Assembly (NCBI GenBank): GCA_049287525.1
Contig: JBAQFZ010000008.1
Location: 23,541 to 87,540 of the forward strand
Direction: 5' to 3'
Length of the DNA: 64,000 nucleotides
Origin: Halobacteriota archaeon
Lineage (GTDB): Archaea; Halobacteriota; Syntropharchaeia; Alkanophagales; Methanospirareceae
Shown in pieces: positions 1 to 64,000 of this stretch. The position numbers and the translations under genes are program-made. The notes under the pieces were generated by a model. The model was not told where the DNA came from. It did not search any database and saw only the letters and a list, made by a program, of their open reading frames with translations. How positions within the stretch are numbered: the first letter of the stretch is position 1; every line of letters begins with the position of its first letter.

Positions 1-383
1 CCCTCTAAGGTATTGATGGAGTATGAGCGTTCCTCCGCATGGGGAATACCCAAAAAAGTCGGCTCAACACCGAGAGATAGTACGAGATAATCATAAGAGA
101 TGTCTCCTGCGTCCCCAGCAGTCTTCACTATTTTACTCGTGAAATCAATGGATACAACTTCTTGATTTATGAATTTCGCACCTATCTTCGCGGCATATTT
201 ATTTAAAGCCGCGGATATACCGGCTGGTCTGACCTTGCCACTCAATATCTCTGGAAGTGCCGCCAAGTATTCAAATCTCGCCCGGCGGTCTATCATAGAA
301 ATATCGAGCTCTTTTGTGCGTTTCCGTAACGCCCTTACGACTTCTAGACCGGCAAAGCCACAGCCTATCACGACAACTTTCAT
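1..383 (-). CDS. FAD/NAD-binding pyridine nucleotide-disulfide oxidoreductase (NDH-2 / sulfide:quinone reductase-like); C-terminus outside window
   Basis: Manual reverse-strand translation from ATG at 383 gives MKVVVIGCGFAGLEVVRALRKR... (GxGxxG dinucleotide-binding motif). It reads open to the window edge. It is absent from the ORF track because it is truncated. Confidence 0.55.
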   Translation of the reverse strand, partial: MKVVVIGCGFAGLEVVRALRKRTKELDISMIDRRARFEYLAALPEILSGKVRPAGISAALNKYAAKIGAKFINQEVVSIDFTSKIVKTAGDAGDISYDYLVLSLGVEPTFLGIPHAEERSYSINTLE

Positions 384-413
384 TCTACCACAGGATGTAG
401 CGCAATTAACTTC

Positions 414-884
414 TTACAGTACCTTTCTCATCAGAATCGCACCTTCACCGTCTTTGTAATAAAACGGGATAAACCCAACCTCCTGAAAGCCCGTACTTCT
501 ATATAATCGCTGTGCTATCTGGTTCCTTGCCCGCACCTCCAGTCGCACAAACCCTACCTTTCGCTTCCTCAGCGTATTAAAAGCCGCTTTTAATAACACT
601 CGTCCCACACCCTGGCCTCTATATCTCGAATCCACCGCAAGTGCAAATATCCGCCCATCGCCCTCCTCCGTTAATACCAGAACCACGAACCCTATCACAC
701 TTTCATCTTTCTCTACCACCAGGAAACCCCCGTGCCATTCTTCATATAACTCCAGATACAATGCCGAATCGCCATCCAGCAATGATTCTTCTTCTATCTC
801 CATCACTCTTCTGATGTCTGGTAGTTCAAAAATCCGCATTTTTATCACGAGCCCTTTTGTCGTGCTAATCACCATCGGTTTCAT
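414..884 (-). CDS. GNAT family N-acetyltransferase (RimI-like)
   Basis: 156 aa; acetyl-CoA binding motif RGQGVGRVLL and typical GNAT topology. Confidence 0.75.
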   Translation of the reverse strand: MKPMVISTTKGLVIKMRIFELPDIRRVMEIEEESLLDGDSALYLELYEEWHGGFLVVEKDESVIGFVVLVLTEEGDGRIFALAVDSRYRGQGVGRVLLKAAFNTLRKRKVGFVRLEVRARNQIAQRLYRSTGFQEVGFIPFYYKDGEGAILMRKVL

Positions 885-942
885 ATTTCTATTCTTTTAT
901 ATCCTGGGATCAAGTATAATTTGTAGTTGTCATCTGGATATT

Positions 943-1236
943 TCATTCTTCTTGCTCCTCTTTAAGCGTATACCGGATCACGAGCTCGGCTATCTGCCTC
1001 ATCATCTCCGCGTTTAAGCAGCAATCAGCGCTACGCCTCTTTCCCGCCCGCATACACCATTTATCTATCACTTCGTTCTCACGTTCCATGTCTGCAAGAG
1101 GCCTGTTCATCCTCACTTTCACGTCCTTTGCCTGTTGCGCATATCGCATCCTTTTTGACAGTAGATCCGCAATGGCATCGTCTATTTCATCTATCCTCTC
1201 CCTTATCTCTCTCAGTTCCTCTTCACCCGATGTCAT
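943..1236 (-). CDS. chorismate mutase (AroQ class)
   Basis: The C-terminal 98 aa of ORF 943..1434 read MTSGEEELREIRERIDEIDDAIADLLSKRMRYAQQ..., an AroQ helical signature. The N-terminal 66 codons of the track ORF look like a spurious low-complexity extension. Confidence 0.65.
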   Translation of the reverse strand: MTSGEEELREIRERIDEIDDAIADLLSKRMRYAQQAKDVKVRMNRPLADMERENEVIDKWCMRAGKRRSADCCLNAEMMRQIAELVIRYTLKEEQEE

Positions 1237-1436
1237 CTCCCTCACATCACTTTTATACATAATGAGGCTAAAATAAGAACAGAGCATGATGTCGCTGCAA
1301 GATAACGAAGGCGAAGCAGAACAAAAGCCTCCGGATAGGTGGGAACGAACGGAGGTAAGCACAGGGATGAATAAGGGGAATAGAGGGCATAAGAAGTGCC
1401 GATGGGATAGAGCGGGTGATATAAATAGGTACAAAT

Positions 1437-2693
1437 ATGAGAATACGAGAGCGGGATATGGAGAAGAGAACCTTCAAGAGTCGTGTCTATTCCTTCTTCC
1501 AGAGCTTCTCCGATGTCTTCAGACAAGCGCCGTTTTCTCTGCTCTTTTGCGCGTTCACCGGTCTTCTGGCTGGAATTGCTTTGAGTGCGATGTCCGGTAT
1601 GTTGCAACTGCTTCCCGGTCTAATGATCCTCATTCCCCCTGCGATTGGTATGCGTGGTAATGTATATAGCGCACTCGTATCCCGATTGGGCACATCCATG
1701 CACCTCGGTCTTTTCTCACCTACGCTAAAAAAAGGAGGTGTGTTGCAGCTGAATGCGCATGCGTCTTTAATATTAACACTCATCTTCTCCATTATTCTCG
1801 GCTTCTTAGCGAAATTAGTAGCAGAAGCGTTTGGAGTATTTAGTATTCCGCTTCACGAATTCATCCTCATTTCGGTAATCGGCGGTTTAATCTCCGGCAT
1901 TGTGCTGCTCGGCATCTCTATTCTCGTATCTATTACCGGCTACAATAGAAATTGGAACATAGATAACGTGTCTTCGCCTATAATAACCTCCGCGGGTGAC
2001 ATGATTACCATACCGTCATTGTTCTTCGCTGCTAGCCTGATCTTAAAGCTAAACAAGCTCAAGTTCATGGGCTGGCTATCCCCGGTCACGCTATTATCTA
2101 TTTTATTCATCTCGCTATATTGTGCCGTAAAAGTGCTGAAATCAAACAATGTGGAATTAAGACGTATCCTGTTCGAAAGCATCCCGATGCTTCTCATCTG
2201 TGGCACTCTCTCCACGTTCGCAGGGATAATACTGAATATGAAGCTGGAACAACTGATTGCTAACACTGCCATTTTAGTCATGGTCCCGCCTTTTTTGGGT
2301 GTGAATAACGGATTAGGTGGCATATTAAGTGCACGACTCTCTTCTATGCTTCATATCGGTACGGTAAATCCCCAAAAGTTCCCGGATAGGCGTGTATCTG
2401 CTAATTTTACCGTGATATATCTCCTTTCCTTACTCATATTTTCAGTTGTTGGCGGAATGTCTTACGTTGTGACTCTTCCTGCGGGCACACAGGGAGTATT
2501 AGAACTGTTAGCCCTATCCATTTTGGGCGGTGTATTATGCACCACCTTTCTCAACTTCGCATCCTATTACATTGCTATAATCTCCTTCAGGTTTGGATTG
2601 GACCCGGACAACGAAACTATTCCTCTGATAACCAGCTTGACCGACGTCGTAGGTGTTTTATGCCTCCTGTTTGCGATGATGGTGATTCTGTAA
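1437..2693 (+). CDS. MgtE/SLC41-like divalent cation transporter (two MgtE-type membrane repeats)
   Basis: 418 aa polytopic membrane protein. GLDPDNETIPLITSLTDVVGVL resembles the MgtE PDN-motif membrane domain, and an internal duplicated repeat is visible. Confidence 0.55.
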   Translation: MRIRERDMEKRTFKSRVYSFFQSFSDVFRQAPFSLLFCAFTGLLAGIALSAMSGMLQLLPGLMILIPPAIGMRGNVYSALVSRLGTSMHLGLFSPTLKKGGVLQLNAHASLILTLIFSIILGFLAKLVAEAFGVFSIPLHEFILISVIGGLISGIVLLGISILVSITGYNRNWNIDNVSSPIITSAGDMITIPSLFFAASLILKLNKLKFMGWLSPVTLLSILFISLYCAVKVLKSNNVELRRILFESIPMLLICGTLSTFAGIILNMKLEQLIANTAILVMVPPFLGVNNGLGGILSARLSSMLHIGTVNPQKFPDRRVSANFTVIYLLSLLIFSVVGGMSYVVTLPAGTQGVLELLALSILGGVLCTTFLNFASYYIAIISFRFGLDPDNETIPLITSLTDVVGVLCLLFAMMVIL

Positions 2694-2750
2694 CCCACCG
2701 GTTTTTCTTTTGATAATGCTTTTGCTTTGCTAATGTAATGGAACCGCGAA

Positions 2751-3488
2751 GTGGTACAAAAGAAGAGGTTTGTTTCAATGCAACTACCAACGAAATATAG
2801 TAGTGGCTGTAAGAGCATAGACGAGCTGTTAGGTGGTGGATTCGAGGCAGGCACTGTAACACAGTTGTACGGTGAGGCGGGTAGTGGAAAGACCAATATA
2901 TGCCTCCAGGCAGCGATAGGCTGTGCAAAAAAGGGTAAGACTGTGATTTATATAGACAGTGAAGGCTTCTCACCGGAAAGGTTCATACAAATAGCACGCG
3001 CAGATCGCGAAGTAGAAGCAGTAGAACGCATAGCACGGCGGATTATGATATACGAACCACAGAGTTTCGAGCAGCAAATGTCGTGCATAAAAGAGATAGA
3101 GCAGGAGATAAAGGAGATGAAGGAGGTGGCACTCGTCATACTGGACTCAGCCACCCTATTTTATCGCTTAGAGCTGGACGATGAAAGAAGCATCTATTTG
3201 CGGCGTGTACTGGCGAACCAGATAATGAATCTGCTGGAACTCGCGCGCAATCATGACCTCGCGGTTATAATAACCAATCAGGTCTATACGGATATAGAGA
3301 ATGGTAAATTACGCCCTTCTGGTGGCTATGCACTGGAGCATCTATCGAAGATAATCGTGCAGCTTGAGAAAGCGGCGGAAGGGCGGGGCAAAAGAAAAGC
3401 GGTCTTAAAGAAGCACAGGTCTATGCCCGAAGATACCTCATGCGTCTTCTTTATTACGGGTCATGGCGTGGAAGATAGAAGCTCATGA
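2751..3488 (+). CDS. radB: DNA repair/recombination protein RadB
   Basis: Walker A motif GEAGSGKTNICLQ, RecA-like core, and ~230 aa length typical of archaeal RadB. Confidence 0.8.
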   Translation: MVQKKRFVSMQLPTKYSSGCKSIDELLGGGFEAGTVTQLYGEAGSGKTNICLQAAIGCAKKGKTVIYIDSEGFSPERFIQIARADREVEAVERIARRIMIYEPQSFEQQMSCIKEIEQEIKEMKEVALVILDSATLFYRLELDDERSIYLRRVLANQIMNLLELARNHDLAVIITNQVYTDIENGKLRPSGGYALEHLSKIIVQLEKAAEGRGKRKAVLKKHRSMPEDTSCVFFITGHGVEDRSS

Positions 3489-3601
3489 AAAATGATTGCT
3501 TGTTCAGGCACTTCTCTTCAATATTATTTCTCTGGTAAACCCTTCCTTTATTAAAGGCAGATTTTTTTTATGTTAAAACGGAAGAGAGGAAGGCGTGAAA
3601 A

Positions 3602-4030
3602 ATGGTAGGAGAAGAGGAGATAAAGCTGGGGTTTGTCGTATCCGAGTTTCACCGGGACATCACGTACCAGATGGAGATACTGGGGCAAGAGCACGCGGAT
3701 TTCCTGGGTGCGAACGTTTTCCGGACTCTATACGTTCCGGGAACTTTTGACATGCCGTTAGCCGTGAAGGAACTGCTATGCGATGAAGAAGTGGATGCCG
3801 TGGTTACATTGGGCTGTATAATAGAAGGAGCAACGAAACATGACGAGATAATAGCGGCACAGTTCACGAGAAAGATAATGGACCTTTCACTGGAGTACAA
3901 AAAACCCGTGGCTCTGGGTGTATCCGGACCCGGGATGACCCGGTTAGAAGCCCAGGAACGTGTAGATTATGCAAAAAGGGCGGTAGAATCGGCAGTGAAG
4001 ATGGTGAAGCGAATGAGGGAGATCAAATAA
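3602..4030 (+). CDS. ribH: 6,7-dimethyl-8-ribityllumazine synthase (archaeal type)
   Basis: Motifs GFVVSEFHRDIT, VPGTFDMPLAVKELL, VVTLGCIIEGATKHDE and GVSGPGMTRLEAQERVDYAKRAV match archaeal lumazine synthase throughout. Confidence 0.85.
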   Translation: MVGEEEIKLGFVVSEFHRDITYQMEILGQEHADFLGANVFRTLYVPGTFDMPLAVKELLCDEEVDAVVTLGCIIEGATKHDEIIAAQFTRKIMDLSLEYKKPVALGVSGPGMTRLEAQERVDYAKRAVESAVKMVKRMREIK

Positions 4031-4109
4031 ACAGTTCGGAGCAGGTTGGTTTTTTGCACCACCTGAGTTCTTTCGTTCTTATGTAGCCTCAGAACTCCAT
4101 ATAAATAGA

Positions 4110-5093
4110 ATGGAAACGATAAAATCTATATTGATTGCAGCTAGTTTATTATTCCTGGTGGTTGTAGCAGGGACAGTTGGCTTCTGGTATCTCGAAGGAC
4201 TCCCTCTCTTCGATGCTTTATACTTAACTATCACTACCGTTACCACGGTGGGATACGGCGATATCGTGCCGGAGACACAGGGCGGTAAAATATTCACGGT
4301 GGTATTGGTCATAGCAGGCACTGGCATAACCTTATATGCGCTAGTTGAGATAATGGGAGCAGTATTAGAAGGAAGATTAAGCAAAGCTTTTGGTCTCGCG
4401 AGGGTAAAGAGAAGCGTGGCGAAGATGAAGAACCATAAGATAATATGTGGCGGTGGACGTACCGGGAACATAGTAGCAGATGAATTTAGAAGAGCGGGTT
4501 TGACGTTTGTGGTGATTGAGCACGACCCGGAGATAGCAAAAAAACTGAGGCGGGATGATAGATCCGTAATAGAAGGAGATGCCACAAGTGATGAGATCTT
4601 GATAGAAGCGGGTGTGGAACATGCTTCCGGACTGGTGTCCACGCTGCCTTCGGATTGTAGCAATTTATTGCTCTGTATTACGGCAAGAGACCTGAACAAG
4701 AATATAGAGTTAGTTGCACGAGCGAGTTCTAAAGAGGCTGCTAAGAGATTATACAGCATAGGCGTGAAAAAAGTGGTGATTGTGGAAGAAATAGGTGGTC
4801 GCAGGTTAGCAAAGAGCTTAACAAAGCCGGCAATCGAGGCTTTCCTGGATTTCGCAACGAAGACAGGTGAAGCCTCTTTGGAGAGTCTAAAAGTGGAGCA
4901 CGGCACGAAGATTGCAAATAAGAAGATAAAAGACCTGAGGTTAAAGGAGAAGATAGGCGCGACTATTCTCGCTATCATACGGGATGATAAAGTCATATCG
5001 AACGTAGGGCCTGAGGACGAATTAAGAGAGGGCGATACCGTTGTGGTCATAGGAAAGAAAGAATCGGTCGAGAAGTTTGAGAAACTGGATTGA
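4110..5093 (+). CDS. MthK-like Ca-gated potassium channel (2TM pore + TrkA-N/RCK + TrkA-C)
   Basis: K+ selectivity filter TTVGYGD; RCK Rossmann motif IICGGGRTG; C-terminal TrkA-C domain. Confidence 0.85.
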   Translation: METIKSILIAASLLFLVVVAGTVGFWYLEGLPLFDALYLTITTVTTVGYGDIVPETQGGKIFTVVLVIAGTGITLYALVEIMGAVLEGRLSKAFGLARVKRSVAKMKNHKIICGGGRTGNIVADEFRRAGLTFVVIEHDPEIAKKLRRDDRSVIEGDATSDEILIEAGVEHASGLVSTLPSDCSNLLLCITARDLNKNIELVARASSKEAAKRLYSIGVKKVVIVEEIGGRRLAKSLTKPAIEAFLDFATKTGEASLESLKVEHGTKIANKKIKDLRLKEKIGATILAIIRDDKVISNVGPEDELREGDTVVVIGKKESVEKFEKLD

Positions 5094-5217
5094 TTCACTA
5101 TGACAGACAAACCGTTACAAAGATACAATGCTGGTGTAGAGATAGGGGTAGGGATAGAGAGCGATTTCGAGCGTTTCGGGAATATCTATCCGCTTGCTGA
5201 AGCCACCTCCTCACCTC

Positions 5218-5385
5218 CTATTTCTTTCGGAACTCGGCGTAGCCACATTTGCCACATGAATACCGATCTTTATGTTCCGCTAAAAACACGCCGGCTCCAC
5301 ATCTTGGACATATCTTCCGCGTCCTGCGTACTTTCACTTCGCCTTTTTCTTCTATCACTTCATAAAGCTTATGTATCCCTGCCAT
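5218..5385 (-). CDS. rps27ae: 30S ribosomal protein S27ae (zinc ribbon)
   Basis: Not in the ORF track (55 aa). Manual translation gives [55 protein letters not shown] with a C4 zinc ribbon. A GGAGG sits 10 nt upstream. The gene lies 6 nt downstream of S24e, as in archaeal operons. Confidence 0.8.
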
Positions 5386-5391
5386 AATCTC

Positions 5392-5700
5392 CTATTCCTC
5401 CTTGCCTGCGCCAAAATTACGCTCTATTATATGCTCTCGTTCTATCGCTTTTAACCTATCCTCCCTCTCATATACCTTTGCATACCCTACCGTCTCTCTC
5501 TTACCGAATTCCTGCCTCATCCAATCTATCACGAGCAGGTCGGAACCACACCGAAGCTCCTTTATTAAAACAGTTCGTGCTTCTTCTCTGCTCGGTGACG
5601 CCCCTCCCTCTTCCCCGTCTCCTTTGTACTTTAACCTGAAAAAAACTTCTCTACGCTTCAGTAATTCGTTATTCCACTCTTCTACGATTTCTATCTCCAT
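5392..5700 (-). CDS. rps24e: 30S ribosomal protein S24e
   Basis: MEIEIVEEWNNELLKRREVFFRLKYKG...GASPSREEARTVL matches the S24e family. Confidence 0.85.
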   Translation of the reverse strand: MEIEIVEEWNNELLKRREVFFRLKYKGDGEEGGASPSREEARTVLIKELRCGSDLLVIDWMRQEFGKRETVGYAKVYEREDRLKAIEREHIIERNFGAGKEE

Positions 5701-5706
5701 TTTCCT

Positions 5707-5892
5707 TTACCTCACTTTCAATGCGTACCGCCCTTCTTTATTCAACTCTAATCTCTGCGCTATCTCCGAACTCGCGGCATCTACAATCACCACATAACCG
5801 TTCCAGTCTTTACTGATGGAATTAGAGCCACACTTGCAGACCGATTTACCTTCTTCTACTATCCGATGACAATCCCTACATGCCTTCTCCAT
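5707..5892 (-). CDS. spt4: transcription elongation factor Spt4 (RNAP subunit E'' )
   Basis: 61 aa, zinc ribbon CRDC...CKCG, located directly downstream of rpoE as in archaea. Confidence 0.75.
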   Translation of the reverse strand: MEKACRDCHRIVEEGKSVCKCGSNSISKDWNGYVVIVDAASSEIAQRLELNKEGRYALKVR

Positions 5893-6461
5893 TACTCCGC
5901 TTCCACTTTCTGTTCTCTCTCACGCTCTTCCTCTAACCATTCTATCTTTCCCAGCCCCGGCTGACGCATCGTCAGACCAATTTTGCTGTCTCCAGGGTCC
6001 CTATCGTTCAACGAAATCGCGACTATCCTGGTTCGCACACGATCTCCCTCTCCTAAAGTCCTATTAGTCTCCTTACTCACGAGTTTTGCGCCCTTTTCGT
6101 CATACGAGATGTATTCGTCTATTATCTGGCTGATATGCAGCAAGCCATCTAAAGGTCCTATCTCTACAAACGCGCCAAATTCCACTATCTCCACTATTTG
6201 CCCTTCCACTATCTCCTGCATCCGTGGTCTAAAGACGAGTACATCAAAGACCGTTTCGTAATAAACGCCACTATCTCCTATCATTATCCGCCCTTCTTTC
6301 GTATCCACAACATCCAGTATCGCAATGAACATACCTACCTTCTTATCCATTCGCCCTTCCAGCTTCTCCTGTAATATCTCTTTCACGGTAAGCTGCAGAT
6401 TATCCCCCAATCTCTCCGCTGGCACCCTAACTACATCAATCGCTCTTATCTTTACGTACAT
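5892..6461 (-). CDS. rpoE: DNA-directed RNA polymerase subunit E (Rpo7, S1 domain)
   Basis: MYVKIRAIDVVRVP... N-terminal domain plus an S1-like fold; length 189 aa. Confidence 0.85.
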   Translation of the reverse strand: MYVKIRAIDVVRVPAERLGDNLQLTVKEILQEKLEGRMDKKVGMFIAILDVVDTKEGRIMIGDSGVYYETVFDVLVFRPRMQEIVEGQIVEIVEFGAFVEIGPLDGLLHISQIIDEYISYDEKGAKLVSKETNRTLGEGDRVRTRIVAISLNDRDPGDSKIGLTMRQPGLGKIEWLEEEREREQKVEAE

Positions 6462-8877
6462 CTATCTCCTTCTCCGCCTCTACTACATGTAACCTCGTGG
6501 CTATTATCGCATCCGGGTTCAGCGACATCGAGTCTATCCCACACTCGACCAGGAACTCTGCGAATTCCGGGAAATCACTCGGCGCCTGTCCACAAATCCC
6601 TATCTTCCTCTTCGGTTTGTGGTTGTGCGCTACATCTATGACATACTTTACCAATCGCTTCACCGCCTCGTTCCTTTCGTCGAATATGTGTGATACCAGG
6701 TCAGAATCACGGTCCAAACCCAGAGTCAATTGCGTTAAATCATTTGACCCTATGCTGAACCCATCAAACACATCCGCAAACTCATCTGCCATCACGACAT
6801 TAGAGGGGATTTCGCACATCACGTACACTTCCAGCCCATTTTCACCCTGTTTCAAGCCGAACTCATCCATCGTTTCTATCACTTTTCTGCCCTCTTCTGG
6901 TGTTCTACAAAAGGGAATCATCACTTTTACGTTTGTCAGTCCCATCTCATCTCTGACCTTCTTTATCGCTGCGCATTCCAATCCAAATGCCGCCTTGAAT
7001 TTATCATCATAATAGCGTGATGCTCCCCTCCACCCGAGCATCGGGTTACTTTCTTCCGGCTCGTAGAGATACCCACCGATTAAATTCCCATATTCGTTCG
7101 TCTTGAAGTCTGATAACCGCACAATCACTTCATTGGGATAGAATCCCGCTGCGATTCGCCCTATGCCCATTGCCAGATTGTCAACGAAGAATTGCACTTT
7201 ATCCGTATACGTGCTACTTCTCGCATCTATCATCTTTATTACCCGCGCTATCTTCTTATCTTCGCGCGCGCTATTCTTTAGCTTATCATAATTTACGAGT
7301 GCCAGGGGATGGATGCCGATATAAGAATTGATAATAAATTCCTCACGGGCTAAACCCACGCCGTCATTCGGAATTTGACCATGAGAAAAGGCGTTCTCCG
7401 GTACACTCACATTCATCATTATCCGTGTGCGTGGTCTGGGAAGTTGGTCCAATAGCACCTTATTTAACCGGTACTTCAATTTGCCCTCATATACCCTCCC
7501 TATACCCTCAGAACAGTCTACTGTAACCTCTTTCACATCTTTTAACACCCTTGTTCCCTTTACGGAGCCAATAACACACGGTATTCCAAGTTCGCGTGAA
7601 ATGATAGCGGCATGGCAGGTTCTTCCTCCTCTGTTCGTAACAAGCGCAGCAGCCATCTTCATTATCGGCTCCCAGTCAGGGTCCGTCATATCTGTCACCA
7701 GAACCTGTCCGGGCTCGAATTTATTGATTCCCCTGGCGTGCTCTATTACATTCACTCTACCCTGCCCGATTTTAGTACCAACCGCCTCACCCGTGACTAA
7801 CAGCCGCCCTTCTTCTTTAAGCAAATCCCTGTCCTCTTCGAGCACGTAAGTCTCGAGTACGGCAACGTCCCGTTGTGAATGTACCGTTTCAGGTCTCGCC
7901 TGGACTATGAACAGTTCATTGGTTATGCCATCCTTCGCCCATTCGATGTCCATCGGCTTGCCATAATGGTCTTCTATAATGCACGTCCAGCGCGCGAGTG
8001 TAAGCACTTCCTCATCACTCAACACGAACGTTTCCCGCTCATCGGGCGTGACTTTTCTTTGCTTTGTTCCCACACCATTCTCTTTATAAATCAATTTCTT
8101 CCGCTTTGCGCCTACTATCTTCCCCACGAGCGGTTTAAATCCTGATTTTAACGTGGGCTTAAAGACAAAAAACTGGTCGGGATTTACCGTACCTTGCACG
8201 ACATTCTCACCTAAGCCGTACGCACCGGTGATGTAAATAGCATCCTTAAATCCGGTTTCGGTATCTATGGAGAATATAACCCCCGCAGAGGCTAAATCGG
8301 AACGTACCATCTTTTGCACGCCAACAGAAAGGTACACGCTGAGATGATCAAATCCTTTGTCCACACGATAGGAAATCGCCCGATTTGTGAATAGAGAAGC
8401 AAAACATTCCATCACCTTCTCTATCAGTTCATCTTCGCCTCTTACATTTAAATACGTCTCTTGCTGACCTGCGAAACTCGCTGTCGGTAGATCCTCCGCG
8501 GTTGCACTGCTTCTCACTGCCACGTCCACATTTTCGCCATATCGCTTCTCCATCTCCCGGTATGCGGCTCTTATCTCCTCCTCAAGATCTGATGGACACG
8601 CGGCAGTCCTTATTAGCCGCCTTATTTTGCTGCCCCGTTTAGACAGGTTCGTCATGTCATGGGTGTCCAGATCCGCCAGCGTTTCTCTGATTTCTTCTAC
8701 TATTCCTGCTTCTCTAATCAGATATTTATATGCTTCGGCGGTGATGGCAAACCCGGAAGGGACGCCCACGCCCTTTGCTTGCAGGGTCCTTATCATCTCA
8801 CCGAGAGAAGCGTTTTTACCTCCAACCAATGCTATATCTTCTTTACCAACGGCATCAAACCATTTCACGAATTTCAT
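6436..8877 (-). CDS. ppsA: phosphoenolpyruvate synthase
   Basis: 813 aa; PEP-utilising enzyme mobile domain with GGRTCHAAIISRELGIPCVIG; N-terminal pyruvate phosphate dikinase domain; C-terminal TIM-barrel. Confidence 0.9.
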   Translation of the reverse strand: MKFVKWFDAVGKEDIALVGGKNASLGEMIRTLQAKGVGVPSGFAITAEAYKYLIREAGIVEEIRETLADLDTHDMTNLSKRGSKIRRLIRTAACPSDLEEEIRAAYREMEKRYGENVDVAVRSSATAEDLPTASFAGQQETYLNVRGEDELIEKVMECFASLFTNRAISYRVDKGFDHLSVYLSVGVQKMVRSDLASAGVIFSIDTETGFKDAIYITGAYGLGENVVQGTVNPDQFFVFKPTLKSGFKPLVGKIVGAKRKKLIYKENGVGTKQRKVTPDERETFVLSDEEVLTLARWTCIIEDHYGKPMDIEWAKDGITNELFIVQARPETVHSQRDVAVLETYVLEEDRDLLKEEGRLLVTGEAVGTKIGQGRVNVIEHARGINKFEPGQVLVTDMTDPDWEPIMKMAAALVTNRGGRTCHAAIISRELGIPCVIGSVKGTRVLKDVKEVTVDCSEGIGRVYEGKLKYRLNKVLLDQLPRPRTRIMMNVSVPENAFSHGQIPNDGVGLAREEFIINSYIGIHPLALVNYDKLKNSAREDKKIARVIKMIDARSSTYTDKVQFFVDNLAMGIGRIAAGFYPNEVIVRLSDFKTNEYGNLIGGYLYEPEESNPMLGWRGASRYYDDKFKAAFGLECAAIKKVRDEMGLTNVKVMIPFCRTPEEGRKVIETMDEFGLKQGENGLEVYVMCEIPSNVVMADEFADVFDGFSIGSNDLTQLTLGLDRDSDLVSHIFDERNEAVKRLVKYVIDVAHNHKPKRKIGICGQAPSDFPEFAEFLVECGIDSMSLNPDAIIATRLHVVEAEKEIDVRKDKSD

Positions 8878-8960
8878 GAGCTCTTCTCCCTATTTTTTAC
8901 ATCACACGCTGCGAGAAAGTTCATATTCATATAAATAGTATACATTTCACTATATATAAA

Positions 8961-9011
8961 AATAAGAGAGAATAAGAGAGAGGAATTAAAGCTACACTAC
9001 ACTACACTACA
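8961..9011. repeat. microsatellites in ppsA/argC intergenic: (ataagagaga)x2 and (ctaca)x4, with A/T-rich TATA-like boxes
   Basis: Direct reading gives aataagagagaataagagag ... ctacactacactacactaca. A TTTATATG-like TATA box lies ~26-35 nt upstream of the ppsA ATG on the minus strand. Confidence 0.5.
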
Positions 9012-9041
9012 ATGCAGCCAGGCATTTACGCAGCTCCGCAT

Positions 9042-10049
9042 TCAGGGCACCAATCCCGGGAACCACAGCCCTTCCTCTTCAACCAGCCCGAACATCACGT
9101 TCATATTCTGGACTGCCTGCCCGGAACCACCTTTAACCAGATTGTCTATTGCTGAAGTCACCACGACCCGATTGCTATCTGGCTCTATGGCAAAATTGAG
9201 GTCACAAAAGTTAGTCCCTCGCACCGCGTTCAATGATGGCGCCCCCTTCCTGAGTCGTATAAACTTCTTACCTGCGTAAAATCGGAGGTATATCGCTTCG
9301 AGTTCTTCCGTTCGTTTAAACCCGCTTCCTTTTAAGAAGACATGTGCGGTGGTAAGTATACCTCTGATCGCAGGGATGACATGCGGAGTGAAACTCACCT
9401 TCATGCCCAGCTCATTCCTCATCTCGGCTACATGCCGATGCTCCGTTATTTGATATGGTATGATATTCTCCGCAAGATTAGGGAAGTGAGTCATTTCTGA
9501 TGGTTCCGCACCCGCACCCGATATGCCTGACTTCGAATCGAATACTACCCCCTTCACCAGTCCCGTTTTCACCAGTGGGGCAACCGCAAGTATGGCACAT
9601 GTGGGATAGCATCCGGGATTCGCAACCAGATGGGCTTCTGCCACTTCGGGATGCAGTTCCGTCAGTCCGTATACCGCTTCTCGCTCCTCTTTGTCCTTGT
9701 GTTTACGGTTGTATACACGTTCATATTCTTCTCTCTTCAGCCGGTAGTCCGCACTCAGGTCTATCACCTTCGCACCTCGTTCCATTAACTCCGGCACGTA
9801 CTCCATTGCCGTTCCATGAGGCACCGCCACGAATACAATATCGCTTCTATCTGCTATCTCTCTCGTATCAACGTCTTCGTATTCGCATTCGATAAAAGGG
9901 AGAAGGTGTGGATACACATCGCATACTTTCTCGCCCTTGTATCTTCGGGACGTTACTACTGATATTTCTGCTTCAGGGTGCATCAGAAGCAGTCTTACTA
10001 ACTCAATGCCTGTGTATCCAGTTCCGCCGATTATGCCCACTTTTATCAT
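9042..10049 (-). CDS. argC: N-acetyl-gamma-glutamyl-phosphate reductase
   Basis: MIKVGIIGGTGYTGIELVRLL N-terminus; catalytic Cys in ANPGCYPT; 335 aa. Confidence 0.9.
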   Translation of the reverse strand: MIKVGIIGGTGYTGIELVRLLLMHPEAEISVVTSRRYKGEKVCDVYPHLLPFIECEYEDVDTREIADRSDIVFVAVPHGTAMEYVPELMERGAKVIDLSADYRLKREEYERVYNRKHKDKEEREAVYGLTELHPEVAEAHLVANPGCYPTCAILAVAPLVKTGLVKGVVFDSKSGISGAGAEPSEMTHFPNLAENIIPYQITEHRHVAEMRNELGMKVSFTPHVIPAIRGILTTAHVFLKGSGFKRTEELEAIYLRFYAGKKFIRLRKGAPSLNAVRGTNFCDLNFAIEPDSNRVVVTSAIDNLVKGGSGQAVQNMNVMFGLVEEEGLWFPGLVP

Positions 10050-10055
10050 TTGACT

Positions 10056-11447
10056 CTAAAAACCTTCCCTACCCATTAATGCGTACGTAAAGTTTTTACC
10101 CTCTTCTACACCAGGTTGATTGAAAGCGTTCACATTTAACAATTCACCCATAACCGTGGTCACTACCTCATAGAAATACATTAATTCGCCGATAGTAAAA
10201 GCATTTATCTCAGGTAAAATTATCGTTTTATTCGGTCTCTTGTAATTAGTCAATGCCAATTGGGTTGCAATTTGCTCTGTTTTTATCAGTTCTGCCAAAG
10301 AATGCCCACCAAGATACTTCAATTCATTATATCCCGAGAACAGGAGAGGTATCGCTACTCCATACTCGTATTGCTCGATTTTAATAAAGGTAATATTTTT
10401 ATCAAAAGGACCTTCATTAAATAATTGAAGCAAAGAGTGCTGGTCGGCAGCGCCAACAGCTTTCAATGGTGTACTTCCTGCATTAATTAGTTCGCCATCT
10501 CGTGATTTTTCCTTTCCCAGACTTTCTGCCCAGAGTTGTACGTACCAATTGACGATGTGACGGAGTTTACGTGAATATGGCATCAATACGGAGATGTTAT
10601 ACTTCTTCAGAGTTAATAATAGATATTCCAGAACGGCAAACAGATATGCCGGATTTTGCCACATATCTGATTGATTGCAAAGTTCAGCCATATAACGTGC
10701 TCCGGAAAGTAAATTCTTGACGTCTATTCCCAATACGGCAGCAGGAAATAAACCAACCGGCGAAAAGACTGAAAATCTGCCTCCCACGCGCTTTGGTATA
10801 TCTAAACAGAGAAAATTTTCTTCTTTTGCTACTTTCCTGAGTGCTCCAGCTCCATCACCTGCTCCATCACCTTCATCTGTGGTGATAATAAAGTGCTCAG
10901 CATAATCGCTCCCCACGGATTTTTTTATCATCTCATAACAAATCATAAAATTAGCCGCTGGTTCTGGTGTCGCCCCGGATTTACTAACAATATTGATTAA
11001 CGTTTTCTCCGGGTCAAGAACATCAATAAGACCCGCAGTTTCATCGGGGTCACAGTTATCTAGCGCGAAAAATCTTGGTCTCCCCCCCCTTTTTTCTTTT
11101 GGTAATAAATTATAATAAGGGTGGGATAATGCAGTATGTAAAGCAATACTGCCCCAGGTGGAGCCACCAATTCCGATAACTAAGAAATTTTCATATTTAA
11201 AAGCCTTTTCGTTTGCTAACGATATAATCCCATCCGCTACTTTTTCGTGGTACGGGAGGTCCATAAATTGCAATCTGCCTTCTTCTCTATCCCTTTTTAG
11301 TTTTTTAGCAATTACCTTGACTGTGTCTTCCATATTCTCTATCGCTTTAATCGCGATACCTCTTTCACTTCCTATACGGGATTCCATCACATTACTGAAC
11401 TCCAGCTTTAATCTCATTCTGCCCTGCCAATCGTTGCTCTTCTCCAT
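10056..11447 (-). CDS. pgi: glucose-6-phosphate isomerase
   Basis: 463 aa with PGI family motifs (GGRFSVFSPVGLFPAAVLGIDV and others). Confidence 0.8.
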   Translation of the reverse strand: MEKSNDWQGRMRLKLEFSNVMESRIGSERGIAIKAIENMEDTVKVIAKKLKRDREEGRLQFMDLPYHEKVADGIISLANEKAFKYENFLVIGIGGSTWGSIALHTALSHPYYNLLPKEKRGGRPRFFALDNCDPDETAGLIDVLDPEKTLINIVSKSGATPEPAANFMICYEMIKKSVGSDYAEHFIITTDEGDGAGDGAGALRKVAKEENFLCLDIPKRVGGRFSVFSPVGLFPAAVLGIDVKNLLSGARYMAELCNQSDMWQNPAYLFAVLEYLLLTLKKYNISVLMPYSRKLRHIVNWYVQLWAESLGKEKSRDGELINAGSTPLKAVGAADQHSLLQLFNEGPFDKNITFIKIEQYEYGVAIPLLFSGYNELKYLGGHSLAELIKTEQIATQLALTNYKRPNKTIILPEINAFTIGELMYFYEVVTTVMGELLNVNAFNQPGVEEGKNFTYALMGREGF

Positions 11448-11545
11448 TTTTCACCTGACCTGATAAATAATGCTAATAAACTTACAACCCAACCGTTTTT
11501 GTAAAAGAAAAAACTTCTTGCACTGCACTGCACAACTCAACTATC

Positions 11546-13675
11546 ATGAAACGAACCATGACGGTGATGAGTGCAATTTTAAAACACTGGACACTTAAAG
11601 CACTACCTCTTTCTCTGTTGCTTATTGCATCTCTCTTCTCGCGCCATCTCGCTCTCGTTTCCGCGATTATATTCACTCTTTTCGTCCCGGGCTACATAAT
11701 AGTAGAGTATTACTTCAAAGACTTGAATATACAGGAGAAAATACTATTATACCTGCTACTCAGCGTGTTGATTTCTACACAACTTATTTACTGCCTCTCG
11801 CTTGCTTTTGGCTATTCCGGGCATACGATTCTGATTGCATTTGCCGTTTTGCTTGCTTCTCTTATCCTTATCCCTATCCCTATCCTTATTCTCAAGCATC
11901 ACACGAAACGAGAACCCCAGAATTTACATCTACGCTCGCTGAAAGGTGTGCTGATAAGTGCCGTGATTGCGTTATTCGCTTTCTTCGTGCTCAGCCAAAG
12001 TGTCTGGGTCTGGTATCAGAACCGCATCATTTTGACTGGCTCTAACTGGCAAGATACGCCTATGCACTACGCGATAATCGAGAGCATAAATAACGGCAAC
12101 TTTCCACCGCAGATGCCTTATTACGCGGGCGTTGAGATGCGCTACCATTACCTCGTGGATTTTCACACTGCGATTTTAGAAGAAGCTTTTGGTGCGTTCC
12201 TACCGCGTTTAATCGTGTTTACAAACGCATTTTTCGTGTTCCTCTTTGCGCTATCGCTATACGTGCTCGCATCGTATCTGAAGAACGAAAGAGCCGGTGT
12301 TTATACTGTACTGCTCGGAACGCTTGGTGCCGGTTTCTCGTACTTTCTCTTCTTCCACGCACTCTTCTCCGGGCGGGTTGAACTCACGACGAATTATGCG
12401 TATGAATATGGTAAGTTCTTCACCGTGCCCCCAATATTTGATAATTTATTACAGCAGCGTCCTCAGCTCATGGGACTGCCCACGCTAACTACTGCTCTTT
12501 ATTTCTTCTACCGTGGTTCATCACGTTCACACGCAGGTAAGCGTGAAATAGCGCTAGCAGGCTTGTTAACGGGTCTATTGTTCCCTTTTCACATGCTCGC
12601 CTGCTTTTCCGCACTCCTGCTGTGCTCATTGCTGCTCTTAAAGAAGTTTTTATGCACCCGTTTAGAGAGCACGAGCACCAACTTTTATGAACTTTATTTC
12701 TTCGTATTCTCCCTGCCCCTTATCTTACCCCACCAGATTCCAATGTTTGTCGGGAACGGTCCGGGCGATAGCCTCATCGGACTAAACCTGCCATGGGCTT
12801 TTTATTTCGTAAAAGGCAGACCTCTTTTGTTTTATCTTGCCAATTTGGGCTTGCCCTTTTTACTCGCTATTGCCGGCTTCTTCAAGAAATCCGTACATCC
12901 ACACAGCTTCTTTGTCTATTCATGGCTGTTCTTAATGCTTGCACTTCCGAACTCCATCTCTTTTACACCAAATGTCTGGGATATGTATAAGTTCTTTCAC
13001 TATGCGTGGGTCGCAATTGCAATCGCTGCCGGCGGTTTTCTCGCGGATATTTCGCTTACCGGCATAATAAGAAGTCCAAGGCGCCGTAAGGTGTTAGTCA
13101 CAGCCGCAATTACGCTGCTGCTCGTCTTTTCTATCTTCACTTCCGCGTTAGTGGCGACCTGGAATTTATCTACCCGCTATTCCTGCGCGGATGCCTGCGA
13201 ATATGCGACTGGACTATGGGTACGCGAGAACATCCCGGAGCGGGCGGTATTCCTAACCTGGTACTCCATACATACGCCAGTGACCATGATAGGCGGGAGA
13301 CTGAGGGTGCTTGGTTATGTAAATTGGGCTTATGGACATGGATTTGATATGTGGGGGCGTATGGCGGATGTAGAACGTGCGTACAGAGGTAATATCTCAG
13401 AAACACGGGACGTTATGCGTAAATATGATGCAAACTACGTGTATGTAGGAGAAGAAGAACTGAAGAACGCACCGGGGTGTCTCAATAAATTTGAACATTG
13501 TAAGCAGCTTGAGCTGGTTTACGAGGACCTTTCGGGGAAGAACTATATATTTAAAAGTAGAACTCAGACGAACGCCACAGATGCATCCACCCATTTCAAT
13601 AACACATCCCATCTCCACACGAAATGTACCCGAAAAGTATATAATAGGTTAAAACAACCTGTAATTAGCATATAG
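11546..13675 (+). CDS. large polytopic membrane protein, putative GT-C-type glycosyltransferase or membrane remodelling protein
   Basis: 709 aa, about 13 predicted TM helices plus a C-terminal soluble domain. No confident family signature is visible by eye. Sits immediately upstream of the surface adhesin gene. Confidence 0.4.
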   Translation: MKRTMTVMSAILKHWTLKALPLSLLLIASLFSRHLALVSAIIFTLFVPGYIIVEYYFKDLNIQEKILLYLLLSVLISTQLIYCLSLAFGYSGHTILIAFAVLLASLILIPIPILILKHHTKREPQNLHLRSLKGVLISAVIALFAFFVLSQSVWVWYQNRIILTGSNWQDTPMHYAIIESINNGNFPPQMPYYAGVEMRYHYLVDFHTAILEEAFGAFLPRLIVFTNAFFVFLFALSLYVLASYLKNERAGVYTVLLGTLGAGFSYFLFFHALFSGRVELTTNYAYEYGKFFTVPPIFDNLLQQRPQLMGLPTLTTALYFFYRGSSRSHAGKREIALAGLLTGLLFPFHMLACFSALLLCSLLLLKKFLCTRLESTSTNFYELYFFVFSLPLILPHQIPMFVGNGPGDSLIGLNLPWAFYFVKGRPLLFYLANLGLPFLLAIAGFFKKSVHPHSFFVYSWLFLMLALPNSISFTPNVWDMYKFFHYAWVAIAIAAGGFLADISLTGIIRSPRRRKVLVTAAITLLLVFSIFTSALVATWNLSTRYSCADACEYATGLWVRENIPERAVFLTWYSIHTPVTMIGGRLRVLGYVNWAYGHGFDMWGRMADVERAYRGNISETRDVMRKYDANYVYVGEEELKNAPGCLNKFEHCKQLELVYEDLSGKNYIFKSRTQTNATDASTHFNNTSHLHTKCTRKVYNRLKQPVISI

Positions 13676-13703
13676 AAACAACATCGGAGAAAAGGAGGAT
13701 GAA

Positions 13704-15752
13704 ATGAAGGGAAGAGCGATATTTATTGCAGCGATTTTAGTGGTATCTATTGTTGCTTTGACGGGTGTTGTGAGCAGCGTAGCAGCGACGGAAAAGATAG
13801 ATTTGTTCCTGTTAATAGATGGATCTGGTAGTGTCGCGGCGGAGGACTATATAAATCAAACGAGCGGCTATGCCGCGGCTATTGATAATGAATCGATTGT
13901 TCCACAGGACGGCTCTGTCTCGATTTGCGTGATTATGTTCGGCTTTAAGCCGGGTGGTGTGTATAATCCTCAACTTATGCCTTATAATGTATATAATTAC
14001 GCTAAGGTGATTGTTCCTTACACCACAATCACGAACGCAGCGGTGGCAAAAAGTGTTTCCGAAACGATAAGTAATACGAAGCAGCCGGGGGATGGGACAC
14101 CAATAGAAGCGGCATTCCATGTAGCGATTGAGGAGTTAAAGAAAGCAGTCAAAGAGGGTAAAATTGAACTGAATAAATCTACACAAAAGATAGATATATC
14201 CTCAGATGGACGCCCAAACATGATGCACTTACGGGACTTCTATGGCAAATTTAGAGATGAAAAAGACAAAGAAGCGGTATACAAAGCGTTTGATGCGAGA
14301 ACCGAAGCAATAGCGGCAGGATTTGACGAAATCAATGCGCTTGGTGTGGACCTCAAAGACACAACACGGTCTTATCCGTATAACCGTGAATTCCTGGAAG
14401 ATATGGTTTTGCCACAGCCTTGTGACACAGAGCCGCCAGGCTTTTTCATGGAGACGAGCAGGGCGGATTTTCCGAAGACATTAAAAGAGAAGATAAAAAT
14501 AGAATTACACCCATTTATCAGCGTCAATAAGAGTGTCAGTAAAATATTATGCAATCCCGGTGATGTACTGACCTATACGATAAATTATAGCAACACGAAT
14601 AACGTAAACCTGACAGAAGTCGTTTTAACCGACCCGATTCCTGCTACTACTACTACTTTAGTCTCAGGAAGCATATCAAATGGGGGGACGGTATCGTTGG
14701 ATGGCGTGATTACCTGGAACATAGGCGAGTTGCACGTAGGAAAAGCGGGCACGCAGTCGTTCCAGGTAAGGGTTCACGACCATCTCACAAACGGGACGAT
14801 AATCACGAATACCGCCACGATAGCGAGCAATGAAACAGGACCGGTCAGCGACTCGGTGAACACGACTGTTATATCTCATCCACATATCAGCATCACTAAA
14901 AGCGTCGGTGAAATATTATGCAATCCCGGTGACGTGCTGCACTATACGATAAATTATAGCAACACGAATAACGTAAACCTGACAGAAGTCGTTTTAACCG
15001 ACCCGATTCCTGCTACTACTACTTTAGTCTCAGGAAGCATATCAAATGGGGGGACGGTATCGTCGGATGGCGTGATTACCTGGAACATAGGCGAATTGCA
15101 CGTAGGAGAATCGGGCATGCAGTCGTTCCGGGCAAGGGTTCACGACTCCCTCGCAAACGGGACGATAATCACGAATACCGCCACGATAGCGAGCAATGAA
15201 ACAGGACCGGTCAGCGCCTCGGTGACCACGACTGTTATAGTGCCGAAAATTTTTGAACTATCAGCCTATAAGGCGGTTGATAAGATGTTTGCATCACCAA
15301 ACGAGACGCTCTGCTACCAGATACAATACAAAAATACCGGAACGGAGACGCTCACGCACACTGAGGTAAAAGATACGATACCAGAGAACACCACTTACAT
15401 AGCGGGAAGCATGGGTCTAAACGGTGAAGGTCTAACCGATGGAGCCGGTGATGACGCAGGAAGCTATTACGCAGGGAACAAGACGTTGATATGGGATATA
15501 GGTACATTGGAACCCGGTGAAGGCGGGGATGCGACCTTTAAAGTCACAATAAACGCATTTGTACCCGGAGGAACAATCATACGCAACACCGCTATCCTGA
15601 CAACTAATGAGACATTACCTATTAATCGGACGGTAATAACAAAGGTCAGACCGCCGATACTACTACCAGTGCTGACGTCAGTGGGTATCGCGGTCTTGAT
15701 CGGGCTGCTGAGTCTGGTTGCAATACGCGGTATGAGTGGAAGGCGAAGATAA
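13704..15752 (+). CDS. secreted vWA-domain + DUF11-repeat surface protein with C-terminal TM anchor
   Basis: Signal peptide; vWA MIDAS motif DLFLLIDGSGSV; two near-identical ~122-aa DUF11-type repeats (CNPGDVL.YTINYSNTNNVNLTEVVLTDPIPATTT); C-terminal PPILLP + TM + RRR. Confidence 0.7.
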   Translation: MKGRAIFIAAILVVSIVALTGVVSSVAATEKIDLFLLIDGSGSVAAEDYINQTSGYAAAIDNESIVPQDGSVSICVIMFGFKPGGVYNPQLMPYNVYNYAKVIVPYTTITNAAVAKSVSETISNTKQPGDGTPIEAAFHVAIEELKKAVKEGKIELNKSTQKIDISSDGRPNMMHLRDFYGKFRDEKDKEAVYKAFDARTEAIAAGFDEINALGVDLKDTTRSYPYNREFLEDMVLPQPCDTEPPGFFMETSRADFPKTLKEKIKIELHPFISVNKSVSKILCNPGDVLTYTINYSNTNNVNLTEVVLTDPIPATTTTLVSGSISNGGTVSLDGVITWNIGELHVGKAGTQSFQVRVHDHLTNGTIITNTATIASNETGPVSDSVNTTVISHPHISITKSVGEILCNPGDVLHYTINYSNTNNVNLTEVVLTDPIPATTTLVSGSISNGGTVSSDGVITWNIGELHVGESGMQSFRARVHDSLANGTIITNTATIASNETGPVSASVTTTVIVPKIFELSAYKAVDKMFASPNETLCYQIQYKNTGTETLTHTEVKDTIPENTTYIAGSMGLNGEGLTDGAGDDAGSYYAGNKTLIWDIGTLEPGEGGDATFKVTINAFVPGGTIIRNTAILTTNETLPINRTVITKVRPPILLPVLTSVGIAVLIGLLSLVAIRGMSGRRR

Positions 15753-15797
15753 ATCGTCTTCCCTTTTTGCTTTTTCTTTTAATTTTTTATAGAATTT

Positions 15798-16418
15798 ATG
15801 AGCGTGCAAGCAAAGGGGAAAGTGCGAAACGCACAGCGCAAGAAGAGGGTAGCGCAAAACACTGAGGGTAACGGTAAAAGCCATGCTAATTTATTAACCG
15901 CGGTATTGGAAAAAGCAAAAGAGAACGAGGAAGCGATAAAATACGTGGCGCGTTTCTTAGCTCTTTGTTTCGCGTTCTACATTGTCTATTATATCATAAT
16001 AGTTAGCGACACTATGGTGATGGCTAATATGAGGCACGTTACCACCACAATTTTGGGTGCTATCTTCTCTTTAGCCGGGCTGAAAGTAGTAGAGAGGGCT
16101 GATGTGTTATCCATCAATGGCTTCTCAATGGAGATAATAGATGAATGCACCGCAGTTTTCTCCGCTATCGTTTATTGCTCCTGCGTATTAGCATATCCCG
16201 CAACGCTGAAGCAGAAAAGTCTTGGTATCCTCTTCGGCGTGCCAAGCCTGTATGCGATAAATATCCTTCGCATTTTCCTATTGGCTCTTGTTGGCATGCG
16301 CAATCCCGATATGTTTAAATTTATGCATGTGTATCTCTGGCAGGCGTCTTTTATCATATTCGTGGTCGTGCTCTTTCTGATATGGCTAAAGATGGGGGTG
16401 ACAGATGGCGAAGGATAA
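15798..16418 (+). CDS. exosortase/archaeosortase-family membrane protein (short form)
   Basis: 206 aa with about 5-6 TM helices. IDECTAVFS resembles the exosortase active-site Cys motif, and AINILRIF matches the ANxxR(V/I) motif of the EpsH/archaeosortase family. Lys-rich N-terminus. Confidence 0.45.
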   Translation: MSVQAKGKVRNAQRKKRVAQNTEGNGKSHANLLTAVLEKAKENEEAIKYVARFLALCFAFYIVYYIIIVSDTMVMANMRHVTTTILGAIFSLAGLKVVERADVLSINGFSMEIIDECTAVFSAIVYCSCVLAYPATLKQKSLGILFGVPSLYAINILRIFLLALVGMRNPDMFKFMHVYLWQASFIIFVVVLFLIWLKMGVTDGEG

Positions 16419-16971
16419 GGGCAAGAAGGGGAAGCGGCTAACAGGTACAAAAAAGGTGGATAAGCCGGCGGCAAATGGTAAATGTGATATTTTAAGTTTG
16501 AGCAGGAATCAAATTTTATTGTTCCTGCTGGAGTTTCTGGTTGTCGCCGTGGTATTTTTAGCTGTCTGGTACTACGTCGGGGAGTTCTATCAGAGTGCTA
16601 TTTTCTTCTTCGGGCGTCCCATTCTGCTTGCGATGGGCTGTCCTCCACTGCTCTTAGGTAGCTGTTTTTCTCATATCGCACAGGAAGGTGGATACCTTGT
16701 AAATTTCAATTTAGTGCCGTTCGTAGCATTAGCAATAGCAACGCCTGAGTTAATGCTGCGGAAGAGGCTTGAAATGCTTGCAATAGGCGTCCCGGTCCTA
16801 TTTCTTCTGCATCTCCTCGACCTCATGGCGCATTTCCCTGCTGATATTTACGATTCCGCGCTTGCCGAGATGGTGGTGTATTCAATAGGAGTCAGCGATG
16901 TAGCGGTGCCGTTTATTATATGGTTTGCAATAGCTGTCTCGTTCCGCAGTGCGAAGAAAGTAATTGCTTAG
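16405..16971 (+). CDS. membrane protein with Lys-rich N-terminus (possible second half or partner of the sortase-like protein)
   Basis: 188 aa with about 4 TM helices. Overlaps the upstream gene by 14 nt. N-terminus is MAKDKGKKGKRLTGTKK. Confidence 0.4.
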   Translation: MAKDKGKKGKRLTGTKKVDKPAANGKCDILSLSRNQILLFLLEFLVVAVVFLAVWYYVGEFYQSAIFFFGRPILLAMGCPPLLLGSCFSHIAQEGGYLVNFNLVPFVALAIATPELMLRKRLEMLAIGVPVLFLLHLLDLMAHFPADIYDSALAEMVVYSIGVSDVAVPFIIWFAIAVSFRSAKKVIA

Positions 16972-16972
16972 C

Positions 16973-17194
16973 TTATTTCTTCTTTATTGCATCTAATAAC
17001 CCATGAGCATAGTTTATACATCCAAAGGCAGTGAAGTAATCACCCTTATCAAGATAATACTTCGTATCCTCAAAGTATCCCTTAGCAAGCTCTACCACTT
17101 TCCCTGTCCTGTCATCGAGCGATAAAGAGCTCAGTTCTGTTATGCTCTTAACAAAAAGAGCGAGGTCCTTTTTTATCCTTTCCGCTTCTCTCAT
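16973..17194 (-). CDS. small conserved hypothetical protein
   Basis: 73 aa ORF in a tight convergent arrangement; no recognisable motif. Confidence 0.35.
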   Translation of the reverse strand: MREAERIKKDLALFVKSITELSSLSLDDRTGKVVELAKGYFEDTKYYLDKGDYFTAFGCINYAHGLLDAIKKK

Positions 17195-17232
17195 TTCTTT
17201 CGTAGCATGAATAAACTTATAATAGAACTAAG

Positions 17233-18195
17233 TTGATTATTACGACATTAGACAGAGAGGGGGTAAAAATGGTAGAACGACTAACAGAATCGGGGAAGAT
17301 CTGGTATAATGGCAAGTTTGTGGATTGGAAAGACGCCACGGTGCACGTGCTCTCGCATGGTTTGCATTACGGGTCCGGTGTGTTCGAGGGGATAAGGTGC
17401 TATGCCACGGACAAGGGTTCGTTTATCTTCAGGCTAAAGGAACATGTGGACCGGATGTACCGGTCAGCGGAGTTGTACCAGTTGGAGATCCCGTATTCGA
17501 AGGCGGAGCTGACAGAAGCGATAAAAGGAACGATTCGTATAAACGAACTTGATGCGTGCTACATAAGGCCTATCGCGTTCTATGGTCTCCATCACTTAGG
17601 CGTGAATCCAGCCGGCTGCCCCGTGGATTGTGCAATTGCCGTATGGCGTTGGGGCGCTTATCTTGGTGCGGATGCGTTAGAGACCGGTATAAGATGTACA
17701 ATCTCTTCATGGCGTAGAATAGACCCCCATACATTGCCTGTCACGTCAAAGGCAACGGGGCACTATCTGAATTCGATGTTAGCAGTGCGCGATGCGAAGG
17801 AACGCGGATTTGATGAGGCGATAATGCTTGACAATAACGGATATGTGGCAGAAGGTCCTGGCGAGAATATATTCACAGTTATAAATTCAACGCTATACAC
17901 GCCCGGAGTAGAATCTTCTATTCTGCCTGGTATTACCCGGGCGTCTGTAATCGAGCTTGCACGTGATATGGGGTATGAGGTGGTAGAGAAGTCCATAACG
18001 AAGGAGGAGTTATTGTCTGCCGCGGAAGTTTTTTTCACGGGCACTGCGGCAGAGGTGTCGCCGATACGCGCGATAGACAATGTAACAATAGGAGCAGGTA
18101 AGCGAGGAGAAGTGACTGGCGCGATACAAAAGAAGTTCTTTGACGTGGTGAATGCGAAAGAGGCACGATATATGAACTGGCTGGTACGGGTGTAA
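17233..18195 (+). CDS. ilvE: branched-chain amino acid aminotransferase
   Basis: 320 aa, class IV aminotransferase fold; EGIRCY and catalytic lysine region. Confidence 0.85.
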   Translation: MIITTLDREGVKMVERLTESGKIWYNGKFVDWKDATVHVLSHGLHYGSGVFEGIRCYATDKGSFIFRLKEHVDRMYRSAELYQLEIPYSKAELTEAIKGTIRINELDACYIRPIAFYGLHHLGVNPAGCPVDCAIAVWRWGAYLGADALETGIRCTISSWRRIDPHTLPVTSKATGHYLNSMLAVRDAKERGFDEAIMLDNNGYVAEGPGENIFTVINSTLYTPGVESSILPGITRASVIELARDMGYEVVEKSITKEELLSAAEVFFTGTAAEVSPIRAIDNVTIGAGKRGEVTGAIQKKFFDVVNAKEARYMNWLVRV

Positions 18196-18220
18196 AAGTC
18201 GTATTCGAATTCTTTTCCCG

Positions 18221-18354
18221 TATTTGTATAGCTACATAAAAAACCACAAGATTAACACAAGAAATTATAATTATTTTGGAATAAAGTAGCCAATAGTGTA
18301 CTGAAACTATGTTAATTTTATTCTTTTTCTCGTGAAAATCTGTGTTAATCTGTG
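18221..18354. mobile_element. MITE-like repeat copy 1 (short variant lacking the hairpin module)
   Basis: Shares gtatttgtatagctacataaaaaaccac[a/g]agat.cacaagattaacacaagaaatt... and the right inverted end tgtgttaatctgtg with the copies at 26.1, 29.6 and 43.6 kb. Confidence 0.6.
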
Positions 18355-18416
18355 TCTGTCTATAATTTATTTTCTCTTCTGTTTATTCAAAGACAATTAG
18401 CCAGCCGGATAAAACT

Positions 18417-19382
18417 TCAAACGATAACCTCCTCCCCCAATCTCGTGTCATCCAGCTCCTTAGTCCACCTGTTGAAATCCAGCCAGAGTATTACAGTAAT
18501 ACAGGTGAGGATAAGAAGATAAATGGCAACGACTATAAGCGTATCCAGCATTAACCGTTGATAAACTCTGTTTATCTCAGGTTTAAGCCCTTTTATATCA
18601 CCGAGCGCATTATCACGGTGTTTCTCATATAATTTCTCCGCGTGCTCATACGAATCCCGTGCTTTTATTATCTCCATAAATGCAGCGCCAAATAAGCTTG
18701 AAGAGGCGCTGCGGGCATTGTCAAGATACGACCTCGATGCCATTACATATTCTGATGCCCGTTCCATATCCCGTTTATACATCCGTTCATCACGTAGCGC
18801 CTCGAACTTCATCCGGCTTGCGTCACTGGGCATGCCACCCTCTCCGTATGAAGCCGAACTTATATACTCGTATTCTATCTTCACCTTTGTCACGTTCGTA
18901 TTGGTAGCCATGTCCTTGAAGTATCTTCCTTCGTCCCGGTAAAATCGCTTAAGTGCACGCTCGGCAAGCATTGGTATTCCATTCCTTTCCGCGGTGGCGT
19001 AGCTATTGAGTTTGATTATGGATGTGTTAATCGAATCAGCCATTTTTAGTGCTTCTTTATGGTCCGCGGGACTTTGACTCTCGCTTAACGGTGCCATCTT
19101 TTCAAACTTATCAACAATTGTGAGGAAGATATTTACCCACTCTTTTGTCGTATAGGTAACCTCTGAACCTTCCATACTCTGAATCACCGCCTGTACCTCT
19201 GCCTTTGCAAGTGATAACTCGTCATAGTCGTCAAATACCCCCGACTTGTTCAGCGATATTATATTCTGAAGCAGGTCCCTCTTCAGCGCGTCTGAGCCTG
19301 CCGCAGGTGTGGCGAAAGCCAGGAGGTTGATTATAATTATGGTTATAATCAGGACTAAGGCAATCAAACTTCGCGAGTTCAT
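18417..19382 (-). CDS. secreted/membrane-anchored helical protein (signal peptide + C-terminal TM)
   Basis: 321 aa; N-terminal hydrophobic signal and C-terminal TM segment LIVVAIYLLILTCITVILWL. Divergently transcribed from the FtsZ-like operon. Confidence 0.5.
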   Translation of the reverse strand: MNSRSLIALVLIITIIIINLLAFATPAAGSDALKRDLLQNIISLNKSGVFDDYDELSLAKAEVQAVIQSMEGSEVTYTTKEWVNIFLTIVDKFEKMAPLSESQSPADHKEALKMADSINTSIIKLNSYATAERNGIPMLAERALKRFYRDEGRYFKDMATNTNVTKVKIEYEYISSASYGEGGMPSDASRMKFEALRDERMYKRDMERASEYVMASRSYLDNARSASSSLFGAAFMEIIKARDSYEHAEKLYEKHRDNALGDIKGLKPEINRVYQRLMLDTLIVVAIYLLILTCITVILWLDFNRWTKELDDTRLGEEVIV

Positions 19383-19541
19383 GAGTATGGTGTTGTAATA
19401 TTATACTTGGCTATACTATGTAGCAGGTGCAATAAAAAATCCCGTTACTTACATACAGGCAAAAGGCAAAAAGCGAGCGAATTATTTATAGCAGTTTCCT
19501 ACCATAATAGAACTACCATATAAATCCTTTAGCTGCACAAT

Positions 19542-20492
19542 ATGACTATGCGATACCTGCTTGTTGGACTGGGGAATGCCGGAATTGCAATTCTTAACGC
19601 TCTACTGGAGTACAAAGAGATAAAGAGTGCAAAGCCAAAGCCGGTTATTATCCTGCTACGGTCCGAGAGCGAGGGAGTGGATAAGATAGCAACTGCGTTA
19701 GAGCGAGCAAAAGGCGGGGGCGTTGATTTCGCGCTTCTCTTCACGGGATTTAGCAATAGTAATAATAGTAATATATCAGCAGCGGAAATATTGAATGATC
19801 AAAAGATAAAGACGCTTTTTATTGGCATTCTGCCTGCGAATAGAAGAGAAGAGCAGGAGGAGATAGTAAGTGTATATTCGTCACTGGAGAAGCTAAAAGC
19901 GCATGTGAAATCATTTATAATCGTGGATAACCAGCGTATAGCGCACCATCCAAACTACAAGGAGTTTTATCCACGGTATAACAGGTATATCGCCTCGTGC
20001 CTCGTGGACATCCTCGCAGGGATTCGTGTAAAGGACAGGGCAAACGTGTCCGGGGCGCAATCTGCCCTCCTTCCCATAGAAGAAGTGGTAAAGGCACTGT
20101 CTTTCAATGCTGAGCCGGGCTATGTGGCGGTATCGCGCAGTTCAGAACTTACAAAGGGCTTGATGGGTTATATCGTCCCGTTTACAAGGCACAAACCGCT
20201 TGACCTCAGAACGCTGCTACGGGTTTCGCTGGAGAAGTTCAGCGTTTCTGATGCACCGATAGTCTGTGATAAGAGCGTTTGTTTCCTGCGTGTGCCGGAT
20301 TATTATGTCAGGAGTGGGGGTGTGGATAAGAAATTAATAGAGGAATTCTTGCTCACGTATTCAAAAGAGAGCCATCTCGCGGTATCCGTTACGGGGCGAA
20401 ACACGGTGGCGATCACTAATTTGTTCGTATATAAATTTGAGCAACTGGGTAGATTACGAGATATAAGGGGAGTTGCGCATGAGGCGATATAG
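19542..20492 (+). CDS. divergent FtsZ/tubulin-like protein with degenerate GTP-binding T4 loop
   Basis: YLLVGLGNAGIAILNALLEY aligns to the FtsZ T1 region IKVIGVGGGGNNAV. DFALLFTGFSNSNNSNISAAEIL aligns to the T4 region (GGGTGTG replaced). KTLFIGILPANRREE is cf. VTKPFxFEG. SFIIVDNQRIA is cf. FtsZ TIPNDKLL. Confidence 0.5.
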   Translation: MTMRYLLVGLGNAGIAILNALLEYKEIKSAKPKPVIILLRSESEGVDKIATALERAKGGGVDFALLFTGFSNSNNSNISAAEILNDQKIKTLFIGILPANRREEQEEIVSVYSSLEKLKAHVKSFIIVDNQRIAHHPNYKEFYPRYNRYIASCLVDILAGIRVKDRANVSGAQSALLPIEEVVKALSFNAEPGYVAVSRSSELTKGLMGYIVPFTRHKPLDLRTLLRVSLEKFSVSDAPIVCDKSVCFLRVPDYYVRSGGVDKKLIEEFLLTYSKESHLAVSVTGRNTVAITNLFVYKFEQLGRLRDIRGVAHEAI

Positions 20493-21810
20493 TGTAGTAC
20501 TTGCTCCGCTGGTGCTTTTAGGTTTGATTGCACTTGGTATCTTCATCTTCTTCAAGGGCGGGTCGGACCTTGCATTAATAACTATTATCTTTATCTTTAT
20601 CCCTGCAATGATAGGAGCGGCATTTATGGTTCGATACCTCGTTACGGTACGGAAAGGAAGTCTAAGGGAGAAGGTGATGGTGCGGGACGTGGAGGGTGTA
20701 GCGAACCGGTATGTAGAACAGATGCGGATTCTACACGATTTCGAGGATAAATACGGTATAAGCACGAGCGAATTCCGGCGCGAGCTGGAGAAGGTAAAAG
20801 AAGGTTTAGCCGAACTGGGCTGTGAGGTAAATGGAAGGGTAAGGATGGACCGTGTGAAGCAAAGGAGCGTGGTCTTTGCCGATGTTGAATGGGTGACTAA
20901 GATGTTCGATGGTATAAAAGAGCGGCATGAAGTCGTACTTTATTCCCGGATGATAGAAAGAAGCAGGGCTTATCTTGATGGGCTAAGAGCACTTGAAGAC
21001 GCAGGCTATGATGGTATCCGGGGCAACATAGAGCAGATAGAATCAAAGATAGTGGAGGACGAGAACCTGAAGAAGGATTCACTTGAACTCTCCATCTTCA
21101 TGAATGAGCTGGATTCACGCATAGAAGAAGCGCTGAGAACCTGTTTGCATGATGCACACGGTTTAGAGGCGGAAGGTCGGGAGACGGCAAATGCGGACAC
21201 CGCCCGAGTCAGGACTGATATGAAGCTGGTCGAACATAGCATAGAGCGAGGAAACTACGAGAGCGCATCAAAAGTATTGAATAGCGTGATTGGGAGATTG
21301 AGCCGGATGCTGGCGGATGTGTTTGAACAATATAAGACAGACACGCTTGCGCTGACTGCCGTAGTTGTTGACATGCTGGGAAAGGAAGAAGAAGAGGTGG
21401 AGGTGGCAGTGGTGGATAGGGAGAAGGATAAGAATATGAATAAGAATAAGAAAGAGATAGAAGCGCTGCGGGAACACATCGAGAAGTGCATGACGCCTTC
21501 AGAGATGCGAAAGCTGCGGGCGTATGGAGATGCGCTCATATTAAAAGCAATAACCGCTTTAGAGGCGACTTATAATAAGATATTCACGATTGAAGAGCAA
21601 ATACTGCGGGAGAACCCGGCAACGGAATTGTATCCCGTGGAATACTGGACCAGGGATAAGATAGGCGAGATAGAGGAACTCAGGTCAATGCCAAAATCGG
21701 AAGTCAGTGATTTTGTTCGCAGATACCGTCTCTTAGCATCCGATGCTATTTCGCGGTTGGTGTATGATTCCGAGAGCTTAAGAAGGCTATCTCGCAAGCA
21801 GCAGGCATAA
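20479..21810 (+). CDS. membrane-anchored coiled-coil protein (2 N-terminal TM helices + long helical cytoplasmic domain)
   Basis: An ATG at 20479 has a GGGGAG 7 nt upstream (the track uses TTG at 20473). It overlaps the stop of the upstream gene. The sequence is E/R/K-rich with heptad periodicity. Confidence 0.55.
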   Translation: MRRYSVVLAPLVLLGLIALGIFIFFKGGSDLALITIIFIFIPAMIGAAFMVRYLVTVRKGSLREKVMVRDVEGVANRYVEQMRILHDFEDKYGISTSEFRRELEKVKEGLAELGCEVNGRVRMDRVKQRSVVFADVEWVTKMFDGIKERHEVVLYSRMIERSRAYLDGLRALEDAGYDGIRGNIEQIESKIVEDENLKKDSLELSIFMNELDSRIEEALRTCLHDAHGLEAEGRETANADTARVRTDMKLVEHSIERGNYESASKVLNSVIGRLSRMLADVFEQYKTDTLALTAVVVDMLGKEEEEVEVAVVDREKDKNMNKNKKEIEALREHIEKCMTPSEMRKLRAYGDALILKAITALEATYNKIFTIEEQILRENPATELYPVEYWTRDKIGEIEELRSMPKSEVSDFVRRYRLLASDAISRLVYDSESLRRLSRKQQA

Positions 21811-21874
21811 TTTATTTTATATCACATACGCGGAAACTTAATAACTACCAGGAATAAATATCTTTAAAGAGGTC

Positions 21875-22315
21875 TTGAGTATGGAACCGTTGAGTATAGG
21901 AATACTTATTGTTGCCCTGTTGATCGCCGTGGAAGTGGTATTGATGCTGGTAAAATTAAAGGTGGACAAGATGCTGCTTCTTATGCCCGCCACCGGTGTG
22001 ATATGCGCCACTATCGCGTTTGTATTGAATGAATACCGTGATAAAATACCGTTAGCTGTGTCTGCCGCTCTTGTTGTGATATACGTTATGCTTGCCGTGG
22101 GCGTAGTATTGGGACTACTTGGAATTTTGGTATGGCTAAAAGGGGAGCAGGAAGCGAAGAAGATAATCAGCACGGCAAAAGGAATAGATAGCGCAGTTGC
22201 CCGAATTGACAGCGATATGAAGGGAAGCGAGCTGGAATTAGAGCATTTCGACGACGAGATGAGCGCGATAAAGACGAAGATGGCGGATTACGAGACGAAA
22301 GATAAGGAGGTCTGA
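21875..22315 (+). CDS. small membrane protein (3 TM) with C-terminal coiled-coil
   Basis: 146 aa; hydrophobic segments followed by KGSELELEHFDDEMSAIKTKMADYE. Confidence 0.5.
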   Translation: MSMEPLSIGILIVALLIAVEVVLMLVKLKVDKMLLLMPATGVICATIAFVLNEYRDKIPLAVSAALVVIYVMLAVGVVLGLLGILVWLKGEQEAKKIISTAKGIDSAVARIDSDMKGSELELEHFDDEMSAIKTKMADYETKDKEV

Positions 22316-22326
22316 TCGCGAGAGAG

Positions 22327-25017
22327 ATGGAGAAGGGTGAGGATACGGTAAACCGGATAGTAATAGGAATCGGTGGGCAGGGAGGCAGTATTGTAAACAA
22401 CCTGTTAAGGATGCTCAAGACAAAGACCGGGAAGGTGCCGAAGAATGAGGAGTTTTTGATTATTGATACCGATCAGGCATCAGCAAATGCGTGCACCGAA
22501 GTAGAAGAGCGAAGGAAGATAATACTGAGCAGACCCGATACGATATTGATGAAGAACGCGAACAGATGGCTGCCGGACCCATATCTTGCGGCTGCCGGCG
22601 CGGGATGCGGACAGCACCGGATATATGGCAGGGCGATGTATAACGTGCATCGCGAGCGGATATTCAGTGCGATAGGAACAGCCGCATCGGAATTGCGTAA
22701 CCGGACTGGTGGTAAGGACTTCTTCATTCTGATGGTCTGCGCATTGGGCGGGGGGACCGGTTCGAGTATGCTGCTCGACGTGGCGATAGACATCCGGGAT
22801 TGGATTTCAAAACAGTTTGGGTCAGAACCGGTGATGTTCGGAATAGGTATTCTACCTTCGAGCAAGGAGTCCGTGCTCCCGACTGGTAATGCCCTCGGTG
22901 CACTGAAGGAGCTCCATTTCCTCATGTCACATACCGGAGACATCATAATAGACGACAAGAATTATTCTAATCCATTCAAGCTGTTCTTCCTTTTAGGTCG
23001 TGACCTTCAGGGGCAGAACCGAGATGAGGAACTGGAAAGGGCGATACCAAGGTTCCTTCTCGACCTTGGTTTCTTGCCTGGCGGGACGGTAGAGACGAAG
23101 GGCAAGTGGCTTGACCTGAACGACCTGCAGAACCGTGCAAGGGGCTACGAGAACCGGTTTGATTCCCTGGGTTATTATGAATGCGTATTCCCCAGCGATA
23201 AATTGTTCCTTTATTATGACATCGAGGATGAGATACCGGTAGTCAGGCAGCGACTGGTAGAGATAGAGGCGCGAACCGCGGATATACGCGATAAAATAGT
23301 CTTGCAGCGAGGCGAACTGGAACGGTTTGAGGGCAGGATAAGAGATGCTCAGCGAGAGATAGATAGATACGAATCGGGGGGTGGACTGCTGTCGCACGTA
23401 AATGAGGGCGCAATCCGAGATGCGAAGGCGAAACTGGAAAGAGCGAAGAAGAAGTTATCGGATTTGAAAGAAGGCGTGTTCAACCTTGAGATACGGGTAA
23501 GTGATGCGGAAGAGGAGAAGCGGGTGATGGAGCGTAAGTTAGAACGGCTTGAGGCGTTAAAGAACAAGCTGCTCCGGGAGATAACCACGCCGGCGAATAC
23601 GCGAAGTTATCACCAGATAGAGCTTTCGGAGGATGAAGTGCGCGGCTTAAAGAAGAGCAGGGAAGACCTGAAGAATCTATCGTTCTTAGAGATTATGAAT
23701 AAACTGGATAGGGCGGAGGAATATTTCCGATGGACGCATTCGCCGATAAATGAAGGGGACGTGATATTCAATCCAATGGTAAACTACCGACATGCCATCG
23801 AGAATACCATGACCTCGAAATATATAGGCATCCTGAACGATTACGGATTCCTGACGGTAGATGCGCAGGGTAATGTGGTGAACGAGGAGGAGAAGTTCGG
23901 GCATTTCATCGCGGTATTGAGCACGAGGGCGGATAATTTCGATGATGGTCGGCTTGGCGGTGGCGCGTTTAAGAGCATGGTGACGGCACGATTCGCAAAA
24001 GATGCAGACGTGTTAAAATTGGATGCGCCGGCGCGTGCACACAGTTTCGCTATATACACGCTTATGATTGGACTGCAACCCTGGGCGTCAGGTCCAGGAC
24101 TACCGCCGCGACTGCGTGAATTTGAATGGATAGAGAAGGCGTATAAAGAGAGTGAGTTCTCTAAGCTACAAAGACATCATTCATTCTTTTACGGGACTAA
24201 TAAGCCGTTCTCTATGATTACTGATATACCGTACACACCGGGTGCCGAGGATAAGAATAGGGATATGGTGACGAACTACTGGCAGAATTACGAGATAATA
24301 GAGCCCGGGGTCTTATGGGATAATGTGCCTATCATGCTTGCGCAATGCCTGAAGATGTTTGATGATCTCTTAGTCGGGCTGGATATAGCAAGCGATATAA
24401 AGAACGTGCGGGTTCCGGACCCGGAGAGCTACTCAATCGCGAACCTCACGATGCTGGTTCACGAACTGGAAACCGCAGGTAGAAGTATGGAGAAGGTGAA
24501 TCAATGGACTAAAGAAGCAGGACGTGGGTTTACACATCTGAAAGACGAACTTGACGACTTGATAGTCCGGTTAAAGGGTACGGATGCCGGGCGACCTGCG
24601 GAAGACAAAGCGGGTAAGATGCTCCGGATGATTGACGATTCTAAGCGGGACATGGAGATATTGCTGGACCGGATTGATGATATGTCAAACAGCTTCAGTA
24701 ACGAGATAGAAGCATTCGTGGAAGGGGCAAAGGACTTTATCGGTAAGATTCCCTCGGGTGAGACCACATCAAGTGTGATAAGGCAGATAACAAAAGCGGA
24801 GACGGAGATTTCAAGGATACGAGAGAGCAGTATGAAAGCGGCGAAAGGGATAAGAGAGATGAGCAGTCCTCTGGCAACGCTGTTAGCAGCATTAAAAGAG
24901 CTGAAGGGAATAGTGGAACCAGAAGGAGAAGTCGAGGCGGGAGTAATGGAAGTGCATGGCGGTAAGGAGATGGAACTGCCTGATTTATCTACGGACATAA
25001 GGAGGAAAGAAGATTGA
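22327..25017 (+). CDS. FtsZ/tubulin-superfamily GTPase fused to ~600-aa coiled-coil extension
   Basis: T1 is IVIGIGGQGGSIVN. T2-like is LIIDTDQASA (cf. FtsZ NTDAQAL). T3 is AAGAGCGQH. T4 is the canonical ALGGGTGSS. IIIDDKNYSNP is cf. FtsZ IPNDKL. A long E/R/K-rich helical region follows. Confidence 0.7.
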   Translation: MEKGEDTVNRIVIGIGGQGGSIVNNLLRMLKTKTGKVPKNEEFLIIDTDQASANACTEVEERRKIILSRPDTILMKNANRWLPDPYLAAAGAGCGQHRIYGRAMYNVHRERIFSAIGTAASELRNRTGGKDFFILMVCALGGGTGSSMLLDVAIDIRDWISKQFGSEPVMFGIGILPSSKESVLPTGNALGALKELHFLMSHTGDIIIDDKNYSNPFKLFFLLGRDLQGQNRDEELERAIPRFLLDLGFLPGGTVETKGKWLDLNDLQNRARGYENRFDSLGYYECVFPSDKLFLYYDIEDEIPVVRQRLVEIEARTADIRDKIVLQRGELERFEGRIRDAQREIDRYESGGGLLSHVNEGAIRDAKAKLERAKKKLSDLKEGVFNLEIRVSDAEEEKRVMERKLERLEALKNKLLREITTPANTRSYHQIELSEDEVRGLKKSREDLKNLSFLEIMNKLDRAEEYFRWTHSPINEGDVIFNPMVNYRHAIENTMTSKYIGILNDYGFLTVDAQGNVVNEEEKFGHFIAVLSTRADNFDDGRLGGGAFKSMVTARFAKDADVLKLDAPARAHSFAIYTLMIGLQPWASGPGLPPRLREFEWIEKAYKESEFSKLQRHHSFFYGTNKPFSMITDIPYTPGAEDKNRDMVTNYWQNYEIIEPGVLWDNVPIMLAQCLKMFDDLLVGLDIASDIKNVRVPDPESYSIANLTMLVHELETAGRSMEKVNQWTKEAGRGFTHLKDELDDLIVRLKGTDAGRPAEDKAGKMLRMIDDSKRDMEILLDRIDDMSNSFSNEIEAFVEGAKDFIGKIPSGETTSSVIRQITKAETEISRIRESSMKAAKGIREMSSPLATLLAALKELKGIVEPEGEVEAGVMEVHGGKEMELPDLSTDIRRKED

Positions 25018-26096
25018 GGCGTATATTATCTTATAGCTCGCTTGCCGTTCTGGCACCTGTACTTGTACTTGTAGTTCTGTTTTCATGCGTGGGAATGAGT
25101 ATTGCTGCTGCTGCGGTTCAGGACGTGCTGAAGCTGAACGAAGGGCAGTCGTATGTCCGCAATTTAGAGCCGAGCAGGGTAGCGAGAATTAGCTATGACG
25201 CGTTTTTGAATAGCAATCAATTTGAAGGGGATACGCTTGAATTTCATATCTTCGTGGATAAGGTAGAGAAGGCACCCATTTTAGATGATTATGTCTTAAA
25301 ACTGGAGACAAATCTGGAGAATCCCGAATGGAAATTCGGCGATGACCTCTATCACTCTGCCGAGGTGATTGTATGGGAGGGCGAAGAAGCGCACACGCGC
25401 ATGGTTCCCGAGATTATACTATCTGGTGAGGTTCCCGCACCGATAATAACCATAAAAGAGCCGGGGTTCAACTACGATATTGATGGTATAGGGCAGGATA
25501 AGGTATATGTCAAATTAACTGTCGGGACGGTAAAGGAAAAGGAGGGGGCGACATTGAAGACCATCATCCAGAAACTGGAGCCGACAATGACGTTCTTCTC
25601 CACGAATGAGGGGATACAGAGCGCGAAGAGCGAGATGGATGAGAACCTGGAAGTGGCAAAAGGCAAGATTGGGGAGACGGAATTAGGAAAGGATATAGAA
25701 GAGCTCTACAAAAATGGGCATCCGGGTTGGGCATCTAAATTATCAACCGATTATAAGGCGCTATCGGTAGTGGCAGAGCCACCGCCAATTATGCTTTATG
25801 CCCTCGCCGCGATGATACTCGGGTTGATATTAGGTGCGGGATTCGTGTATGTGTATGTCTCGCGAGGCGGCGGCAAAGGTGTGGACGTGAGTGAGATTTC
25901 GTCAGAGCTGGATGATACTTCAGGTAGAATAGCAGAGAAGTCGGGTGCAATCAATGCGATTTCAACGAGGTTTGCGCGCAGCGCAGATGAAGAGCAGAGG
26001 GGCGCGGCGAGGGAGTTGCTAAAGATAAGAGCGAGTTTGAATGAGCTCGCGAATGAACTGAGGGCAATTGCAGATAGGATAAGGGGTTCGAGATAA
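25014..26096 (+). CDS. signal-peptide protein with ~230-aa extracellular domain, one TM and C-terminal cytoplasmic coiled-coil
   Basis: A TTG start overlaps the stop of the upstream gene (tTGA), with GGAGG 8 nt upstream. A TM helix (LYALAAMILGLILGAGFVYVYV) is followed by a helical tail. Confidence 0.55.
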   Translation: MRRILSYSSLAVLAPVLVLVVLFSCVGMSIAAAAVQDVLKLNEGQSYVRNLEPSRVARISYDAFLNSNQFEGDTLEFHIFVDKVEKAPILDDYVLKLETNLENPEWKFGDDLYHSAEVIVWEGEEAHTRMVPEIILSGEVPAPIITIKEPGFNYDIDGIGQDKVYVKLTVGTVKEKEGATLKTIIQKLEPTMTFFSTNEGIQSAKSEMDENLEVAKGKIGETELGKDIEELYKNGHPGWASKLSTDYKALSVVAEPPPIMLYALAAMILGLILGAGFVYVYVSRGGGKGVDVSEISSELDDTSGRIAEKSGAINAISTRFARSADEEQRGAARELLKIRASLNELANELRAIADRIRGSR

Positions 26097-26126
26097 TTAA
26101 GCGATGGCTGCAGGAGAAAATGAAAC

Positions 26127-26333
26127 GTATTTGTATAGCTACATAAAAAAACCACGAGATTTCACAAGATTAACACAAGAAATTGAGATTATTAGCGGAT
26201 AAAGTAGCCAATAGTATACTGAAACTATGTTAATATCATTCTTTTTCTCGTGAAATAAACCCATTCTGGGTTTTAGAAGAAACCCGTAGGGTTTCCTGTG
26301 GACGTGGGCAGAGCCCACGAGTGTTAATCAGTG
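26127..26333. mobile_element. MITE-like repeat copy 2 (full, with two hairpins)
   Basis: Left module ccacgagatttcacaagattaacacaagaaattga; hairpins gaaacccgtagggtttc and cgtgggcagagcccacg; right inverted end gtgttaatcagtg. Confidence 0.6.
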
Positions 26334-26424
26334 TCTATAAAGACGCGGGCTTATCTGGTGCTTAGAATATGGTATTTCGCAAGAGCCAAGAGCTATACAC
26401 CTATGTTAGTTAAGTTCGTCCTCA

Positions 26425-26976
26425 CTATTTTCTTAATAGAGTCCAGTCAACGCAGCCGGGCTTATACCTGCGCCTTAACGCATCCTTTCGGCTGCTGCTT
26501 TCGCATTCTTCTATCTCGGTATCTATAATTTCGCGCACCACCGCAGCCACTTCTGCTACGCGCTTATCGCTGGTGTCCACCTCGTAGACCACAGCGCAGA
26601 GTTCAACCGCTTCTGTTAATATGATGTCCAGCGTTTCCGCATCCACATTCTCATCTCTCTTTCGCGCGGAGAAGCCTCTTTGCATTAGCCGTTTGGAGAG
26701 CAACAAAGGATTTGCACGCAGCACGATTACTACATCCGGGTTCAGTAGATGTGCTAAGTGGCTCTCTATCAGTAAAAAAGGTTTACGCACCTGTTGCAGG
26801 TATTCTTCTATTTTAGCGAGGTCTGCGATAAAGGAACCCCTTTCGGTATCTATACCGGTGTAGAATCCTTTTTCTTCTATTACACTATTCAAATCTATAT
26901 ATTCATATTCAAGCCCAAGTGCTTTGCATACACTTGTCTTTCCGGTGCCCGGAGTTCCGGTGATGGCGAGTCTCAT
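26425..26976 (-). CDS. adenylate kinase isoenzyme 6 / Fap7-like NTPase
   Basis: P-loop ITGTPGTGKTSV; motifs SHLAHLL, VVIVLRA and VDTSD; 183 aa, typical of archaeal Fap7/AK6. Confidence 0.7.
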   Translation of the reverse strand: MRLAITGTPGTGKTSVCKALGLEYEYIDLNSVIEEKGFYTGIDTERGSFIADLAKIEEYLQQVRKPFLLIESHLAHLLNPDVVIVLRANPLLLSKRLMQRGFSARKRDENVDAETLDIILTEAVELCAVVYEVDTSDKRVAEVAAVVREIIDTEIEECESSSRKDALRRRYKPGCVDWTLLRK

Positions 26977-27190
26977 AACTTCTATTTACCGAGAAAACCA
27001 TAAAGTTTTATATAGCAGGTACGAGATAGGATAGAAGAGGGGAAAAAGGGGAGAGATGCCGGGAAGAGAAGAAGCGGAGAAGAAGATAAGCAAAGGGCGG
27101 AAGGATAATGCTAATCAGAAGGGAAGAACAGGCAAAGTTTTATATATCCCCTTTTTGATAGAAGAGATTAGGAGGTGAGAACGAAAAAAA

Positions 27191-29476
27191 ATGGAAACAA
27201 AAAAGAGAGGAGGAACGATAACAGGTATTGCTCTGGTAGCGATTATGGTCGCTTCAGTTATGCTCGCAATGGTCGCGAGCACCGCAGCGTACAGCACAGG
27301 CGGAAAATACAATATCATTAACAACTCAACAACACCACCTGCACAACAAGTACTGACAGGACAGGATCTGAAATTCATAAAGGGTACTGATGCTCTTGAG
27401 TGGACATCGGCACCGACAGTAATGCAGTATGGATCTAATGGTAACCAAGAACATACGTATCCATCGGCAGTGGGAGACGGTGGGGACTTTTACATCGACA
27501 ACGTGGACTGGGGTACGTCAGGTACATTTTATGTGAACGGTGGTGCGACCGTAAGTGCTGCCTACTGCGCACAGCTTTCTGTCAGTGACCCAAAAATACC
27601 GCTGCAGCTAAAAGTAGGTGATAAGATAGTGACGTCACTTGCCAAGGGTACGCCAGGATTTCACACAGATGTTGGAGGTAGAAATCTGTTCCCCGAGGAT
27701 GGTGTAGACCTCGTGATTATGGGTCCCAACGGGCAGATAACAACAAAGAACGGCCAGAATTTTAAAGGCATAAATGTGAGTACATTGACCGATTATACAA
27801 GTGTGAACTTTATTAACACCACAGGCTGGGACGTAGGGCATTACACCTTCCAGGTGAAGACCAAACCGGAAAACGCATGTGGCCTGGATACACAGAGCAC
27901 ACTGCGGGAGATGAACATAATAAAAGCTGCGGTAACAATAACAGCGGAGCCGACAGAAGTAGCGGAACTCACAACCGTGAAACTCACAGTAACTGGTGTT
28001 GCCGGTACGCCGATAAATGTACTAGAAGACACTTTAAGTCCGCATGCTTATTTCCCTGCAGGGCTTAATGACAACCAGGGACCAAAGAATAACAATTTCA
28101 CTGATACAATAGACAGTGACGGCACGCGGACCTACGCAGTGGAGTTCAACGATACCGGTGCATACACAATTAAAGTGACGGATTTAAACGATCTATCAGG
28201 AGATACATATGACACCGTTGACATTACCGTTACAGAGAAGGGAGTTACCTTTGACGTGCCAAGCACAGTAGTTATCGGGCAGCGGTTTACGATAAAAGGG
28301 ACTGCAAATACAGGCAATATGGTTACGGTTGCCGTGGATGACGAGGTGGTGTTGAAACTGAATAATATCGTAATAGACGAGAACAACGAATTCTCGGAGG
28401 AGATAGATACAAGCGCAGATGCAGCACCCGGGGCATTCAAGCTTCCAGGTTCTGTGAGGTTGAAGGCGTACATTGACTATCCAGGGGGCACTGGTCCGGT
28501 ACTCCAAGGCATAACAGACGATGGCTCGTTTGCGATATTAATGACAAAAGGCGAATTAACGGCTGAACTGTCAACAAAAAGCGTAGCGAAGGGCGATGAT
28601 TTCACAATCATCGGTAAGGCAAAAGGCTCAAAGAACGTGAATATATTGATAGTCGCACCAAAGGGTTTCAGTGGTTCAAACATAGAAACAAACGGTAAGG
28701 AGATGTATTACACATCAACGTCTGTCACAACTACCGATGATAGTTTCTACAAGAAGATCACCGTGAACGATGACGTGAACTCGGGCAAATATCTCGTGAT
28801 GATACTCAGCGCGGGAAGCGACGACAAATGGGGAAAGAGCGGTTACGATACACTTTATAACCCAAGTAAGCCAACGGATACTAATACCGCTTTAGGTCAG
28901 TATACATTAAGCACCAGGACACAGGAAGGGATGTTGGAGATAGTAAAAGATATGAGTGCTTTAAGCGATGACCTCCTGTGGATAGGGCTCGTAAACGTGG
29001 AATCGCCGTATGTGATTCTTAACCCAATAGCAGAGGTGAACATTGGAGAACCTATGGAAGTAACAGGAACTACAAACAGAAAGGATGGATATACCATAGT
29101 TGTCACAGCTAAAGGACCGACAGAGCTAACTCCGGCGACCGTACCGGTACATAACAGTACGTTCAACGCAACGTTAGACACTTCAGATGCTAAGGTAGGC
29201 GTGTACGTAGTGACGGCAGACGATGGTGATGGTAATACAGATACAGAGCAGGTGAGCATAGGAGGAGCAGCAGTACCGGCTGAGACGCCACTAACATCGC
29301 CAGCAGCAGAAACACCAATGCCAACAGCAGAAGCACCAACGCCAGCAGCAGAAACACCAATGCCAACAGAAGAAGCACCAACACCAACACCAAAACCAGT
29401 ACCAGGATTCGTAGGTGTGTTCGCCATTGCAGGCTTGTTAGCGGTTGCCTACCTATTACTGAGGAGAAGGAAGTAG
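27191..29476 (+). CDS. PGF-CTERM surface (S-layer-like) glycoprotein
   Basis: Signal peptide; 700-aa beta-rich ectodomain; Thr/Pro-rich linker AETPMPTAEAPTPAAETPMPTEEAPTPTPKP; PGF motif + TM + RRRK at the C-terminus (archaeosortase A sorting signal). Confidence 0.8.
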   Translation: METKKRGGTITGIALVAIMVASVMLAMVASTAAYSTGGKYNIINNSTTPPAQQVLTGQDLKFIKGTDALEWTSAPTVMQYGSNGNQEHTYPSAVGDGGDFYIDNVDWGTSGTFYVNGGATVSAAYCAQLSVSDPKIPLQLKVGDKIVTSLAKGTPGFHTDVGGRNLFPEDGVDLVIMGPNGQITTKNGQNFKGINVSTLTDYTSVNFINTTGWDVGHYTFQVKTKPENACGLDTQSTLREMNIIKAAVTITAEPTEVAELTTVKLTVTGVAGTPINVLEDTLSPHAYFPAGLNDNQGPKNNNFTDTIDSDGTRTYAVEFNDTGAYTIKVTDLNDLSGDTYDTVDITVTEKGVTFDVPSTVVIGQRFTIKGTANTGNMVTVAVDDEVVLKLNNIVIDENNEFSEEIDTSADAAPGAFKLPGSVRLKAYIDYPGGTGPVLQGITDDGSFAILMTKGELTAELSTKSVAKGDDFTIIGKAKGSKNVNILIVAPKGFSGSNIETNGKEMYYTSTSVTTTDDSFYKKITVNDDVNSGKYLVMILSAGSDDKWGKSGYDTLYNPSKPTDTNTALGQYTLSTRTQEGMLEIVKDMSALSDDLLWIGLVNVESPYVILNPIAEVNIGEPMEVTGTTNRKDGYTIVVTAKGPTELTPATVPVHNSTFNATLDTSDAKVGVYVVTADDGDGNTDTEQVSIGGAAVPAETPLTSPAAETPMPTAEAPTPAAETPMPTEEAPTPTPKPVPGFVGVFAIAGLLAVAYLLLRRRK

Positions 29477-29518
29477 AGACTTCGCAAGGCTGAAAACCGA
29501 AACCTAAAAAAGAAAGAA

Positions 29519-29556
29519 TTGTGGGGGTGTTTTTTTTTAATCCCCTTTTTTTATTT
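29519..29556 (+). terminator. putative terminator (G/C stem with oligo-T tracts)
   Basis: gtgggggtgtttttttttaatccccttttttt follows the surface protein stop codon. Confidence 0.45.
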
Positions 29557-29899
29557 TGTATTTTTATAGAACCGCGAGATTACACAAGATTAACACAGAG
29601 GGAAAAAGTGGAAGATACGACTGAAAAGTGGCTTTATAGGGACTTAACACAAAAGATTATCGGTGTAGCGATGGAAGTGCATCGTGAATTAGGCACTGGC
29701 TTTCTTGAATATGTTTATGAGGAGGCTTTATGTTATGAGCTAAATTTGGGAGAGATTCATTTTGAAAGACAGAAAGAACTCGATAAGTTAGAGATGAAAA
29801 GAAGAATCTTGTGAAACAAACCCTTTCAGGGTTTTAGAAGAAACCCGTAGGGTTTCCTGTGGACGTGGGCAGAGCCCACGATGTGTAATCTTGTGGTTA
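29553..29899. mobile_element. MITE-like repeat copy 4 carrying a truncated GxxExxY gene between its left end and hairpin module
   Basis: Left end accgcgagattacacaagattaacacagag; right end hairpins plus the inverted end gatgtgtaatcttgtggtta. The internal ~220 bp differ from the other copies and encode the GxxExxY fragment. Confidence 0.55.
29608..29814 (+). pseudogene. GxxExxY family protein, C-terminally truncated remnant
   Basis: A GTG start with GAGGG upstream gives ...IIGVAMEVHRELGTGFLEYVYEEALCYELNLGEIHFERQKEL, then terminates early relative to ~125-aa family members. Confidence 0.4.
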
Positions 29900-30014
29900 T
29901 AAAAGGAGCTAAACAAATACGAGCTTTTTATTCACTAATAAATATTATTCCTGCTCTTACAAGCGAAAAAAAGGATTATATTATGCTGCTAAGTTCATAT
30001 AATTAATTAAATTA

Positions 30015-30086
30015 GCCCCAGTGTGGTAATGGAAATCCATTGGGCCTGCGGAGCCTAATATCCGGGTTCGATTCCCGGCTGGGGCA
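30015..30086 (+). tRNA. tRNA-Arg (anticodon GCG)
   Basis: Manual cloverleaf: 7-bp acceptor GCCCCAG/CTGGGGC, D-stem TGGT/TCCA, anticodon stem TGGGC/GCCTA, loop CTGCGGA, T-arm CCGGG-TTCGATT-CCCGG, discriminator A; no encoded CCA. Confidence 0.8.
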
Positions 30087-30107
30087 TTCATCTCAATTCA
30101 ACTTAAT

Positions 30108-30887
30108 TCAAATCAATTCAATTTTGAACACGCGCGCGAAATTGCGCTCTATTGCTGCGTCCACGGACTCGAACTCGAGCTTCTTTTGCCGTGCTATCTC
30201 TTCGTACACCACCTTTACGTGCTGTGGCACATTCCTTTCTTCCGCTACATCAGGAGAGAGATAAGGTGCATCTGTCTCTGTAAACAAATAAGAAAGCGGT
30301 ATTCTATTCGCGACCTTCTTCATGCTCTTGCTTCGCACTATTGATGCAGGCAGCGAGATGTAATAACCTTCTTCACATATCAGTGCCGCAAGCTGCGGCT
30401 TGCCCGTGAAGCAATGAAAAACCGCTTTCGGGATGTCCGCATCCGAAACGAGCTTCAAACCGTCCTCTATCGCTTCGCTGCCCGTACCCCGCAGATGAAG
30501 CACAACCGGTAAATCGAGCTCCTTCGCAAGCTCAAGAAACTCTTCAAATACTGCTCTTGTACGCTTTATCTTTAACGGGTCGCGTACCCGGTGGTAGTCA
30601 AGCCCTATTTCGCCTATGCCCACTATTCTACTTTTGTTCTTGCTTATGAACTCTTGATAATCCTCTATCTCATGGGCTGTTCGGTCTGCCACGTGTATCG
30701 GATGTAGCCCAAGCGAAACGAATACGAAGCCGGTATGCAATTCTGCAAGTTCTAACGCCTTCTTTGCATCTTCCGGGTCCACGCCACTTGTGACCACGCC
30801 CTTTAATTCCTGCTTGCCCGCCTCTATCACCTGCTCACGGTCCGTGTCGTAATCCGCAAACGTCAGATGGCAGTGTATGTCTATCAT
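30108..30887 (-). CDS. tatD: TatD family metal-dependent hydrolase/DNase
   Basis: MIDIHCHL N-terminus; conserved His/Glu/Asp metal ligands; 259 aa. Confidence 0.85.
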   Translation of the reverse strand: MIDIHCHLTFADYDTDREQVIEAGKQELKGVVTSGVDPEDAKKALELAELHTGFVFVSLGLHPIHVADRTAHEIEDYQEFISKNKSRIVGIGEIGLDYHRVRDPLKIKRTRAVFEEFLELAKELDLPVVLHLRGTGSEAIEDGLKLVSDADIPKAVFHCFTGKPQLAALICEEGYYISLPASIVRSKSMKKVANRIPLSYLFTETDAPYLSPDVAEERNVPQHVKVVYEEIARQKKLEFESVDAAIERNFARVFKIELI

Positions 30888-30932
30888 TTTAATCTCCTTA
30901 AACTGATTAGGAGTTTTATAATGATAAACAAG

Positions 30933-30968
30933 ATACAGGATACAGGATACAGGATGCAGGATACAGGA
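30933..30968. repeat. heptamer array (CAGGATR)x5, left flank of four-helix-bundle gene
   Basis: caggatacaggatacaggatgcaggatacaggagg; its final unit supplies a GGAGG RBS 7 nt before the ATG. Confidence 0.6.
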
Positions 30969-30973
30969 GGGAA

Positions 30974-31354
30974 TTGATGGGTATTCAGACGTATAATGAC
31001 CTGGAAATCTATCAGTTAAGTCATGAGCTGGCAGTTGAAATACATAAGCTGAGCCTTAGCCTCCCGAAAATCGAGTTATACGAAGAAGGGAGCCAATTGA
31101 GGAGATCAGCTAAGGCAATCCCGGTGAATATCGTTGAGGGATTTGGCCGCCGCCGATACAAAAATGATTTTATCCGATTCCTCACTTTTGCTCTGGCATC
31201 CTGCGACGAAACAAAAGAGCATCTAAAAATACTGCGTGAGACCGAAGCTCTCACTGATAATGATATTTTTGATAACTTTATACAGAAGTACGAAGAATTA
31301 GGGCGAAAAATCTACACTTTCATTAAAGCTGTGGAATCTGGTCATAAATCATAG
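30974..31354 (+). CDS. four-helix-bundle protein (family often found in 23S rRNA intervening sequences)
   Basis: DLEIYQLSHELAVEIHKLSLSLPKIELYEEGSQLRRSAKAIPVNIVEGFGRR is a typical signature. ATG at 30977 (track lists TTG at 30974). Confidence 0.65.
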   Translation: MMGIQTYNDLEIYQLSHELAVEIHKLSLSLPKIELYEEGSQLRRSAKAIPVNIVEGFGRRRYKNDFIRFLTFALASCDETKEHLKILRETEALTDNDIFDNFIQKYEELGRKIYTFIKAVESGHKS

Positions 31355-31400
31355 TCATGTATCTTGCATCCTGCATCTTGCATCTTGCATCTTGCATCCC
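31350..31400. repeat. inverted heptamer array (GCATCYT)n, right flank of cassette
   Basis: tcatgtatcttgcatcctgcatcttgcatcttgcatcttgcatcc; it is the reverse complement of CARGATG units. Confidence 0.6.
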
Positions 31401-31420
31401 AGCAGCCAAACATCCATAAA

Positions 31421-32440
31421 ATGAGATACGTAACCTTCTCCCGGAATGTATTCATACCGGTAACGAACGTATGCCGGAATGCCTGTGCGTACTGTGTGTA
31501 CCGTGCTCGCAGTCCCGACGCCGCTTATTTAGTGCGTAAGGCGGATTTTTTCGCACTCGTGAATAGAACAAAACTAGAAGCAACCGAAGCGCTTTTTACG
31601 GCAGGCGAGAAGCCCGAACTCGCCAACCCCGGGTTTTTCACGTGGCTTCATAATGCTACCGGCTGCTCTACCCTTGTCGAATACACGAAAGAGCTGTGTA
31701 AACTTGCGATTACGCATGGATTACTGCCTCATTGTAATCTGGGCGTATTGAGCGCGGACGAACTCGAAGCGTTACGAGACGTGAATGCCTCTATGGGCTT
31801 GATGCTCGAAACCACGGCAGAGCTCGATGCGCATAAGAACTCGCCGGGCAAAGTGCCGGAAGAGAGATTGAAGATGATTGCAGAAGCAGGAAAGCTTAAG
31901 ATTCCGTTCACTACTGGCTTGTTGATTGGCATAGGCGAGACGCCAGAGGACCGCATCCGTTCTCTGGAAGCTATTAAGTCGTTACATGAGATATACGGAC
32001 ATATCCAGGAAGTTATTATCCAGCCCTTCGTGCCCAAACCGTTCACGCAGATGGCAAACACGGGCTCGCCTAGCTTTGAGGCATTGAAAGAAGCTGTACG
32101 TGCGGCGAGAAGGATATTGCCAGCGGAAATCGCGATTCAGGTGCCCCCTAATTTGACCTCGCCACGTGAATTAATAGAACTTGGTGCTTCGGACCTGGGT
32201 GGCATTTCAGAGCGGACTATTGACTATATAAATCCCGAATCGCCATGGCCTCGTGAGGACGAGCTCAGGCAGCTAGTTTATCCGTTTTTACTGCGAGAAA
32301 GATTGCCGATATATCCCGGCTTTATCAAAAAGGGCTGGTATAGTGAGGAGATACGTCCTTTGATAGAGCGATATGCGGGTGAGGACGGGTTGAGAAGAAT
32401 CCATAATTTCATTAAAGATGTGGAATTTGGTCATACATAG
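31421..32440 (+). CDS. cofG: 7,8-didemethyl-8-hydroxy-5-deazariboflavin (FO) synthase subunit 1, radical SAM
   Basis: MRYVTFSRNVFIPVTNVCRNACAYCVY carries the CxxxCxxC cluster motif. The track ORF start at 31364 reads through the upstream repeat array and is rejected. Confidence 0.85.
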   Translation: MRYVTFSRNVFIPVTNVCRNACAYCVYRARSPDAAYLVRKADFFALVNRTKLEATEALFTAGEKPELANPGFFTWLHNATGCSTLVEYTKELCKLAITHGLLPHCNLGVLSADELEALRDVNASMGLMLETTAELDAHKNSPGKVPEERLKMIAEAGKLKIPFTTGLLIGIGETPEDRIRSLEAIKSLHEIYGHIQEVIIQPFVPKPFTQMANTGSPSFEALKEAVRAARRILPAEIAIQVPPNLTSPRELIELGASDLGGISERTIDYINPESPWPREDELRQLVYPFLLRERLPIYPGFIKKGWYSEEIRPLIERYAGEDGLRRIHNFIKDVEFGHT

Positions 32441-32478
32441 ATCATAGTCCTGCATCCGGCATCTTGCATCCTGCATCC
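32441..32478. repeat. second copy of the inverted heptamer array after cofG
   Basis: atcatagtcctgcatccggcatcttgcatcctgcatcc is near-identical to 31350-31400. The preceding ~45 nt (ttcattaaagatgtggaatttggtcata) duplicate the 3' end of the four-helix-bundle gene. Confidence 0.6.
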
Positions 32479-32517
32479 TAACGGCTATACAAATACAATT
32501 AGCTATATTTATCATTC

Positions 32518-33729
32518 ATGCGCGCTGACCAAACAGTCACAAAAGTGGTTATAATCACCGCAATCTGTGTCTTTAGCACGCAATTTGGTGTTACTGTGAT
32601 TGCACCGCTGCTTGGCATGTGGGTAATAGCATCAGACATCCCCCAGCAGTTCCTTGTAGCGGGTTTGATAATCGCGGTGTTCGCGCTTGCAAGTCTGGCT
32701 CTTAACATTCCAGGCGGTATTATATCCGATAAATGGGGCAGGAAACCCTTGATTGTAGCAGGGCTTATCCTTTACGCCGTTGCCGCGCTGCTATTCCCGC
32801 TTTCCATGAGCCCTTATGATTGGATATTTGTAAGAGCTTTACAAGGCGCGGGTGCTGGCTTCTTCTTTCCCGCAGTCACTGCTTTGCTTGCCGACATCAC
32901 GACTCGCGAGGAGCGAGGGCATGCGTTTAGCATCTACAACATGGGTTTGGGCATTGGTTTGGCAGGGGGTCCAATTTCAGGCGGGCTCCTCTTTGTAATC
33001 TACGGTATTTTCATGCCATTTCTCTTTTGCGCAGTCTTCGCATTTATAAGCGTGGTCCTGGTGCTGCTCTTTGTTCGAGAGCCGAACCGGGAAATAAGGG
33101 CAAAAGAGAAGAGGGGGAAGAGGGGCGAATGGTTAGCCGTGGGTGCGCGGGAACGAAAGGTATTGACTCTTTGCTGTCTCCTGGTATTCTTCGGTCAGGG
33201 CGTGGCATCCGTGATGAGCGGGTTGTTCTCGCCTTTTGCTGTCGCGGAGTTACATATTTCTGAAGCGCTCATCGGCGCGATTCTTTCTGTGATGTTCGTG
33301 ACGTTCACATTACTGCAACCGGGCTTTAACCGGCTGATGACGCGAATAGGGGAAGTCAATCTCGCGGTTACCGGCTTGTTCTTCTGCGTTTGCGGCTTGA
33401 TTATGCTCTATTCGGCGACCTGTGTATTAGCATTGTTTATAATGTGCGTATTCCTGGGTGCAGGTATAGGTGCGATTTTACTTGGCATGTTAACATTAGC
33501 ATCGAAAGTGGCGGGCAAAGGAGAGGAAGGGAAAGTAATGGGCATTTATTACACGACGTTCTATGCCAGTCTTGGTTCTATTCCGGTAGTTTGTGGTGCG
33601 CTCGCAGACATAGTCGGAGCACGCTTGCTATTCTTAGGGTATGCCGGACTTTTACTCGTGTTGATGCTTATAGTTGTAGTGTGGGAGGTGTATTCCCGAT
33701 CCCGAGAACCACCGTATTGTCGCTTCTAA
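32518..33729 (+). CDS. MFS transporter
   Basis: 403 aa, 12 TM; MFS motif GIISDKWGRKP. Confidence 0.75.
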   Translation: MRADQTVTKVVIITAICVFSTQFGVTVIAPLLGMWVIASDIPQQFLVAGLIIAVFALASLALNIPGGIISDKWGRKPLIVAGLILYAVAALLFPLSMSPYDWIFVRALQGAGAGFFFPAVTALLADITTREERGHAFSIYNMGLGIGLAGGPISGGLLFVIYGIFMPFLFCAVFAFISVVLVLLFVREPNREIRAKEKRGKRGEWLAVGARERKVLTLCCLLVFFGQGVASVMSGLFSPFAVAELHISEALIGAILSVMFVTFTLLQPGFNRLMTRIGEVNLAVTGLFFCVCGLIMLYSATCVLALFIMCVFLGAGIGAILLGMLTLASKVAGKGEEGKVMGIYYTTFYASLGSIPVVCGALADIVGARLLFLGYAGLLLVLMLIVVVWEVYSRSREPPYCRF

Positions 33730-34608
33730 ACCTTCTTCTAAACGGTAACATGGCTCATAGCCAAATTCTGCTTTTGCTTTTGATATATCAGCTAAGGAAT
33801 GCCGCACGTCTCCTTGTCTGGGCGCCTCAAACACCACACTTAGTTCTTTGCCCATGAGTTTCATCACGAGTTCTGCAAGTTCCTGTATGCTTATTCGCGT
33901 GCCCGAAGCGATATTGAACACACCTGTTGTATCAGTTTGCATAGCGCGGATGTTCGCGGTCACCACGTCTTTAACAAAGGAGAAATCACGCGTTTGCTGC
34001 CCATCCCCATAAATCACGGGTGGCTCGTTAAGACGGATTCTACTCACAAACCGCGGAATAACAGCGGCATAATCTGAGTACGGGTCCTGTTTGGGTCCAT
34101 AAACGTTGAAATAACGTAATGCAACCGTTTTTAAGCCGTAAACGTCATTAAAAACGGTGCAGTAGTACTCCCCGGTAAGCTTGGTCACGGCGTAAGGCGA
34201 CAACGGGTTTGGAGTCATCTCCTCCCTCTTGGGTAGCGCCGGCGTATCGCCATAGACGGAACTGGAAGAAGCATAAATCACCTTCTTTACGCCACAATTC
34301 TTCGCTGCCACCAGCACATTCAGTGTTCCATTTATATTCGCGTTATTCGATGCAATCGGGTCGTTTACGCTCCTTGGGACTGAAGGAATCGCAGCCTGAT
34401 GGAATACGTAATCCACATCTTTTAATACCGTCTGCAAGAGCACTAAATCAGTAACGCTACCTTTAACGAATTTTATAGCTAAATCGCGGGTATTATCACG
34501 CGTTCCCGTGGATAAATCGTCCAGAACGATGACTTCGTTCGTCTTCGAGAGTTCAGCCGCAATATTTGCGCCTATGAATCCCGCGCCCCCGGTTATGACT
34601 ATTCTCAT
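33652..34608 (-). CDS. NAD-dependent nucleotide-sugar epimerase/dehydratase (GalE/UDP-glucuronate epimerase-like)
   Basis: MRIVITGGAGFIGANI Rossmann motif; catalytic YxxxK (YAVTK). Confidence 0.85.
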   Translation of the reverse strand: MRIVITGGAGFIGANIAAELSKTNEVIVLDDLSTGTRDNTRDLAIKFVKGSVTDLVLLQTVLKDVDYVFHQAAIPSVPRSVNDPIASNNANINGTLNVLVAAKNCGVKKVIYASSSSVYGDTPALPKREEMTPNPLSPYAVTKLTGEYYCTVFNDVYGLKTVALRYFNVYGPKQDPYSDYAAVIPRFVSRIRLNEPPVIYGDGQQTRDFSFVKDVVTANIRAMQTDTTGVFNIASGTRISIQELAELVMKLMGKELSVVFEAPRQGDVRHSLADISKAKAEFGYEPCYRLEEGLEATIRWFSGSGIHLPHYNYKHQHE

Positions 34609-34616
34609 CTCGCTGC

Positions 34617-35315
34617 CTAAAACCCTAACGCCTCCTCGATTCTGCCCAATTCCGCGCCTGTCGTCTCGTCTCCGGCAGCATAGCCCTTCGTATTCGCAAG
34701 TAACGCCGCGCCTATCACAGGTACGCCGAAATTTACGCTCCCTATCTCTACCGGTAACTCATATATCTCCTCTAAAAATTCTAGCTCCTCCCGCGTGGCA
34801 TTCTTATGCGCCAGGATACCCCGGTTTGTGGCAACAGCAGCCATACCCACTGTTTTTAACCCGCCTATCGTACCTTTATAGACTCTCACACCCAGTGTAG
34901 CCTTTACCACGTCCAGCGCATCTTGCGATAAACCCGGATGCACCAGCGCAACGGTATCGTTTGCGAGTATGACGTTGCCCGCCGCACTTATCCTATCGCG
35001 AGCCGGCAGTCTGTTTATGGTCACCTCTAACCCCACCGCCTGTGCTGACTCTTTTACACGCTCTATCTCGCTATCCAGCGTGTACTGAGAGACGATGAGC
35101 CCTTTTGTGTTACCCACAGCTAAACAGCCAGCTAAAGACGTCTCGGCGATGAGAGTCCTTATTACTTTCGTCTGTAATGTTCGCCCCAGCTCTACCGCTA
35201 AACTTCCAGGGACATTATGGGGTAAAAGAAGCAAGGATTCGGTGCACGCTGCGAAAATACCTATATATGGACTCCCATCCACATTGAAAGTTCGCTCTAT
35301 CCCCCGCATCATCAT
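34617..35315 (-). CDS. eif6: translation initiation factor 6 (aIF6)
   Basis: 232 aa; pentein repeats; C-terminus GDETTGAELGRIEEALGF matches aIF6. Conserved archaeal operon L39e-L31e-aIF6. Confidence 0.8.
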   Translation of the reverse strand: MMMRGIERTFNVDGSPYIGIFAACTESLLLLPHNVPGSLAVELGRTLQTKVIRTLIAETSLAGCLAVGNTKGLIVSQYTLDSEIERVKESAQAVGLEVTINRLPARDRISAAGNVILANDTVALVHPGLSQDALDVVKATLGVRVYKGTIGGLKTVGMAAVATNRGILAHKNATREELEFLEEIYELPVEIGSVNFGVPVIGAALLANTKGYAAGDETTGAELGRIEEALGF

Positions 35316-35578
35316 TATTCTACAAGCTCAGCTCGGACTATATTCTCCTCCGTTGTTACCTTCACTCTTATCCGGGTTGGCGGCTTCTTCGCACCGCGTT
35401 CCCACACCGTTTCGTTTATTTTTGTATCTAAAACGATGTACTCAGATTTTGTATGCCGCATCAGGTATTCCCTGATCAGCGTTATTGCCCTGTTGCTCCG
35501 CTTCCACCTCGGTGCCTTCTTCACATCTCGCAACGGTATTGTATAAATCCGCCCCTCTTCTACTCCTTCTTCTGTCAT
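35315..35578 (-). CDS. rpl31e: 50S ribosomal protein L31e
   Basis: The real start is MTEEGVEEGRIYTIPLRDVKKAPRWKRSNRAITLIREY... The track's longer N-terminal extension overlaps L39e in another frame and is rejected. Confidence 0.75.
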   Translation of the reverse strand: MTEEGVEEGRIYTIPLRDVKKAPRWKRSNRAITLIREYLMRHTKSEYIVLDTKINETVWERGAKKPPTRIRVKVTTEENIVRAELVE

Positions 35579-35601
35579 CTTATTATCTATCACCCACCAC
35601 T

Positions 35602-35760
35602 TCACGCTTTCAGCTTCGTACGCCTCCAATGCCGCCTCTTCGGATGTGTCGTCACTCTTCTGTTCGTTTTTACCATTATCCACGCCGGTACACGTCGGTT
35701 CTGCCTGTTCGCCTTACAAAGCCGGAGCTTCCTGCCTTTCGTGTTCTTACCTATCGACAT
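35602..35760 (-). CDS. rpl39e: 50S ribosomal protein L39e
   Basis: Not in the ORF track (52 aa). Manual translation gives [52 protein letters not shown]. Confidence 0.8.
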
Positions 35761-35832
35761 TGTTTAGGTAATATCAGTGTTTGTTATTAATAAATTAAGT
35801 GGATTATTAAATGTATAGAGTGAGTCAGTCAG

Positions 35833-36216
35833 ATGGTGAAGATGAAATTGGGAGTGTCGCAGGAGTTCAGTGCGGCTCATTCGCTGCCGCGACATCCGGG
35901 TAAATGCAAAGCTCTTCATGGGCATACGTATAAGGCAGAAATAGTAGTAGAAGGGGAGAAGAAAGAAGGTACGGGGTGTGTGGCGGATTTCGCAGAAGTG
36001 AAAGCAGAGGTAAGCGAAGTGCTTGAGCTCGTTGACCATAAGCATCTGAACGAGATAATAGCGTACCCAACAAGCGAGAATATAGCCTTATTTCTGAAAC
36101 AGCAGCTGGAGAAGCAGTTGAAGGACTCTAATTTAGGCATTTCGCTCTTATCAATAAAATTATGGGAAGGTAGCGACAAATGGGTGATGATAGAGTCAGA
36201 GTCTGAGTCGCACTGA
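35833..36216 (+). CDS. queD: 6-pyruvoyl-tetrahydropterin synthase family / QueD-like
   Basis: 127 aa; Zn-binding CxxxHGH motif (CKALHGHTY); EFSAAHSL. Confidence 0.8.
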   Translation: MVKMKLGVSQEFSAAHSLPRHPGKCKALHGHTYKAEIVVEGEKKEGTGCVADFAEVKAEVSEVLELVDHKHLNEIIAYPTSENIALFLKQQLEKQLKDSNLGISLLSIKLWEGSDKWVMIESESESH

Positions 36217-36279
36217 ATGCTACACCTGCCGCCATCGTCCGTCTCCAAATATTGTACCTACCCCTCCGATTGATTCTGG

Positions 36280-37527
36280 TTAAAGAACGTTTGTCAACTC
36301 GTTCACTATCTCTTCCGCGATTATTCGCTTTGCTCCTTTCACATGCTTTGGATTCTCTAAGCCCTCTCTTAATATGAATACCTCGTTATCTTCAGTTCCT
36401 ATTCCACCCCTGCCCACGTCATTTGCAACTACCATTGCAAGGCGATAGCGCTTCATCTTCTCCCGTGCCCTTACTATCAGTTCCTGCTCTGATACGTTCG
36501 TCTCCGCTTTGAAACCCACGATAACGAGTTCCGGGAATTCTGTGCGCACTTCTTCTATCAGCTTCGGTGCTGGCACGAGCCGCAGATGGTACTCCTCTAC
36601 CGACGGGATTTTCACGTCTAACGAATTACCGATGAAATCCGAGATAGCTGCTGAGGATATAAGCGCATCGTATCCTTTGCCTCCCTCGTTAGCCACACGC
36701 AGTTCGTTAACGCAGGCATCAATCATTTCTCGTGCTGTTTCCACCTCCACTTCTTTTATTCCACCCAAATTACGCGCTCTATTATGAACAAGTGTAACTT
36801 CTGCCCCCTCTTTATATGCCGCCATCGCAAGTTCAACTCCGGTTCGTCCGGAACTTCGGTTTGTTAAGACCCGTATCGGGTCTATCGGCACGATAGTCGC
36901 CCCGCCAGTAATGAGGATGCGTCTTCCCCGCAGTTTCTTTGATGAAAGTACACGCACCACGTTAAGAAGTATGTCTTCAGTCGAGGCGATTTTCGCAAGC
37001 CCTTCTTCCAGTTTTGGCTCTATGACGGTGACACCAAGCTTTATCAGCTTATCACTGTTCTCTATCAGCACCGGACTCTTATATATGGTCTCGTGCATCG
37101 CAGGCACCACGATAATCGGGATGTGCGAGCCAAAGGCTGTGGTTGCAAATGCGGTCACCGTGGTGTCCGAGATACCAGTAGCGATTTTGCTTAACGTGTT
37201 TGCTGTGCATGGAGCCACGATAAACAGGTCCGCGGTGCCCTCCATCCCTAAGAACTCCACATGCTCTATATTACCCATTAGTTTCGTTATCACTTCATGC
37301 CCCGTGGCGTAATGAAGCGTATAAGGATGAATTATCTCGGTTGCCGCTTCACTCATCACGCCGTACACGTCTGCACCATGCCGTATCAATTCGCGTGCAA
37401 GCTCAACGGTTCTTACTGCGGCGATAGAGCCCGTAACACCCAGAACTATCTTTTTACCCCACAGCGACTGACTCTTTGTACCTCTTATCCTCAGTGTCGG
37501 GTGCGGTCCCCTATCTCTTTCTGCCAT
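36280..37527 (-). CDS. coaBC: bifunctional phosphopantothenoylcysteine decarboxylase / phosphopantothenate-cysteine ligase
   Basis: 415 aa; N-terminal flavoprotein KKIVLGVTGSIAAVRTVELAREL; C-terminal CoaB domain. Confidence 0.9.
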   Translation of the reverse strand: MAERDRGPHPTLRIRGTKSQSLWGKKIVLGVTGSIAAVRTVELARELIRHGADVYGVMSEAATEIIHPYTLHYATGHEVITKLMGNIEHVEFLGMEGTADLFIVAPCTANTLSKIATGISDTTVTAFATTAFGSHIPIIVVPAMHETIYKSPVLIENSDKLIKLGVTVIEPKLEEGLAKIASTEDILLNVVRVLSSKKLRGRRILITGGATIVPIDPIRVLTNRSSGRTGVELAMAAYKEGAEVTLVHNRARNLGGIKEVEVETAREMIDACVNELRVANEGGKGYDALISSAAISDFIGNSLDVKIPSVEEYHLRLVPAPKLIEEVRTEFPELVIVGFKAETNVSEQELIVRAREKMKRYRLAMVVANDVGRGGIGTEDNEVFILREGLENPKHVKGAKRIIAEEIVNELTNVL

Positions 37528-37537
37528 AATGAATGAA

Positions 37538-37610
37538 TGGACCGGTCGGGATTTGAACCCGATGCCTCTCGCACGCCAAGCGAGTGATCTTCCAACTGAT
37601 CTACCGGCCC
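37538..37610 (-). tRNA. tRNA-Ala (anticodon GGC)
   Basis: Reverse complement GGGCCGGTAGATCAGTTGGAAGATCACTCGCTTGGCGTGCGAGAGGCATCGGGTTCAAATCCCGACCGGTCCA. G3:U70 Ala identity pair present; anticodon loop TTGGCGT; no encoded CCA. Confidence 0.8.
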
Positions 37611-37701
37611 GTGATTATTAATACTGTTTTTTCCCGGGTATATAAATTTAAATTTCTTTTTATAGCCTTTCCTTGAAGTACTCATTATTACATATATAAA
37701 C

Positions 37702-38511
37702 ATGCCATCTTTGCGTGAGGTAGGAGGAGCAGAGCACGGAACCAAAGCGAATATCATTGCAGTTGCAGGAAAAGGGGGTACAGGGAAGACCGTAATAGCC
37801 TCGTTAATACTGAAATTCCTGACAGAAAACGGAGCAGGGCAAGTGCTTGCGATAGATGCCGACCCAGCATCTAACCTGCCCAGCACGTTAGGCGTGAGGG
37901 TGAATAAGACTTTAGGAGATGTGAGAGAGGAGATAGCAACGCCAGGCGGGGTATTCTTCTCTGAAGATATGCCCACAGACATGCTTCTTGAATATAAAAT
38001 AGAGGAGATAATGCGGAATACACCCCGGTTCTCTGTATTAGTTATGGGTCGGTCCGAAGGTCCGGGCTGCTATTGTCTGATAAACGATATGCTGCGGCAT
38101 TTCATTGATAAGCTCTCTGCTCGATTCGCTACTATCCTGATAGATTGCGAAGCGGGCTTAGAGCATCTGAGCCGGAGAACGACCAGGGACGTGGATATCA
38201 TGCTGGTGGTAAGCGACCCGACAAAACGAGGCATAGACACAGCTTCCGCAATAAAGGAAATAGCGGAGAAGCTGCATATTAACTTCGGGCGGATATATCT
38301 TGTGCTGAATAAAGTAACGGATGATGAGGCGGAGAAGACGGTTCTATCGGGGCTGGTAAAGGATAGTGGGCTTACGCTTCTGGGTTCGGTTCCTGAAGAT
38401 GAGAATGTAAGAGCATATGATTTAGTAGGAAAACCTATAATAGCACTGCCAGAAGATTCTAAAGCGGTTGTCGCCGTGAAACGGATATTTGACCGGATTT
38501 GTGAAGGATGA
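37702..38511 (+). CDS. cooC: CooC/AcsF-type Ni-insertion ATPase (MinD/ParA family)
   Basis: Deviant Walker A AVAGKGGTGKT; ~260 aa; CxC motif GPGCYC typical of CooC. Confidence 0.7.
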   Translation: MPSLREVGGAEHGTKANIIAVAGKGGTGKTVIASLILKFLTENGAGQVLAIDADPASNLPSTLGVRVNKTLGDVREEIATPGGVFFSEDMPTDMLLEYKIEEIMRNTPRFSVLVMGRSEGPGCYCLINDMLRHFIDKLSARFATILIDCEAGLEHLSRRTTRDVDIMLVVSDPTKRGIDTASAIKEIAEKLHINFGRIYLVLNKVTDDEAEKTVLSGLVKDSGLTLLGSVPEDENVRAYDLVGKPIIALPEDSKAVVAVKRIFDRICEG

Positions 38512-38529
38512 AGGAGATATTGAATAACG

Positions 38530-38952
38530 ATGGAATATAATATCTTGCTTGTGGATGACAAAGGACCAATACATAAACTCCTGCCACTTTTTCTGGCGAT
38601 GCACAGGAGGCATACGTTCAAAGTGCACTCTGCCCTCCATGGCGAGGCAGGCGTTAAGATGTACCACAAACTGTCAGGTACTGGTCAGAAGCCGGACATC
38701 GTGCTGATGGACATCAAAATGCCTGTGGTGAACGGTGTGGAAGCAACCAAACGGATAATGGATTACGATCCAGAGGCAAACATCTACCTGTTCACTGCCT
38801 ATGCCAATACCGAGGTGGAACAAAACGCGCTCAACGCGGGTGCTCGCGGAACAATAAGCAAATCAGCAGAGTGGTCTGAGATAGTAGCAGAGATAGTGAA
38901 TATTCTGGAATCTGCATCTGCATCTGCATCTGATAGAACAGTCAGTACCTGA
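38530..38952 (+). CDS. stand-alone response regulator receiver domain with SASASAS tail
   Basis: LLVDD, LMDIKMP, conserved T and K of the REC fold. The C-terminal tail is encoded by (gcatct)x4. Confidence 0.7.
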   Translation: MEYNILLVDDKGPIHKLLPLFLAMHRRHTFKVHSALHGEAGVKMYHKLSGTGQKPDIVLMDIKMPVVNGVEATKRIMDYDPEANIYLFTAYANTEVEQNALNAGARGTISKSAEWSEIVAEIVNILESASASASDRTVST

Positions 38953-39319
38953 CTTTTGTTATCTTTTCCACACGCATCATGGGATACTCCAGTTCAGATT
39001 CGTATAATAGCCTCGCATCTACTTCCACCTCTCCATACACGACCACCACTTTTACGTCCAGCATCTCGCCGCTTAACTCACAATACTGGAATTGATTCAC
39101 ATTCGCTCTTACCTTCTCCCGGTCTATATGCACTTCCACGGCGTTCACGCATGGCTGAAGTGATACGCTCTTCTCGATCGCGCTCTCCAGCACAGCCGCA
39201 GTTTCCACACTCACTGGTGTGCCTATAAACTGATGGTAAAGAGCGCCCAATTTGATGCCAGCCTCGAATACTGCTTTGTCGCTATCTGAAATCTCACCCG
39301 TTACTCTTTTAGCTTCCAT
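38942..39319 (-). CDS. small conserved archaeal protein (possibly COG2098/MptD-like)
   Basis: 125 aa; AGIKLGALYHQFIGTPVS motif. The family assignment is from memory only. Confidence 0.3.
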   Translation of the reverse strand: MEAKRVTGEISDSDKAVFEAGIKLGALYHQFIGTPVSVETAAVLESAIEKSVSLQPCVNAVEVHIDREKVRANVNQFQYCELSGEMLDVKVVVVYGEVEVDARLLYESELEYPMMRVEKITKVRY

Positions 39320-40026
39320 TCCGCTTTCCTTAATATTCCCCTCAGCGTTTGCACCTCTCTCGCAGTTAGTTCCGCTCTGCCAAGGATTCTTCTAAGCATG
39401 AGCATTGTCTTCTGCTTCTTCTGCTCCTTATAGCCTATCTCGTCCAGAAAGGTTTTTACGTGCGTAAATAACCGCTCTTTAGTCTCTACACTCGCTAATT
39501 CCAAGCCCGTCTGCGTAGCAGCTACTGCGTTCAATTCGTACAGGAGTATGGAAACGGCATGCGAGAGGTTCATCACCGGATAGGTAGTACTCGTGGGTAT
39601 AAAAACAACGAACTCGCACCGCATAAGCTCTTTATTCAACAGTCCAGTGTCTTCTCTACCAAATAGCAGTGCTAATACACCCGTTTTGCCCTTTAGCTTT
39701 GCTTTCAAGTCGTATGGCGTTAAATAAGGCATTCTAAGGTGCTTATTTAGAGAGACGCCGTGCCTCGATGTAGTGCCTACCACAATAGCAGAGTCCTTAA
39801 TCGCTTCTTCCACGGCATTCACGATTCGAGCCCGGGCTAGCACATCGTCTGCATGGGAAGCGACAGCAATCGCTTTTGTGCCAATAGCAGTAGGGTTTAC
39901 CAGGTAAAGGTCAGTTAACCCGAAGTTCTTCACCACCCGTGCCACAGCCCCTATGTTCTCTTCTATCTTCGGCTCTACAAGAATTGTACGAATAATCATC
40001 ATCCATCTATATAACATAACACACAT
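39301..40026 (-). CDS. SpoU/TrmH-class RNA 2'-O-methyltransferase
   Basis: MMIIRTILVEPKIEENIGAVARVVKNFG is a SPOUT N-terminal motif. The likely start is the internal MM, about 8 codons downstream of the track start. Confidence 0.75.
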   Translation of the reverse strand: MCVMLYRWMMIIRTILVEPKIEENIGAVARVVKNFGLTDLYLVNPTAIGTKAIAVASHADDVLARARIVNAVEEAIKDSAIVVGTTSRHGVSLNKHLRMPYLTPYDLKAKLKGKTGVLALLFGREDTGLLNKELMRCEFVVFIPTSTTYPVMNLSHAVSILLYELNAVAATQTGLELASVETKERLFTHVKTFLDEIGYKEQKKQKTMLMLRRILGRAELTAREVQTLRGILRKAEWKLKE

Positions 40027-40056
40027 TACATATAGAAATTAATTGTAAGGGCAGAA

Positions 40057-40884
40057 ATGACGAGATTAGCATTCAAATTCGGGTTCCTCGGTACCAATTA
40101 TCACGGATTTCAGATTCAGCCACAGTCCGAGCTGCCGACAATAGAGGGAAAACTATTCGAGGCTTTGAAGGAGCTTGGTATTTTAGAAGACCGGGCAGCC
40201 GCGAATTATGCCGCTGCCGGTAGAACCGATAGGGGCGTACATGCGCTTGCGCAGGTCGTCTCCTTCGACACGTCAAACACAGACGTGACGCCTCGAATGA
40301 TAAACAGTATGCTACCTGATGATATATGGATGTATGCAGTGGCAAAGCCGGATTCCGACTTCGATGCACGCCGGGATGCAGTAAGTAGAGAATACCGCTA
40401 TTTCATGACTTCAGAAGCCGAGCTGGATATAAGCGGCATGCGAGATGCTGCGGAACTGTTCATCGGCGTTCATGATTTCTCTAATTTCGCGTATCGCAGT
40501 GAGACTGATAGCCCTATAAGAGAGATAAAGCGGATAGCGATAGGAACGAAAGAAGGAAGACCGCTTGTCGTCATAATAGATATAGAAGCGAACGGTTTTC
40601 TACGTAAGATGGCGCGGAAGATAGTAGCCGCGTTGAGCATAGTTGGCAGTGGCATGAGGGACAGGAGCTGGATAGAGTCACTGCTGGATTTACGGCTAAC
40701 AGAGGGAATCATGCCCGCACCTGCTTTCGGTCTTATTCTAAAGAACGTTTCGTATCCTGCCACGAAGTTTGAGGTGGATGTTTACGCCCTGCGGAGATTA
40801 GAGGCGCGATTAAAGGCTGATTTGTACTTCCATGCTATACAGACCGCAGTGCTGGAGGAGATGATAGGATGTATCTCGCAGTAA
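40057..40884 (+). CDS. truA: tRNA pseudouridine(38-40) synthase
   Basis: GTNYHGFQIQP and catalytic GRTDRGVHA motifs. Confidence 0.85.
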   Translation: MTRLAFKFGFLGTNYHGFQIQPQSELPTIEGKLFEALKELGILEDRAAANYAAAGRTDRGVHALAQVVSFDTSNTDVTPRMINSMLPDDIWMYAVAKPDSDFDARRDAVSREYRYFMTSEAELDISGMRDAAELFIGVHDFSNFAYRSETDSPIREIKRIAIGTKEGRPLVVIIDIEANGFLRKMARKIVAALSIVGSGMRDRSWIESLLDLRLTEGIMPAPAFGLILKNVSYPATKFEVDVYALRRLEARLKADLYFHAIQTAVLEEMIGCISQ

Positions 40885-41324
40885 AATTGGATGATTACGA
40901 AACATACATGGAACTCACGCGGGTAATCCATGAGATGGAGATGGATGAGTTTGTGGATGCCGTGATCGTTGAAGGCGTCCACGATAAGGCGGCATTGCGG
41001 GAAATGGGGGTCACGAAGGAGATAGCGATGTGCTCTTCGGGTCCTTACTCGTATGCCGGGTTCGTTGATTACCTGACGGGTAGATACAGGCGCATTACCA
41101 TTCTTACTGACTATGATCGAGCAGGGAAGAGGCTAAACAAGAAACTGACAACTCGACTGGAGCGGGAGGGCGTAAAGGTAGAGAAGCGATACCGGGATAA
41201 GATAGGGATGATACTGGTACTCCGGGGGTTTCATGAGATAGAATCCATGACTCCTCTCAAAAGGAGAGCTTCTGCCTGGCTCAAAACTTATGAGTTCTTT
41301 TTGCACCTTCGAGATCCGCGATAG
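40869..41324 (+). CDS. small Toprim-domain protein
   Basis: VIVEGVHDKAAL (Toprim E) and ILTDYDRAGKRL (DxD) motifs; 151 aa. Confidence 0.6.
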   Translation: MYLAVKLDDYETYMELTRVIHEMEMDEFVDAVIVEGVHDKAALREMGVTKEIAMCSSGPYSYAGFVDYLTGRYRRITILTDYDRAGKRLNKKLTTRLEREGVKVEKRYRDKIGMILVLRGFHEIESMTPLKRRASAWLKTYEFFLHLRDPR

Positions 41325-41481
41325 GGGGAAAGATTTTATTGATTACATTTTCCATTATTAATTTCAATCTCGTGATTGCTGCTGAATTGGTTATAAATGC
41401 CGCTGGCTGGACTGTATCACATGTTAAATGGCTGGGCATGTCCTGAAAGTCCTTTTAACCTCCCGGATGCAACAATTGATG

Positions 41482-42540
41482 TTATGTTTCCGATACCTCC
41501 TCAATCCCCAATCGTGTTAGGAGTGTAGAAAATAGCTCCTGTTTAAAGTTCGCATATGCCACTTTATTCGGCACGACAATAGCGAGTTTACGCTCTGAAT
41601 ATTCGGGATACGCCTCCTTGAACACATGTTTTATCCCTCCTATCCATCTCGGTAGCTCACTGGTTACGAATACCACTGGCTGCTCTCTCCATTCTCTAAC
41701 GTCATATCTTGACAATTTATCTTTCACCATCAGATGAAGCGTATCTCTCGCCGCGGATACATCTCCGGTAAGAGCTATAAAGTCCTCTTCCATAGTGAAC
41801 CCGCTGAAATAGCCGCTTACGGTCTTCAATTCTTCGTTTGTGAATTTAGACCACTCTGCAAGTCCTTCTTCCCGCGCTTTTGCTTCTTCGTGCGATTGCG
41901 CGATAATCACCCCTATTTGCGTTTCCAGCTCTTTTGTCATGGGCATCTTATACAGCTCCTTCTCTCTAAACGCTACTAACTTAGCTGTGGCAGTCCTTAG
42001 TTCCTCGTCGCTTTGATGATACAGCCGTAAGAATTCATGCCTTGGCTTTCTTTGCCCATAAACACAGATATTCCTGGCGATGAACTCTGTCTCTAAAGTC
42101 TGAAAGACCTCAGGTGAAAACATATCGCTCATATCTGCTTTTATGAGTTCATATTGCGTGAAACCCGGAATTCCGTGTATCCCTATCTTCAACAGTAGTT
42201 CTATCATTGTTAGCGTGGCATTATTCCCCGCTTCTACTATCTGCGCTAATTTCGGTGGCTCTGCTAAAAAGCGTGATGCAAGCTCCTCGAATGTCTTTTC
42301 ATGCCCCGCTGGACAAATGTACTCGTCATAAGGTCCTGTTCCTAAAATCCGCTTCCGCCTCAATGATTTTAATAAGCCCATGCACTCCCGCTCTTTCCCC
42401 CGTAATGCTGCGAAGTTTCTCGTGAGCGCTTCTTCCGAGGCATACTCCTTCAGTAAATGGACCAATCCCAGTAGTGTTCTGGCATCCTCGTCTCTCTCCG
42501 TTACACTTAAGACCAAATTCTTATATTCTTCTGGTTTCAT
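41482..42540 (-). CDS. conserved hypothetical protein
   Basis: 352 aa soluble ORF with coding-like composition; no family recognised. Confidence 0.45.
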   Translation of the reverse strand: MKPEEYKNLVLSVTERDEDARTLLGLVHLLKEYASEEALTRNFAALRGKERECMGLLKSLRRKRILGTGPYDEYICPAGHEKTFEELASRFLAEPPKLAQIVEAGNNATLTMIELLLKIGIHGIPGFTQYELIKADMSDMFSPEVFQTLETEFIARNICVYGQRKPRHEFLRLYHQSDEELRTATAKLVAFREKELYKMPMTKELETQIGVIIAQSHEEAKAREEGLAEWSKFTNEELKTVSGYFSGFTMEEDFIALTGDVSAARDTLHLMVKDKLSRYDVREWREQPVVFVTSELPRWIGGIKHVFKEAYPEYSERKLAIVVPNKVAYANFKQELFSTLLTRLGIEEVSET

Positions 42541-42556
42541 ATTCTCTCTCTCCTAT

Positions 42557-43504
42557 TTATCCACACAATAACCTATCCACAAGCCATTCCGCATCAAACT
42601 TCTGCAGGTCTTCGTAGCCCTGCCCCGTGCCCAGGAATATTATGGGCTTAGAAGTGGCATGAGCAATGGAAATAGCCGCACCGCCTTTTATATCTATGTC
42701 TAACTTGGTTAGTATCGAGGCATCTATGCCTATGATTTCATCGAATCGCTTTGCTCTTTCTACAGCATCGTTCCCCGCAACCGCTTCATCCACAAATATC
42801 ACCATGTCCGGCTCCGTTACACGGCATATCTTCTTTAACTGCTCCATGAGATTCACAGAGGTGTGCATTCGCCCCGCGGTATCCGCCAGAACTACATCTA
42901 CTCTATTTGCTTTCGCATATTTCACTGCATCATAAACAACCGCGGTCGGGTCAGCGCCATACTGATGTTTTATCACCTTTATGCCCAAATTGGACGCATG
43001 AAGCTCTATCTGTTCAGTCGCACCCGCTCTGTAAGTATCCGCAGAAGCAATAACCACCGAATGCCCGGTAGAAAGCAACTTCTTCGCTACCTTCGCGATA
43101 GTTGTCGTCTTCCCCGTGCCATTCACACCGACGAACGCGATTTTTACCGGCTTTTCACTATTTGCCACGAACTCATCAAAATCAAGCTTTCCCGCGGAGA
43201 GGAGGTCTAACAACGCATTCCTTATCGCGGTACTCACTAATTCACCCGTGTCGGTGCCCCATTTCACACGCTTCTTCTCCAGTTCCCTCTTCACACCTGA
43301 AATCAACTCTTCCACCACAGGAAATGCCGCGTCACTTTCCAGTAACGCCATTTCTAACTCTTCTAGAGGTGTTTTCAGGTCATTCTCATCTAAAACCGTC
43401 TCACCACCTAATGTCGCCTTACCCTTATCTATTATTTTCTCCTTTATTCTCTCCGCTACCGTTTTAGTAAAGTTCTGTAGCCTGTTTTGCAGCTTCTCAA
43501 ACAT
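42557..43504 (-). CDS. ftsY: signal recognition particle receptor FtsY
   Basis: SRP GTPase motifs GVNGTGKTTTIAKVA, DTAGR and TKLD. Confidence 0.9.
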   Translation of the reverse strand: MFEKLQNRLQNFTKTVAERIKEKIIDKGKATLGGETVLDENDLKTPLEELEMALLESDAAFPVVEELISGVKRELEKKRVKWGTDTGELVSTAIRNALLDLLSAGKLDFDEFVANSEKPVKIAFVGVNGTGKTTTIAKVAKKLLSTGHSVVIASADTYRAGATEQIELHASNLGIKVIKHQYGADPTAVVYDAVKYAKANRVDVVLADTAGRMHTSVNLMEQLKKICRVTEPDMVIFVDEAVAGNDAVERAKRFDEIIGIDASILTKLDIDIKGGAAISIAHATSKPIIFLGTGQGYEDLQKFDAEWLVDRLLCG

Positions 43505-43620
43505 CGCTTCTCTCTTTCTCTCTCTCTTCGCCCCTGCGGATAAATATTACAAGTGGATAATAAAAGAGAAGCGATAGCTTGTGTTAAACCGGATTTAACT
43601 ATAATATTACATTATTACGC

Positions 43621-43833
43621 GTATTTGTATAGCTGATGTAAAAACCACGAGATTTCACAAGATTAACACAAGAAATTGAAATTAATAATGGATAACGTAA
43701 TCAATAAAGCACTGAAATTTGGTTACTATTATTATTATTCTCTCGTGAAATAAACCCATTCTGGGTTTTAGAAGAAACCCGTAGGGTTTCCTGTGGACGT
43801 GGGCAGAGCCCACGATGTATAATCTTGTGGTTA
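43621..43833. mobile_element. MITE-like repeat copy 3 (full, with two hairpins)
   Basis: gtatttgtatagctgatgtaaaaaccacgagatttcacaagattaacacaagaaattgaa ... gaaacccgtagggtttc ... cgtgggcagagcccacgatgtataatcttgtggtta. Confidence 0.6.
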
Positions 43834-43906
43834 GCTAAACAAATAAAAAAAATAAAAAGGGATAAGTTTTGGGTTATCCCCGGTATCTAGCTCTTTTATT
43901 GCTTTT

Positions 43907-44107
43907 TTATTGTAGTGCTTCGTCTATATCTTCCTTTTTTACTGTTTTGCGTCCAGCATGTTTGGCAAGGCTTACGGCTTTCTTTGCTATTTCCATGCCT
44001 TTTTCCTCTAATACCTCTACCAATGCCATACTTGCCTCTTCGCTTACTCTCTCCGCACCTGCATTTCTCACTAATCGCGTCACAGGTGCAATTGGTATTT
44101 GTGCCAT
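43907..44107 (-). CDS. archaeal histone (HMf-like)
   Basis: MAQIPIAPVTRLVRNAGAERVSEEA...LAKHAGRKTVKKEDIDEAL is the histone fold signature. The start is taken at the internal Met. Confidence 0.8.
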   Translation of the reverse strand: MAQIPIAPVTRLVRNAGAERVSEEASMALVEVLEEKGMEIAKKAVSLAKHAGRKTVKKEDIDEALQ

Positions 44108-44177
44108 TTGCATCACCATGATTACGTAATAGGATGGTCTATATAAGCTTTTCGATAGTTAACCCTCTACAACCTTA

Positions 44178-46688
44178 TCAAAACCAATGTCCTAATGTCT
44201 TTTGCCCGACATCATCAAAAGATGAGGCGTCATAACCGAAGAGTTGCAACACCCTATGTGCAACAGGTATTACCTGATGATATACATAATACGTGACGTC
44301 AAGCGAGTATTCGCGCCTCTCTGCGTATATTACGTTCCCCTCGCTCTTCTCTATGATGCCCACGGGGAAAGCACGGTCACTCGTCTTCCCCGCACCTTTT
44401 ATGATAACATAAGGTATTTTCGACCCCACTTCGTATGCAATGCGCAAGGGAGAAGCGAATGCACGCTCTGCCGCGATAACATGTGTCTGCTTTGTCTCAT
44501 AACCGCTTATCTTTCTGGTGAGTGTTTTGTAGATTATTAGCATATTTAACGGTATTTTACCACTCCTTAAGTCTCGTATGACGTTTTTAACATATTTAGA
44601 TGCTGCTTCAGGGTCTTTTTCTCTCAATATCAGGTCTATCACTTCCGTCTGCACCTCCTTCGCCAGTTCACACCAGTCCCCACGGCGCACTTCCAACCCA
44701 CGGACTACGATTTCACCTTTATCAGTAAGCGCGGCATACCGCTTCTTCTTACCGGTAAAGAAAATAGCTTTGAAGAAGTCCTGTATCTCCAGCTCAAGCG
44801 GGAACTCCTTCGAAATCTGTTCTGAAACTTCTCGCGCCTTCTCCCGTATCGTGCCTTGCCTATCGCCGGGTTCGTCATCGGGCAGCTTGGCGAAGACGCT
44901 ATCTGTATCGCCGTAAATGACTTCTAAGCCAAGCGCCTCCGCTACTTCCACCGTACGCTTTATAAAGTACCGCCCCCATGCCGTGGTCGCCTCAGCACAT
45001 TCTCGCTTGTAAAATTTCGCGGCACTCCACCCGGTATAGCCATAAAAGCTGTTCGTGAGGATCTTGATACTCTGCTGTTGTATATCCAACAACCGGTATT
45101 CTGGCATGTCTTTGGTATATCTCTTCATCTCGCTCTTTATCCTTCTCCTTCTCGTGATTAAATCAGTCATTATACTCTTAAAGAACCCATCCGGCGTCTT
45201 CCTGAATGCGTGCCCCACCTCCGGTGCGATATACAAATCATTGCTGGCTGCTTCTTCCCCAGGGACCACAAAAGTATCGGGCGAGACATTAAAGGAGATC
45301 ATAATGGTGGGATACATGGAGGAGAAGTCGAGCGCGATAACATCCTCATGCAGCCCCTTTACAGGCGGCAGTACGAACCCACCCTCGAACGATTTCGCAC
45401 CCCCGCCCTTCGGTGGTACCAGTTCCCCCCTTTTAAACGCCTCTAAGGTCAGAAAAGATTCTACCTGACGACCCCGGCCCATCTTCGCTAATTCGTCCAG
45501 GGGATAACCCACCATCCGGGAGAGTTCAATTTGCAGTGGTAACACCTTTTTCGCGATACCCAGCGTGCTAACTGCATCTGCTTTCGCATACGCGTATAGA
45601 CGCTCACGAGCGGCGTTATTAAGCCAGCATTCAGTAATCTCTCGCGGTGACAAATTCACCCGGGCGTCTTTTTTCATCACACCGAGAAATTCTGATACAT
45701 TCTCCAGCGTTTTCACCTTCACGCTGTCCAGGTCTCGCTTTGCCAGCTTAAACAGGTCAACGTTCAGCATGCCGGTGATATTTACACTCGGTAGCGCACC
45801 GACTTTATCGTATTGAACCTCACTGCCATCTGCACCCAGTTTCATGCGAATACCATGCAAATCTGCCCGTTCCTTTATGTACGCCCAGTCAAAACTGTCG
45901 GAATTATAGCCCACGATTATATCGGGTCTGAACTGCGTCACGAAGCCCAAAAAATCGGTTAATACCCGTCTGTCATCCCGGGCTCGATATTCTACCTCCG
46001 TCATCACAAATAACTCCGAGTTGACTTTGTTTTCCGTCTGGTATGCCACGGAAATGATGATTATAGGGTCCCTCTTTGGCGATGGCATACCCACCGAAGT
46101 TGACGCCATCTCACAATCGAATGCTGCGATTTTGAGCTCCGGCAACGCGCTCTCTACCTGCTTATTGTATCTTACGTTTGAAGCGAGAATAGCCGTATCG
46201 GCATAGTCCAATGCGAGTTCTTCTCCTTCTATGCGTATACCGTCACAGGGGCGCAGTTGCTGGTCTATCAAATATCGAATAGCAAACAGGATATCAGCTT
46301 CCAGCACGTTAAGACCCACTTTTATTACTGCCTCTCGCAACAGAGGCACGTGTCGTGGCTGCCATGCGAAGATCTTCAGTACCTCTCGCCTCATCCCGAG
46401 TAATTTCCGCTGACATATCTCCACCCGCTTTATTCTTATCTCGCCACTATCTTTATATATACTAATACTCTCAACCGCGGCTTTTTTCTCTTCCGCATCT
46501 CTATCATGAGCATAAAACCGTGAGTAATCGGGCATCGCATAGAAATATGGCTCGAAATGCCTGTCTAACACGACAAAATCCTCGCCTTCTTTGTCCTTGC
46601 ACCACAATCGAATCACGGGCTTTTCTTTTCCAGCCTCGTCTTTCTCCGTTACGTAGTCAATATCGAGTAAAAAACCCTCTTTAATCAT
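44178..46688 (-). CDS. polB: family B DNA polymerase
   Basis: 836 aa; exonuclease motifs; polymerase motif YGDTDS (IYGDTDSVFA); KxxxNSxYG region. Confidence 0.9.
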   Translation of the reverse strand: MIKEGFLLDIDYVTEKDEAGKEKPVIRLWCKDKEGEDFVVLDRHFEPYFYAMPDYSRFYAHDRDAEEKKAAVESISIYKDSGEIRIKRVEICQRKLLGMRREVLKIFAWQPRHVPLLREAVIKVGLNVLEADILFAIRYLIDQQLRPCDGIRIEGEELALDYADTAILASNVRYNKQVESALPELKIAAFDCEMASTSVGMPSPKRDPIIIISVAYQTENKVNSELFVMTEVEYRARDDRRVLTDFLGFVTQFRPDIIVGYNSDSFDWAYIKERADLHGIRMKLGADGSEVQYDKVGALPSVNITGMLNVDLFKLAKRDLDSVKVKTLENVSEFLGVMKKDARVNLSPREITECWLNNAARERLYAYAKADAVSTLGIAKKVLPLQIELSRMVGYPLDELAKMGRGRQVESFLTLEAFKRGELVPPKGGGAKSFEGGFVLPPVKGLHEDVIALDFSSMYPTIMISFNVSPDTFVVPGEEAASNDLYIAPEVGHAFRKTPDGFFKSIMTDLITRRRRIKSEMKRYTKDMPEYRLLDIQQQSIKILTNSFYGYTGWSAAKFYKRECAEATTAWGRYFIKRTVEVAEALGLEVIYGDTDSVFAKLPDDEPGDRQGTIREKAREVSEQISKEFPLELEIQDFFKAIFFTGKKKRYAALTDKGEIVVRGLEVRRGDWCELAKEVQTEVIDLILREKDPEAASKYVKNVIRDLRSGKIPLNMLIIYKTLTRKISGYETKQTHVIAAERAFASPLRIAYEVGSKIPYVIIKGAGKTSDRAFPVGIIEKSEGNVIYAERREYSLDVTYYVYHQVIPVAHRVLQLFGYDASSFDDVGQKTLGHWF

Positions 46689-46802
46689 TTCTGGTCAACT
46701 TCCTCTTCTCTTCTCTTCTCATTTCCTCATTATATCTCGCGTTAATTACATTTTTAAAGCGGGAGCAGTTAAATCATCACTAACTAATGCGAATCGGAAG
46801 AG

Positions 46803-47948
46803 ATGAAGAATATAATTGTGGGCGGAGGAAGAGCCGGGAAAGAATTAGCAGCACAGTTGCCAGGGTCCGTGATTATCGAAATAGACGCCAGTAAACGGGA
46901 TGAGCTTTCTGAATTAGCGGGTGTGCAGGTGATAATAGGAGATGGAAGTGATGAGGAGCTATTAAAGCACGTGGGTCTGGCTGATGCTAAGGTGTTTATC
47001 GCGCTCACGAACAGTGATGATTTAAACTACCGGGCTGCGGCTATTGCGAAGCGACATGGCGTTCCCCGGATAATGGTTCGTGTGGAAGACCCGGGGGATA
47101 GGGCACGGTTCAATGAACTGGGTATTGAGCACATTATAGTACCCCAAAAGATGGTTGCCAATCTCGTTGCTGACATGATGATGCACTCCGAGGAGCGAGG
47201 TAGGTCATTCAAGAAAATCCTGGTCCCTATTCTCAGTAAAGATACGGTGAATCGGGCGTTCAAAGAAGCGTTGTTGATCAGTTCCATTGCGATGGGGGGA
47301 ATAACAGCGGTTATGTCTGGCGATATAGATGGGAAAGAGATGGAAAACCTGGCGATGGAGATGGGTGTACCACTCAAGATATTCCCGGAAAAGGAAATAC
47401 AGAAGGGCATCATAAAGAAGCACCTGCGTAATCCCGGGTGTATCATATTAGACACAATAAAGGCGCACTTTTATTTCCCGGATTGTATAATAATAGACCA
47501 GGAAGAGCTTGGCTTCTTCGCTCGGTTGTTTGGACGGAGTATCGTATTGAAATTGATACGGGCTGCATCTCAGCCAGTTCTTGTAGCACGGACGTTTAGA
47601 TATTACGAGCAGGTGCTTACCCTTCTAGATGCTTCAGACACCGCAGAGCGAGTAGGACTGCATTCGGTTCAGATAGCGCATTTATGCGGTGCAGACATGA
47701 ATCTACTTGTTCTTGAGGATGTGCCTGAGGAGGTAATAGACGGGATACGGAATAACGGGAAAAGATGGAACGTACGCATTATTGAGAAGCGGGTAGAAGG
47801 GAATCCAATGATAGAAGCGGTAAAAGAGGTAAAAAGTGGTAATTACGAGCTTACTGTGCTTTCATGGAAAGGGTCGGGAGTTATTCGTGCGGACCTGATA
47901 AAGAAGATAGTAAATGATGCGCCCGGTTCTGTTCTAACGGTGGTATGA
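46803..47948 (+). CDS. TrkA-N (RCK) domain fused to UspA-like domains; regulatory partner of the downstream antiporter
   Basis: IIVGGGRAGKELA Rossmann motif; USP-like alpha/beta repeats; 4-nt ATGA overlap with the next gene. Confidence 0.55.
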   Translation: MKNIIVGGGRAGKELAAQLPGSVIIEIDASKRDELSELAGVQVIIGDGSDEELLKHVGLADAKVFIALTNSDDLNYRAAAIAKRHGVPRIMVRVEDPGDRARFNELGIEHIIVPQKMVANLVADMMMHSEERGRSFKKILVPILSKDTVNRAFKEALLISSIAMGGITAVMSGDIDGKEMENLAMEMGVPLKIFPEKEIQKGIIKKHLRNPGCIILDTIKAHFYFPDCIIIDQEELGFFARLFGRSIVLKLIRAASQPVLVARTFRYYEQVLTLLDASDTAERVGLHSVQIAHLCGADMNLLVLEDVPEEVIDGIRNNGKRWNVRIIEKRVEGNPMIEAVKEVKSGNYELTVLSWKGSGVIRADLIKKIVNDAPGSVLTVV

Positions 47949-49111
47949 TGCCGATGACTATAACCCTAAGCCCACATATACTCTTATTAACGATAGCGGT
48001 CTTCGCGTTCATTATCCCTATTCTTTCGGGTAGAATCGGTGTTCCCGCGGTGGTAGGCGAAATCATCTTCGGCCTCTTCCTGGGTACGCTGGGTTTATCA
48101 CTCGATACAGAAGGACTTATAGTTATAGACTTCCTTGCAGGCTTTGGACTGATATTTCTGATGTTCTTAGTAGGGCTGGAGATAGATTTCTCGAAGGTAG
48201 AGGTTTACGGTGTGAAACCATTTCTCATTGGCTTTTGTATCTTCATCATCACGCTTGGGCTCTCGATATTTATGACACTAAAACTGGGCTATGGGTTGTA
48301 TCTTGCGCTTATTCTCTCAACTTCTGCGGTTGGGCTGACAGTGCCAACGATAAGAGAATTAGGGATGTTAAAGAGCGATTTCGGACAGACAATCCTCATA
48401 GCAGCATTCATTGCGGATTTCGCCACGGTATTGCTCGTGACGTTGTACACACTGCATTTTGAAAAGGGGTTCACATGGGAGATGTCTTTGATTGTGCTCG
48501 TGTTCGGTCTCTTTTTTATGATATATTACGTGGGTAAGCACGTAATCTGGCATTATCCGGAGCGATTATCCGCATGGTTCAAGTCGAACCAGCCATCGGA
48601 GATAGGCGTAAGAGCCGCCTTCGCATTATTGCTCGTATTCGTTGCTCTATCAGAGATAGCAGATGTAGAAGCCATACTGGGTGCGTTTCTTGCCGGAGTG
48701 ATGCTTGCACTGTTGTTCCGTGGGGGGACAGTACTCGAGCAGAAATTGTATGGTATCGGGTATGGATTCCTGATACCGATTTTTTTTATAAACGTAGGAA
48801 TGCGGTTTGACGTAGGTGCATTGTATGAACGTGGAATTTATCTAATTATTGCTAAGATTCTTCTTATCGCACTCGTGGTGAAGATAGTGCCGTCACTGCT
48901 TTTGGTCTTTCGGCATTCGTTGCAGGATAGCATTTCCGCTGGCGTTCTGCTCTCTTCGAGATTGAGCTTGATAATCGCAATGGCTGCGGTTGGTGTAGAA
49001 CTGGGACTGATAGAACGGGGAATGGAATCGGCGATTATAGTGCTTGCGATAATAACGAGTATAAGTTGTCCGACGATGTTCAGGCGGATGCATCAAGTAG
49101 AATGTGCATAA
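47945..49111 (+). CDS. cation:proton antiporter (CPA1/CPA2, Na+/H+ exchanger family)
   Basis: 388 aa, about 11-12 TM; Na_H exchanger-like topology. Confidence 0.7.
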   Translation: MMPMTITLSPHILLLTIAVFAFIIPILSGRIGVPAVVGEIIFGLFLGTLGLSLDTEGLIVIDFLAGFGLIFLMFLVGLEIDFSKVEVYGVKPFLIGFCIFIITLGLSIFMTLKLGYGLYLALILSTSAVGLTVPTIRELGMLKSDFGQTILIAAFIADFATVLLVTLYTLHFEKGFTWEMSLIVLVFGLFFMIYYVGKHVIWHYPERLSAWFKSNQPSEIGVRAAFALLLVFVALSEIADVEAILGAFLAGVMLALLFRGGTVLEQKLYGIGYGFLIPIFFINVGMRFDVGALYERGIYLIIAKILLIALVVKIVPSLLLVFRHSLQDSISAGVLLSSRLSLIIAMAAVGVELGLIERGMESAIIVLAIITSISCPTMFRRMHQVECA

Positions 49112-49117
49112 TATAAT

Positions 49118-49140
49118 AAAGCTCGCGTTTTTTTTTTATG
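49118..49140. terminator. bidirectional oligo-T terminator between convergent genes
   Basis: gctcgcgtttttttttt (a T10 run) lies between the antiporter stop and the hisA stop. Confidence 0.4.
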
Positions 49141-49162
49141 GAACTGGTTGAACTCAGGAAGT

Positions 49163-49921
49163 TTATAGACGCTCAGGTATTCCAATACCAACTACACCAA
49201 TCACGTGCTTGAAGTTTATTTTACCGGTATACAATGCGCTACCTAACACTACCCCGCTTGCCCCCACCTCTTTTATCCACATCACATCTTCTACACTACT
49301 TACACCACCTGCTATTACCACAGGAACGTTGGCAGCCCCCACGAACTCCTCTATAATACCTTTATCTATACCTTTCATCAACCCTTCCACATCTATGTTC
49401 GTGAATAGCAGACTGCCAGCACCCAGCTCTTCTGCTTTCTTCACCACATCCTTCGCCTCCAGTCCTGTTACTTCTCGCCATCCATCTATCGCCACTTTAC
49501 CCGCTCTTGCGTCCAGTGCGACCATCACTCGTTCAGAGGAGAACTCATCTGCTATCTGTTCTATAAGCTGTGGTGATTTCAATGCAGCAGTGCCAAATAT
49601 TATTCGATTCACGCCTATTTTAAGGAGCATAACTGCTGCTTTGTAAGACCGGATTCCGCCACCCACCTGAGTTCTTGCATTGCTCTTTACACCTTCTGAT
49701 TCAGTTATCGCTTTAATCAAGCCGAAATTACGCTGCTCTTCCATGAACGCGCCATCCAGGTCTATTATATGCAATCGTTTCGCACCCTGCACAACCCATT
49801 CTCTCGCGATTCCCACCGGGTTATCAGCCGAGAATATTACCGCCCCCTTCTTACCCTGCTGCAATTGGACACAGCTGCCTCCTTTCAAATCTACTGCCGG
49901 AATTACCTCAAATTCTTCCAT
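49163..49921 (-). CDS. hisA: ProFAR isomerase (1-(5-phosphoribosyl)-5-[(5-phosphoribosylamino)methylideneamino]imidazole-4-carboxamide isomerase)
   Basis: MEEFEVIPAVDLKGGSCVQL is the HisA N-terminus. The track's 14-codon N-terminal extension is rejected. Confidence 0.8.
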   Translation of the reverse strand: MEEFEVIPAVDLKGGSCVQLQQGKKGAVIFSADNPVGIAREWVVQGAKRLHIIDLDGAFMEEQRNFGLIKAITESEGVKSNARTQVGGGIRSYKAAVMLLKIGVNRIIFGTAALKSPQLIEQIADEFSSERVMVALDARAGKVAIDGWREVTGLEAKDVVKKAEELGAGSLLFTNIDVEGLMKGIDKGIIEEFVGAANVPVVIAGGVSSVEDVMWIKEVGASGVVLGSALYTGKINFKHVIGVVGIGIPERL

Positions 49922-50013
49922 GATAGTTGTGGGTACGTTCGAGTATATAAAAACGTATAGCAAAAGAGAAAGAAAGTGTCTTTTTATGAGGTGGTTTTAT
50001 ATCTATCGGATGG

Positions 50014-51042
50014 ATGGAGATGAAGATGAAGGAAGAGCAGATTCAGGAGGAAGTGCGGTATTTCAACTGCCAGCTATCAGAGCTGATCGAGCAAAAAATG
50101 CGGTGCGAATCCAATAAAATCTTATTTGATGCACTGAATTATATAAGAGAGACCGGGGGGAAGCGGCTTCGTCCTATTATCTGTCTTCTATCGGCGGAAG
50201 CGGTTGGCGGCTCACGGGATAAGGCTTTATCCACCGCAATAGCGATTGAACTACTCCATAACGCTACTCTTGTTCATGATGACATAATAGACGAGAATTA
50301 CGTACGCCGTAAGAAACCCTCGAATCCCATGAGATATGGCGAAAAGCGGGCAATAGTCATAGGTGACCTCTTGCTCGGGCTTTCTTGCGAGATGCTGGGA
50401 AGATGCGGCGAGCCGGAAGTCATAAGATTGGTCACCCGTGCTATCTCTGATATCGCTATGGGGCAGTATCTGGAGTTCACGTTGAGGTTACAGGACTTAC
50501 AGGAAGCGACAGAGCATTTATACATGGAGATAGCGGAGTTAAAAACTGCATCTGCATTTATGGCGAGTGCCGAAGCGGGAGCGATGCTCGGTTGTGGCAG
50601 CGAGCTGGAAAGTGAGAAACTACGTAATTATGGTAAAAATATGGGCATGGCATACCAGATTCAAGATGATGTCTTAGACATCTGCGGTGACCCTACGATG
50701 ACCGGTAAAACCGTAGGTCTGGACATTAAAAACGGAGAAAGAACGATTCTTGTAATCCACGCATTGAGTCATTCAAACCCATCAGAGCGGGCGTATATAG
50801 AAGAAATCATGACGAGGAAGGGGGATGTGGGCAGTTCCGAGATTGCCCGAGTCAGAGAGATTTTCATAACATCGCGTTCAATTCACTATGCCATTACGCT
50901 ATCCAATGGACTTGTAAAGGGCGCGAAAAATAGTATAGAAGGGCTCGAAGATTCGGAAGCAAGGAGAAAACTACTGTTCATTGCGGATTTGGCTGCGAGG
51001 AGAATAGAAGAGCAAGCAATGGATACATTTATACGTCAATGA
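50014..51042 (+). CDS. idsA: polyprenyl (geranylgeranyl) diphosphate synthase
   Basis: First DDxxD in LVHDDIIDE and second in QIQDDVLD. Confidence 0.85.
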   Translation: MEMKMKEEQIQEEVRYFNCQLSELIEQKMRCESNKILFDALNYIRETGGKRLRPIICLLSAEAVGGSRDKALSTAIAIELLHNATLVHDDIIDENYVRRKKPSNPMRYGEKRAIVIGDLLLGLSCEMLGRCGEPEVIRLVTRAISDIAMGQYLEFTLRLQDLQEATEHLYMEIAELKTASAFMASAEAGAMLGCGSELESEKLRNYGKNMGMAYQIQDDVLDICGDPTMTGKTVGLDIKNGERTILVIHALSHSNPSERAYIEEIMTRKGDVGSSEIARVREIFITSRSIHYAITLSNGLVKGAKNSIEGLEDSEARRKLLFIADLAARRIEEQAMDTFIRQ

Positions 51043-51051
51043 AGAGATGTT

Positions 51052-51777
51052 TTACTTTGACCTCATCTTCTCGGTCATCCTTTCAAATTGCTCAGACGGT
51101 TCCGCCCTCCCTGCTGTACTGAACTCAACCGCCTCTGCAATACCTCTTAGCCGCTCCCACGGAATTGATGCGACCATAATATCAGGGTCCCACCGTTCCA
51201 GCCTCCTTGCGCTTATGTCCCCAACCGAGAGGTTGAAGTTCCCTGATACAAGAGGATAGGTGATCATGCTCCAGCAGAGCGAGCCTCTCATCTCGATAGA
51301 TGGGGTTTTTCCATCCCAGAATTGATTTAAGGTAATGAGCCTTGATGCCTGCTCGGCGTTTATAAGCATGAGGATAAGGTCAGGATGAAATATTCCGGTC
51401 ATAGCAGGATAAAGAAATATCTTCTTTGAAAGACCATAGGGTGGTCTTGCAATCTTCTCAACCTCTACACTCGACCTTATCGCGGTTTTAACGTCATACC
51501 AGAGCTTTTCTCCTTCAACAAGCATCTTCCATGGTATTTCCCTCTTCTGGGTGAGACCAAGATGCGTCTTTCCTCCGTGACAGGCACAGCTCTCCTCTGT
51601 AAGCAGTATGACTTTCCCCTCAGAAGCCGCCAGTATCGCACCACACACGGTATAGCTCTCTATTTCAATCTCAACTCCCGGGTCTTCGTCGGCGTATTTT
51701 ACCCCAACTGGCTCTTTTTCTATGTCTAAAGTCTCTACAATAGTTTTAACGTGTTTGATATATTCTTCCTCTTCCAT
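51052..51777 (-). CDS. conserved archaeal protein, DUF169/COG2043-like
   Basis: 241 aa; cysteine pair CACHGG; length and composition typical of DUF169. Confidence 0.4.
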   Translation of the reverse strand: MEEEEYIKHVKTIVETLDIEKEPVGVKYADEDPGVEIEIESYTVCGAILAASEGKVILLTEESCACHGGKTHLGLTQKREIPWKMLVEGEKLWYDVKTAIRSSVEVEKIARPPYGLSKKIFLYPAMTGIFHPDLILMLINAEQASRLITLNQFWDGKTPSIEMRGSLCWSMITYPLVSGNFNLSVGDISARRLERWDPDIMVASIPWERLRGIAEAVEFSTAGRAEPSEQFERMTEKMRSK

Positions 51778-52352
51778 CTACACCGCCTCCTTCAATCGCA
51801 TATTTCGAAATATTCAGGAACCAATATCCATCTTTCAATATCTTTTCGCTATTGACTATTCTTATCCGGTTTTTGAACCCAGGTCCATCAATAACAAATG
51901 TGTGGTATTCACCAAATTCACCACAGTAATCGAGTCCTTTATGAGAACTACGTAAATCGCTTACAAATTCGTTATCTATCTTTCGTCCAAGCCACTCTTT
52001 GTCAAATAAATCTGCTTTAGCACTCACTACAATCGCCTCAAATCCTGCACCTATAAAGTCTGTTATGATTTGCTCGGAATCGCAGTTCCAAAATTACTTT
52101 TTTAAATTCTTGCTCATACGATATAAAATCTCTTTGAAGAATTGGAATTCCAATCGCTTGTGATTGCGCAGAGAGCAGTTCAGGATTTAGTTCATGAGAC
52201 CCGCTTCTCTTCATATCTCTAAAACTCAAGAGATAGGAGACATCATACCCTTCTGAAATTGCTTTATAACATGCAAAACAACCATCTTTTCCTCCAGTCC
52301 AGGAGACAACAAGCTTGTTGTTAATTTTATCTAAAGTACTACCAGTTTTCAT
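51746..52352 (-). pseudogene. PP-loop ATP pyrophosphatase (MJ0570 / diphthine-ammonia ligase-like), split by frameshift
   Basis: ORF 52038..52352 has the PP-loop SWTGGKDG. ORF 51746..52027 carries the family C-terminal part GEYHTFVIDGPGF in another frame. Confidence 0.5.
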
Positions 52353-52449
52353 TTCCCGTACCTAATATTATACAGAGTCTGCACCCATATAAATTTAGGT
52401 TTTTGTTTAGTACCCAATGCTTGCATAATCAACCTCCTTTTTTCTGATG

Positions 52450-52812
52450 TCACGCTAATCTAATAGCGGGAATCCAATCGCTATATCTTCTCCCGTTTGC
52501 ATCCACAAACTCCGTGCAGGTTATGAATCCCGTGGAAGTTGAATGATTACCGGTATGATGAATCTGCGGATAAGAACCTGTTTCTATGACGTAGGTGTAT
52601 TCATTGTTTTTATACAGCGTGACAGAAGGAGTAATTGTTATGTTATGCCAGTCGCTCGAATAGCCGTTCCCGGTGCCACTTGCTATCAAGTCGCCATTTT
52701 CATATATCTTGATAGACTCGGTGTGCCCACCAGTGCCTGCACATGGATAGGTGTACACCCTGCTAAATCTGATGTCGTAAGACGGTATGATTTTGCCGTC
52801 GTGCTTGCCCAT
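52450..52812 (-). other. detached C-terminal domain ORF of surface-protein paralog A
   Basis: MGKHDGKIIPSYDIRFSRVYTYPCAGTGGHTESIKIYENGDLIASG... is about 85% identical to the last 120 aa of the intact paralog at 56371..59433. Confidence 0.55.
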
Positions 52813-52884
52813 GATGCTTGGATATGGGTTAGGTGGCGAACCTGTGTCAAATATTTTCTCTTCCGGGGGTTTAATGTAATTATT

Positions 52885-55800
52885 TCAGGATTCCATCAGT
52901 GGATAATAATCTTTATCGGGATCTATGATGTATGGATTATCCCAAATACCATCATTATTGGCATCCGTGGAAGTGAAATTATGCCAGTAGTTGCCGAGAT
53001 AGTTTGTGTAAGTACTACCCATGTAAGTGTAGTTTATTTTTTCGGGTGAGTTCCAGATGTTTGTTGATTTGTAGGAATAAACATTTTCGGTGTTGTTTAT
53101 GAAATTGTTGAGATATATTTTGTTGCTGTTTGAATACCAGATGGAGATGCCGTAATGGTTGTTTGAGGAGCAATTGTTATTTGAAATGCTATTGTTGTTA
53201 GAATCCAAGAAGAGGTAGATGCCATTCCGGTTGTTTGAGCAGTCGTTGCTCGATATGCTATTGTTGTTAGAATCTGAGAGGTAGATGCCATCTGAGTTGT
53301 GTGAGCAGTTATTGTTCTTTATGGTAATGTAGGAGGAGTAAGCGGTTTGTATGCCGATACTTGCATTATTTAAGTTCTGATTTTCAACTAAAATGTTTTT
53401 GCAATTAATGAGTATGACCTGACCTGCACCATCAGGAATTATTCCTCCTTCGATGCCCCTCCAGTAATAAACTGGTTTCCCATTCACTGTGTTGCTTTTG
53501 TCTATCTCATGCTCGTAATGGGTTGGTAAATAACCCCGAATAACTATTCCGTTCCCCAGCATGATATTACCTGTTAATTTGTTGGTGCTTGAATACGAGA
53601 GGTAGATGCCATTCCCGCTATTATTTTCTGCCGTGTTATTTGCTATTGTGCTCCCGCTTGATGACAAAAGTCTAATACCCTGGTAATGGTTAGAGTTTGC
53701 TATGTTATTGCAAATCTCATTACTGGTTGATAAGTTTAGAGAGATCCCGTGGTAGTCATTGTTTGAGGCGTCATTATCGTTTATCCTGTTGTTGTTTGAC
53801 TTCTTAAGGAGGTAGATGCCATCGACTCTGTTGTTCTTAGCCGTGTTGTTTTCGATGCTATTATTATTAGACGACCATAATAGAATGCCACTTTCATTAT
53901 TTGAATTGACAACGTTGCCTGTAATTGCATTGCGATTACTGGATTCGCGCAATCGAATTCCATCAAATTTGTTGTTATTTGCTGTGTTGTTTTCGATGCT
54001 ATTATTGTTAGATGACCATAATAGAATGCTGCCACCACCCGAGATGTTTGAGCAATTGTTGCTCGATATGCTGTTGTTGTTAGAATATGAGAAATAGATG
54101 CCATAGTTTTCGTTGTCCCCGGCAGTATTGTTTGTAACATTGTTATTATTACTAGATTCGTGTAACCAGATGCCATGTTTATTATCAGAGGCTAAGTTTT
54201 CTATTAAAGTGTTATTGTTAGATGCCCACAATAGAATGCCACTTTCATTATTTGCGTTGACTACGTTGCCTTTAATTGTATTGTGATTACTGGTTTCGCG
54301 CAATCGAATTCCATCAAATTTGTTGTTATTTGCTGTGTTGTTTTCGATGCTATTATTGTTAGATGACCATAATAGAATGCTGCCACCACCCGAGGTGTTT
54401 GAGCAATTGTTGCTCGATATGCTGTTGTTGTTAGAATATGAGAAATAGATGCCATCGTTTTCGTTGTCCCCGGCAGTATTGTTTGTAATATTGTTATTAA
54501 TAGATTTGTATAACCAGATGCCATATTTATTATCAGAGGCTAAGTTATCTATTAAAGTGTTATTGTTAGATGACCACAATAGAATGCCACTTTCATTATT
54601 TTGCATTACGACATTATTAGTTATCCAGGAGTTATTGGATTTGTAGAGGTATATTCCATAAAGACCATTTTGAACTGTTAGCCCAGAAATTGAAGTGTTA
54701 TCCACAGTAATAAATATACATGATTGAGCAGTATTGGCTGCTTGTATTATAGAATCCCCATTTGGGGCATAGATTGTTAGAGGTTTATTTATTACCAGGT
54801 TCTCATTATAAGTTCCAGGATAAACTTCTATTGTGTCGCCGGGCATAGCAGCTTCCACTGCCTCTTGTATAGTTAGATATTCTTCGGGAACACAGATCTT
54901 TTTTGGGACGTGTGTCTTTAATTTGATAAGAGTGAGATTGCTTGCCGTATCATCTTCAGGCCATAATAGTGGATGCTGTGGATTCGGGTAGAAGTTTTCT
55001 GAATATTCAACTATTTTTGGAAAAGAGTAATCACTTAATTCTCGAATGGAGATTCTACTATCACCATCAAGGTCTGCAGCTCCCCACAATCCCTGTACAA
55101 TATAATAAGTAAATACGCCATTTTTCAATGCACTTGCCCATATTCCTGTTTCATTCATTCTGCTGGATGCTAATACCATACAATTGGCTTTTTCAAGGTC
55201 CATAGCGAATCCATCGAGTTCATACGTATTATACGTTTCTGTTGCCTCGCTTATTTGATATGGAGTGAGAACCCCTCCACTATAACATGCACTTAAAATT
55301 GCTACTGCTTTCTTTGCTTTCACCTCACCAATCCATTCTTCAAGTTCGTCATCTATTATCTCAGCGTCAAAAACTCTTAGTGACTCGTCAATACCATCAG
55401 CCTCGTCGCCATTATGATCAAGTGTATCATTATCTCCATGTCCGGAGAAAAAGAATAGACAGGTATCCTCCGTACCAGCGTTATTAGCCATCCACTGTAT
55501 CGCATTCCTGATGTTTGCCTTTGTTGCACTTTCATTAACTAAAAATCGGATATGGCTCGCCTCCCAATTATCTGATGCTCGAGTGAGAACATTGTATATA
55601 TCATGTGCATCCTGATACGCGTATACAGATGTAGCTCCAACTATAACAGCCCAATATTCCTCTGCTGGAGTGACAGTAGCTTCTTCGAATGTTATGCCGG
55701 TATAATTAGCATTTAAGGAGATGCCCTCGCCCTCAATTTCCCCACAGACCGACCCGTTGAAAAACAATCCAAGCATAAGCATCAGTCCTATAACGAAAAT

Positions 55801-55893
55801 CGTCGCAATCTTACCCAGTAAGCCTGTTTTTCTTTCCTCGGGTCCTCTTATCCAATTCTTCATAGCCGGTTTTCGTTGAGAATTCTTTTTCAA
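52885..55893 (-). CDS. secreted legumain-like (C13) peptidase domain + PbH1 parallel beta-helix repeat protein, paralog A (C-terminal domain separated by stop)
   Basis: Signal/TM; His-Gly FFFSGHG and Cys ILSACYSGG catalytic dyad of the caspase/legumain fold; over 20 Asn-rich 23-aa PbH1 repeats; a TGA where the paralog reads through. Confidence 0.6.
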   Translation of the reverse strand: MKKNSQRKPAMKNWIRGPEERKTGLLGKIATIFVIGLMLMLGLFFNGSVCGEIEGEGISLNANYTGITFEEATVTPAEEYWAVIVGATSVYAYQDAHDIYNVLTRASDNWEASHIRFLVNESATKANIRNAIQWMANNAGTEDTCLFFFSGHGDNDTLDHNGDEADGIDESLRVFDAEIIDDELEEWIGEVKAKKAVAILSACYSGGVLTPYQISEATETYNTYELDGFAMDLEKANCMVLASSRMNETGIWASALKNGVFTYYIVQGLWGAADLDGDSRISIRELSDYSFPKIVEYSENFYPNPQHPLLWPEDDTASNLTLIKLKTHVPKKICVPEEYLTIQEAVEAAMPGDTIEVYPGTYNENLVINKPLTIYAPNGDSIIQAANTAQSCIFITVDNTSISGLTVQNGLYGIYLYKSNNSWITNNVVMQNNESGILLWSSNNNTLIDNLASDNKYGIWLYKSINNNITNNTAGDNENDGIYFSYSNNNSISSNNCSNTSGGGSILLWSSNNNSIENNTANNNKFDGIRLRETSNHNTIKGNVVNANNESGILLWASNNNTLIENLASDNKHGIWLHESSNNNNVTNNTAGDNENYGIYFSYSNNNSISSNNCSNISGGGSILLWSSNNNSIENNTANNNKFDGIRLRESSNRNAITGNVVNSNNESGILLWSSNNNSIENNTAKNNRVDGIYLLKKSNNNRINDNDASNNDYHGISLNLSTSNEICNNIANSNHYQGIRLLSSSGSTIANNTAENNSGNGIYLSYSSTNKLTGNIMLGNGIVIRGYLPTHYEHEIDKSNTVNGKPVYYWRGIEGGIIPDGAGQVILINCKNILVENQNLNNASIGIQTAYSSYITIKNNNCSHNSDGIYLSDSNNNSISSNDCSNNRNGIYLFLDSNNNSISNNNCSSNNHYGISIWYSNSNKIYLNNFINNTENVYSYKSTNIWNSPEKINYTYMGSTYTNYLGNYWHNFTSTDANNDGIWDNPYIIDPDKDYYPLMES

Positions 55894-56123
55894 ACCTTTA
55901 CCCTCTCCTTCACAAGTTCCACTTTTGAGAACTTAAAACTCATCTCCGCAACTGAAGAAGGACTTAATCTCTCTTTTGCATCCAGTATCTCTATACCAAT
56001 TATTTCGTTATTTTTATCAAAGTCAATGATTATCCCTTCTCTGATCTCCTCGCTTATTTCATATTCCCCTTCCCTAAATTTTATATACATCGCATCCGCT
56101 TCAGGGTCGTATCTTATTTCCAT
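55890..56123 (-). CDS. DUF2283 family protein (putative antitoxin)
   Basis: MEIRYDPEADAMYIKFREGEYEISEEI is the DUF2283 signature. Confidence 0.5.
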   Translation of the reverse strand: MEIRYDPEADAMYIKFREGEYEISEEIREGIIIDFDKNNEIIGIEILDAKERLSPSSVAEMSFKFSKVELVKERVKV

Positions 56124-56127
56124 TTTC

Positions 56128-56364
56128 TCACCTCCTTAAATACCTCCTTGGGTCAGCCCTATATGCCGAAATAACAATTATTTCTTCCCCATCCTTTTCA
56201 TAAATAACTCTCAAAAGTTTATCATCAAACACTCTATGTGCTATTTTCCGATTACCATATCTATTAACGACTTCTATTGGATTCTTTATTGTCATTTCCA
56301 CTTCCTTTTTACTAATTTTCCGCTCCTTTAATTGCTCTTCTGCATGTTTGTAATATTTTATCAT
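56128..56364 (-). CDS. DUF4258 family protein (putative toxin)
   Basis: 78 aa; MIKYYKHAEEQLKERKISKKEVE...; paired 4 nt from the DUF2283 gene. Confidence 0.5.
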   Translation of the reverse strand: MIKYYKHAEEQLKERKISKKEVEMTIKNPIEVVNRYGNRKIAHRVFDDKLLRVIYEKDGEEIIVISAYRADPRRYLRR

Positions 56365-56370
56365 TCTTTA

Positions 56371-59300
56371 CTAAAGAAACAACTTAATAGCTGGTATCCA
56401 GTCATAATAAATTCTCCCATTAGCGTCAATGAATATATCGCAAGTGATTGTTCCCATGCCATTGGCTACTTCTAAGCTCTCGGTATGGTGAATCTGCGGA
56501 TAAGAGCCTGTTTCTATGACGTAGGTGTATTCATTGTTTTTATACAGCGTGACAGAAGGAGTAATTGTTATGTTATGCCAATCGCCTGCATAGCCGTTCC
56601 AGGTGCCGCTTGCTATCAATTCGCCATTTTCATATATCTTGATAGACTCGGTATGCCCACCAGTGCCTGCACATGGATAGGTGTACACCCTACTAATTCT
56701 GATGTCGTAAGACGGTATGATTTTGCCTTCATGTCTGCCCATGATGCTTGGATATGGGTTCGCAGACGAACCAGTGTCAAATATCTTCTCCTCTTCAGCA
56801 GGTTTAACATAATTCTCCCAGGGCATAACCAGTGGCTGGTAGTCCTTATCCAAATCTAAATCTATGATGTATGGATTATCCCAAATACCATCATTATTGG
56901 CATCCGTGGAAATGAAATTATGCCAGTAGTTGCCGAGATAGTTTGTGTAATTACTACCTTTATAAGTGTATATTATTTTTTCGGGTGAGTTCCAGATGTT
57001 TGTTGAATTCTCGGAATAAACATTTTCGGTATTGTTTATGAAATTGTTGAGGTAGATTTTGTTGCTGGTGGTGTTCTGAAGGACAATGCCTCCAATGCTG
57101 TTGCCTATATTGTTTCCGGTAACAGCATTGCGGGTAGAATAGTTGAGGAATGAGATGCCGAGTTCGTTACCGGTGACTTCATTGTCAGTAATTGTGTTGC
57201 CATCAGAATACTCGAGGATGGAAATACCCATGACGTTGTCGCTAATAGTATTGCCGGTGATGGCGTTGCTGTTAGATTCGTATAGAGAAACGCCACCCCA
57301 TTCATTGATGAGGTAGTTGTTCTGTATTCTTGAGTTACTGGTGTTGAAGAAACCAATACCTACGAAGTTGTTTATAAGATTCAAGTCTTTTACTGTGATA
57401 TTGTCGCAGGAGATGCAGTAAACTGTGCCTGCGTTCGAGGACGAATCAATGACATTACCAGAAGCGCCTACAAGGTAGTAAATTGGCTTTCCATCTACGA
57501 GGTTGCTGGTATCAATGTCGTTGTTAAAGTCTGAGTAGCTATCGCCATCAGTTCCAAAGTTCCAGAGATTACCCATCATCAAATTATTCCTTAAAGTATT
57601 GTTGCTGGAATCCACCACATAGATGCCACTTAGGCTGTTGTTACTGGCATTGTTGTCTGTAACTATGTTGCTGTTTGATGCGTTAAGATAGATGCCACTC
57701 TCTCGATTGTTATCTGCCGTGTTGTTTGCGATTATGTTCTCGTTTGATGTCCAAAGTCCAATACCCTCGTAATAGTTAGAGTTTGCAATGTTATTGCGAA
57801 TCTCATTACTGGTTGAAAAGTTTAAAGATATACCGTTGTAGTCATTGTTTGAGACATAATTATCAGTTATCCGGTTATTGGCGGACTCATTGAGATAGAT
57901 GCCATTATCTCGATTGTTCTCTGCCGTGTTGTCTGCGATTATGTTCTCGTTTGATGACAAAAGTGCAATACCCTCGTAATAGTTAGAGTTTGCAATGTTA
58001 TTGCGAATCTCATTACTGGTTGATGAGTTTAGAGATATCCCGTTGTAGTCATTGTTTGAGACATAATTATCAGTTATCCGGTTATTGGCGGACTCCTCGA
58101 GATAGATGCCATTCTCTCGATTGTTATCTGCCGTGTTGTTTGCGATTATGTTCTCGCATGATGACAAAAGTACAATACCCTGAGCGAGATTGTTTAAGGC
58201 CTCGTTATTGGTTATTTTATTGTTGTTTGAGCCAAATAGGTATAGTCCAAAAAAACCATTTTGAAATGTTAGCCCAGAAATTGAAGTGTTATCTACAGTA
58301 ATGAATATACATGGTAAAGTCCGATCAGCTTGTATTATCGAATGCCGAGCTCGGGCATTTATTATCAGTGGTTTATTTATAATCAAGTTCTCATAATAAG
58401 TGCTAAGAAAAGTCCCAGGATAAACTTCTATTGTGTCTCCGGGCATAGCAGCTTCCACAGCTTCCGGAATCGTGCGATATTCCGCGGGAACACTGATCTT
58501 TTTGGGGACGTACGTCTTTAATTTAATAAGAGTGAGATTGCTTGCCGTATCATCTTCAGGCCATAATAGTGGATGCTGTGGATTCGGGTAGAAGAATTCT
58601 GAATATTCAACTGTCCTTGGAAAAGAGTAATCACTTAATTCTCGAGCGGAAATTCTACTATCACCATCAAGGTCTGCTGCTCCCCACAATCCCTGTACAA
58701 CATAATATGTAAATACGGAATTTTTCAATTCAAATGCGATCCATCCAATTTCATTCATTCTGCTGGACGCTAATACCATGCAATTGGCTTTTTCAAGGTC
58801 CATGGCGAATCCAAATCCATCGAGCTCATTCGACGTTTCTATTGCCTCGCTTATTTGATATGGAGTGAGAACTCCTCCACTATGGCATGCCTCTAAAATT
58901 GCAACGACTTTCTTTGCTTTCACCTCACCAATCCATTCTTCAAGTTCGTCATCTATTATCTCAGCGTCAAAAGTAATTAGTGACTCGTCAATACCATCAG
59001 CCTCGTCACCATTATAATCAATTGTATCATTTTCTCCATGTCCGGAGAAAAAGAATAGACAGGTATCCTCCGTACCAGCGTTATTAGCCATCCACTGTAT
59101 CGCATCCCTGATGTTTGCCTTTGTTGCACTTTCGTTAACTAAAATTTGGATATGGCTCGCCTCCCAATTATCTGATGCGCGAGTGAGAACATTGTACATA
59201 TCCCGTGCATCATGATACGCGTATACAGTAGTAGCTCCCACTATAACAGCCCAATATTCCTCTGCTGGAGTCTCAGTAGCTTCTTCGAATGTTATGCCGG

Positions 59301-59433
59301 TATAATTAGCATTTAAGGAGATGCTATCGCCCTCAATTTCCCCACAGACCGACCCGTTGAAAAACAATCCAAGCATCAGCATCAGCCCTATAACGAAAAT
59401 CTTTACAATCTTATCCATCGCTTCTTCTTCCAC
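56371..59433 (-). CDS. secreted legumain-like (C13) peptidase domain + PbH1 beta-helix repeat surface protein, intact paralog B
   Basis: 1020 aa; FFFSGHG / ILEACHSGG dyad; PbH1 repeats; conserved ~120-aa C-terminal domain. Confidence 0.7.
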   Translation of the reverse strand: MEEEAMDKIVKIFVIGLMLMLGLFFNGSVCGEIEGDSISLNANYTGITFEEATETPAEEYWAVIVGATTVYAYHDARDMYNVLTRASDNWEASHIQILVNESATKANIRDAIQWMANNAGTEDTCLFFFSGHGENDTIDYNGDEADGIDESLITFDAEIIDDELEEWIGEVKAKKVVAILEACHSGGVLTPYQISEAIETSNELDGFGFAMDLEKANCMVLASSRMNEIGWIAFELKNSVFTYYVVQGLWGAADLDGDSRISARELSDYSFPRTVEYSEFFYPNPQHPLLWPEDDTASNLTLIKLKTYVPKKISVPAEYRTIPEAVEAAMPGDTIEVYPGTFLSTYYENLIINKPLIINARARHSIIQADRTLPCIFITVDNTSISGLTFQNGFFGLYLFGSNNNKITNNEALNNLAQGIVLLSSCENIIANNTADNNRENGIYLEESANNRITDNYVSNNDYNGISLNSSTSNEIRNNIANSNYYEGIALLSSNENIIADNTAENNRDNGIYLNESANNRITDNYVSNNDYNGISLNFSTSNEIRNNIANSNYYEGIGLWTSNENIIANNTADNNRESGIYLNASNSNIVTDNNASNNSLSGIYVVDSSNNTLRNNLMMGNLWNFGTDGDSYSDFNNDIDTSNLVDGKPIYYLVGASGNVIDSSSNAGTVYCISCDNITVKDLNLINNFVGIGFFNTSNSRIQNNYLINEWGGVSLYESNSNAITGNTISDNVMGISILEYSDGNTITDNEVTGNELGISFLNYSTRNAVTGNNIGNSIGGIVLQNTTSNKIYLNNFINNTENVYSENSTNIWNSPEKIIYTYKGSNYTNYLGNYWHNFISTDANNDGIWDNPYIIDLDLDKDYQPLVMPWENYVKPAEEEKIFDTGSSANPYPSIMGRHEGKIIPSYDIRISRVYTYPCAGTGGHTESIKIYENGELIASGTWNGYAGDWHNITITPSVTLYKNNEYTYVIETGSYPQIHHTESLEVANGMGTITCDIFIDANGRIYYDWIPAIKLFL

Positions 59434-59714
59434 GTATCATCATCACCTATTGAGGTGAGGTATTTTTGGTTTTTATTTTTATCAGGAGATTCAGCAACGA
59501 TAGGAGTACTAACTACAGTGGGAGTTGCACTGATTGCTGTTATGGCAGCAATTACGGGAGATTCAGCAGAGTATCCCGAATATATCTGAGTCGCGTTCTC
59601 GAAAGAGTCGCCGCCGCCTAAAGATCCTGCGCTTGCTGTCTGAATGCCAAACGATATTACCACTATTAACATGCCAAACAGGGCTATTGCCCGCATATTT
59701 TCCTTATGTTTCAT
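59403..59714 (-). CDS. small secreted protein (signal peptide), uncertain
   Basis: 103 aa with an N-terminal hydrophobic signal; overlaps the start of paralog B by 31 nt. Confidence 0.3.
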   Translation of the reverse strand: MKHKENMRAIALFGMLIVVISFGIQTASAGSLGGGDSFENATQIYSGYSAESPVIAAITAISATPTVVSTPIVAESPDKNKNQKYLTSIGDDDTWKKKRWIRL

Positions 59715-59818
59715 TTTTTACATATCACCTTCTTTTCCTTTTATACCTTTTCTGCCAGAGGTATTTAAAAGCTATTCGATTTATTTATAGTCATTTTCAC
59801 CATCTCATTTTTGAGAGC

Positions 59819-62545
59819 TCATTTCGAGCGATGTTTTTTTAACGCTTTCCAAGCCTCCACCGCAATGAAAATAGTAATACTCACAGCGAGAGCAATACTC
59901 CAATCGAGAGGAGTTAATGGCTCTGTATGAAAGAACCATCCTGTAAATGGTATTTGTATTGCGAAGATCATGAGAAGGATGGAGCATATTACACCTAATA
60001 TCAACCATTTATTAGAGAAGATGCCTACTCTTAGCAAAGAATGTCTTTCCGAACGGCAATTAAACGCGTTTATCATCTCGTATAGAATGAAGGTTGCGAA
60101 TACCACCGTTTGCGCCTTCTCTACCTCTTTACTATCATAACCTGATAGATATTTCAAGAATATTCCCATGCAGCCGATGAATATTACCACAGACATAAGT
60201 ATTAGCAGATGAAGCGTTCTTTTTGTAAATACACCCTCATCAGGGTCTCTTGGTTTCCTTTCCATTATATCCCGGTCAGGTGGGTCAATGCCCAGGCCCA
60301 TTGCGGGTAAATCCTCTATTACCATATTTGCCCATAGTATCTGTATTGCAATGAGTGGGAATGGAAGCCCGAAGAAGAAAGCACCTGCCAACAGACATAC
60401 TTCGGCAAAGCCGTAAGAGAGTATATAGGTGAGATATTTCTTCACGTTATCATAAATGGCTCTGCCTTCTTGTATTGCAGCCACGATGGTCGCGAAATTA
60501 TTATCGGTCAATACCATATCAGATGCCTCTTTCGCTACATCGGTTCCTGAGTTCATTGCTATCCCTATATCACTTCTTTTTAAAGCCGGTGCATCGTTTA
60601 TTCCATCACCGGTCATAGCAACCACATCACCATTTCTCTTTAGCGCTTCCACTATTCTCAATTTGTGCTCCGGAGATACCCTTGAATAAACACCGACGTT
60701 GCCAACAATTTCATCAAGCTCTTCTTCGCTCATCTTCTCCAGCTCTGCTCCTGTCAGCACTTTTTCACCGCTAAACATGCCAAGTTCCTCGGCGATTGCC
60801 ATAGCTGTTAGTTTATGGTCTCCGGTTATCATAATAGGCTTTATTCCCGCTTTTTTGCAGCGCTCTATCGCATCTCGCGCCTCTTCTCTCGGTGGATCCG
60901 CCAAACCAAGCAATCCAACAAAAGTGAGGTCCTTTTCTATATCTTCTGCGGTGTATTCCTCCTTTTCTCCGTCAGGTAATTCCCTGTACGCAACTGCTAT
61001 TACCCGCAATGCTTCAGCAGCCATCTTATCGCTTATATTTAACACATCTCTTCTACCGTCATCCTTTATCTCTTCTATTACTGCTTCTCCTTCGTTATCC
61101 CGGTAAATGCTGGTGGAAAGCGTGAGCAATACTTCGGGCGCGCCTTTCACGTATGCTACTCTTTTACCCTCTACCGAATCGTAATGAATCGTGGTCATTC
61201 TCTTCCTTTCACGTTCAAACGGTATCTCACCTACTCGCCTGTATCTCTTATCCCATTCCTCCTTCTTCAAACCTGCTTTCTCCGCTGCTACAACTAACGC
61301 GCCTTCCGTTGGGTCTCCATGTATCTTATAGCCATCTCCTTCCTTTACCAGCCTTGAGTCATTGCACAACGCAGCGATTTGAACCGCCATTCTCAAATCC
61401 TCATATGGTTCTATTTTTTCCCCTTTCGAGAGAAAATCACCTTTTGGCGCATAGCCCGCACCCGTAACTTCTATCATCTTCCCTCCAACATATACGCTGC
61501 GGACGGTCATTTCGTTCTTTGTCAGCGTTCCGGTTTTATCTGAGCATATAGCAGTTATGCAGCCTAATGTTTCAACAGCCGGCAATTTCCTTATTATCGC
61601 TCGCTTCCTCGCAATTCTCTGCACGCCCAGCGCCAGAGTCCCGGTAATGATAAGAGGCAATGTTTCTGGTACTAACGCCACCGCCAAGCTTATGCACCAT
61701 ATAAGCATCTCGAGGAAATTACGTCCTTTGAGCACACCTATTAGTAATATCGTTATACTGATAGCCACATACGCAATGCTCAGCCATCTCCCGATTTCAT
61801 TTATTCTCCTTGTCAGCGGCGTTTCTTCCTCTTTCGTACCAACCAGCATTCTCGCAATCTTACCGAGTTCGGTTCGCATACCGGTTGCAGTTACCACCGC
61901 TTTACCCCGCCCATATGTTACGGTCGTCCCCGAATAGACCATATTTCCCCGCTCTGCGATTAATACGTCCTCATTAAGCACCACCACTTCCTTCTTCACA
62001 GCAGCTGATTCACCTGTAAGGGGTGATTCGTCCAGCTTTAAATTCACTTCCTCTATCAATCTTGCATCAGCAGCTACCCGGTCTCCAGCCCGGAGAACCA
62101 TAATATCACCGGGAACTATCTCCATAGAGGGTATCTTGACTTCGTTCCCGTCTCTCATAACGCTGGTAGTAGGCGCAGCTATCTCCTTCAACGCTTTAAT
62201 CGCCTTTTCAGACCGGTATTCGAAGAAGAAGCCTAAAACGACACAAAGAATAACTGCTGCGAATATAACAGTTGCGTCTATACCGTGCCCTAATGCTGCT
62301 GATATTGCAGTAGCAACCAGAAGTATAAGGATAAGAGCATTTTTGAACTGCGAGAGGAAGATTCTAAGCATTGTAAATCTCTTCTCTTCCGTTATTTCAT
62401 TCGTGCCGAACTTATTTTGCCTTATTTTCACCTCTGTGGGGTTGAGCCCTTCTTTCGAAGATTGGAGCTCTTGCAAAGCTTCTTCTGGCGCTATCAAATG
62501 CCATTGTGGATTCTCTTCTTCTAAATCTGCTAAACCTGTTTTCAT
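59819..62545 (-). CDS. cation-transporting P-type ATPase (P2-type, Ca2+/Mg2+-ATPase-like)
   Basis: Phosphorylation site CSDKTGTLT; hinge TGDGINDAPAL; 10 TM; 908 aa. Confidence 0.9.
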   Translation of the reverse strand: MKTGLADLEEENPQWHLIAPEEALQELQSSKEGLNPTEVKIRQNKFGTNEITEEKRFTMLRIFLSQFKNALILILLVATAISAALGHGIDATVIFAAVILCVVLGFFFEYRSEKAIKALKEIAAPTTSVMRDGNEVKIPSMEIVPGDIMVLRAGDRVAADARLIEEVNLKLDESPLTGESAAVKKEVVVLNEDVLIAERGNMVYSGTTVTYGRGKAVVTATGMRTELGKIARMLVGTKEEETPLTRRINEIGRWLSIAYVAISITILLIGVLKGRNFLEMLIWCISLAVALVPETLPLIITGTLALGVQRIARKRAIIRKLPAVETLGCITAICSDKTGTLTKNEMTVRSVYVGGKMIEVTGAGYAPKGDFLSKGEKIEPYEDLRMAVQIAALCNDSRLVKEGDGYKIHGDPTEGALVVAAEKAGLKKEEWDKRYRRVGEIPFERERKRMTTIHYDSVEGKRVAYVKGAPEVLLTLSTSIYRDNEGEAVIEEIKDDGRRDVLNISDKMAAEALRVIAVAYRELPDGEKEEYTAEDIEKDLTFVGLLGLADPPREEARDAIERCKKAGIKPIMITGDHKLTAMAIAEELGMFSGEKVLTGAELEKMSEEELDEIVGNVGVYSRVSPEHKLRIVEALKRNGDVVAMTGDGINDAPALKRSDIGIAMNSGTDVAKEASDMVLTDNNFATIVAAIQEGRAIYDNVKKYLTYILSYGFAEVCLLAGAFFFGLPFPLIAIQILWANMVIEDLPAMGLGIDPPDRDIMERKPRDPDEGVFTKRTLHLLILMSVVIFIGCMGIFLKYLSGYDSKEVEKAQTVVFATFILYEMINAFNCRSERHSLLRVGIFSNKWLILGVICSILLMIFAIQIPFTGWFFHTEPLTPLDWSIALAVSITIFIAVEAWKALKKHRSK

Positions 62546-62902
62546 ATCATCGTATTGCTGATTTTATTTTATAATTAGAAGGGTATGTATTTGTTAGCAG
62601 ATAAAGTAAAAATGGCAATAAATGGCAGGCAATCTATGTGCTCTGGCACTGGGGTGATATATGCAAGTAATGCGGATATCCCGAAGGTAGAAGAAATCGG
62701 GGCAAGAGCAAGATTAAGATTATAATGATCCCTAAAAACATAAAAGATAGAACATATCATCAAAGCAAGAGAATAAATTAATAGTATTTATTTAGCTCAC
62801 CGCAAACAAAGCTCATTGACGAGCAATTTTTTTAGCTCATTATAGACATCTTTTCCCTGTAACCGCCACGTGGCGAAGACCGAAGCGATGTACTGGTAAT
62901 AT

Positions 62903-63232
62903 TCAGCGCCAATAGTTTTTACCGAGAACCCGTATCCCCGTCTCGTCCATATAATTCCACTCCGCAGTTCTGACTTTGTCGATATTTAAGGAATACGCAG
63001 TCTTGCAGGCTCCTCCTACACGGAGGATAGCATCCTGAATGCCCTTAGGTGTGATGTCGAAGGCATAGAAGGTCTTCGGGAGCCAAAAAGTCATGCCGTG
63101 CATAATCCTGAAACGATCGACCCCCAGATCGTTGAGACCGTGAGAAAGATTAAAAGAGATGCTGGCAGAGAGGGAATGGGAGGATGTAGGGGGATTGGTG
63201 ATGGTTTTGGAAGAGGTTATCTCAGCATACAA
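62903..63232 (-). pseudogene. IS630-family transposase remnant
   Basis: The C-terminus WNYMDETGIRVLGKNYWR matches the start of the IS630 DDE domain, then terminates. The surrounding 0.8 kb is non-coding or degraded. Confidence 0.3.
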
Positions 63233-63359
63233 TGATGCTCCGCATCAAGGGTTGGATGGTCTATCTCCAGACGGGTATGAGCGGACACTCATGTGTATGG
63301 CATCCGGTTGACTATAACAATTCCCCGTGCACTCTGCGGTTAATCAGACAAGCCACTTC

Positions 63360-64000
63360 TCACATTGTAAACCGCTTATATATCCTCGTTATTTTTTCAG
63401 GCAGTTTTACAACATCATTTATCACTACCCATCTGCTATTGGCATACATTCGTGGCAAATACTCCGCTGCTTCACGATCAACAGTAATACAAAACGACTT
63501 GATACCATACCGTTGGGCTTCTTTCAATGCCATTCTCGTGTCTTCAATCGCGTAATTTCCGTGATAATCCCGATCTAACGGCTTACCATCGCTCAATAGA
63601 ATAAGCAGCTTTCTCTTCTCTTCCCTTCTTCTCAATTTAGTTGTTGTGTGCCTAATAGCCGGTGCAATTCTCGTAGATTGCTTATTCGTCATTGTAGATA
63701 TTTTGCACTGTACTATCGGGGCATAAGAGTCCTCAAAATCTTTGATTAAAAAAAACACCACATTATCGCGTCCATACCCGGAGAACCCGTAAATAGCAAA
63801 AGCATCGCCTAATTCTTTCAATGCTTCCGACATTAATATCAATGCTTCCTTTTCACATGTTATTGTTGCTCCTACTGTACTACCACTCATGTCAACGAGA
63901 AAAGCAACTGCTATATCTCGCGTTCTTCTTTCGGTTCGTACGTAGTTTCTTTCGGAAGGTGAGAGCCTTAGTCGCTTATCAATAAAATATTGAACCGCTG
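63360..64000 (-). CDS. vWA-domain protein (CoxE/NorD-like), N-terminus outside window
   Basis: The frame stays open upstream of the track Met to the window edge. MIDAS motif AVAFLVDMSGST; later LLILLSDGKP. Confidence 0.6.
   Translation of the reverse strand, partial: AVQYFIDKRLRLSPSERNYVRTERRTRDIAVAFLVDMSGSTVGATITCEKEALILMSEALKELGDAFAIYGFSGYGRDNVVFFLIKDFEDSYAPIVQCKISTMTNKQSTRIAPAIRHTTTKLRRREEKRKLLILLSDGKPLDRDYHGNYAIEDTRMALKEAQRYGIKSFCITVDREAAEYLPRMYANSRWVVINDVVKLPEKITRIYKRFTM

Follow-up and report, generated by a model that had tools for sequence, protein, structure and literature searches.

A putative pseudo-GTPase of the tubulin fold in ANME-1 archaea, encoded with membrane proteins and an FtsZl1 GTPase

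GTP-driven polymerization defines the proteins of the tubulin superfamily. What role is left to a member of this superfamily when the loops that hold the nucleotide are gone? A gene that raises this question lies in a window of 64,000 nucleotides, the whole stretch of DNA that we analyzed, from an archaeon labelled Halobacteriota (GCA_049287525.1 JBAQFZ010000008.1:23541-87540). Gene A (19542-20492, plus strand) encodes a 316-amino-acid putative pseudo-GTPase of the tubulin/FtsZ fold. The open reading frame begins with ATG; an alternative start at 19548, the third codon, corresponds to the start of a 97%-identical protein from an independent assembly. A sequence-only reading of the locus had proposed that A is an FtsZ-like protein without the GGGTG(S/T)G phosphate-binding loop, and that it serves as a GTP-binding-deficient partner of the GTPase encoded by the downstream gene D, much as alpha-tubulin is paired with beta-tubulin.

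Comparisons of sequence and structure bear out the proposed fold. On its own, A matched Pfam family PF00091 only partially (residues 81-135, E=5e-5), with a score of 24.1 bits that falls below the gathering threshold of 33 bits. When a profile of the A family was compared with PDB sequences, E-values were about 1e-7 (FtsZ 2r6r, E=1.9e-7; CetZ2 4b45, E=4.1e-7). The AlphaFold2 model of A was predicted with confidence (pLDDT 84.8, pTM 0.87), has five strands in the N-terminal domain and is of low confidence at residues 165-172, near the T7 loop. Foldseek searches of PDB with this model returned TubZ, CetZ, FtsZ and tubulins, with E-values of about 1e-13 and TM-scores up to 0.71. The model contains the two-domain fold of the superfamily, consisting of a Rossmann-like GTPase domain, core helix H7 and a C-terminal activation domain. 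As modeled, A is a genuine and structurally intact tubulin/FtsZ-fold protein, and its relationship to the superfamily is far beyond chance.

Close homologues of both A and D are nearly all labelled ANME-1/Methanophagales, and the source of the window is an ANME-1 (Methanophagales-type) archaeon; D is 100% identical to a protein from a MAG that NCBI labels "Halobacteriota archaeon". We recovered about 97 full-length orthologue clusters of A, all with an intact frame, which span ANME-1 and Syntrophoarchaeum; the Syntrophoarchaeum orthologue has 291-300 amino acids and is 38% identical. Since these clusters are full length and residues specific to the A-type proteins are invariant (R101, H135, "SELTKG"), A is evidently maintained under purifying selection.

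What A has lost is most of the phosphate-binding apparatus. In FtsZ and tubulin, the T4 loop and the T2/T3 segment provide most of the phosphate contacts. In A, the T4 sequence GGGTG(S/C)G is replaced by FSNSNNSN (residues 70-77; 19749-19772, plus strand), so that the glycines at positions 71-74, which are 96-100% conserved in canonical relatives, are gone from A-type proteins. The exact string is shared by this genome and its 97% relative alone; in ANME-1 the consensus at this site reads GLG-DS-(N/D)ITP, and the replacement differs in both sequence and length among orthologues. The motif GGGTG[ST]G was found in 0 of 69 close orthologue clusters (50-97% identity), in all three distant matches, and in most of the roughly 35 members of the wider A family. 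The underlying DNA is rich in AAT and AGT codons. As both other frames contain stops, no hidden glycine loop exists at this site. A sequencing or frameshift artefact was considered and rejected on the basis of these stops, the same string in the independently assembled 97% relative and the absence of the loop from all orthologues. Homologues with a canonical T4 loop, which had been flagged as a possible sign of error, do exist, but only among distant relatives (25-35% identity) and not among close orthologues, pointing to evolutionary loss rather than error.

A second loss lies upstream. Where canonical relatives have approximately 50-70 more residues between S2 and S4, comprising the T2 loop, S3, T3 (GGFGKNP) and H3, alignments and the model give A only a short helix (residues ~40-58; 19659-19715, plus strand). 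This T2/S3/T3 block, whose T2 and T3 loops sense the gamma-phosphate in the superfamily, is deleted in all 69 A orthologue clusters, and the "NS" that is invariant ahead of T2 in canonical relatives is lost as well. The deletion goes beyond what the sequence-only reading had reported. The Syntrophoarchaeum orthologue carries the same deletion, but its T4 loop is only half-decayed (GLGGEIGG), giving a series that runs from GGGTG(S/C)G through GGEIGG (Syntrophoarchaeum) and GLG-DS-NITP to FSNSNNSN. Since this orthologue combines the deletion with a half-decayed T4, the deletion is older than the split between ANME-1 and Syntrophoarchaeum. The pattern indicates that the T2/S3/T3 segment was lost in the common ancestor of the two lineages and that the glycine-rich T4 eroded later, which rules out both artefact and recent pseudogenization. 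As the phosphate-binding loops are missing lineage-wide, the earlier proposal of a GTP-binding deficiency holds as a sound inference from the alignments.

To see what had been kept, lost and gained, we compared 70 A-type with 23 canonical sequences. The T1-like loop GLGNAG (residues 9-14; 19566-19583, plus strand) is common to A and its canonical relatives, with G9, G11 and G14 conserved in 99-100% of the 70 A-type proteins. The end of S6, the "DNQRIAHHPN" loop and core helix H7 ("YNRYIASC..D") (residues 129-160; 19926-20021, plus strand) are likewise common to the GTP-binding relatives; D129, N130, Y146, N147, Y149 and D156 are ~100% conserved in both sets, and A also keeps the LP and DN motifs. 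Beyond the loops described above, A-type proteins have lost an invariant Asn in H5 and an invariant Arg in S8. Of the T7 loop, which carries the catalytic acidic residues of the superfamily (NxDxxD/E), a remnant persists as LLPIEE (residues 176-181; 20067-20084, plus strand); the first Asp of the family's DxxD is gone, and E181 takes the place of the second. Canonical relatives have Asp at both positions (96% and 100%). Among A-type proteins position 178 is variable, and position 181 is Glu or Asp in 60/70 and Arg in 7/70, the latter all from one ANME-1 subclade.

Other residues are invariant in A-type proteins and new to them. The loop at the T5 position, PANRRE (19833-19850, plus strand), assigned from the order of secondary structures in the model, contains R101, present in 70/70 sequences, and R102, which is Arg in 66/70 and Lys in 4/70; the pair is absent from canonical relatives. 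The residues H135-L-P-N are also near-invariant and specific to the A type. The most conserved A-type-specific stretch is S7 with the following S7-H9 loop, SRSSELTKGLMGYIVPFTRHKPLD (residues 198-221; 20133-20204, plus strand), whose pattern from S198 to D221 (SRASELTKGLxGYIxPF..HKPLD) is near-invariant in the 70 A-type proteins and different in canonical relatives. Judged by fold topology, this loop would occupy the position of the M-loop, the site of lateral contacts in tubulin.

The genes around A encode mainly membrane proteins. A heads a same-strand series, A-B-C-D-E. Gene B (20473-21810, plus strand) encodes a 445-amino-acid protein with two N-terminal transmembrane helices and a large, helical, highly charged domain; its start overlaps the stop of A by 20 nt, and an overlap of 4-20 nt occurs in all orthologous loci. 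Gene C (21875-22315, plus strand; 146 amino acids, three predicted transmembrane helices and a C-terminal helix) ends 11 nt upstream of D; it is conserved in ANME-1 and Syntrophoarchaeum. Gene E (25014-26096, plus strand; 360 amino acids) overlaps the stop of D by 4 nt and encodes an N-terminal and a second transmembrane helix and a helical C-terminal tail; its orthologues come after D in ANME-1, Syntrophoarchaeum and ANME-2. Divergent from A, gene U (18417-19382, minus strand) encodes a 321-amino-acid protein with N- and C-terminal transmembrane helices. Transmembrane segments were predicted in U, B, C and E; A and D are predicted to be soluble. None of U, B, C and E received a Pfam, NCBIfam or PADLOC assignment, and NCBIfam returned nothing useful for A-E or U. 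Membership in a defence system was rejected, as PADLOC yielded only coiled-coil noise. We also rejected a vWA-like gene (13704-15752) as a member of the cluster, as it is absent from the conserved cluster in other ANME-1 loci.

Gene D (22327-25017, plus strand) encodes an 896-amino-acid GTPase of the FtsZl1/Tubulin_2 family (Pfam PF13809, E=4.5e-23). Since a homologue search with its N-terminal 340 amino acids gave only 4 matches, the full-length protein was used as the query. The nucleotide-binding motifs are in place: T1 (GIGGQGG, 22366-22383), T4 (GGGTGSS, 22747-22767) and the T3 region have near-invariant residues, and a T7-like WLDLND (23107-23124) supplies a near-invariant DxxD (D263 and D266), all on the plus strand. 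In the full-length AlphaFold2 model (pLDDT 82), a GTPase domain (residues 9-287) is followed by a coiled-coil hairpin (290-420; 23194-23586, plus strand), a mixed alpha/beta region (428-583) and a helical C-terminus. Foldseek aligned D with CetZ1 and E. coli FtsZ across the hairpin, over ~600 query columns (target-normalised TM 0.70). Thus, in this model D appears to have both domains of the tubulin fold in full, with an insertion following S7. With a complete fold and its own T7-like DxxD, D would not need A. The idea, prompted by the 2010 account of FtsZl1, that the T7 loop of A complements a D without T7 and C-terminal domain was rejected on the same grounds.

A and D also differ in how fast they change. 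Identity in the GTPase domain of D is 89-94% within ANME-1 and ~80% to Syntrophoarchaeum, compared to 55-61% and 39% for A. B, C, E and U diverge at the same rate as A, and D is far more conserved. This pattern, read from the alignments, is that expected of a polymer-forming core protein, D, surrounded by accessory proteins.

We looked beyond the immediate orthologues for the family from which A arose. Searched with the family profile, 1.84 billion representatives yielded about 40 full-length relatives of 345-717 amino acids, nearly all with GxGQxG, GGFGKNP and GGGTG(S/C)G. Using 12 canonical members as queries against one genome per species, we found 38 loci in haloarchaea, Methanoperedens, ANME-2, Archaeoglobaceae, Hydrothermarchaeota, Altiarchaeales, Bathyarchaeia and Nanoarchaeia, plus two MAGs labelled bacterial. 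A matched the GTP-binding members at these 38 loci with phmmer E-values from 3e-42 to 1e-11 and identities of 25-35%. By these matches, the ancestors of A evidently belonged to a family of "non-canonical" tubulin-like proteins of archaea that bind GTP. A and this family also share a neighborhood, as U and B are common to both.

Clustering of the ORFs at these loci revealed a common core, in which U and its ~810-amino-acid paralogue U2 run in one direction and the A-family gene in the other. U2 usually accompanies U upstream of A, and this window lacks it. Of 44 related loci, 34 link the A family to U/U2, 29 to B and only a minority to a D-type gene. Start-stop overlaps between the A-family gene and B are general. 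In other archaea, the gene after the A-family member is a full-length homologue of the B in the window (hhalign probability 99.8%, E=2.8e-28, over 407 columns that take in both N-terminal transmembrane helices). Thus, it is the membrane proteins B and U, rather than D, that are conserved as partners throughout the A family.

The loci fall into three architectures. In type I, the A-family gene is followed by B and then by a second canonical tubulin paralogue, which has a eukaryote-like GAGNNW T3 and a canonical GGGTGNG T4. In type II, the A-family gene is accompanied by a different second paralogue on the opposite strand, then by two small genes, and after these by a D-type FtsZl1 gene and E. 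Type III, the operon of ANME-1 and Syntrophoarchaeum, joins the A-B part of type I to the C-D-E part of type II; in this window there is no second canonical paralogue, and D stands in its place. For a possible homology between C and the small membrane gene that precedes D in ANME-2-type clusters, hhalign gave a probability of 49%. The order A-B-C-D-E, with U divergent upstream and unrelated flanks, recurs in four ANME-1 contigs, a Methanospirareceae contig and Syntrophoarchaeum. In contrast, three sister assemblies from one ANME-1 lineage (JAODGH, JAODGI and JAODGJ) have U-A-B followed by unrelated genes (LarA, ribosomal proteins), and C-D-E on another contig, indicating that the cohesive units are U|A-B and C-D-E. 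Beside the A-type gene, B always overlaps its 3' end and U always runs divergently, and C, D and E usually come next. The linkage of A to D across genomes is a divided result: in the window and six further ANME-1/Syntrophoarchaeum (Syntropharchaeia) loci the two share an operon, but a D-type gene is present at a minority of the 44 loci and the pair is split in one lineage.

Most likely, A is a non-enzymatic helper of a membrane-bound cytoskeletal machine. We put the probability that A acts as a pseudo-GTPase adaptor or cap, and not as an alpha/beta-type co-polymer subunit, at about 0.5. Under this model, A would have given up GTP binding and hydrolysis and would not form a dynamic polymer. It would instead serve as a structural subunit, held at a fixed ratio to B by translational coupling, that bridges the B/U membrane complex to a GTP-dependent polymer, which in this lineage would be D. 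The cohesion of U-A-B where the operon is split, the homology of B, the presence of U at 34 of the 44 loci and the unequal rates of A and D all support the adaptor model. A could also act as a filament-end cap or anchor, through the remnants of its longitudinal faces and the conserved S7-H9 loop; candidate faces are the T7 side with the acidic E181, or the former nucleotide face lined by the two arginines. In one ANME-1 subclade the T7-side acid has become Arg, which speaks against the first of these faces being catalytic or capping in all A-type proteins. That A touches D directly is a tentative element of the adaptor model, somewhat more doubtful than not. We regard as speculative a more specific version, in which nucleotide-free A, tethered to the membrane by B, binds one end of a D polymer through a tubulin-type longitudinal interface where an Arg-Arg patch has taken the place of the former GTP pocket, making A a permanent, nucleotide-independent seed or cap. 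If this version were true, prokaryotes would have evolved independently their own form of templated or capped tubulin assembly, within a previously uncharacterized trans-membrane, multi-tubulin machine widespread in archaea.

The pairing originally proposed, in which A is joined to D in an obligate heterodimer or co-polymer of the alpha/beta-tubulin or BtubA/B kind and, unable to exchange or hydrolyze nucleotide, alternates with or caps D, now seems unlikely. It would fit the tubulin fold of both proteins, their co-operonic genes in the window and six other Syntropharchaeia loci, the acidic residue at the catalytic T7 position of A in 60/70 sequences, and the D-type genes located 3-4 kb away from canonical members of the A family in ANME-2, Methanoperedens, a Nanoarchaeia MAG and the locus L001. 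However, subunits of an obligate dimer would not be expected to evolve at such unequal rates, and the complete fold and own DxxD of D leave no part for A to supply. Most canonical A-family loci lack a D-type gene, the partners of the A-family gene there being B and another tubulin paralogue, and in the split ANME-1 lineage A and D are on separate contigs. Moreover, alpha-tubulin and BtubA both bind GTP, and A, unlike them, has no nucleotide pocket.

Several of the observations that favor the adaptor model would also suit a static assembly, in which A and B form a nucleotide-independent lattice or ring at the membrane and D belongs to a separate, co-regulated sub-module. The coupling of A to B and the conserved U-A-B unit survive the splitting of the operon, the loop of A at the M-loop position is highly conserved, and type-I A-family genes work in loci that lack any D-type gene. 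Against this, the type-I A-family protein is a canonical GTPase encoded beside a second canonical tubulin, so the ancestral role was probably dynamic, and Syntropharchaeia retain both modules. On balance we find a static lattice rather improbable.

Since the T1 glycines and the base-side residues are still invariant, A may have kept some ability to bind a nucleotide or other ligand. A could then be a sensor or switch, with guanine nucleotide bound weakly by the base-side residues and T1, or with Arg101-Arg102 binding a different small molecule or a phosphorylated partner. The T1 glycines, the DN motif and Y146, N147 and D156 of H7 are shared with GTP-binding relatives; in the family fold, the last three line the base and ribose side of the pocket, and the invariant R101 and R102 border its former site. 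The entire T2/T3 segment and T4 are missing, however, the T4 replacement varies among orthologues as a binding loop would not, and the conservation of residues in H7 and T1 could have purely structural reasons. We therefore consider a sensor a long shot. Finally, that A is a functionless, decaying relic, a pseudogene in the making, would accord with its lost enzymatic motifs, the low-complexity DNA at T4 and its faster evolution than D, but is effectively refuted by the conservation pattern, with an intact frame from ANME-1 to Syntrophoarchaeum, dozens of invariant residues, some specific to the A type, a confidently predicted fold and conserved translational coupling to B.

With A as a probable adaptor or cap, the locus offers a natural experiment on the tubulin fold without nucleotide: the pocket is deleted across a clade, the protein is apparently under selection, and a conserved GTP-binding relative is encoded beside it. 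The comparison also brings out a conserved cluster, in which two or three tubulin-like genes are joined by those for the membrane proteins U, U2 and B; it occurs in haloarchaea, methanotrophs, Hydrothermarchaeota, Altiarchaeota and others. Judging from the model of D, the tubulin fold of FtsZl1 proteins is complete and has a coiled-coil hairpin inserted into it. As entry points, the pairs A-B and A-D are concrete and testable. ANME-1 archaea cannot be grown in pure culture, and haloarchaeal and Methanosarcinales relatives belong to genetically tractable groups.

Among known systems, the structurally closest to A is CetZ (PDB 3zid, 4b45, 4b46). CetZ binds and hydrolyzes GTP with GGGTGSG and forms protofilaments, and A is without T2, T3 and T4; the two are 14-18% identical, and this locus has no CetZ-type gene neighborhood. 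A received no CetZ assignment in NCBIfam or Pfam, and its GTPase motifs are absent. Thus, A belongs to a separate family and is not a CetZ.

A nearer match is found among the "Halo.Tub"/CetZ-like and "non-canonical" groups of the superfamily, where paralogues with GTPase motifs have been noted as uncharacterized (Santana-Molina et al., 2023, PMC9871819; Brown and Duggin, 2023, PMC9856176). The GTP-binding relatives of A occur in Halobacteriota, Altiarchaeota and a Dehalococcoidales MAG, as is the case for these groups, and consist of several quasi-tandem tubulin paralogues amid coiled-coil and membrane genes, matching the published description. From these descriptions of taxonomy and context, we infer that the A family probably corresponds to "Halo.Tub". 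The accessible parts of PMC9871819 and PMC9856176 make no mention of the pocket-deleted ANME-1/Syntrophoarchaeum form or of its FtsZl1 operon.

For D, the list of FtsZl1/Tubulin_2 proteins compiled by Makarova and Koonin (2010, PMC2875224) includes an orthologue from an ANME-1 fosmid (gi268325165), without its neighbors; its N-terminus is near-identical to that of D. A role in "membrane remodelling" was predicted for FtsZl1 (Makarova and Koonin, 2010, PMC2875224). D resembles these proteins in its FtsZ-like domain, coiled coil and helical C-terminus and in its membrane-protein neighbors. The archaeal context published there (A2, FtsZl1, a membrane GTPase and A1) is unlike A-B-C-D-E, and the analysis did not extend to the ANME context; nor did PMC2875224 detect the complete tubulin fold that D adopts in our model. 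A itself had no match to Tubulin_2 (PF13809) and has no coiled-coil extension. Our searches of the literature found no experimental study of FtsZl1 or of A-family gene clusters, and none that combined ANME-1 with tubulin and FtsZ.

A conserved superfamily member deficient in GTP motifs has a precedent in Nmar_1262, a thaumarchaeal FtsZ-like protein with the degenerate signature loop AGKAGSA that does not polymerize (Ng et al., 2013, PMC3684127). As this protein is known, a pseudo-GTPase of the tubulin superfamily is not a new category. The likeness to A is at the superfamily level; A is of another family and is set apart by its large T2/T3 deletion. In Nmar_1262 the whole T7 loop is missing as well, and no operon that pairs its gene with a GTP-binding tubulin paralogue has been reported.

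Alpha/beta-tubulin and BtubA/B resemble A and D in being encoded as, or consisting of, two tubulin-fold proteins that divide the labor, one with a non-hydrolyzing site. The acidic T7 residue of alpha-tubulin (E254) acts on the GTP of its partner, and 60/70 A-type proteins have Glu or Asp at the equivalent position. In those pairs, however, both subunits bind GTP and are similarly conserved, whereas A is pocket-less and evolves faster than D, D carries its own DxxD, and two membrane-protein genes lie between the two. As far as the searchable literature shows, what is new here is a deletion-type pseudo-tubulin fixed across Syntropharchaeia, its coupling to B/U and to an FtsZl1 operon, and the three cluster architectures in which its family is found.

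The structure model of the operon's GTPase D, an FtsZl1/Tubulin_2 protein (window 22327-25017), shows the whole tubulin/FtsZ fold with both of its domains. In this model, ~130 aa (residues 290-420) form a coiled-coil hairpin inserted after S7; a T7-like WLDLND motif is conserved. When the FtsZl1 family was described in 2010, neither T6-H7 nor a C-terminal tubulin domain was identifiable (PMC2875224); in contrast, the C-terminal domain missed there is present in the model of D.

In A, the tubulin-fold protein encoded at the head of the operon, the segment replacing the T4 loop is coded by a short low-complexity tract rich in AAT/AGT (window 19749-19772; ttt agc aat agt aat aat agt aat). Because of this composition, the DNA sequence suggests slippage-type evolution in a loop free of its former constraint. 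In public records, A orthologues are called "Tubulin-like protein CetZ" and D orthologues "CetZ" or "Chromosome partition protein Smc". These names are automatic and find no support in the present evidence.

We found no homologue of U2, the ~810-aa paralogue of the divergently encoded membrane protein U, anywhere in the 64-kb window. In all other ANME-1/Syntrophoarchaeum loci examined except the split locus L049, U2 follows U; its position here (16973-18416) is taken by a DUF357 gene and a branched-chain aminotransferase-like gene (17233-18195). Nearby (window 13704-16418), one gene encodes a secreted vWA-like protein (DUF1194) that bears three DUF11 repeats plus a hydrophobic anchor at the C-terminus, and the gene after it encodes an exosortase/archaeosortase-family membrane protein. 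Together, these look like a sorting-substrate pair, whose position adjoining the tubulin operon is not conserved in other ANME-1 loci.

The operon appears divided in three ANME-1 assemblies whose accession numbers run consecutively (GCA_0254643xx; L049:6015-9155, L051:6497-10659, and L052:5614-9776). Across these assemblies, LarA and ribosomal-protein genes lie downstream of U-A-B, and C-D-E is on a separate contig, after a radical-SAM gene and a DUF58/vWA_2 gene.

A conserved archaeal gene cluster encodes the membrane proteins U, U2, and B together with tubulin-superfamily paralogues, which number two or three (loci L007-L044; for example, L009:4555-21242, L029:6989-13924, and L037:6768-17713). 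It also encodes large proteins that carry Ig-like or carboxypeptidase-regulatory-like domains. The cluster has at least three architectures, and its hosts include haloarchaea, Methanoperedens, ANME-2, Archaeoglobaceae, and Hydrothermarchaeota. A Dehalococcoidales MAG carries two tubulin-like genes in tandem (L044:8761-11176), and a MAG labelled only "bacterium" carries a full cluster (L031:9887-15583); these cases reflect either archaea-to-bacteria transfer or mis-binning.

The third paralogue of haloarchaeal clusters (~530-650 aa; L009:6446-8233 and L022:5861-7456) has an N-terminus with Cys/His, followed by a low-complexity linker. Its T4 loop is partly degenerate (TKGTGCG), and the protein may represent a further stage on the way to a pseudo-GTPase. 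In type-I clusters, where an A-family gene and B precede a second canonical paralogue (L029:12587-13924, L007:15003-16373, and L009:14629-15858), the T3 loop of this paralogue reads GAGNNW or GAGNVY and its T4 loop GGGTGNGS, motifs strikingly similar to those of eukaryotic tubulin.

What the first reader, a model, noticed from the sequence alone, without database searches (positions are those of the whole stretch)
22327..25017. 896-aa FtsZ/tubulin GTPase with ~600-aa coiled-coil C-terminal extension
These motifs are read directly from the translation: GIGGQGGS (T1 glycine loop), IIDTDQASA (cf. FtsZ NTDAQAL), AAGAGCGQH (T3) and ALGGGTGSS (T4, the tubulin signature GGGTGSG). Downstream, GIGILPSSKES is cf. 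VVTKPFxFEG, and IIIDDKNYSNP is cf. TIPNDKL. The canonical FtsZ C-terminal domain appears to be replaced by about 600 residues of predicted alpha-helix/coiled-coil with SMC-like heptads. This architecture differs from FtsZ, CetZ and tubulin.
Basis: seen in the sequence. Interest (0 to 1): 0.85.

Follow-up and report, generated by a model that had tools for sequence, protein, structure and literature searches.

The report
Known FtsZl1 tubulin-like protein, ANME-1
The gene encodes a real but already catalogued divergent tubulin/FtsZ relative (the FtsZl1 / Pfam Tubulin_2 family, described in 2010) from a methane-oxidising ANME-1 archaeon; structure prediction shows it keeps the whole tubulin fold with a helical hairpin inserted, and it sits in a conserved operon with a GTP-motif-less second tubulin and several membrane proteins.

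The parts
22327..25017 (+). Gene D: FtsZl1 / Tubulin_2-family protein, 896 aa
   Evidence: ORF. Pfam PF13809 82.5 bits. 100% identical NCBI protein and 77 homologues. AF2 model pLDDT 84.3, pTM 0.74.
22348..23067 (+). N-terminal nucleotide-binding domain up to the H7-like helix (aa 8-247): T1 aa 14-21, T2 D47-T-D49, T3 aa 91-101, T4 aa 139-147, S5/T5 aa 172-182, S6 aa 219-223, H7-like helix aa 233-246
   Evidence: Invariant or near-invariant columns. Profile alignment to CetZ 4b46 and 3zid. Secondary structure of the model.
23104..23136 (+). T7-like loop and start of H8 (aa 260-270, K-W-L-D263-L-N-D266-L-Q-N-R)
   Evidence: D263 in 36 of 40 and D266 in 33 of 40 full-length subfamily members. 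P0073 reads WLDFADI, compare FtsZ N-x-D-F-A-D-V. It lies between the H7-like helix and the S7-like strand 278-287 in the model. The assignment is by pattern and topology, not by residue-level superposition.
23194..23586 (+). Inserted antiparallel helical hairpin (aa 290-349 and 360-420, turn at ESGGGLLSHV)
   Evidence: Model. Heptad signal and high charge. Coiled-coil-only hits to SMC, Rad50, gp26. CetZ/FtsZ alignments jump over it: Foldseek alignments span about 600 columns for targets of about 300-380 aa.
23608..24306 (+). Helical subdomain plus alpha/beta region (aa 428-660) holding the remainder of the tubulin/FtsZ C-terminal domain (strands 524-533, 557-566, 573-583; helix 545-555), with invariant W586, R595, Y606, G623, W652
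24304..24915 (+). C-terminal bundle of four long helices (aa 660-863)
   Evidence: Model. Strong 3.5-residue periodicity. Weak profile similarity to EzrA and other helical bundles.
24925..25014 (+). Disordered acidic tail (aa 867-896) with an 'ELPDLS' motif shared among close ANME-1 orthologues
   Evidence: pLDDT below 50. Alignment.
19542..20492 (+). Gene A: 316-aa complete tubulin/FtsZ fold lacking the T2-T3 segment and the T4 glycine signature (predicted pseudo-GTPase)
   Evidence: AF2 pLDDT 86.3, pTM 0.88. Foldseek: TubZ 2e-13, CetZ1 7e-13 with TMq 0.73. Alignment with GTP-motif-bearing relatives P0179-P0181. hhalign against the FtsZl1 profile E 1.6e-5. Conserved first gene of the block in L002, L008, L009.
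20473..21810 (+). Gene B: 445-aa protein, two N-terminal TM helices plus a long helical cytoplasmic part
   Evidence: Hydropathy. 35% identical orthologue in Syntrophoarchaeum. No Pfam family.
21875..22315 (+). Gene C: about 145-aa protein, three TM helices plus a heptad-rich tail (probable ATG start at 21881)
   Evidence: Hydropathy and periodicity. Orthologue at 42%. A small membrane protein sits directly upstream of FtsZl1 in every related locus. Shine-Dalgarno sequence and start.
25014..26096 (+). Gene E: 360-aa bitopic membrane protein (signal/TM 10-28, ectodomain, GHPGWA motif, TM 259-277, heptad-rich cytoplasmic tail), translationally coupled to D
   Evidence: TTGA overlap and AAGGAGG. 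Hydropathy. Homologues next to FtsZl1 in all loci examined, E 2e-21 to 3e-11. No known domain.
18417..19382 (-). Gene U: 321-aa membrane protein (N-terminal signal/TM, helical ectodomain, C-terminal TM), transcribed divergently from A
   Evidence: Sequence. 45% orthologue in the same position in Syntrophoarchaeum. Same position in L008 and L009.

Best explanation
Gene D is an orthologue of the FtsZl1 (Pfam Tubulin_2) family in an ANME-1 (Methanophagales) archaeon. It is a complete two-domain tubulin/FtsZ-fold protein with intact GTP-binding loops and a T7-like acidic motif. A roughly 90-A helical hairpin is inserted in it, and a four-helix bundle is appended. I propose three steps. (1) It binds GTP and self-associates head to tail like FtsZ, CetZ and tubulin, with the T7-like D263/D266 of one subunit completing the GTPase site of the next. 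(2) The filament, or short oligomer, is held at the cytoplasmic face of the membrane because its hairpin and helical bundle pair with the heptad-rich cytoplasmic tails of the co-encoded membrane proteins E, C and B. E and U expose domains outside the cell, so the assembly spans the envelope. (3) ORF A, a paralogous tubulin fold that cannot bind GTP in the canonical way, acts as a non-catalytic partner such as a cap, nucleator or spacer. The cellular output would be organisation or remodelling of the cell envelope (shape, envelope growth or membrane remodelling) rather than primary cytokinesis. Shown here: family membership, fold, motif conservation, operon conservation, membrane topology predictions. 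Inferred: GTP binding and hydrolysis, polymerisation, all protein-protein contacts, and the cellular role.
Against: There is no experimental data for any FtsZl1 protein in the literature I could search. The C-terminal domain and the position of T7 rest on one AlphaFold2 model built from 10 sequences. Profile-profile comparison does not detect the C-domain even after the insertion is excised. The tools gave no residue-level structural alignment. Longitudinal contacts could be blocked by the hairpin or the bundle. The contacts with B, C, E and A are guesses from co-occurrence and heptads. The 2010 authors considered that FtsZl1 might polymerise by a novel mechanism or not at all. The window alone does not show whether this genome also has canonical FtsZ or CetZ.
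Confidence: 0.5

Rival explanations
1. Membrane remodelling or vesicle biogenesis machine, the original Makarova & Koonin 2010 proposal. The FtsZl1 complex deforms or pinches membranes instead of acting as a shape or envelope scaffold.
For: Published inference from operons rich in membrane proteins and vWA proteins. The window's block also encodes four membrane proteins. A distant relative's cluster starts with a vWA protein (L004). The hairpin and helical bundles weakly resemble PspA/Vipp1/ESCRT-III-like helical proteins.
Confidence: 0.2
2. Component of an NTP-dependent biological-conflict (immunity) system, as Kaur, Burroughs, Iyer and Aravind (2020) proposed for bacterial operons that combine tubulin-plus-coiled-coil proteins, vWA proteins and GAP1-N2 GTPases. 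Threshold-triggered polymerisation would act as an effector.
For: PMC7159879 describes firmicute systems with two tubulin-plus-coiled-coil genes, vWA proteins and a GTPase. Two tubulin-superfamily genes co-occur here too. One of them is degenerate, as 'decoy' or inactive paralogues often are in such systems. L004 carries a vWA gene.
Against: The defining GTPase is absent: no Walker A motif in any of the six products, and no MIDAS motif apart from one chance D-x-S-x-S inside the helical bundle. There are no PADLOC hits other than coiled-coil noise. The block lies among housekeeping genes in three divergent ANME-1 genomes and in Syntrophoarchaeum. It is highly conserved (73-88%) and appears vertically inherited across the clade, unlike patchy, fast-evolving defence islands.
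Confidence: 0.12
3. Non-polymerising GTP-gated switch or obligate A-D heterodimer. D pairs once with the pseudo-tubulin A, like an alpha/beta-tubulin dimer with one dead site, and works as a membrane-bound regulator, not as a filament.
For: A has lost its nucleotide loops but keeps the whole fold. At the position matching FtsZ D212, A has E or R in different orthologues, which recalls the non-catalytic Lys in beta-tubulin T7. A is always the first gene of the block in this clade.
Against: In other lineages the linked second tubulin has intact GTP motifs and belongs to different sub-lineages, so a fixed heterodimer is not a conserved feature of the subfamily. A evolves much faster (50-60% identity) than D (about 80%) in the same genomes. 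D keeps both faces needed for self-association.
Confidence: 0.12
4. SMC-like chromosome-partition protein or a CetZ, as some database records name close homologues.
For: Source names 'Chromosome partition protein Smc' and 'Tubulin-like protein CetZ' on 82%-identical proteins. CetZ is the closest solved structure.
Against: SMC models score 24 and 21 bits against cut-offs of 729 and 567, over the hairpin only, and there is no ABC ATPase head or Walker A motif. Sequence similarity to CetZ is marginal (E 3e-4 with a family profile). The protein matches Tubulin_2 far better than PF00091 (82.5 against 31.3 bits, the latter below its cut-off). It also carries about 500 residues that CetZ lacks.
Confidence: 0.03

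Closest known systems
FtsZl1 (FtsZ-like 1) family = Pfam PF13809 Tubulin_2 (Makarova & Koonin 2010, Biol Direct 5:33)
   Same: [quoted passage not shown] It is encoded with membrane proteins. An ANME-1 orthologue (CBH38753) is in the founding list, on a branch with Methanospirillum Mhun_0728.
   Different: The window's protein belongs to a narrow subfamily of about 40 clusters at 50% identity. This subfamily aligns with the bulk of the family (mostly 1000-1200 aa) only over the first ~200 residues. Its operon lacks the vWA protein, P-loop GTPase, protein kinases and OmpA that characterise the published operons. Instead it has a pseudo-tubulin (A) and the membrane proteins U, B, C and E. The predicted structure shows a T7-like motif and the C-terminal tubulin domain, which the 2010 sequence analysis could not find.
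CetZ (archaeal tubulin-like cell-shape proteins; PDB 4b45, 4b46, 3zid)
   Different: CetZ is about 350-400 aa with no inserted hairpin and no C-terminal helical bundle. Sequence similarity is marginal. Not the same family.
FtsZ / TubZ / tubulin
   Same: Two-domain fold, T1/T3/T4 loops, and an acidic T7-type motif (FtsZ D-F-A-D-V; alpha-tubulin D-L-T-E-F; here D-L-N-D-L).
   Different: TIGR00065 FtsZ scores 14.6 bits against a cut-off of 295. There is no FtsZ_C or Tubulin_C Pfam match. A ~230-residue insertion interrupts the C-terminal domain. There is no conserved C-terminal FtsA/SepF-type peptide.
GAP1-N2 GTPase-centric conflict systems with tubulin-coiled-coil proteins (Kaur et al. 2020, eLife 9:e52696)
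   Same: Tubulin domain fused to a coiled-coil/alpha-helical region, sometimes two tubulin genes per locus, and vWA partners in some relatives.
   Different: No GAP1-N2 or any P-loop GTPase, and no vWA, in this block. It lies in an archaeal core-genome context.

Membership tests
FtsZl1 / Pfam PF13809 Tubulin_2 | Match to the family HMM above the curated gathering score | tested here: met
   82.5 bits, E 4.5e-23, aa 11-238, against a gathering score of 27. All 77 homologues carry PF13809.
FtsZl1 / Pfam PF13809 Tubulin_2 | Architecture: N-terminal FtsZ-like domain, extended coiled coil, mostly alpha-helical C-terminal region | tested here: met
   AF2 model: GTPase-type domain, 2 x 60-aa hairpin, then helical and alpha/beta regions and a four-helix bundle. 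Published definition read.
FtsZl1 / Pfam PF13809 Tubulin_2 | Orthology to a sequence in the founding set | tested here: met
   gi 268325165 / CBH38753 'uncultured archaeon' has near-identical T1, S2 and T4 blocks in Additional file 2.
FtsZl1 / Pfam PF13809 Tubulin_2 | Operon partners reported for most members: vWA protein, diverged P-loop GTPase, Ser/Thr kinases, OmpA (archaea: A2 - FtsZl1 - membrane GTPase - A1). Frequent, but not strictly defining. | tested here: not met
   No Pfam VWA, kinase or OmpA hits, and no Walker A or genuine MIDAS motif in U, A, B, C, D or E. A small membrane protein (C) occupies the A2 position. One distant relative (L004) has a vWA gene.
Tubulin/FtsZ superfamily | T1 glycine loop and T4 signature GGGTG[ST]G | tested here: met
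   G14/G16/G17/G19 and G141-S146 invariant in A1. T4 aligned to CetZ GGGTGS. Conserved in 40 subfamily members.
Tubulin/FtsZ superfamily | Two-domain fold: Rossmann-like nucleotide-binding domain, core helix, and C-terminal beta-alpha domain | tested here: met
Tubulin/FtsZ superfamily | T7 loop with acidic residue(s) that activate GTP hydrolysis in the neighbouring subunit | tested here: met
   D263-x-x-D266-[LIF], 36/40 and 33/40 conserved, in the loop and helix that follow the H7-like helix. Assigned by pattern and topology. Catalytic role not testable here.
Tubulin/FtsZ superfamily | GTP-dependent polymerisation and polymerisation-dependent GTPase activity | not testable with these tools
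   Needs purified protein, or at least multimer modelling, which was not available.
CetZ | Membership of the CetZ clade, with a compact protein of about 350-400 aa | tested here: not met
   Only E 3e-4 to CetZ sequences with a family profile. PF00091 is below its cut-off (31.3 against 33) while Tubulin_2 scores 82.5. The protein is 896 aa with large insertions.
FtsZ (TIGR00065) | Equivalog HMM above cut-off | tested here: not met
   14.6 bits against a cut-off of 295.2.
SMC / Rad50 | ABC ATPase head (Walker A and B) flanking a long coiled coil and hinge | tested here: not met
   24.1 and 21.2 bits against cut-offs of 729 and 567, over aa 301-437 only. No Walker A motif.
GAP1-N2 / tubulin conflict systems (Kaur et al. 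2020) | Core TRAFAC-clade GTPase (GAP1-N2) linked to the tubulin gene, usually with vWA proteins | tested here: not met
   No P-loop protein in the block. No PADLOC match beyond coiled-coil noise.

The most novel reading that the evidence does not exclude
ANME-1 and Syntrophoarchaeum carry a dedicated two-tubulin machine that spans the envelope. FtsZl1 would be a full tubulin fold that polymerises through a canonical T7-activated interface. Its inserted hairpin and helical bundle would dock onto the coiled-coil tails of the membrane proteins E, C, B and U. A GTP-motif-less pseudo-tubulin (ORF A) would cap or nucleate the filament. That would make FtsZl1 a fourth functional class of prokaryotic tubulin cytoskeleton beside FtsZ, CetZ and TubZ/PhuZ, with a built-in non-catalytic partner analogous to the asymmetric alpha/beta-tubulin pair.
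Probability: 0.3. Interest if true: 0.65.

Novelty: new member of a known kind. Interest (0 to 1): 0.4.

Why it matters
FtsZl1 has been known on paper since 2010 but has never been studied experimentally, and it is routinely set aside as an outgroup in tubulin phylogenies. If the predicted structure is right, the family is not a truncated GTPase domain fused to a coiled coil. It is a complete tubulin/FtsZ fold with a conserved T7-type motif, which makes GTP-driven polymerisation a concrete, testable expectation. It also gives specific mutants to try (D263, D266; hairpin deletion). The conserved pairing with a membrane protein (E), and in ANME-1 with a pseudo-tubulin, gives a defined set of partners for reconstitution. 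ANME-1 archaea cannot be cultured and their cell biology is almost unknown, so a conserved, core-genome cytoskeletal module is a useful handle. It does not overturn anything established.

Tried and rejected
(1) Single-sequence search of PDB sequences with D gave nothing significant. Only the family profile reached CetZ.
(2) Profile-profile comparison of the FtsZl1 profile with the ORF A family detected only the T1 and S4-H5 regions. After excising the insertion (aa 290-505) there was still no C-domain signal, so the C-domain claim is structural only.
(3) The second word-indexed homologue search, run with the alignment, added only four distant hits. The exhaustive HMM search was needed to see the family structure.
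(4) PADLOC gave only coiled-coil matches (JetC, LmuB, DndD, E 1e-4 to 1e-2), which I rejected as compositional.
(5) The SMC, Rad50, PspA, APG6 and EzrA hits were rejected as helical or coiled-coil composition.
(6) Protein E: a family profile against PDB sequences, and Pfam, gave only coiled-coil tail hits and no domain assignment.
(7) The bacterial promoter/terminator scan is uninformative for an archaeon: fewer promoter-like sites than in shuffles.
(8) The closest GTP-competent relative of ORF A (P0181) is not next to an FtsZl1 gene. It sits beside another PF00091 tubulin gene, so ORF A's ancestry does not by itself show an ancient A-D partnership.
(9) A DUF1194 (vWA-like) surface protein lies at 13704-15752. 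I considered it as the 'missing' vWA partner and set it aside because unrelated genes intervene and it is absent from the conserved block in L008 and L009.
(10) The first MAFFT run timed out and was repeated with fast settings.
Full report
OBSERVATION. The window has an ATG-initiated ORF at 22327-25017 (+) encoding 896 aa. Pfam places aa 11-238 in PF13809 Tubulin_2 (E 4.5e-23, 82.5 bits, gathering score 27). It matches PF00091 Tubulin more weakly, at 31.3 bits, just under that model's cut-off of 33. In an alignment of ten relatives at 26-76% identity, G14, G16, G17 and G19 (T1), D47 (T2), R98 and G101 (T3/H3) and G141-G-G-T-G-S146 (T4) are invariant. A family profile searched against PDB sequences aligns T4 and the following 'GIGILPSskE' strand and loop residue for residue with CetZ 4b46 and 3zid (E about 3e-4).

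The sixth does not. 'IIIDDKNYSNP' is a gappy, poorly conserved loop. The conserved strand is N215-P-F-x-x-F-F-L222-x-G-R225-[DE], which is the strand at 219-223 in the model.

WHAT THE REST OF THE PROTEIN IS. An AlphaFold2 model built from the ten-sequence alignment, without templates, is confident (mean pLDDT 84.3, pTM 0.74). After the nucleotide-binding domain come, in order:
- a 14-residue helix (233-246);
- a low-confidence loop;
- a short helix (264-271) and a long conserved strand (278-287);
- two 60-residue antiparallel helices (290-349 and 360-420);
- a cluster of short helices;
- a beta-alpha-beta-beta unit (524-583);
- more helices;
- four long helices (660-863);
- a disordered acidic tail.

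Heptad periodicity is strong only in 340-420 and 700-870. So there is no 600-residue coiled coil.

Sequence profiles do not see this even after the insertion is excised. That explains why the 2010 analysis could align FtsZl1 only as far as helix H5. This part of the argument rests on a predicted structure.

T7. Between the H7-like helix and the S7-like strand lies K260-W-L-D263-L-N-D266-L. In a 40-member alignment of the full-length subfamily, D263 is kept in 36 and D266 in 33. One member reads W-L-D-F-A-D-I, essentially the FtsZ motif N-x-D-F-A-D-V. Alpha-tubulin has D-L-T-E-F at the same place (the FtsZ and tubulin motifs are from established knowledge of those families). I assign T7 by pattern and topological position. 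I could not obtain a residue-level superposition.

WHAT IT IS. This is the FtsZl1 family of Makarova and Koonin (Biol Direct 2010, PMC2875224). [quoted passage not shown] Their Additional files list gi 268325165 (CBH38753, 'uncultured archaeon'). Its aligned blocks (TVNRVAIGIGGQGSSIVNNILRTLKHKTG; RNEEFLIIDTD; FLILMVCAFGGGTGSSMLLDIAIDIRDWISKQ) are nearly identical to the window's protein, and it branches with Methanospirillum Mhun_0728.

The large protein database holds a 100% identical NCBI entry, 'MAG: tubulin-like domain-containing protein [Halobacteriota archaeon]'. It also holds about 60 ANME-1/Methanophagales clusters at 73-88% identity, Syntrophoarchaeum at 65%, and Altiarchaeales and others at 27-35%. 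Some sources mislabel homologues as CetZ or Smc.

An exhaustive HMM search of 1.84 billion representatives found 824 proteins at E <= 1e-10. About 40 align over the whole length. The bulk of the family, mostly 1000-1200 aa, aligns only over profile positions ~9-200. So the window's protein belongs to a narrow, distinct subfamily of a known family. Later papers treat 'FtsZ-like (Tubulin_2)' only as an outgroup (PMC9871819). I found no experimental work on it.

CONTEXT. The gene is the fourth of five tightly packed genes on the + strand:
- A, 19542-20492.
- B, 20473-21810.
- C, 21875-22315.
- D, 22327-25017.
- E, 25014-26096.

AAGGAGG sequences precede D and E, and D and E share a TTGA stop/start overlap. 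A sixth gene, U (18417-19382, minus strand), is transcribed divergently.

Membrane predictions:
- B has two N-terminal TM helices and a long helical cytoplasmic part.
- C has three TM helices and a heptad-rich tail.
- E has a signal/TM segment, an ectodomain of about 230 aa, a TM helix and a heptad-rich tail.
- U has N- and C-terminal TM segments flanking a helical ectodomain.

None of the six products has a Walker A motif or a genuine MIDAS motif. None matches VWA, kinase or OmpA models. The partners reported for most FtsZl1 operons are therefore absent.

The block U|A-B-C-D-E recurs with the same order and gene sizes in two divergent ANME-1 genomes and in Syntrophoarchaeum. In each case it sits among housekeeping genes such as ribosomal proteins, eIF2-alpha, PFK, aldolase, PEP synthase and AspRS. 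The window's flanks are also housekeeping. In more distant members the conserved core is a small TM protein, then FtsZl1, then an E homologue (E 2e-21 to 3e-11). One such locus also has a vWA gene.

THE SECOND TUBULIN. ORF A hits PF00091 weakly (E 5e-5). Its AF2 model (pLDDT 86.3, pTM 0.88) matches TubZ, CetZ1/2 and FtsZ over its whole length (E 2e-13 to 1e-11; TMq 0.73 to CetZ1). Its closest non-ANME relatives (P0179-P0181, 28% identity) have GIGQCG, GGFGNYPENAE, GMGGGTGSG and a D-I-D-F-N-D-I T7. The ANME-1/Syntrophoarchaeum clade has deleted about 36 residues spanning T2-T3 and has unconserved residues such as 'GFS-NS-NNSN' in place of T4. ORF A is therefore predicted to be a pseudo-GTPase.

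ORF A orthologues are at 50-60% identity where D orthologues are at about 80%. A second tubulin-superfamily gene lies near FtsZl1 in five of six independent contexts. Those genes belong to at least three divergent lineages and have intact T4 motifs. The closest GTP-competent relative of A is not itself next to an FtsZl1 gene.

MECHANISM. The best-supported reading (confidence about 0.5) is a membrane-anchored, GTP-dependent tubulin-type filament system of the cell envelope. Conservation of T1, T4 and the T7-type acidic pair argues for an active site completed between subunits, and therefore for head-to-tail association. The hairpin and four-helix bundle are obvious platforms for the heptad-rich tails of E, C and B. 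E and U put domains outside the membrane. A would act as a non-catalytic cap, nucleator or spacer. All contacts and activities are inferred.

Rivals:
- The original membrane-remodelling/vesicle proposal (0.2), which shares the mechanism but differs in output.
- The conflict-system interpretation of Kaur et al. 2020 (0.12). It is weakened by the absence of the defining GTPase, the core-genome context and high conservation.
- A non-polymerising A-D heterodimeric switch (0.12).
- SMC or CetZ identity (0.03), rejected on HMM scores and architecture.

NOVELTY AND SCORE. The finding as stated, a new tubulin architecture, is not new. It is a member of a family described in 2010, with a Pfam model and an orthologue in the founding set. 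Three points go beyond what I could find published:
- The prediction that this subfamily retains the complete two-domain fold with a T7-type motif, interrupted by an insertion.
- The conserved partnership with protein E.
- In ANME-1 and Syntrophoarchaeum, a degenerate second tubulin and three further membrane proteins in place of the vWA/GTPase partners.

These are useful, testable refinements to an uncharacterised family, not a categorical novelty. Interest 0.4.

Noticed in passing
window 19542-20492 (+): ORF A is a 316-aa complete tubulin/FtsZ fold that has deleted the T2-T3 segment and lost the GGGTG[ST]G signature. Relatives at 28% identity keep all GTP motifs. It is the first gene of the FtsZl1 block and evolves faster than FtsZl1.
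   Followed up: yes
window 13704-15752 (+) and 15798-16418 (+): A 682-aa surface protein combines a DUF1194 (vWA-like fold) domain with DUF11/DUF7619/DUF7507 repeats and a halo-type signal peptide. An exosortase/archaeosortase-like membrane protein follows it. It lies about 4 kb upstream of the FtsZl1 block and is not part of the conserved block in other genomes.
   Followed up: partly
window 26425-26976 (-) and 27191-29476 (+): A small AAA_18/Fap7-like kinase and a 761-aa PGF-CTERM S-layer-type glycoprotein (MEMAR_RS02690 family, sub-threshold) sit directly downstream of gene E. The same pair (a 202-aa AAA_18 protein and an 807-aa protein) follows the block in ANME-1 locus L009. Whether the envelope protein is functionally linked was not tested.
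   Followed up: partly
window 52001-60000: GC content drops to 0.38-0.40 from a window average of about 0.46. This could be a horizontally acquired or otherwise atypical segment.
   Followed up: no
L001 3852-7204 (Altiarchaeales): Two adjacent genes (341 and 726 aa) upstream of the FtsZl1 trio are built from repeated modules of about 100 aa ('...DTWEITDGN.YEI.D...') followed by coiled coil. They occupy the place of genes A and B in ANME-1. A 461-aa PF00091 tubulin with an intact GGGSGCG motif and a 304-aa coiled-coil protein are transcribed divergently.
   Followed up: partly
L004 311-4430: In the most divergent subfamily member's locus, the cluster begins with an 898-aa vWA protein and a 476-aa tubulin (GGGTGGG) overlapping it by 8 nt. 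This links the subfamily to the vWA association described in 2010.
   Followed up: partly
L007 5469-7945: The closest GTP-competent relative of ORF A (P0181, 404 aa) is convergent with, and overlaps by 4 nt, another PF00091 tubulin gene (421 aa). This is a tubulin pair with no FtsZl1 nearby.
   Followed up: no
database names of homologues: Close homologues are variously named 'Tubulin-like protein CetZ', 'Chromosome partition protein Smc' and 'hypothetical protein'. One partial copy (P0066, 87% identical) is attributed to a 'Desulfuromonadales bacterium', which is probably a binning error from an ANME/SRB consortium.
   Followed up: no
hits P0210, P0214, P0218, P0219, P0223: A group of subfamily members of 1009-1055 aa carries an extra N-terminal region of about 180-200 aa ahead of the tubulin domain. 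Its nature (kinase, as in planctomycete FtsZl1, or something else) was not examined.
   Followed up: no

Follow-up and report, generated by a model that had tools for sequence, protein, structure and literature searches.

A truncated GxxExxY gene between inverted arms is probably the relic of a compact insertion element in ANME-1 archaea

The stretch of archaeal DNA analyzed here, 64,000 nt in length and referred to below as the window, contains a short repeat element that encloses part of a GxxExxY gene, a family whose function has been given as unknown (PMC3424549). The locus raises the question of whether a small non-coding repeat picked up a foreign gene fragment, as proposed by the original prediction, which described a MITE with gene cargo next to a tRNA gene, or whether the gene and the repeat belong together. 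Our analysis favors the latter: with a probability of roughly 0.7, the element designated copy C (Table 1) is a GxxExxY cassette that has lost an internal segment and no longer functions, such cassettes being compact insertion elements of ANME-1.

Table 1. Positions of copy C, its parts, its sibling copies, and neighboring genes in the window
Feature	Positions	Strand	Description
Copy C (the feature)	29558-29921	+	364 nt; inverted arms and outer modules around the GxxExxY remnant
Copy C, outer left module	29558-29569	+	GTATTTTTATAG, variant of GTATTTGTATAG[C]; aligns with outer modules of full-length L161 and L162 and of copies A, B, and D
Copy C, left arm	29570-29598	+	AACCGCGAGATTACACAAGATTAACACAG; tandem ~10-nt units CRCRAGATTA
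Copy C, GxxExxY (PF13366/TIGR04256) remnant ORF	29608-29814	+	68 aa; GTG start; GAGGG at 29598-29602
Copy C, innermost right-arm unit	29805-29816	+	AATCTTGTGAAA; holds stop TGA at 29812-29814
Copy C, triple GC-hairpin module in right arm	29817-29881	+	AAACCC..GGGTTT, GAAACCC..GGGTTTC, CGTGGGC..GCCCACG
Copy C, right-arm terminal units	29882-29898	+	TGTGTAATCTTGTGGTT; inverted repeat of left arm; identical to L162 right arm
Copy C, outer right module	29899-29921	+	ATAAAAGGAGCTAAACAAATACG; reverse complement CGTATTTGTTTAGCT
Sibling copy A	26127-26341	+	Outer module, type-1 left arm, non-coding core, triple hairpin, type-2 right end
Sibling copy B	43621-43846	+	Outer module, left arm, non-coding core, triple hairpin, right arm, outer module
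Sibling copy D	18220-18366	+	Outer module, left arm one unit shorter, non-coding core, no hairpins, type-2 right end
Isolated 40-nt fragment	41335-41374	-	A/B-type core piece with one arm unit
tRNA-Arg(GCG)	30015-30086	+	Neighbor, outside the element
Four-helix-bundle gene (PF05635/TIGR02436)	30974-31354

The MITE-like repeat family announced by the original prediction is indeed present, with four copies and one fragment dispersed over 64 kb and 11 occurrences of the arm unit CACRAGATT, compared with 0.98 expected from shuffled sequences. Copy C shares with copies A and B 28 nt of the left arm (93% identity) and 71 to 89 nt at the 3' end (95 to 96%, E values of 1e-28 to 1e-37), whereas their interiors differ, so that forms with and without a GxxExxY fragment coexist in the window, as had been predicted. 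Copy C resembles a MITE in being short, in lacking a complete mobility gene, in its pairing inverted termini (the arms, and the outer left module as inverted partner of 29907-29921), and in sharing these termini with longer gene-bearing elements, among them the full-length elements L161 and L162. With the same arms around a non-coding core, copies A, B, and D would be its non-autonomous siblings. Copies A and B contain the ~65-nt triple hairpin where copy C does, L161 and L162 lack it there, and its third hairpin was found again just inside the right arms of elements of other types (L073, L148, and L149). Since every combination of interior type with presence or absence of the hairpins was encountered (four in all), the interiors are evidently exchangeable; copies A and D, moreover, carry mismatched end types. 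The core found in copies A, B, and D recurs in conserved form in a further ANME-1 species (L004). We considered that it might be a decayed GxxExxY N terminus, but the likeness (MDNVINKALKFGY versus ..EKIIGAAY..) was one of visual impression without statistical support, and this idea was dropped.

The ORF in copy C scored 57.8 bits against TIGR04256 (cut-off, 35) and 54.8 bits against PF13366 (cut-off, 22), with matches spanning only profile positions 1 to 48 of ~116, and its GxxExxY motif, GFLEYVY, is located near the N terminus. The GTG start codon and the GAGGG ribosome-binding site were found as predicted. The ORF is truncated, as had been noted, but the accompanying statement that it ends prematurely was not borne out by the comparison with full-length homologs. 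Alignment with L162 and L161 revealed a clean 180-nt in-frame deletion (junction 29784|29785), which removed codons 60 to 119 and left residues 1 to 59, the native last nine codons (KLEMKRRIL), and the native TGA. The ORF is not prematurely ended because its stop codon is that of the family, located inside the right arm. The deleted segment held D74, E84, and K86 (P0184 numbering), residues that hardly vary, if at all, within the family, and the ORF accordingly lacks both the complete PD-(D/E)XK core and the length of ~116 to 128 aa. Because of this loss, it is to be considered a gene remnant and not a functional family member.

Copy C matched the full-length element L162 at ~94% over the outer module, arm, and ORF and was collinear with it through both arms, set apart only by one 180-nt gap and one hairpin insertion. 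It aligns end to end with L162 and is therefore a deletion derivative of a gene-bearing element. The same left arm was found directly 5' of full-length GxxExxY genes in L065, L066, L068, L156, L161, and L162; all full-length close relatives carry AACCACGAGATTACACGAGATTAACACAG 5' of the ORF and ATCTTGTGA.AATCTGTGTAATCTGTGGTT at the ORF end, and ATCTTGTGA(A) is the closing unit in nearly all full-length ANME-1 copies examined. The arms are the native termini of full-length ANME-1 GxxExxY genes (L065-L072, L156, L161, and L162). The capture of an unrelated GxxExxY fragment by a pre-existing non-coding MITE, with replacement of its core, would agree with the shared termini and non-coding cores of copies A, B, and D and with the exchangeability of interiors. 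It does not agree with the presence of the same arms around full-length genes at many loci, with a stop codon inside the right arm, with the collinearity of copy C and L162, or with the arms of lineage-specific sequence around the GxxExxY genes of most of the distant family members. We regard capture as very improbable and this part of the original prediction as largely refuted; its direction has to be reversed.

The intact element measures ~0.45 to 0.5 kb and consists of one 128-aa nuclease gene between inverted arms of tandem ~10-nt units, with the stop codon inside the right arm. Its relatives are scattered through ANME-1 (Methanophagales) genomes, in which at least 120 distinct clusters of intact 128-aa proteins were found. 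The dN/dS ratio of the intact gene was 0.06 to 0.18, and the arms were nearly identical even where synonymous sites were saturated; at the sequence level, the gene is under purifying selection and its protein appears to be functional. The predicted fold (AF2 model based on a diverse alignment, pLDDT 94.8) is Cas4/RecB-like and is nearest to end-processing nucleases (Cas4, RecB, and Dna2) and to no known transposase; an earlier model from a shallow alignment (pLDDT 59) was too weak and was set aside. Compared with Cas4/RecB domains, the 128 aa correspond to the minimal core only, and, unlike in Cas4, the conserved cysteine cluster of the Fe-S type was absent from our alignments; the gene has no CRISPR context. 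A sequence search of the PDB returned no match below an E value of 0.27. A role as a defense system was rejected, as PADLOC gave no match for the element. Carriage by viruses or plasmids was likewise rejected: the arm pattern had no match in IMG/VR, PHROG gave no hits, and the plasmid search retrieved only 8 matching records, all of them non-mobilizable replicons.

The cassettes occupy very short operon spacers, in which the next start codon follows 4 to 20 nt past the arm. At cofG in the window, a cassette is fused to the gene end. Cassettes placed in either manner can distort gene models, and the short "GxxExxY protein" calls of 38 to 110 aa in ANME-1 genomes are mostly relics.

The ANME-1 homologs include a set of independent internal-deletion variants that retain both ends. 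Their short in-frame products (54 to 71 aa, including the 68-aa ORF) might have been kept as mini-proteins, for example as nuclease inhibitors, or as RNA with a host function, in which case copy C would be domesticated and not dead. Consistent with this, several independent deletions are in frame and retain the native C terminus, the protein of a 54-aa allele is identical across lineages whose flanks are ~10% apart, and the ORF in the window still has a start codon, preceded by a Shine-Dalgarno-like GAGGG, and still ends at the native stop. However, intact ORFs are favored by both the search and the gene calling, and variants that are truncated or out of frame are frequent as well (P0002-P0007, P0013, P0045, and P0055). 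Furthermore, the conservation extends to synonymous sites and non-coding arms and is therefore not specifically at the protein level, and every deletion has its own junction, so that no common mini-protein has been preserved. Retention for such a function is in our view improbable.

Gain and loss of the cassette, of which we take copy C to be a relic, are illustrated by an allelic series at the ExbB|DUF2149 operon junction of ANME-1. This junction is empty in L158 and L159 and contains the intact gene in L156, L157, and L160, the 54-aa deletion in L145-L154, a non-coding core in L155, a solo-arm scar in L166-L173, and, in L174-L181, a toxin-antitoxin pair in place of the element together with a TGTGGTT remnant. 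Over 2372 nt, the filled allele L160 and the empty allele L158 show 97.9% identity. At this junction, the element lies between copies of AATAAA(A), which is present only once in the empty allele, and AAAAATGA flanks the insertion at Wzm|Wzt; the corresponding empty junctions read TAAATAAAAGAAGAAAATG and, for Wzm|Wzt, AAAAATGA. These flanking direct repeats are A-rich and could be due to chance, and no target-site duplication was visible at copies A to D of the window or at L065, L066, L070, and L071. The empty allele may also reflect a precise host-mediated deletion between the flanking repeats and not an activity encoded by the element. The 248-nt deletion derivative at this junction differed between lineages at 3 of 248 positions, as compared with 59 of 604 in the flanks (p = 1.5e-6), and was conserved also at synonymous sites and in the non-coding arms. 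A host-level or RNA-level function fits this high conservation as well as mobility does.

A rival reading is that of a free-standing homing endonuclease gene, whose product would cut cognate empty alleles at one particular site between genes, with repair copying the cassette in and the arms being incidental or protecting the filled allele. The small lone nuclease gene between conserved host genes, the filled and empty alleles at 98% identity, the much higher similarity of the element than of its flanks, and the occupation of the same junction in many lineages are all in line with homing, and PD-(D/E)XK homing endonucleases exist (I-Ssp6803I). Against it stands the distribution of closely related elements over Wzm|Wzt, ExbB|DUF2149, a site 5' of a precorrin methylase-like gene, CCG|FAD-binding, Metallophos|cupin, and the four sites in the window; these many unrelated insertion sites argue against a single homing site, and neither conserved iterated inverted arms nor dispersed non-coding derivatives are predicted by homing. 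We consider it rather unlikely.

The arms may instead act as RNA. The long stem formed by the paired arms in the transcript would then be processed as in an rRNA intervening sequence, rendering the insertion harmless within operons or rRNA, the conservation of the arms would reflect RNA structure, and the cassettes would have spread by ordinary recombination and not through the nuclease that they encode. Copy C folds as a single strand with its arms paired (the left arm with 29882-29898; z = -5.2), and both the very short operon spacers and the conservation of the 248-nt derivative down to its synonymous sites would fit this view. Yet tandem units with a period of 9 to 10 nt are not needed for a stem, the mismatches between arms did not show a bias toward G:U tolerance (81 sense-compatible, 85 antisense-compatible, and 311 transversions), and the fold contained no bulge-helix-bulge motif. 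In addition, the host is an archaeon, a domain from which RNase III is, to our knowledge, generally absent, and RNA processing leaves the dispersed copies and the presence/absence alleles unexplained. A precedent is provided by Coxiella, in which heptamers in the terminal stem of an rRNA intervening sequence include the RNase III cut, located at the first repeat (PMC4990558). Processing at the RNA level seems to us an unlikely explanation.

The interpretation that we prefer, that of a decayed insertion element, suggests the following scenario. Copy C descends from an L162-like element through the 180-nt in-frame deletion, which took out the PD-(D/E)XK catalytic core, and through the gain of the ~65-nt triple hairpin in the right arm. 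The Cas4/RecB-like nuclease of intact elements may recognize the iterated 9-10-nt motif in both arms and may promote gain and loss of the cassette at the DNA level in short A-rich spacers between genes, after which copies would decay through internal deletion and recombine with one another. Copy C is unable to make an active nuclease and would therefore be movable only with help in trans. The sequences show the anatomy of the cassettes, the origin of copy C from a full-length element, the arms throughout the family, the purifying selection on the intact gene, and the presence/absence alleles, whereas binding or cleavage of the arms by the nuclease, and its role in movement, are what we infer; we know of no chemistry by which a lone 128-aa PD-(D/E)XK protein transposes DNA.

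Copy C is located between an S-layer gene and the tRNA-Arg gene, which begins 93 nt past its outer end and 116 nt past its right arm, in agreement with the ~115 bp given initially. A specific tie to the tRNA, however, found no support: only one of the four window copies is close to a tRNA, and relatives were inconsistent, as a different GxxExxY relic lies upstream of tRNA-Arg in L008 and a tiny arm element downstream of it in L046, on opposite sides and at different distances, whereas in L012 and L013 the tRNA adjoins a different gene and no element is present. The tRNA is probably only a neighbor. Among available relatives, no empty allele of this site was found because the TatD/tRNA-Arg surroundings are not syntenic in them; of the surroundings compared in TatD relatives from 62 genomes, only TatD itself was syntenic, and neither P0001 nor the TatD of the window had a match in exact-protein look-ups. 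The four-helix-bundle cassette mentioned in the original prediction is indeed found 1 kb away in a non-rRNA context. It contains GATACAG five times, and the GxxExxY arms share an ACARGAT-like core. Copy C does not lie in a helix of a 23S or 16S rRNA gene, and an Rfam scan of the window returned two tRNAs only. The statement that four-helix-bundle proteins occur in rRNA intervening sequences is documented (PMC4990558, PMC11270868); for GxxExxY proteins, our literature search retrieved no such report, and none of 80 sampled loci had non-coding (rRNA-like) surroundings.

The association of gene and arms extends far beyond ANME-1. Flanking inverted repeats at z >= 4 were detected at 58 of 74 distant GxxExxY loci but at only 4 of 207 neighboring control ORFs. 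Of these controls, two stood out with z >= 6, and they turned out to be another GxxExxY gene and a 23S_rRNA_IVP (four-helix-bundle) gene. The arm units repeated every 9 or 10 nt at 52 of 55 loci, and their sequence varied with the protein lineage, with lineage-specific arms in both bacteria and archaea. The same layout was found in a cultured strain of Bacteroides finegoldii (protein WP_032839887.1), which we suggest as a tractable host in which arms and empty sites offer defined substrates. The GxxExxY/PF13366 family comprises 19,163 clusters (50% identity, E <= 1e-3), of which roughly 5,000 are well matched, and our literature search found neither a discussion of its function nor an account of these genes as an insertion element. 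From the anatomy of the cassettes, it seems that a widespread insertion element is built around "GxxExxY" genes. More tentatively, and with the odds somewhat against it, GxxExxY and probably four-helix-bundle "23S rRNA IVS protein" cassettes could together make up a very large group of compact mobile elements that has gone unrecognized in bacteria and archaea, in which a ~125-aa Cas4/RecB-type nuclease, acting on the iterated 9-10-nt repeats of its own inverted arms, would bring about insertion into short intergenic spacers and excision from them. If so, classical rRNA intervening sequences would simply be those members of the group that ended up in rRNA, and ANME-1 genomes would hold active elements together with a swarm of MITE-like derivatives. 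Taken together, arms, deletion derivatives, and presence/absence alleles turn an anonymous annotation into a testable selfish-element hypothesis, which bears on the long-debated mobility of rRNA intervening sequences and of the ORFs within them.

Among known systems, the 23S rRNA intervening sequences with an S23p/four-helix-bundle ORF (Coxiella, Leptospira) are similar in that a small, optional ORF is enclosed by terminal inverted repeats that form a stem and contain tandem short units, as is the case in copy C. In Coxiella, GACAGAT occurs three times before the ORF, and strain AuQ01 has a 176 bp internal ORF deletion, comparable to the 180 nt missing here; the suspicion that such sequences are mobile or are left over from transposons is an old one (hypotheses cited in PMC4990558). 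They differ in that copy C is intergenic and its relatives reside in operon spacers, that the ORF here encodes a PD-(D/E)XK nuclease and not a four-helix bundle, that RNase III is not expected in the archaeal host, and that many dispersed copies exist per genome. MITEs derived from autonomous elements share with copy C the small size, the presence of several copies dispersed over 64 kb, and inverted termini that recur in a longer element with a gene; among its relatives, insertion polymorphism is seen, as are possible 6-8-bp flanking duplications at two loci. Unlike the partners of MITEs, however, the gene-bearing element has no recognized transposase (DDE, HUH, serine, or tyrosine) and only the 128-aa Cas4/RecB-like nuclease, target-site duplications are inconsistent, and the arms are arrays of tandem units instead of simple terminal inverted repeats, with mismatched ends in copies A and D. 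Free-standing homing endonuclease genes are likewise lone nuclease genes between conserved host genes, present or absent among close relatives and more conserved than their flanks, whereas the elements described here occupy many unrelated sites and have conserved iterated arms and non-coding derivatives. The REPIN/RAYT system resembles the cassettes in its small gene flanked by inverted short repeats that co-vary with the protein lineage and in the gene-less repeat doublets dispersed in intergenic regions of the same genome. RAYT, in work attributed to Nunvar in 2010 and to Bertels and Rainey in 2011, is said to be an HUH Y1 (IS200/IS605-like) enzyme acting on REP hairpins; the GxxExxY protein instead has the PF13366 PD-(D/E)XK fold, is associated with tandem 9-10-mers, and, unlike the single-copy, domesticated RAYT, is multi-copy.

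The copy at 29.6 kb (copy C) is an ordinary relic of a GxxExxY gene cassette and belongs to a repeat family with three further copies (A, B, and D) in the window, the source of which is an ANME-1 (Methanophagales) archaeon; the window TatD shares at most 82% identity with ANME-1 MAG proteins. Copy C resembles A and B in its left arm and its 3' 70-90 nt (93-96% identical, E values down to 1e-37), but not in its interior. The window has 11 occurrences of the arm unit CACRAGATT, versus 0.98 expected. A second ANME-1 species, whose TatD is 81% identical, has an element (L004:11240-11300) in which the non-coding core of A, B, and D (GGATAAAGTAGCCAATAGTRTACTGAAA...) is conserved as well.

Features of the window, with positions counted within it
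Feature	Position	Strand
Repeat copy D	18220-18366	
Non-coding core of D	18259-18335	
Repeat copy A	26127-26341	
Non-coding core of A	26177-26250	
GC-rich hairpins in A	26253-26320	
PGF-CTERM S-layer protein gene	27191-29476	
Repeat copy C	29558-29921	
GC-rich hairpins in C	29817-29881	
tRNA-Arg(GCG)	30015-30086	
TatD gene	30108-30887	minus
Four-helix-bundle cassette	30932-31428	
(GATACAG)x5 heptamer array	30932-30968	
Four-helix-bundle protein gene	30974-31354	
(ATCYTGC)x5 heptamer array	31361-31399	
CofG gene	31421-32440	
Four-helix-bundle cassette remnant	32394-32505	
40-nt fragment of the repeat family	41335-41374	
Repeat copy B	43621-43846	
Non-coding core of B	43670-43745	
GC-rich hairpins in B	43748-43815	
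Two paralogous segments (~3.6-3.9 kb, 91-94% identity) with internal 69-nt and 207-nt tandem repeats	52551-59127	
Outer module GTATTTGTATAGC	18220, 26127, 43621	plus
Outer module GTATTTGTATAGC	29920, 43846, 32496	minus

Inside copy C lies an ORF of 68 aa that starts at GTG, with GAGGG 5' of it; its scores exceed both the TIGR04256 and the PF13366 curated cut-off, and the match covers only profile positions 1-48. The original prediction of repeat copies and a truncated GxxExxY ORF holds, except that the ORF does not end prematurely but carries an internal deletion. A search with the 68-aa query retrieved mainly short ANME-1 proteins, which are independent internal deletions of one ~128-aa protein. 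The N-terminus and the native C-terminus (..KRRIL-stop) were kept in all variants compared side by side, namely, those of 105 aa (P0012), 71 aa (P0034, P0036), 59 aa (P0016), and 54 aa (P0030, P0039, P0043) and the 68-aa product of copy C (..ERQKELD/KLEMKRRIL-stop). Nucleotide alignment with L162, a full-length element at an unrelated locus of a JGI metagenome contig, established the anatomy of copy C and its derivation from such an element. From the outer module through the left arm to ORF nucleotide 177, identity was ~94%. Next came a clean 180-nt gap in C (codons 60-119), the final 33 nt of the ORF (100% identical), a ~65-nt insertion in C with three GC hairpins, and last the right arm with its outer module. 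Among the lost codons are those for D74, E84, and K86, PD..(D/E)xK core residues that vary little or not at all family-wide; the predicted product of copy C therefore cannot be an active nuclease.

The intact gene, as judged from sequence conservation, is functional and under purifying selection. Pairwise dN/dS values of full-length copies were 0.06-0.18, and the arms were nearly identical even among copies with saturated synonymous sites. Clustering of the intact 128-aa proteins in ANME-1 data at 90% identity gives at least 120 distinct clusters, and the family as a whole comprises 19,163 clusters at 50% identity (E <= 1e-3). No match to the intact protein was found in a PDB sequence search, PHROG, or PADLOC. 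About 30 of the best 150 representative family matches (P0305-P0310 and similar) contain two GxxExxY domains in 250-295 aa, which may reflect genuine fusion or neighbouring cassettes called as one gene.

The inverted arms belong to the gene itself. The full-length close relatives (L065-L072, L156, L161, and L162; protein identity 68-90%) all had one layout, with AACCACGAGATTACACGAGATTAACACAG ~10-15 nt 5' of the start codon, ATCTTGTGA.AATCTGTGTAATCTGTGGTT at the gene end, and the stop codon within the first right-arm unit. Among 74 GxxExxY loci from a metagenome scan, mostly just 45-60% identical to the query, 58 had a flanking inverted repeat (z >= 4 versus shuffles), compared with 4 among the 207 control ORFs nearby; just two controls reached z >= 6, one of them a second GxxExxY gene and the other a four-helix-bundle gene (23S_rRNA_IVP). 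The arms are family-wide, periodic, and lineage specific: the tandem period was 9 in 31 and 10 in 21 of 55 loci, and the unit varied by lineage (CGCAGATT, CGCGAATGAA, GCGAATTAA, CACGAAGGA, CACGGAG), with a CRC..A(T/G)-like core retained in all. The same arm pattern was observed in a cultured Bacteroides finegoldii strain, with the cassette between radA and the next gene.

Presence/absence alleles and a graded decay series were found across populations at an ANME-1 operon junction between the MotA/ExbB and DUF2149 genes. The alleles were an empty junction with a 13-nt spacer (TAA-ATAAAAGAAGAAA-ATG; L158, L159), an intact 128-aa gene with arms (L156, L157), an intact gene running to the contig end (L160), a 54-aa in-frame deletion (L145-L154), a non-coding core inside the same arms (L155), and a 29-nt arm-to-arm scar (AACCACGGGATCTGTGTAATCTTGTAGGT; L166-L173). 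In one ANME-1 lineage (L174-L181), a UPF0175/DUF3368 toxin-antitoxin pair occupies the junction; after it come TGTGGTT, the right arm's final 7 nt, and the customary right flank, so that this spacer has been host to selfish modules of two kinds. Filled L160 and empty L158 share an identical DUF2149 protein and 97.9% identity across 2372 nt, which places gain or loss of the cassette inside a population of species level. The empty allele may not be ancestral but the product of a precise loss, given that almost every lineage is filled; loss or gain alike, the difference is a DNA-level event. The cassette borders are clean (AACCAC...GTGGTT), with AATAAA(A) on both flanks and in single copy in the empty allele, and at the unrelated Wzm-Wzt junction (L068, L002) AAAAATGA or AAAATG lies at both borders. 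Flanking duplications were absent at other loci, including all four window copies, and these direct repeats are suggestive only.

All four combinations of interior type and hairpin module were found: gene without (L162) and with hairpins (C), and non-coding core with (A and B) and without them (D). A and D have a type-2 right end, of the kind in L073 and L008, together with a type-1 left arm. The explanation is either recombination between copies or independent movement of the hairpin module. Short GC-rich hairpins also occur within arms of L069, L073, L074, and L148/L149, and their position varies by copy (three in window right arms, two in L074, one in the L069 left arm). Hairpin 3 (GACGTGGGCAGAGCCCACG) reappears in other element types, and the hairpins may form a small module of their own that moves or recombines. 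The 248-nt derivative encoding 54 aa differed between lineages at 3/248 positions versus 59/604 in its flanks (p = 1.5e-6) and at 1/55 versus 21/118 third codon positions (p = 0.0025), a conservation suggestive of gene conversion, re-invasion, or constraint at the nucleotide level. The 13-nt outer module GTATTTGTATAGC, also present at L013:17185 and L046:370-458, adjoins arm units of the GxxExxY type, four-helix-bundle heptamers, and the AAATCCCAA type in L013, and it looks like a terminal motif common to several ANME-1 element families. L046 has a tiny arm element (~90 nt), and a tRNA-like 3' end lies 12 nt upstream of it.

The window also contains an intact four-helix-bundle (23S_rRNA_IVP) gene between inverted tandem-heptamer arrays. 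The heptamer core ACAGGAT is similar to the GxxExxY arm core ACAAGAT, and in L109 a CAC.AATT core is common to both cassette types. A remnant downstream holds a second copy of the last ~16 codons of a four-helix-bundle gene, its heptamer array, and the terminal module (alignment score 112 versus a shuffle maximum of 34). The cofG ORF runs into it, so that its last ~15 codons and stop codon are remnant derived; the CofG profile match ends at residue 322 of 339.

The main alternative is that the arms act at the RNA level, like those of rRNA intervening sequences. Coxiella has such a sequence in its 23S rRNA, where (GACAGAT)x3 lies in the terminal stem, 5' of a homologous four-helix-bundle ORF, and the first heptamer repeat is the site of RNase III cleavage (PMC4990558). 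However, a purely RNA role is difficult to reconcile with the periodicity of the arm units, with the lack of a G:U-tolerant bias in arm-to-arm mismatches (81 sense-compatible, 85 antisense-compatible, and 311 transversions), and with dispersed copies and filled and empty alleles. RNA and DNA roles are compatible, and RNA processing could make operon insertions harmless. For a DNA role, we propose that the nuclease may recognise the iterated units in both arms and could promote insertion or excision of the cassette; copy C, which lacks the catalytic core, would be inert unless helped in trans.

Pfam lists GxxExxY as a family of unknown function (PMC3424549), and our literature search found no description of its function or flanking repeats, although curated database comments may mention some. 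Copy C reveals that GxxExxY genes are cassettes with iteron-like inverted arms, as four-helix-bundle genes apparently are, and that in ANME-1 such cassettes are gained, lost, and decaying into MITE-like repeats. The architecture matches that of ORF-bearing rRNA intervening sequences, but the element lies outside rRNA. It works most like a MITE with a gene-bearing partner, or like a REPIN/RAYT pair, and differs from the former in having no recognised transposase type and from the latter in that its protein is not an HUH enzyme.
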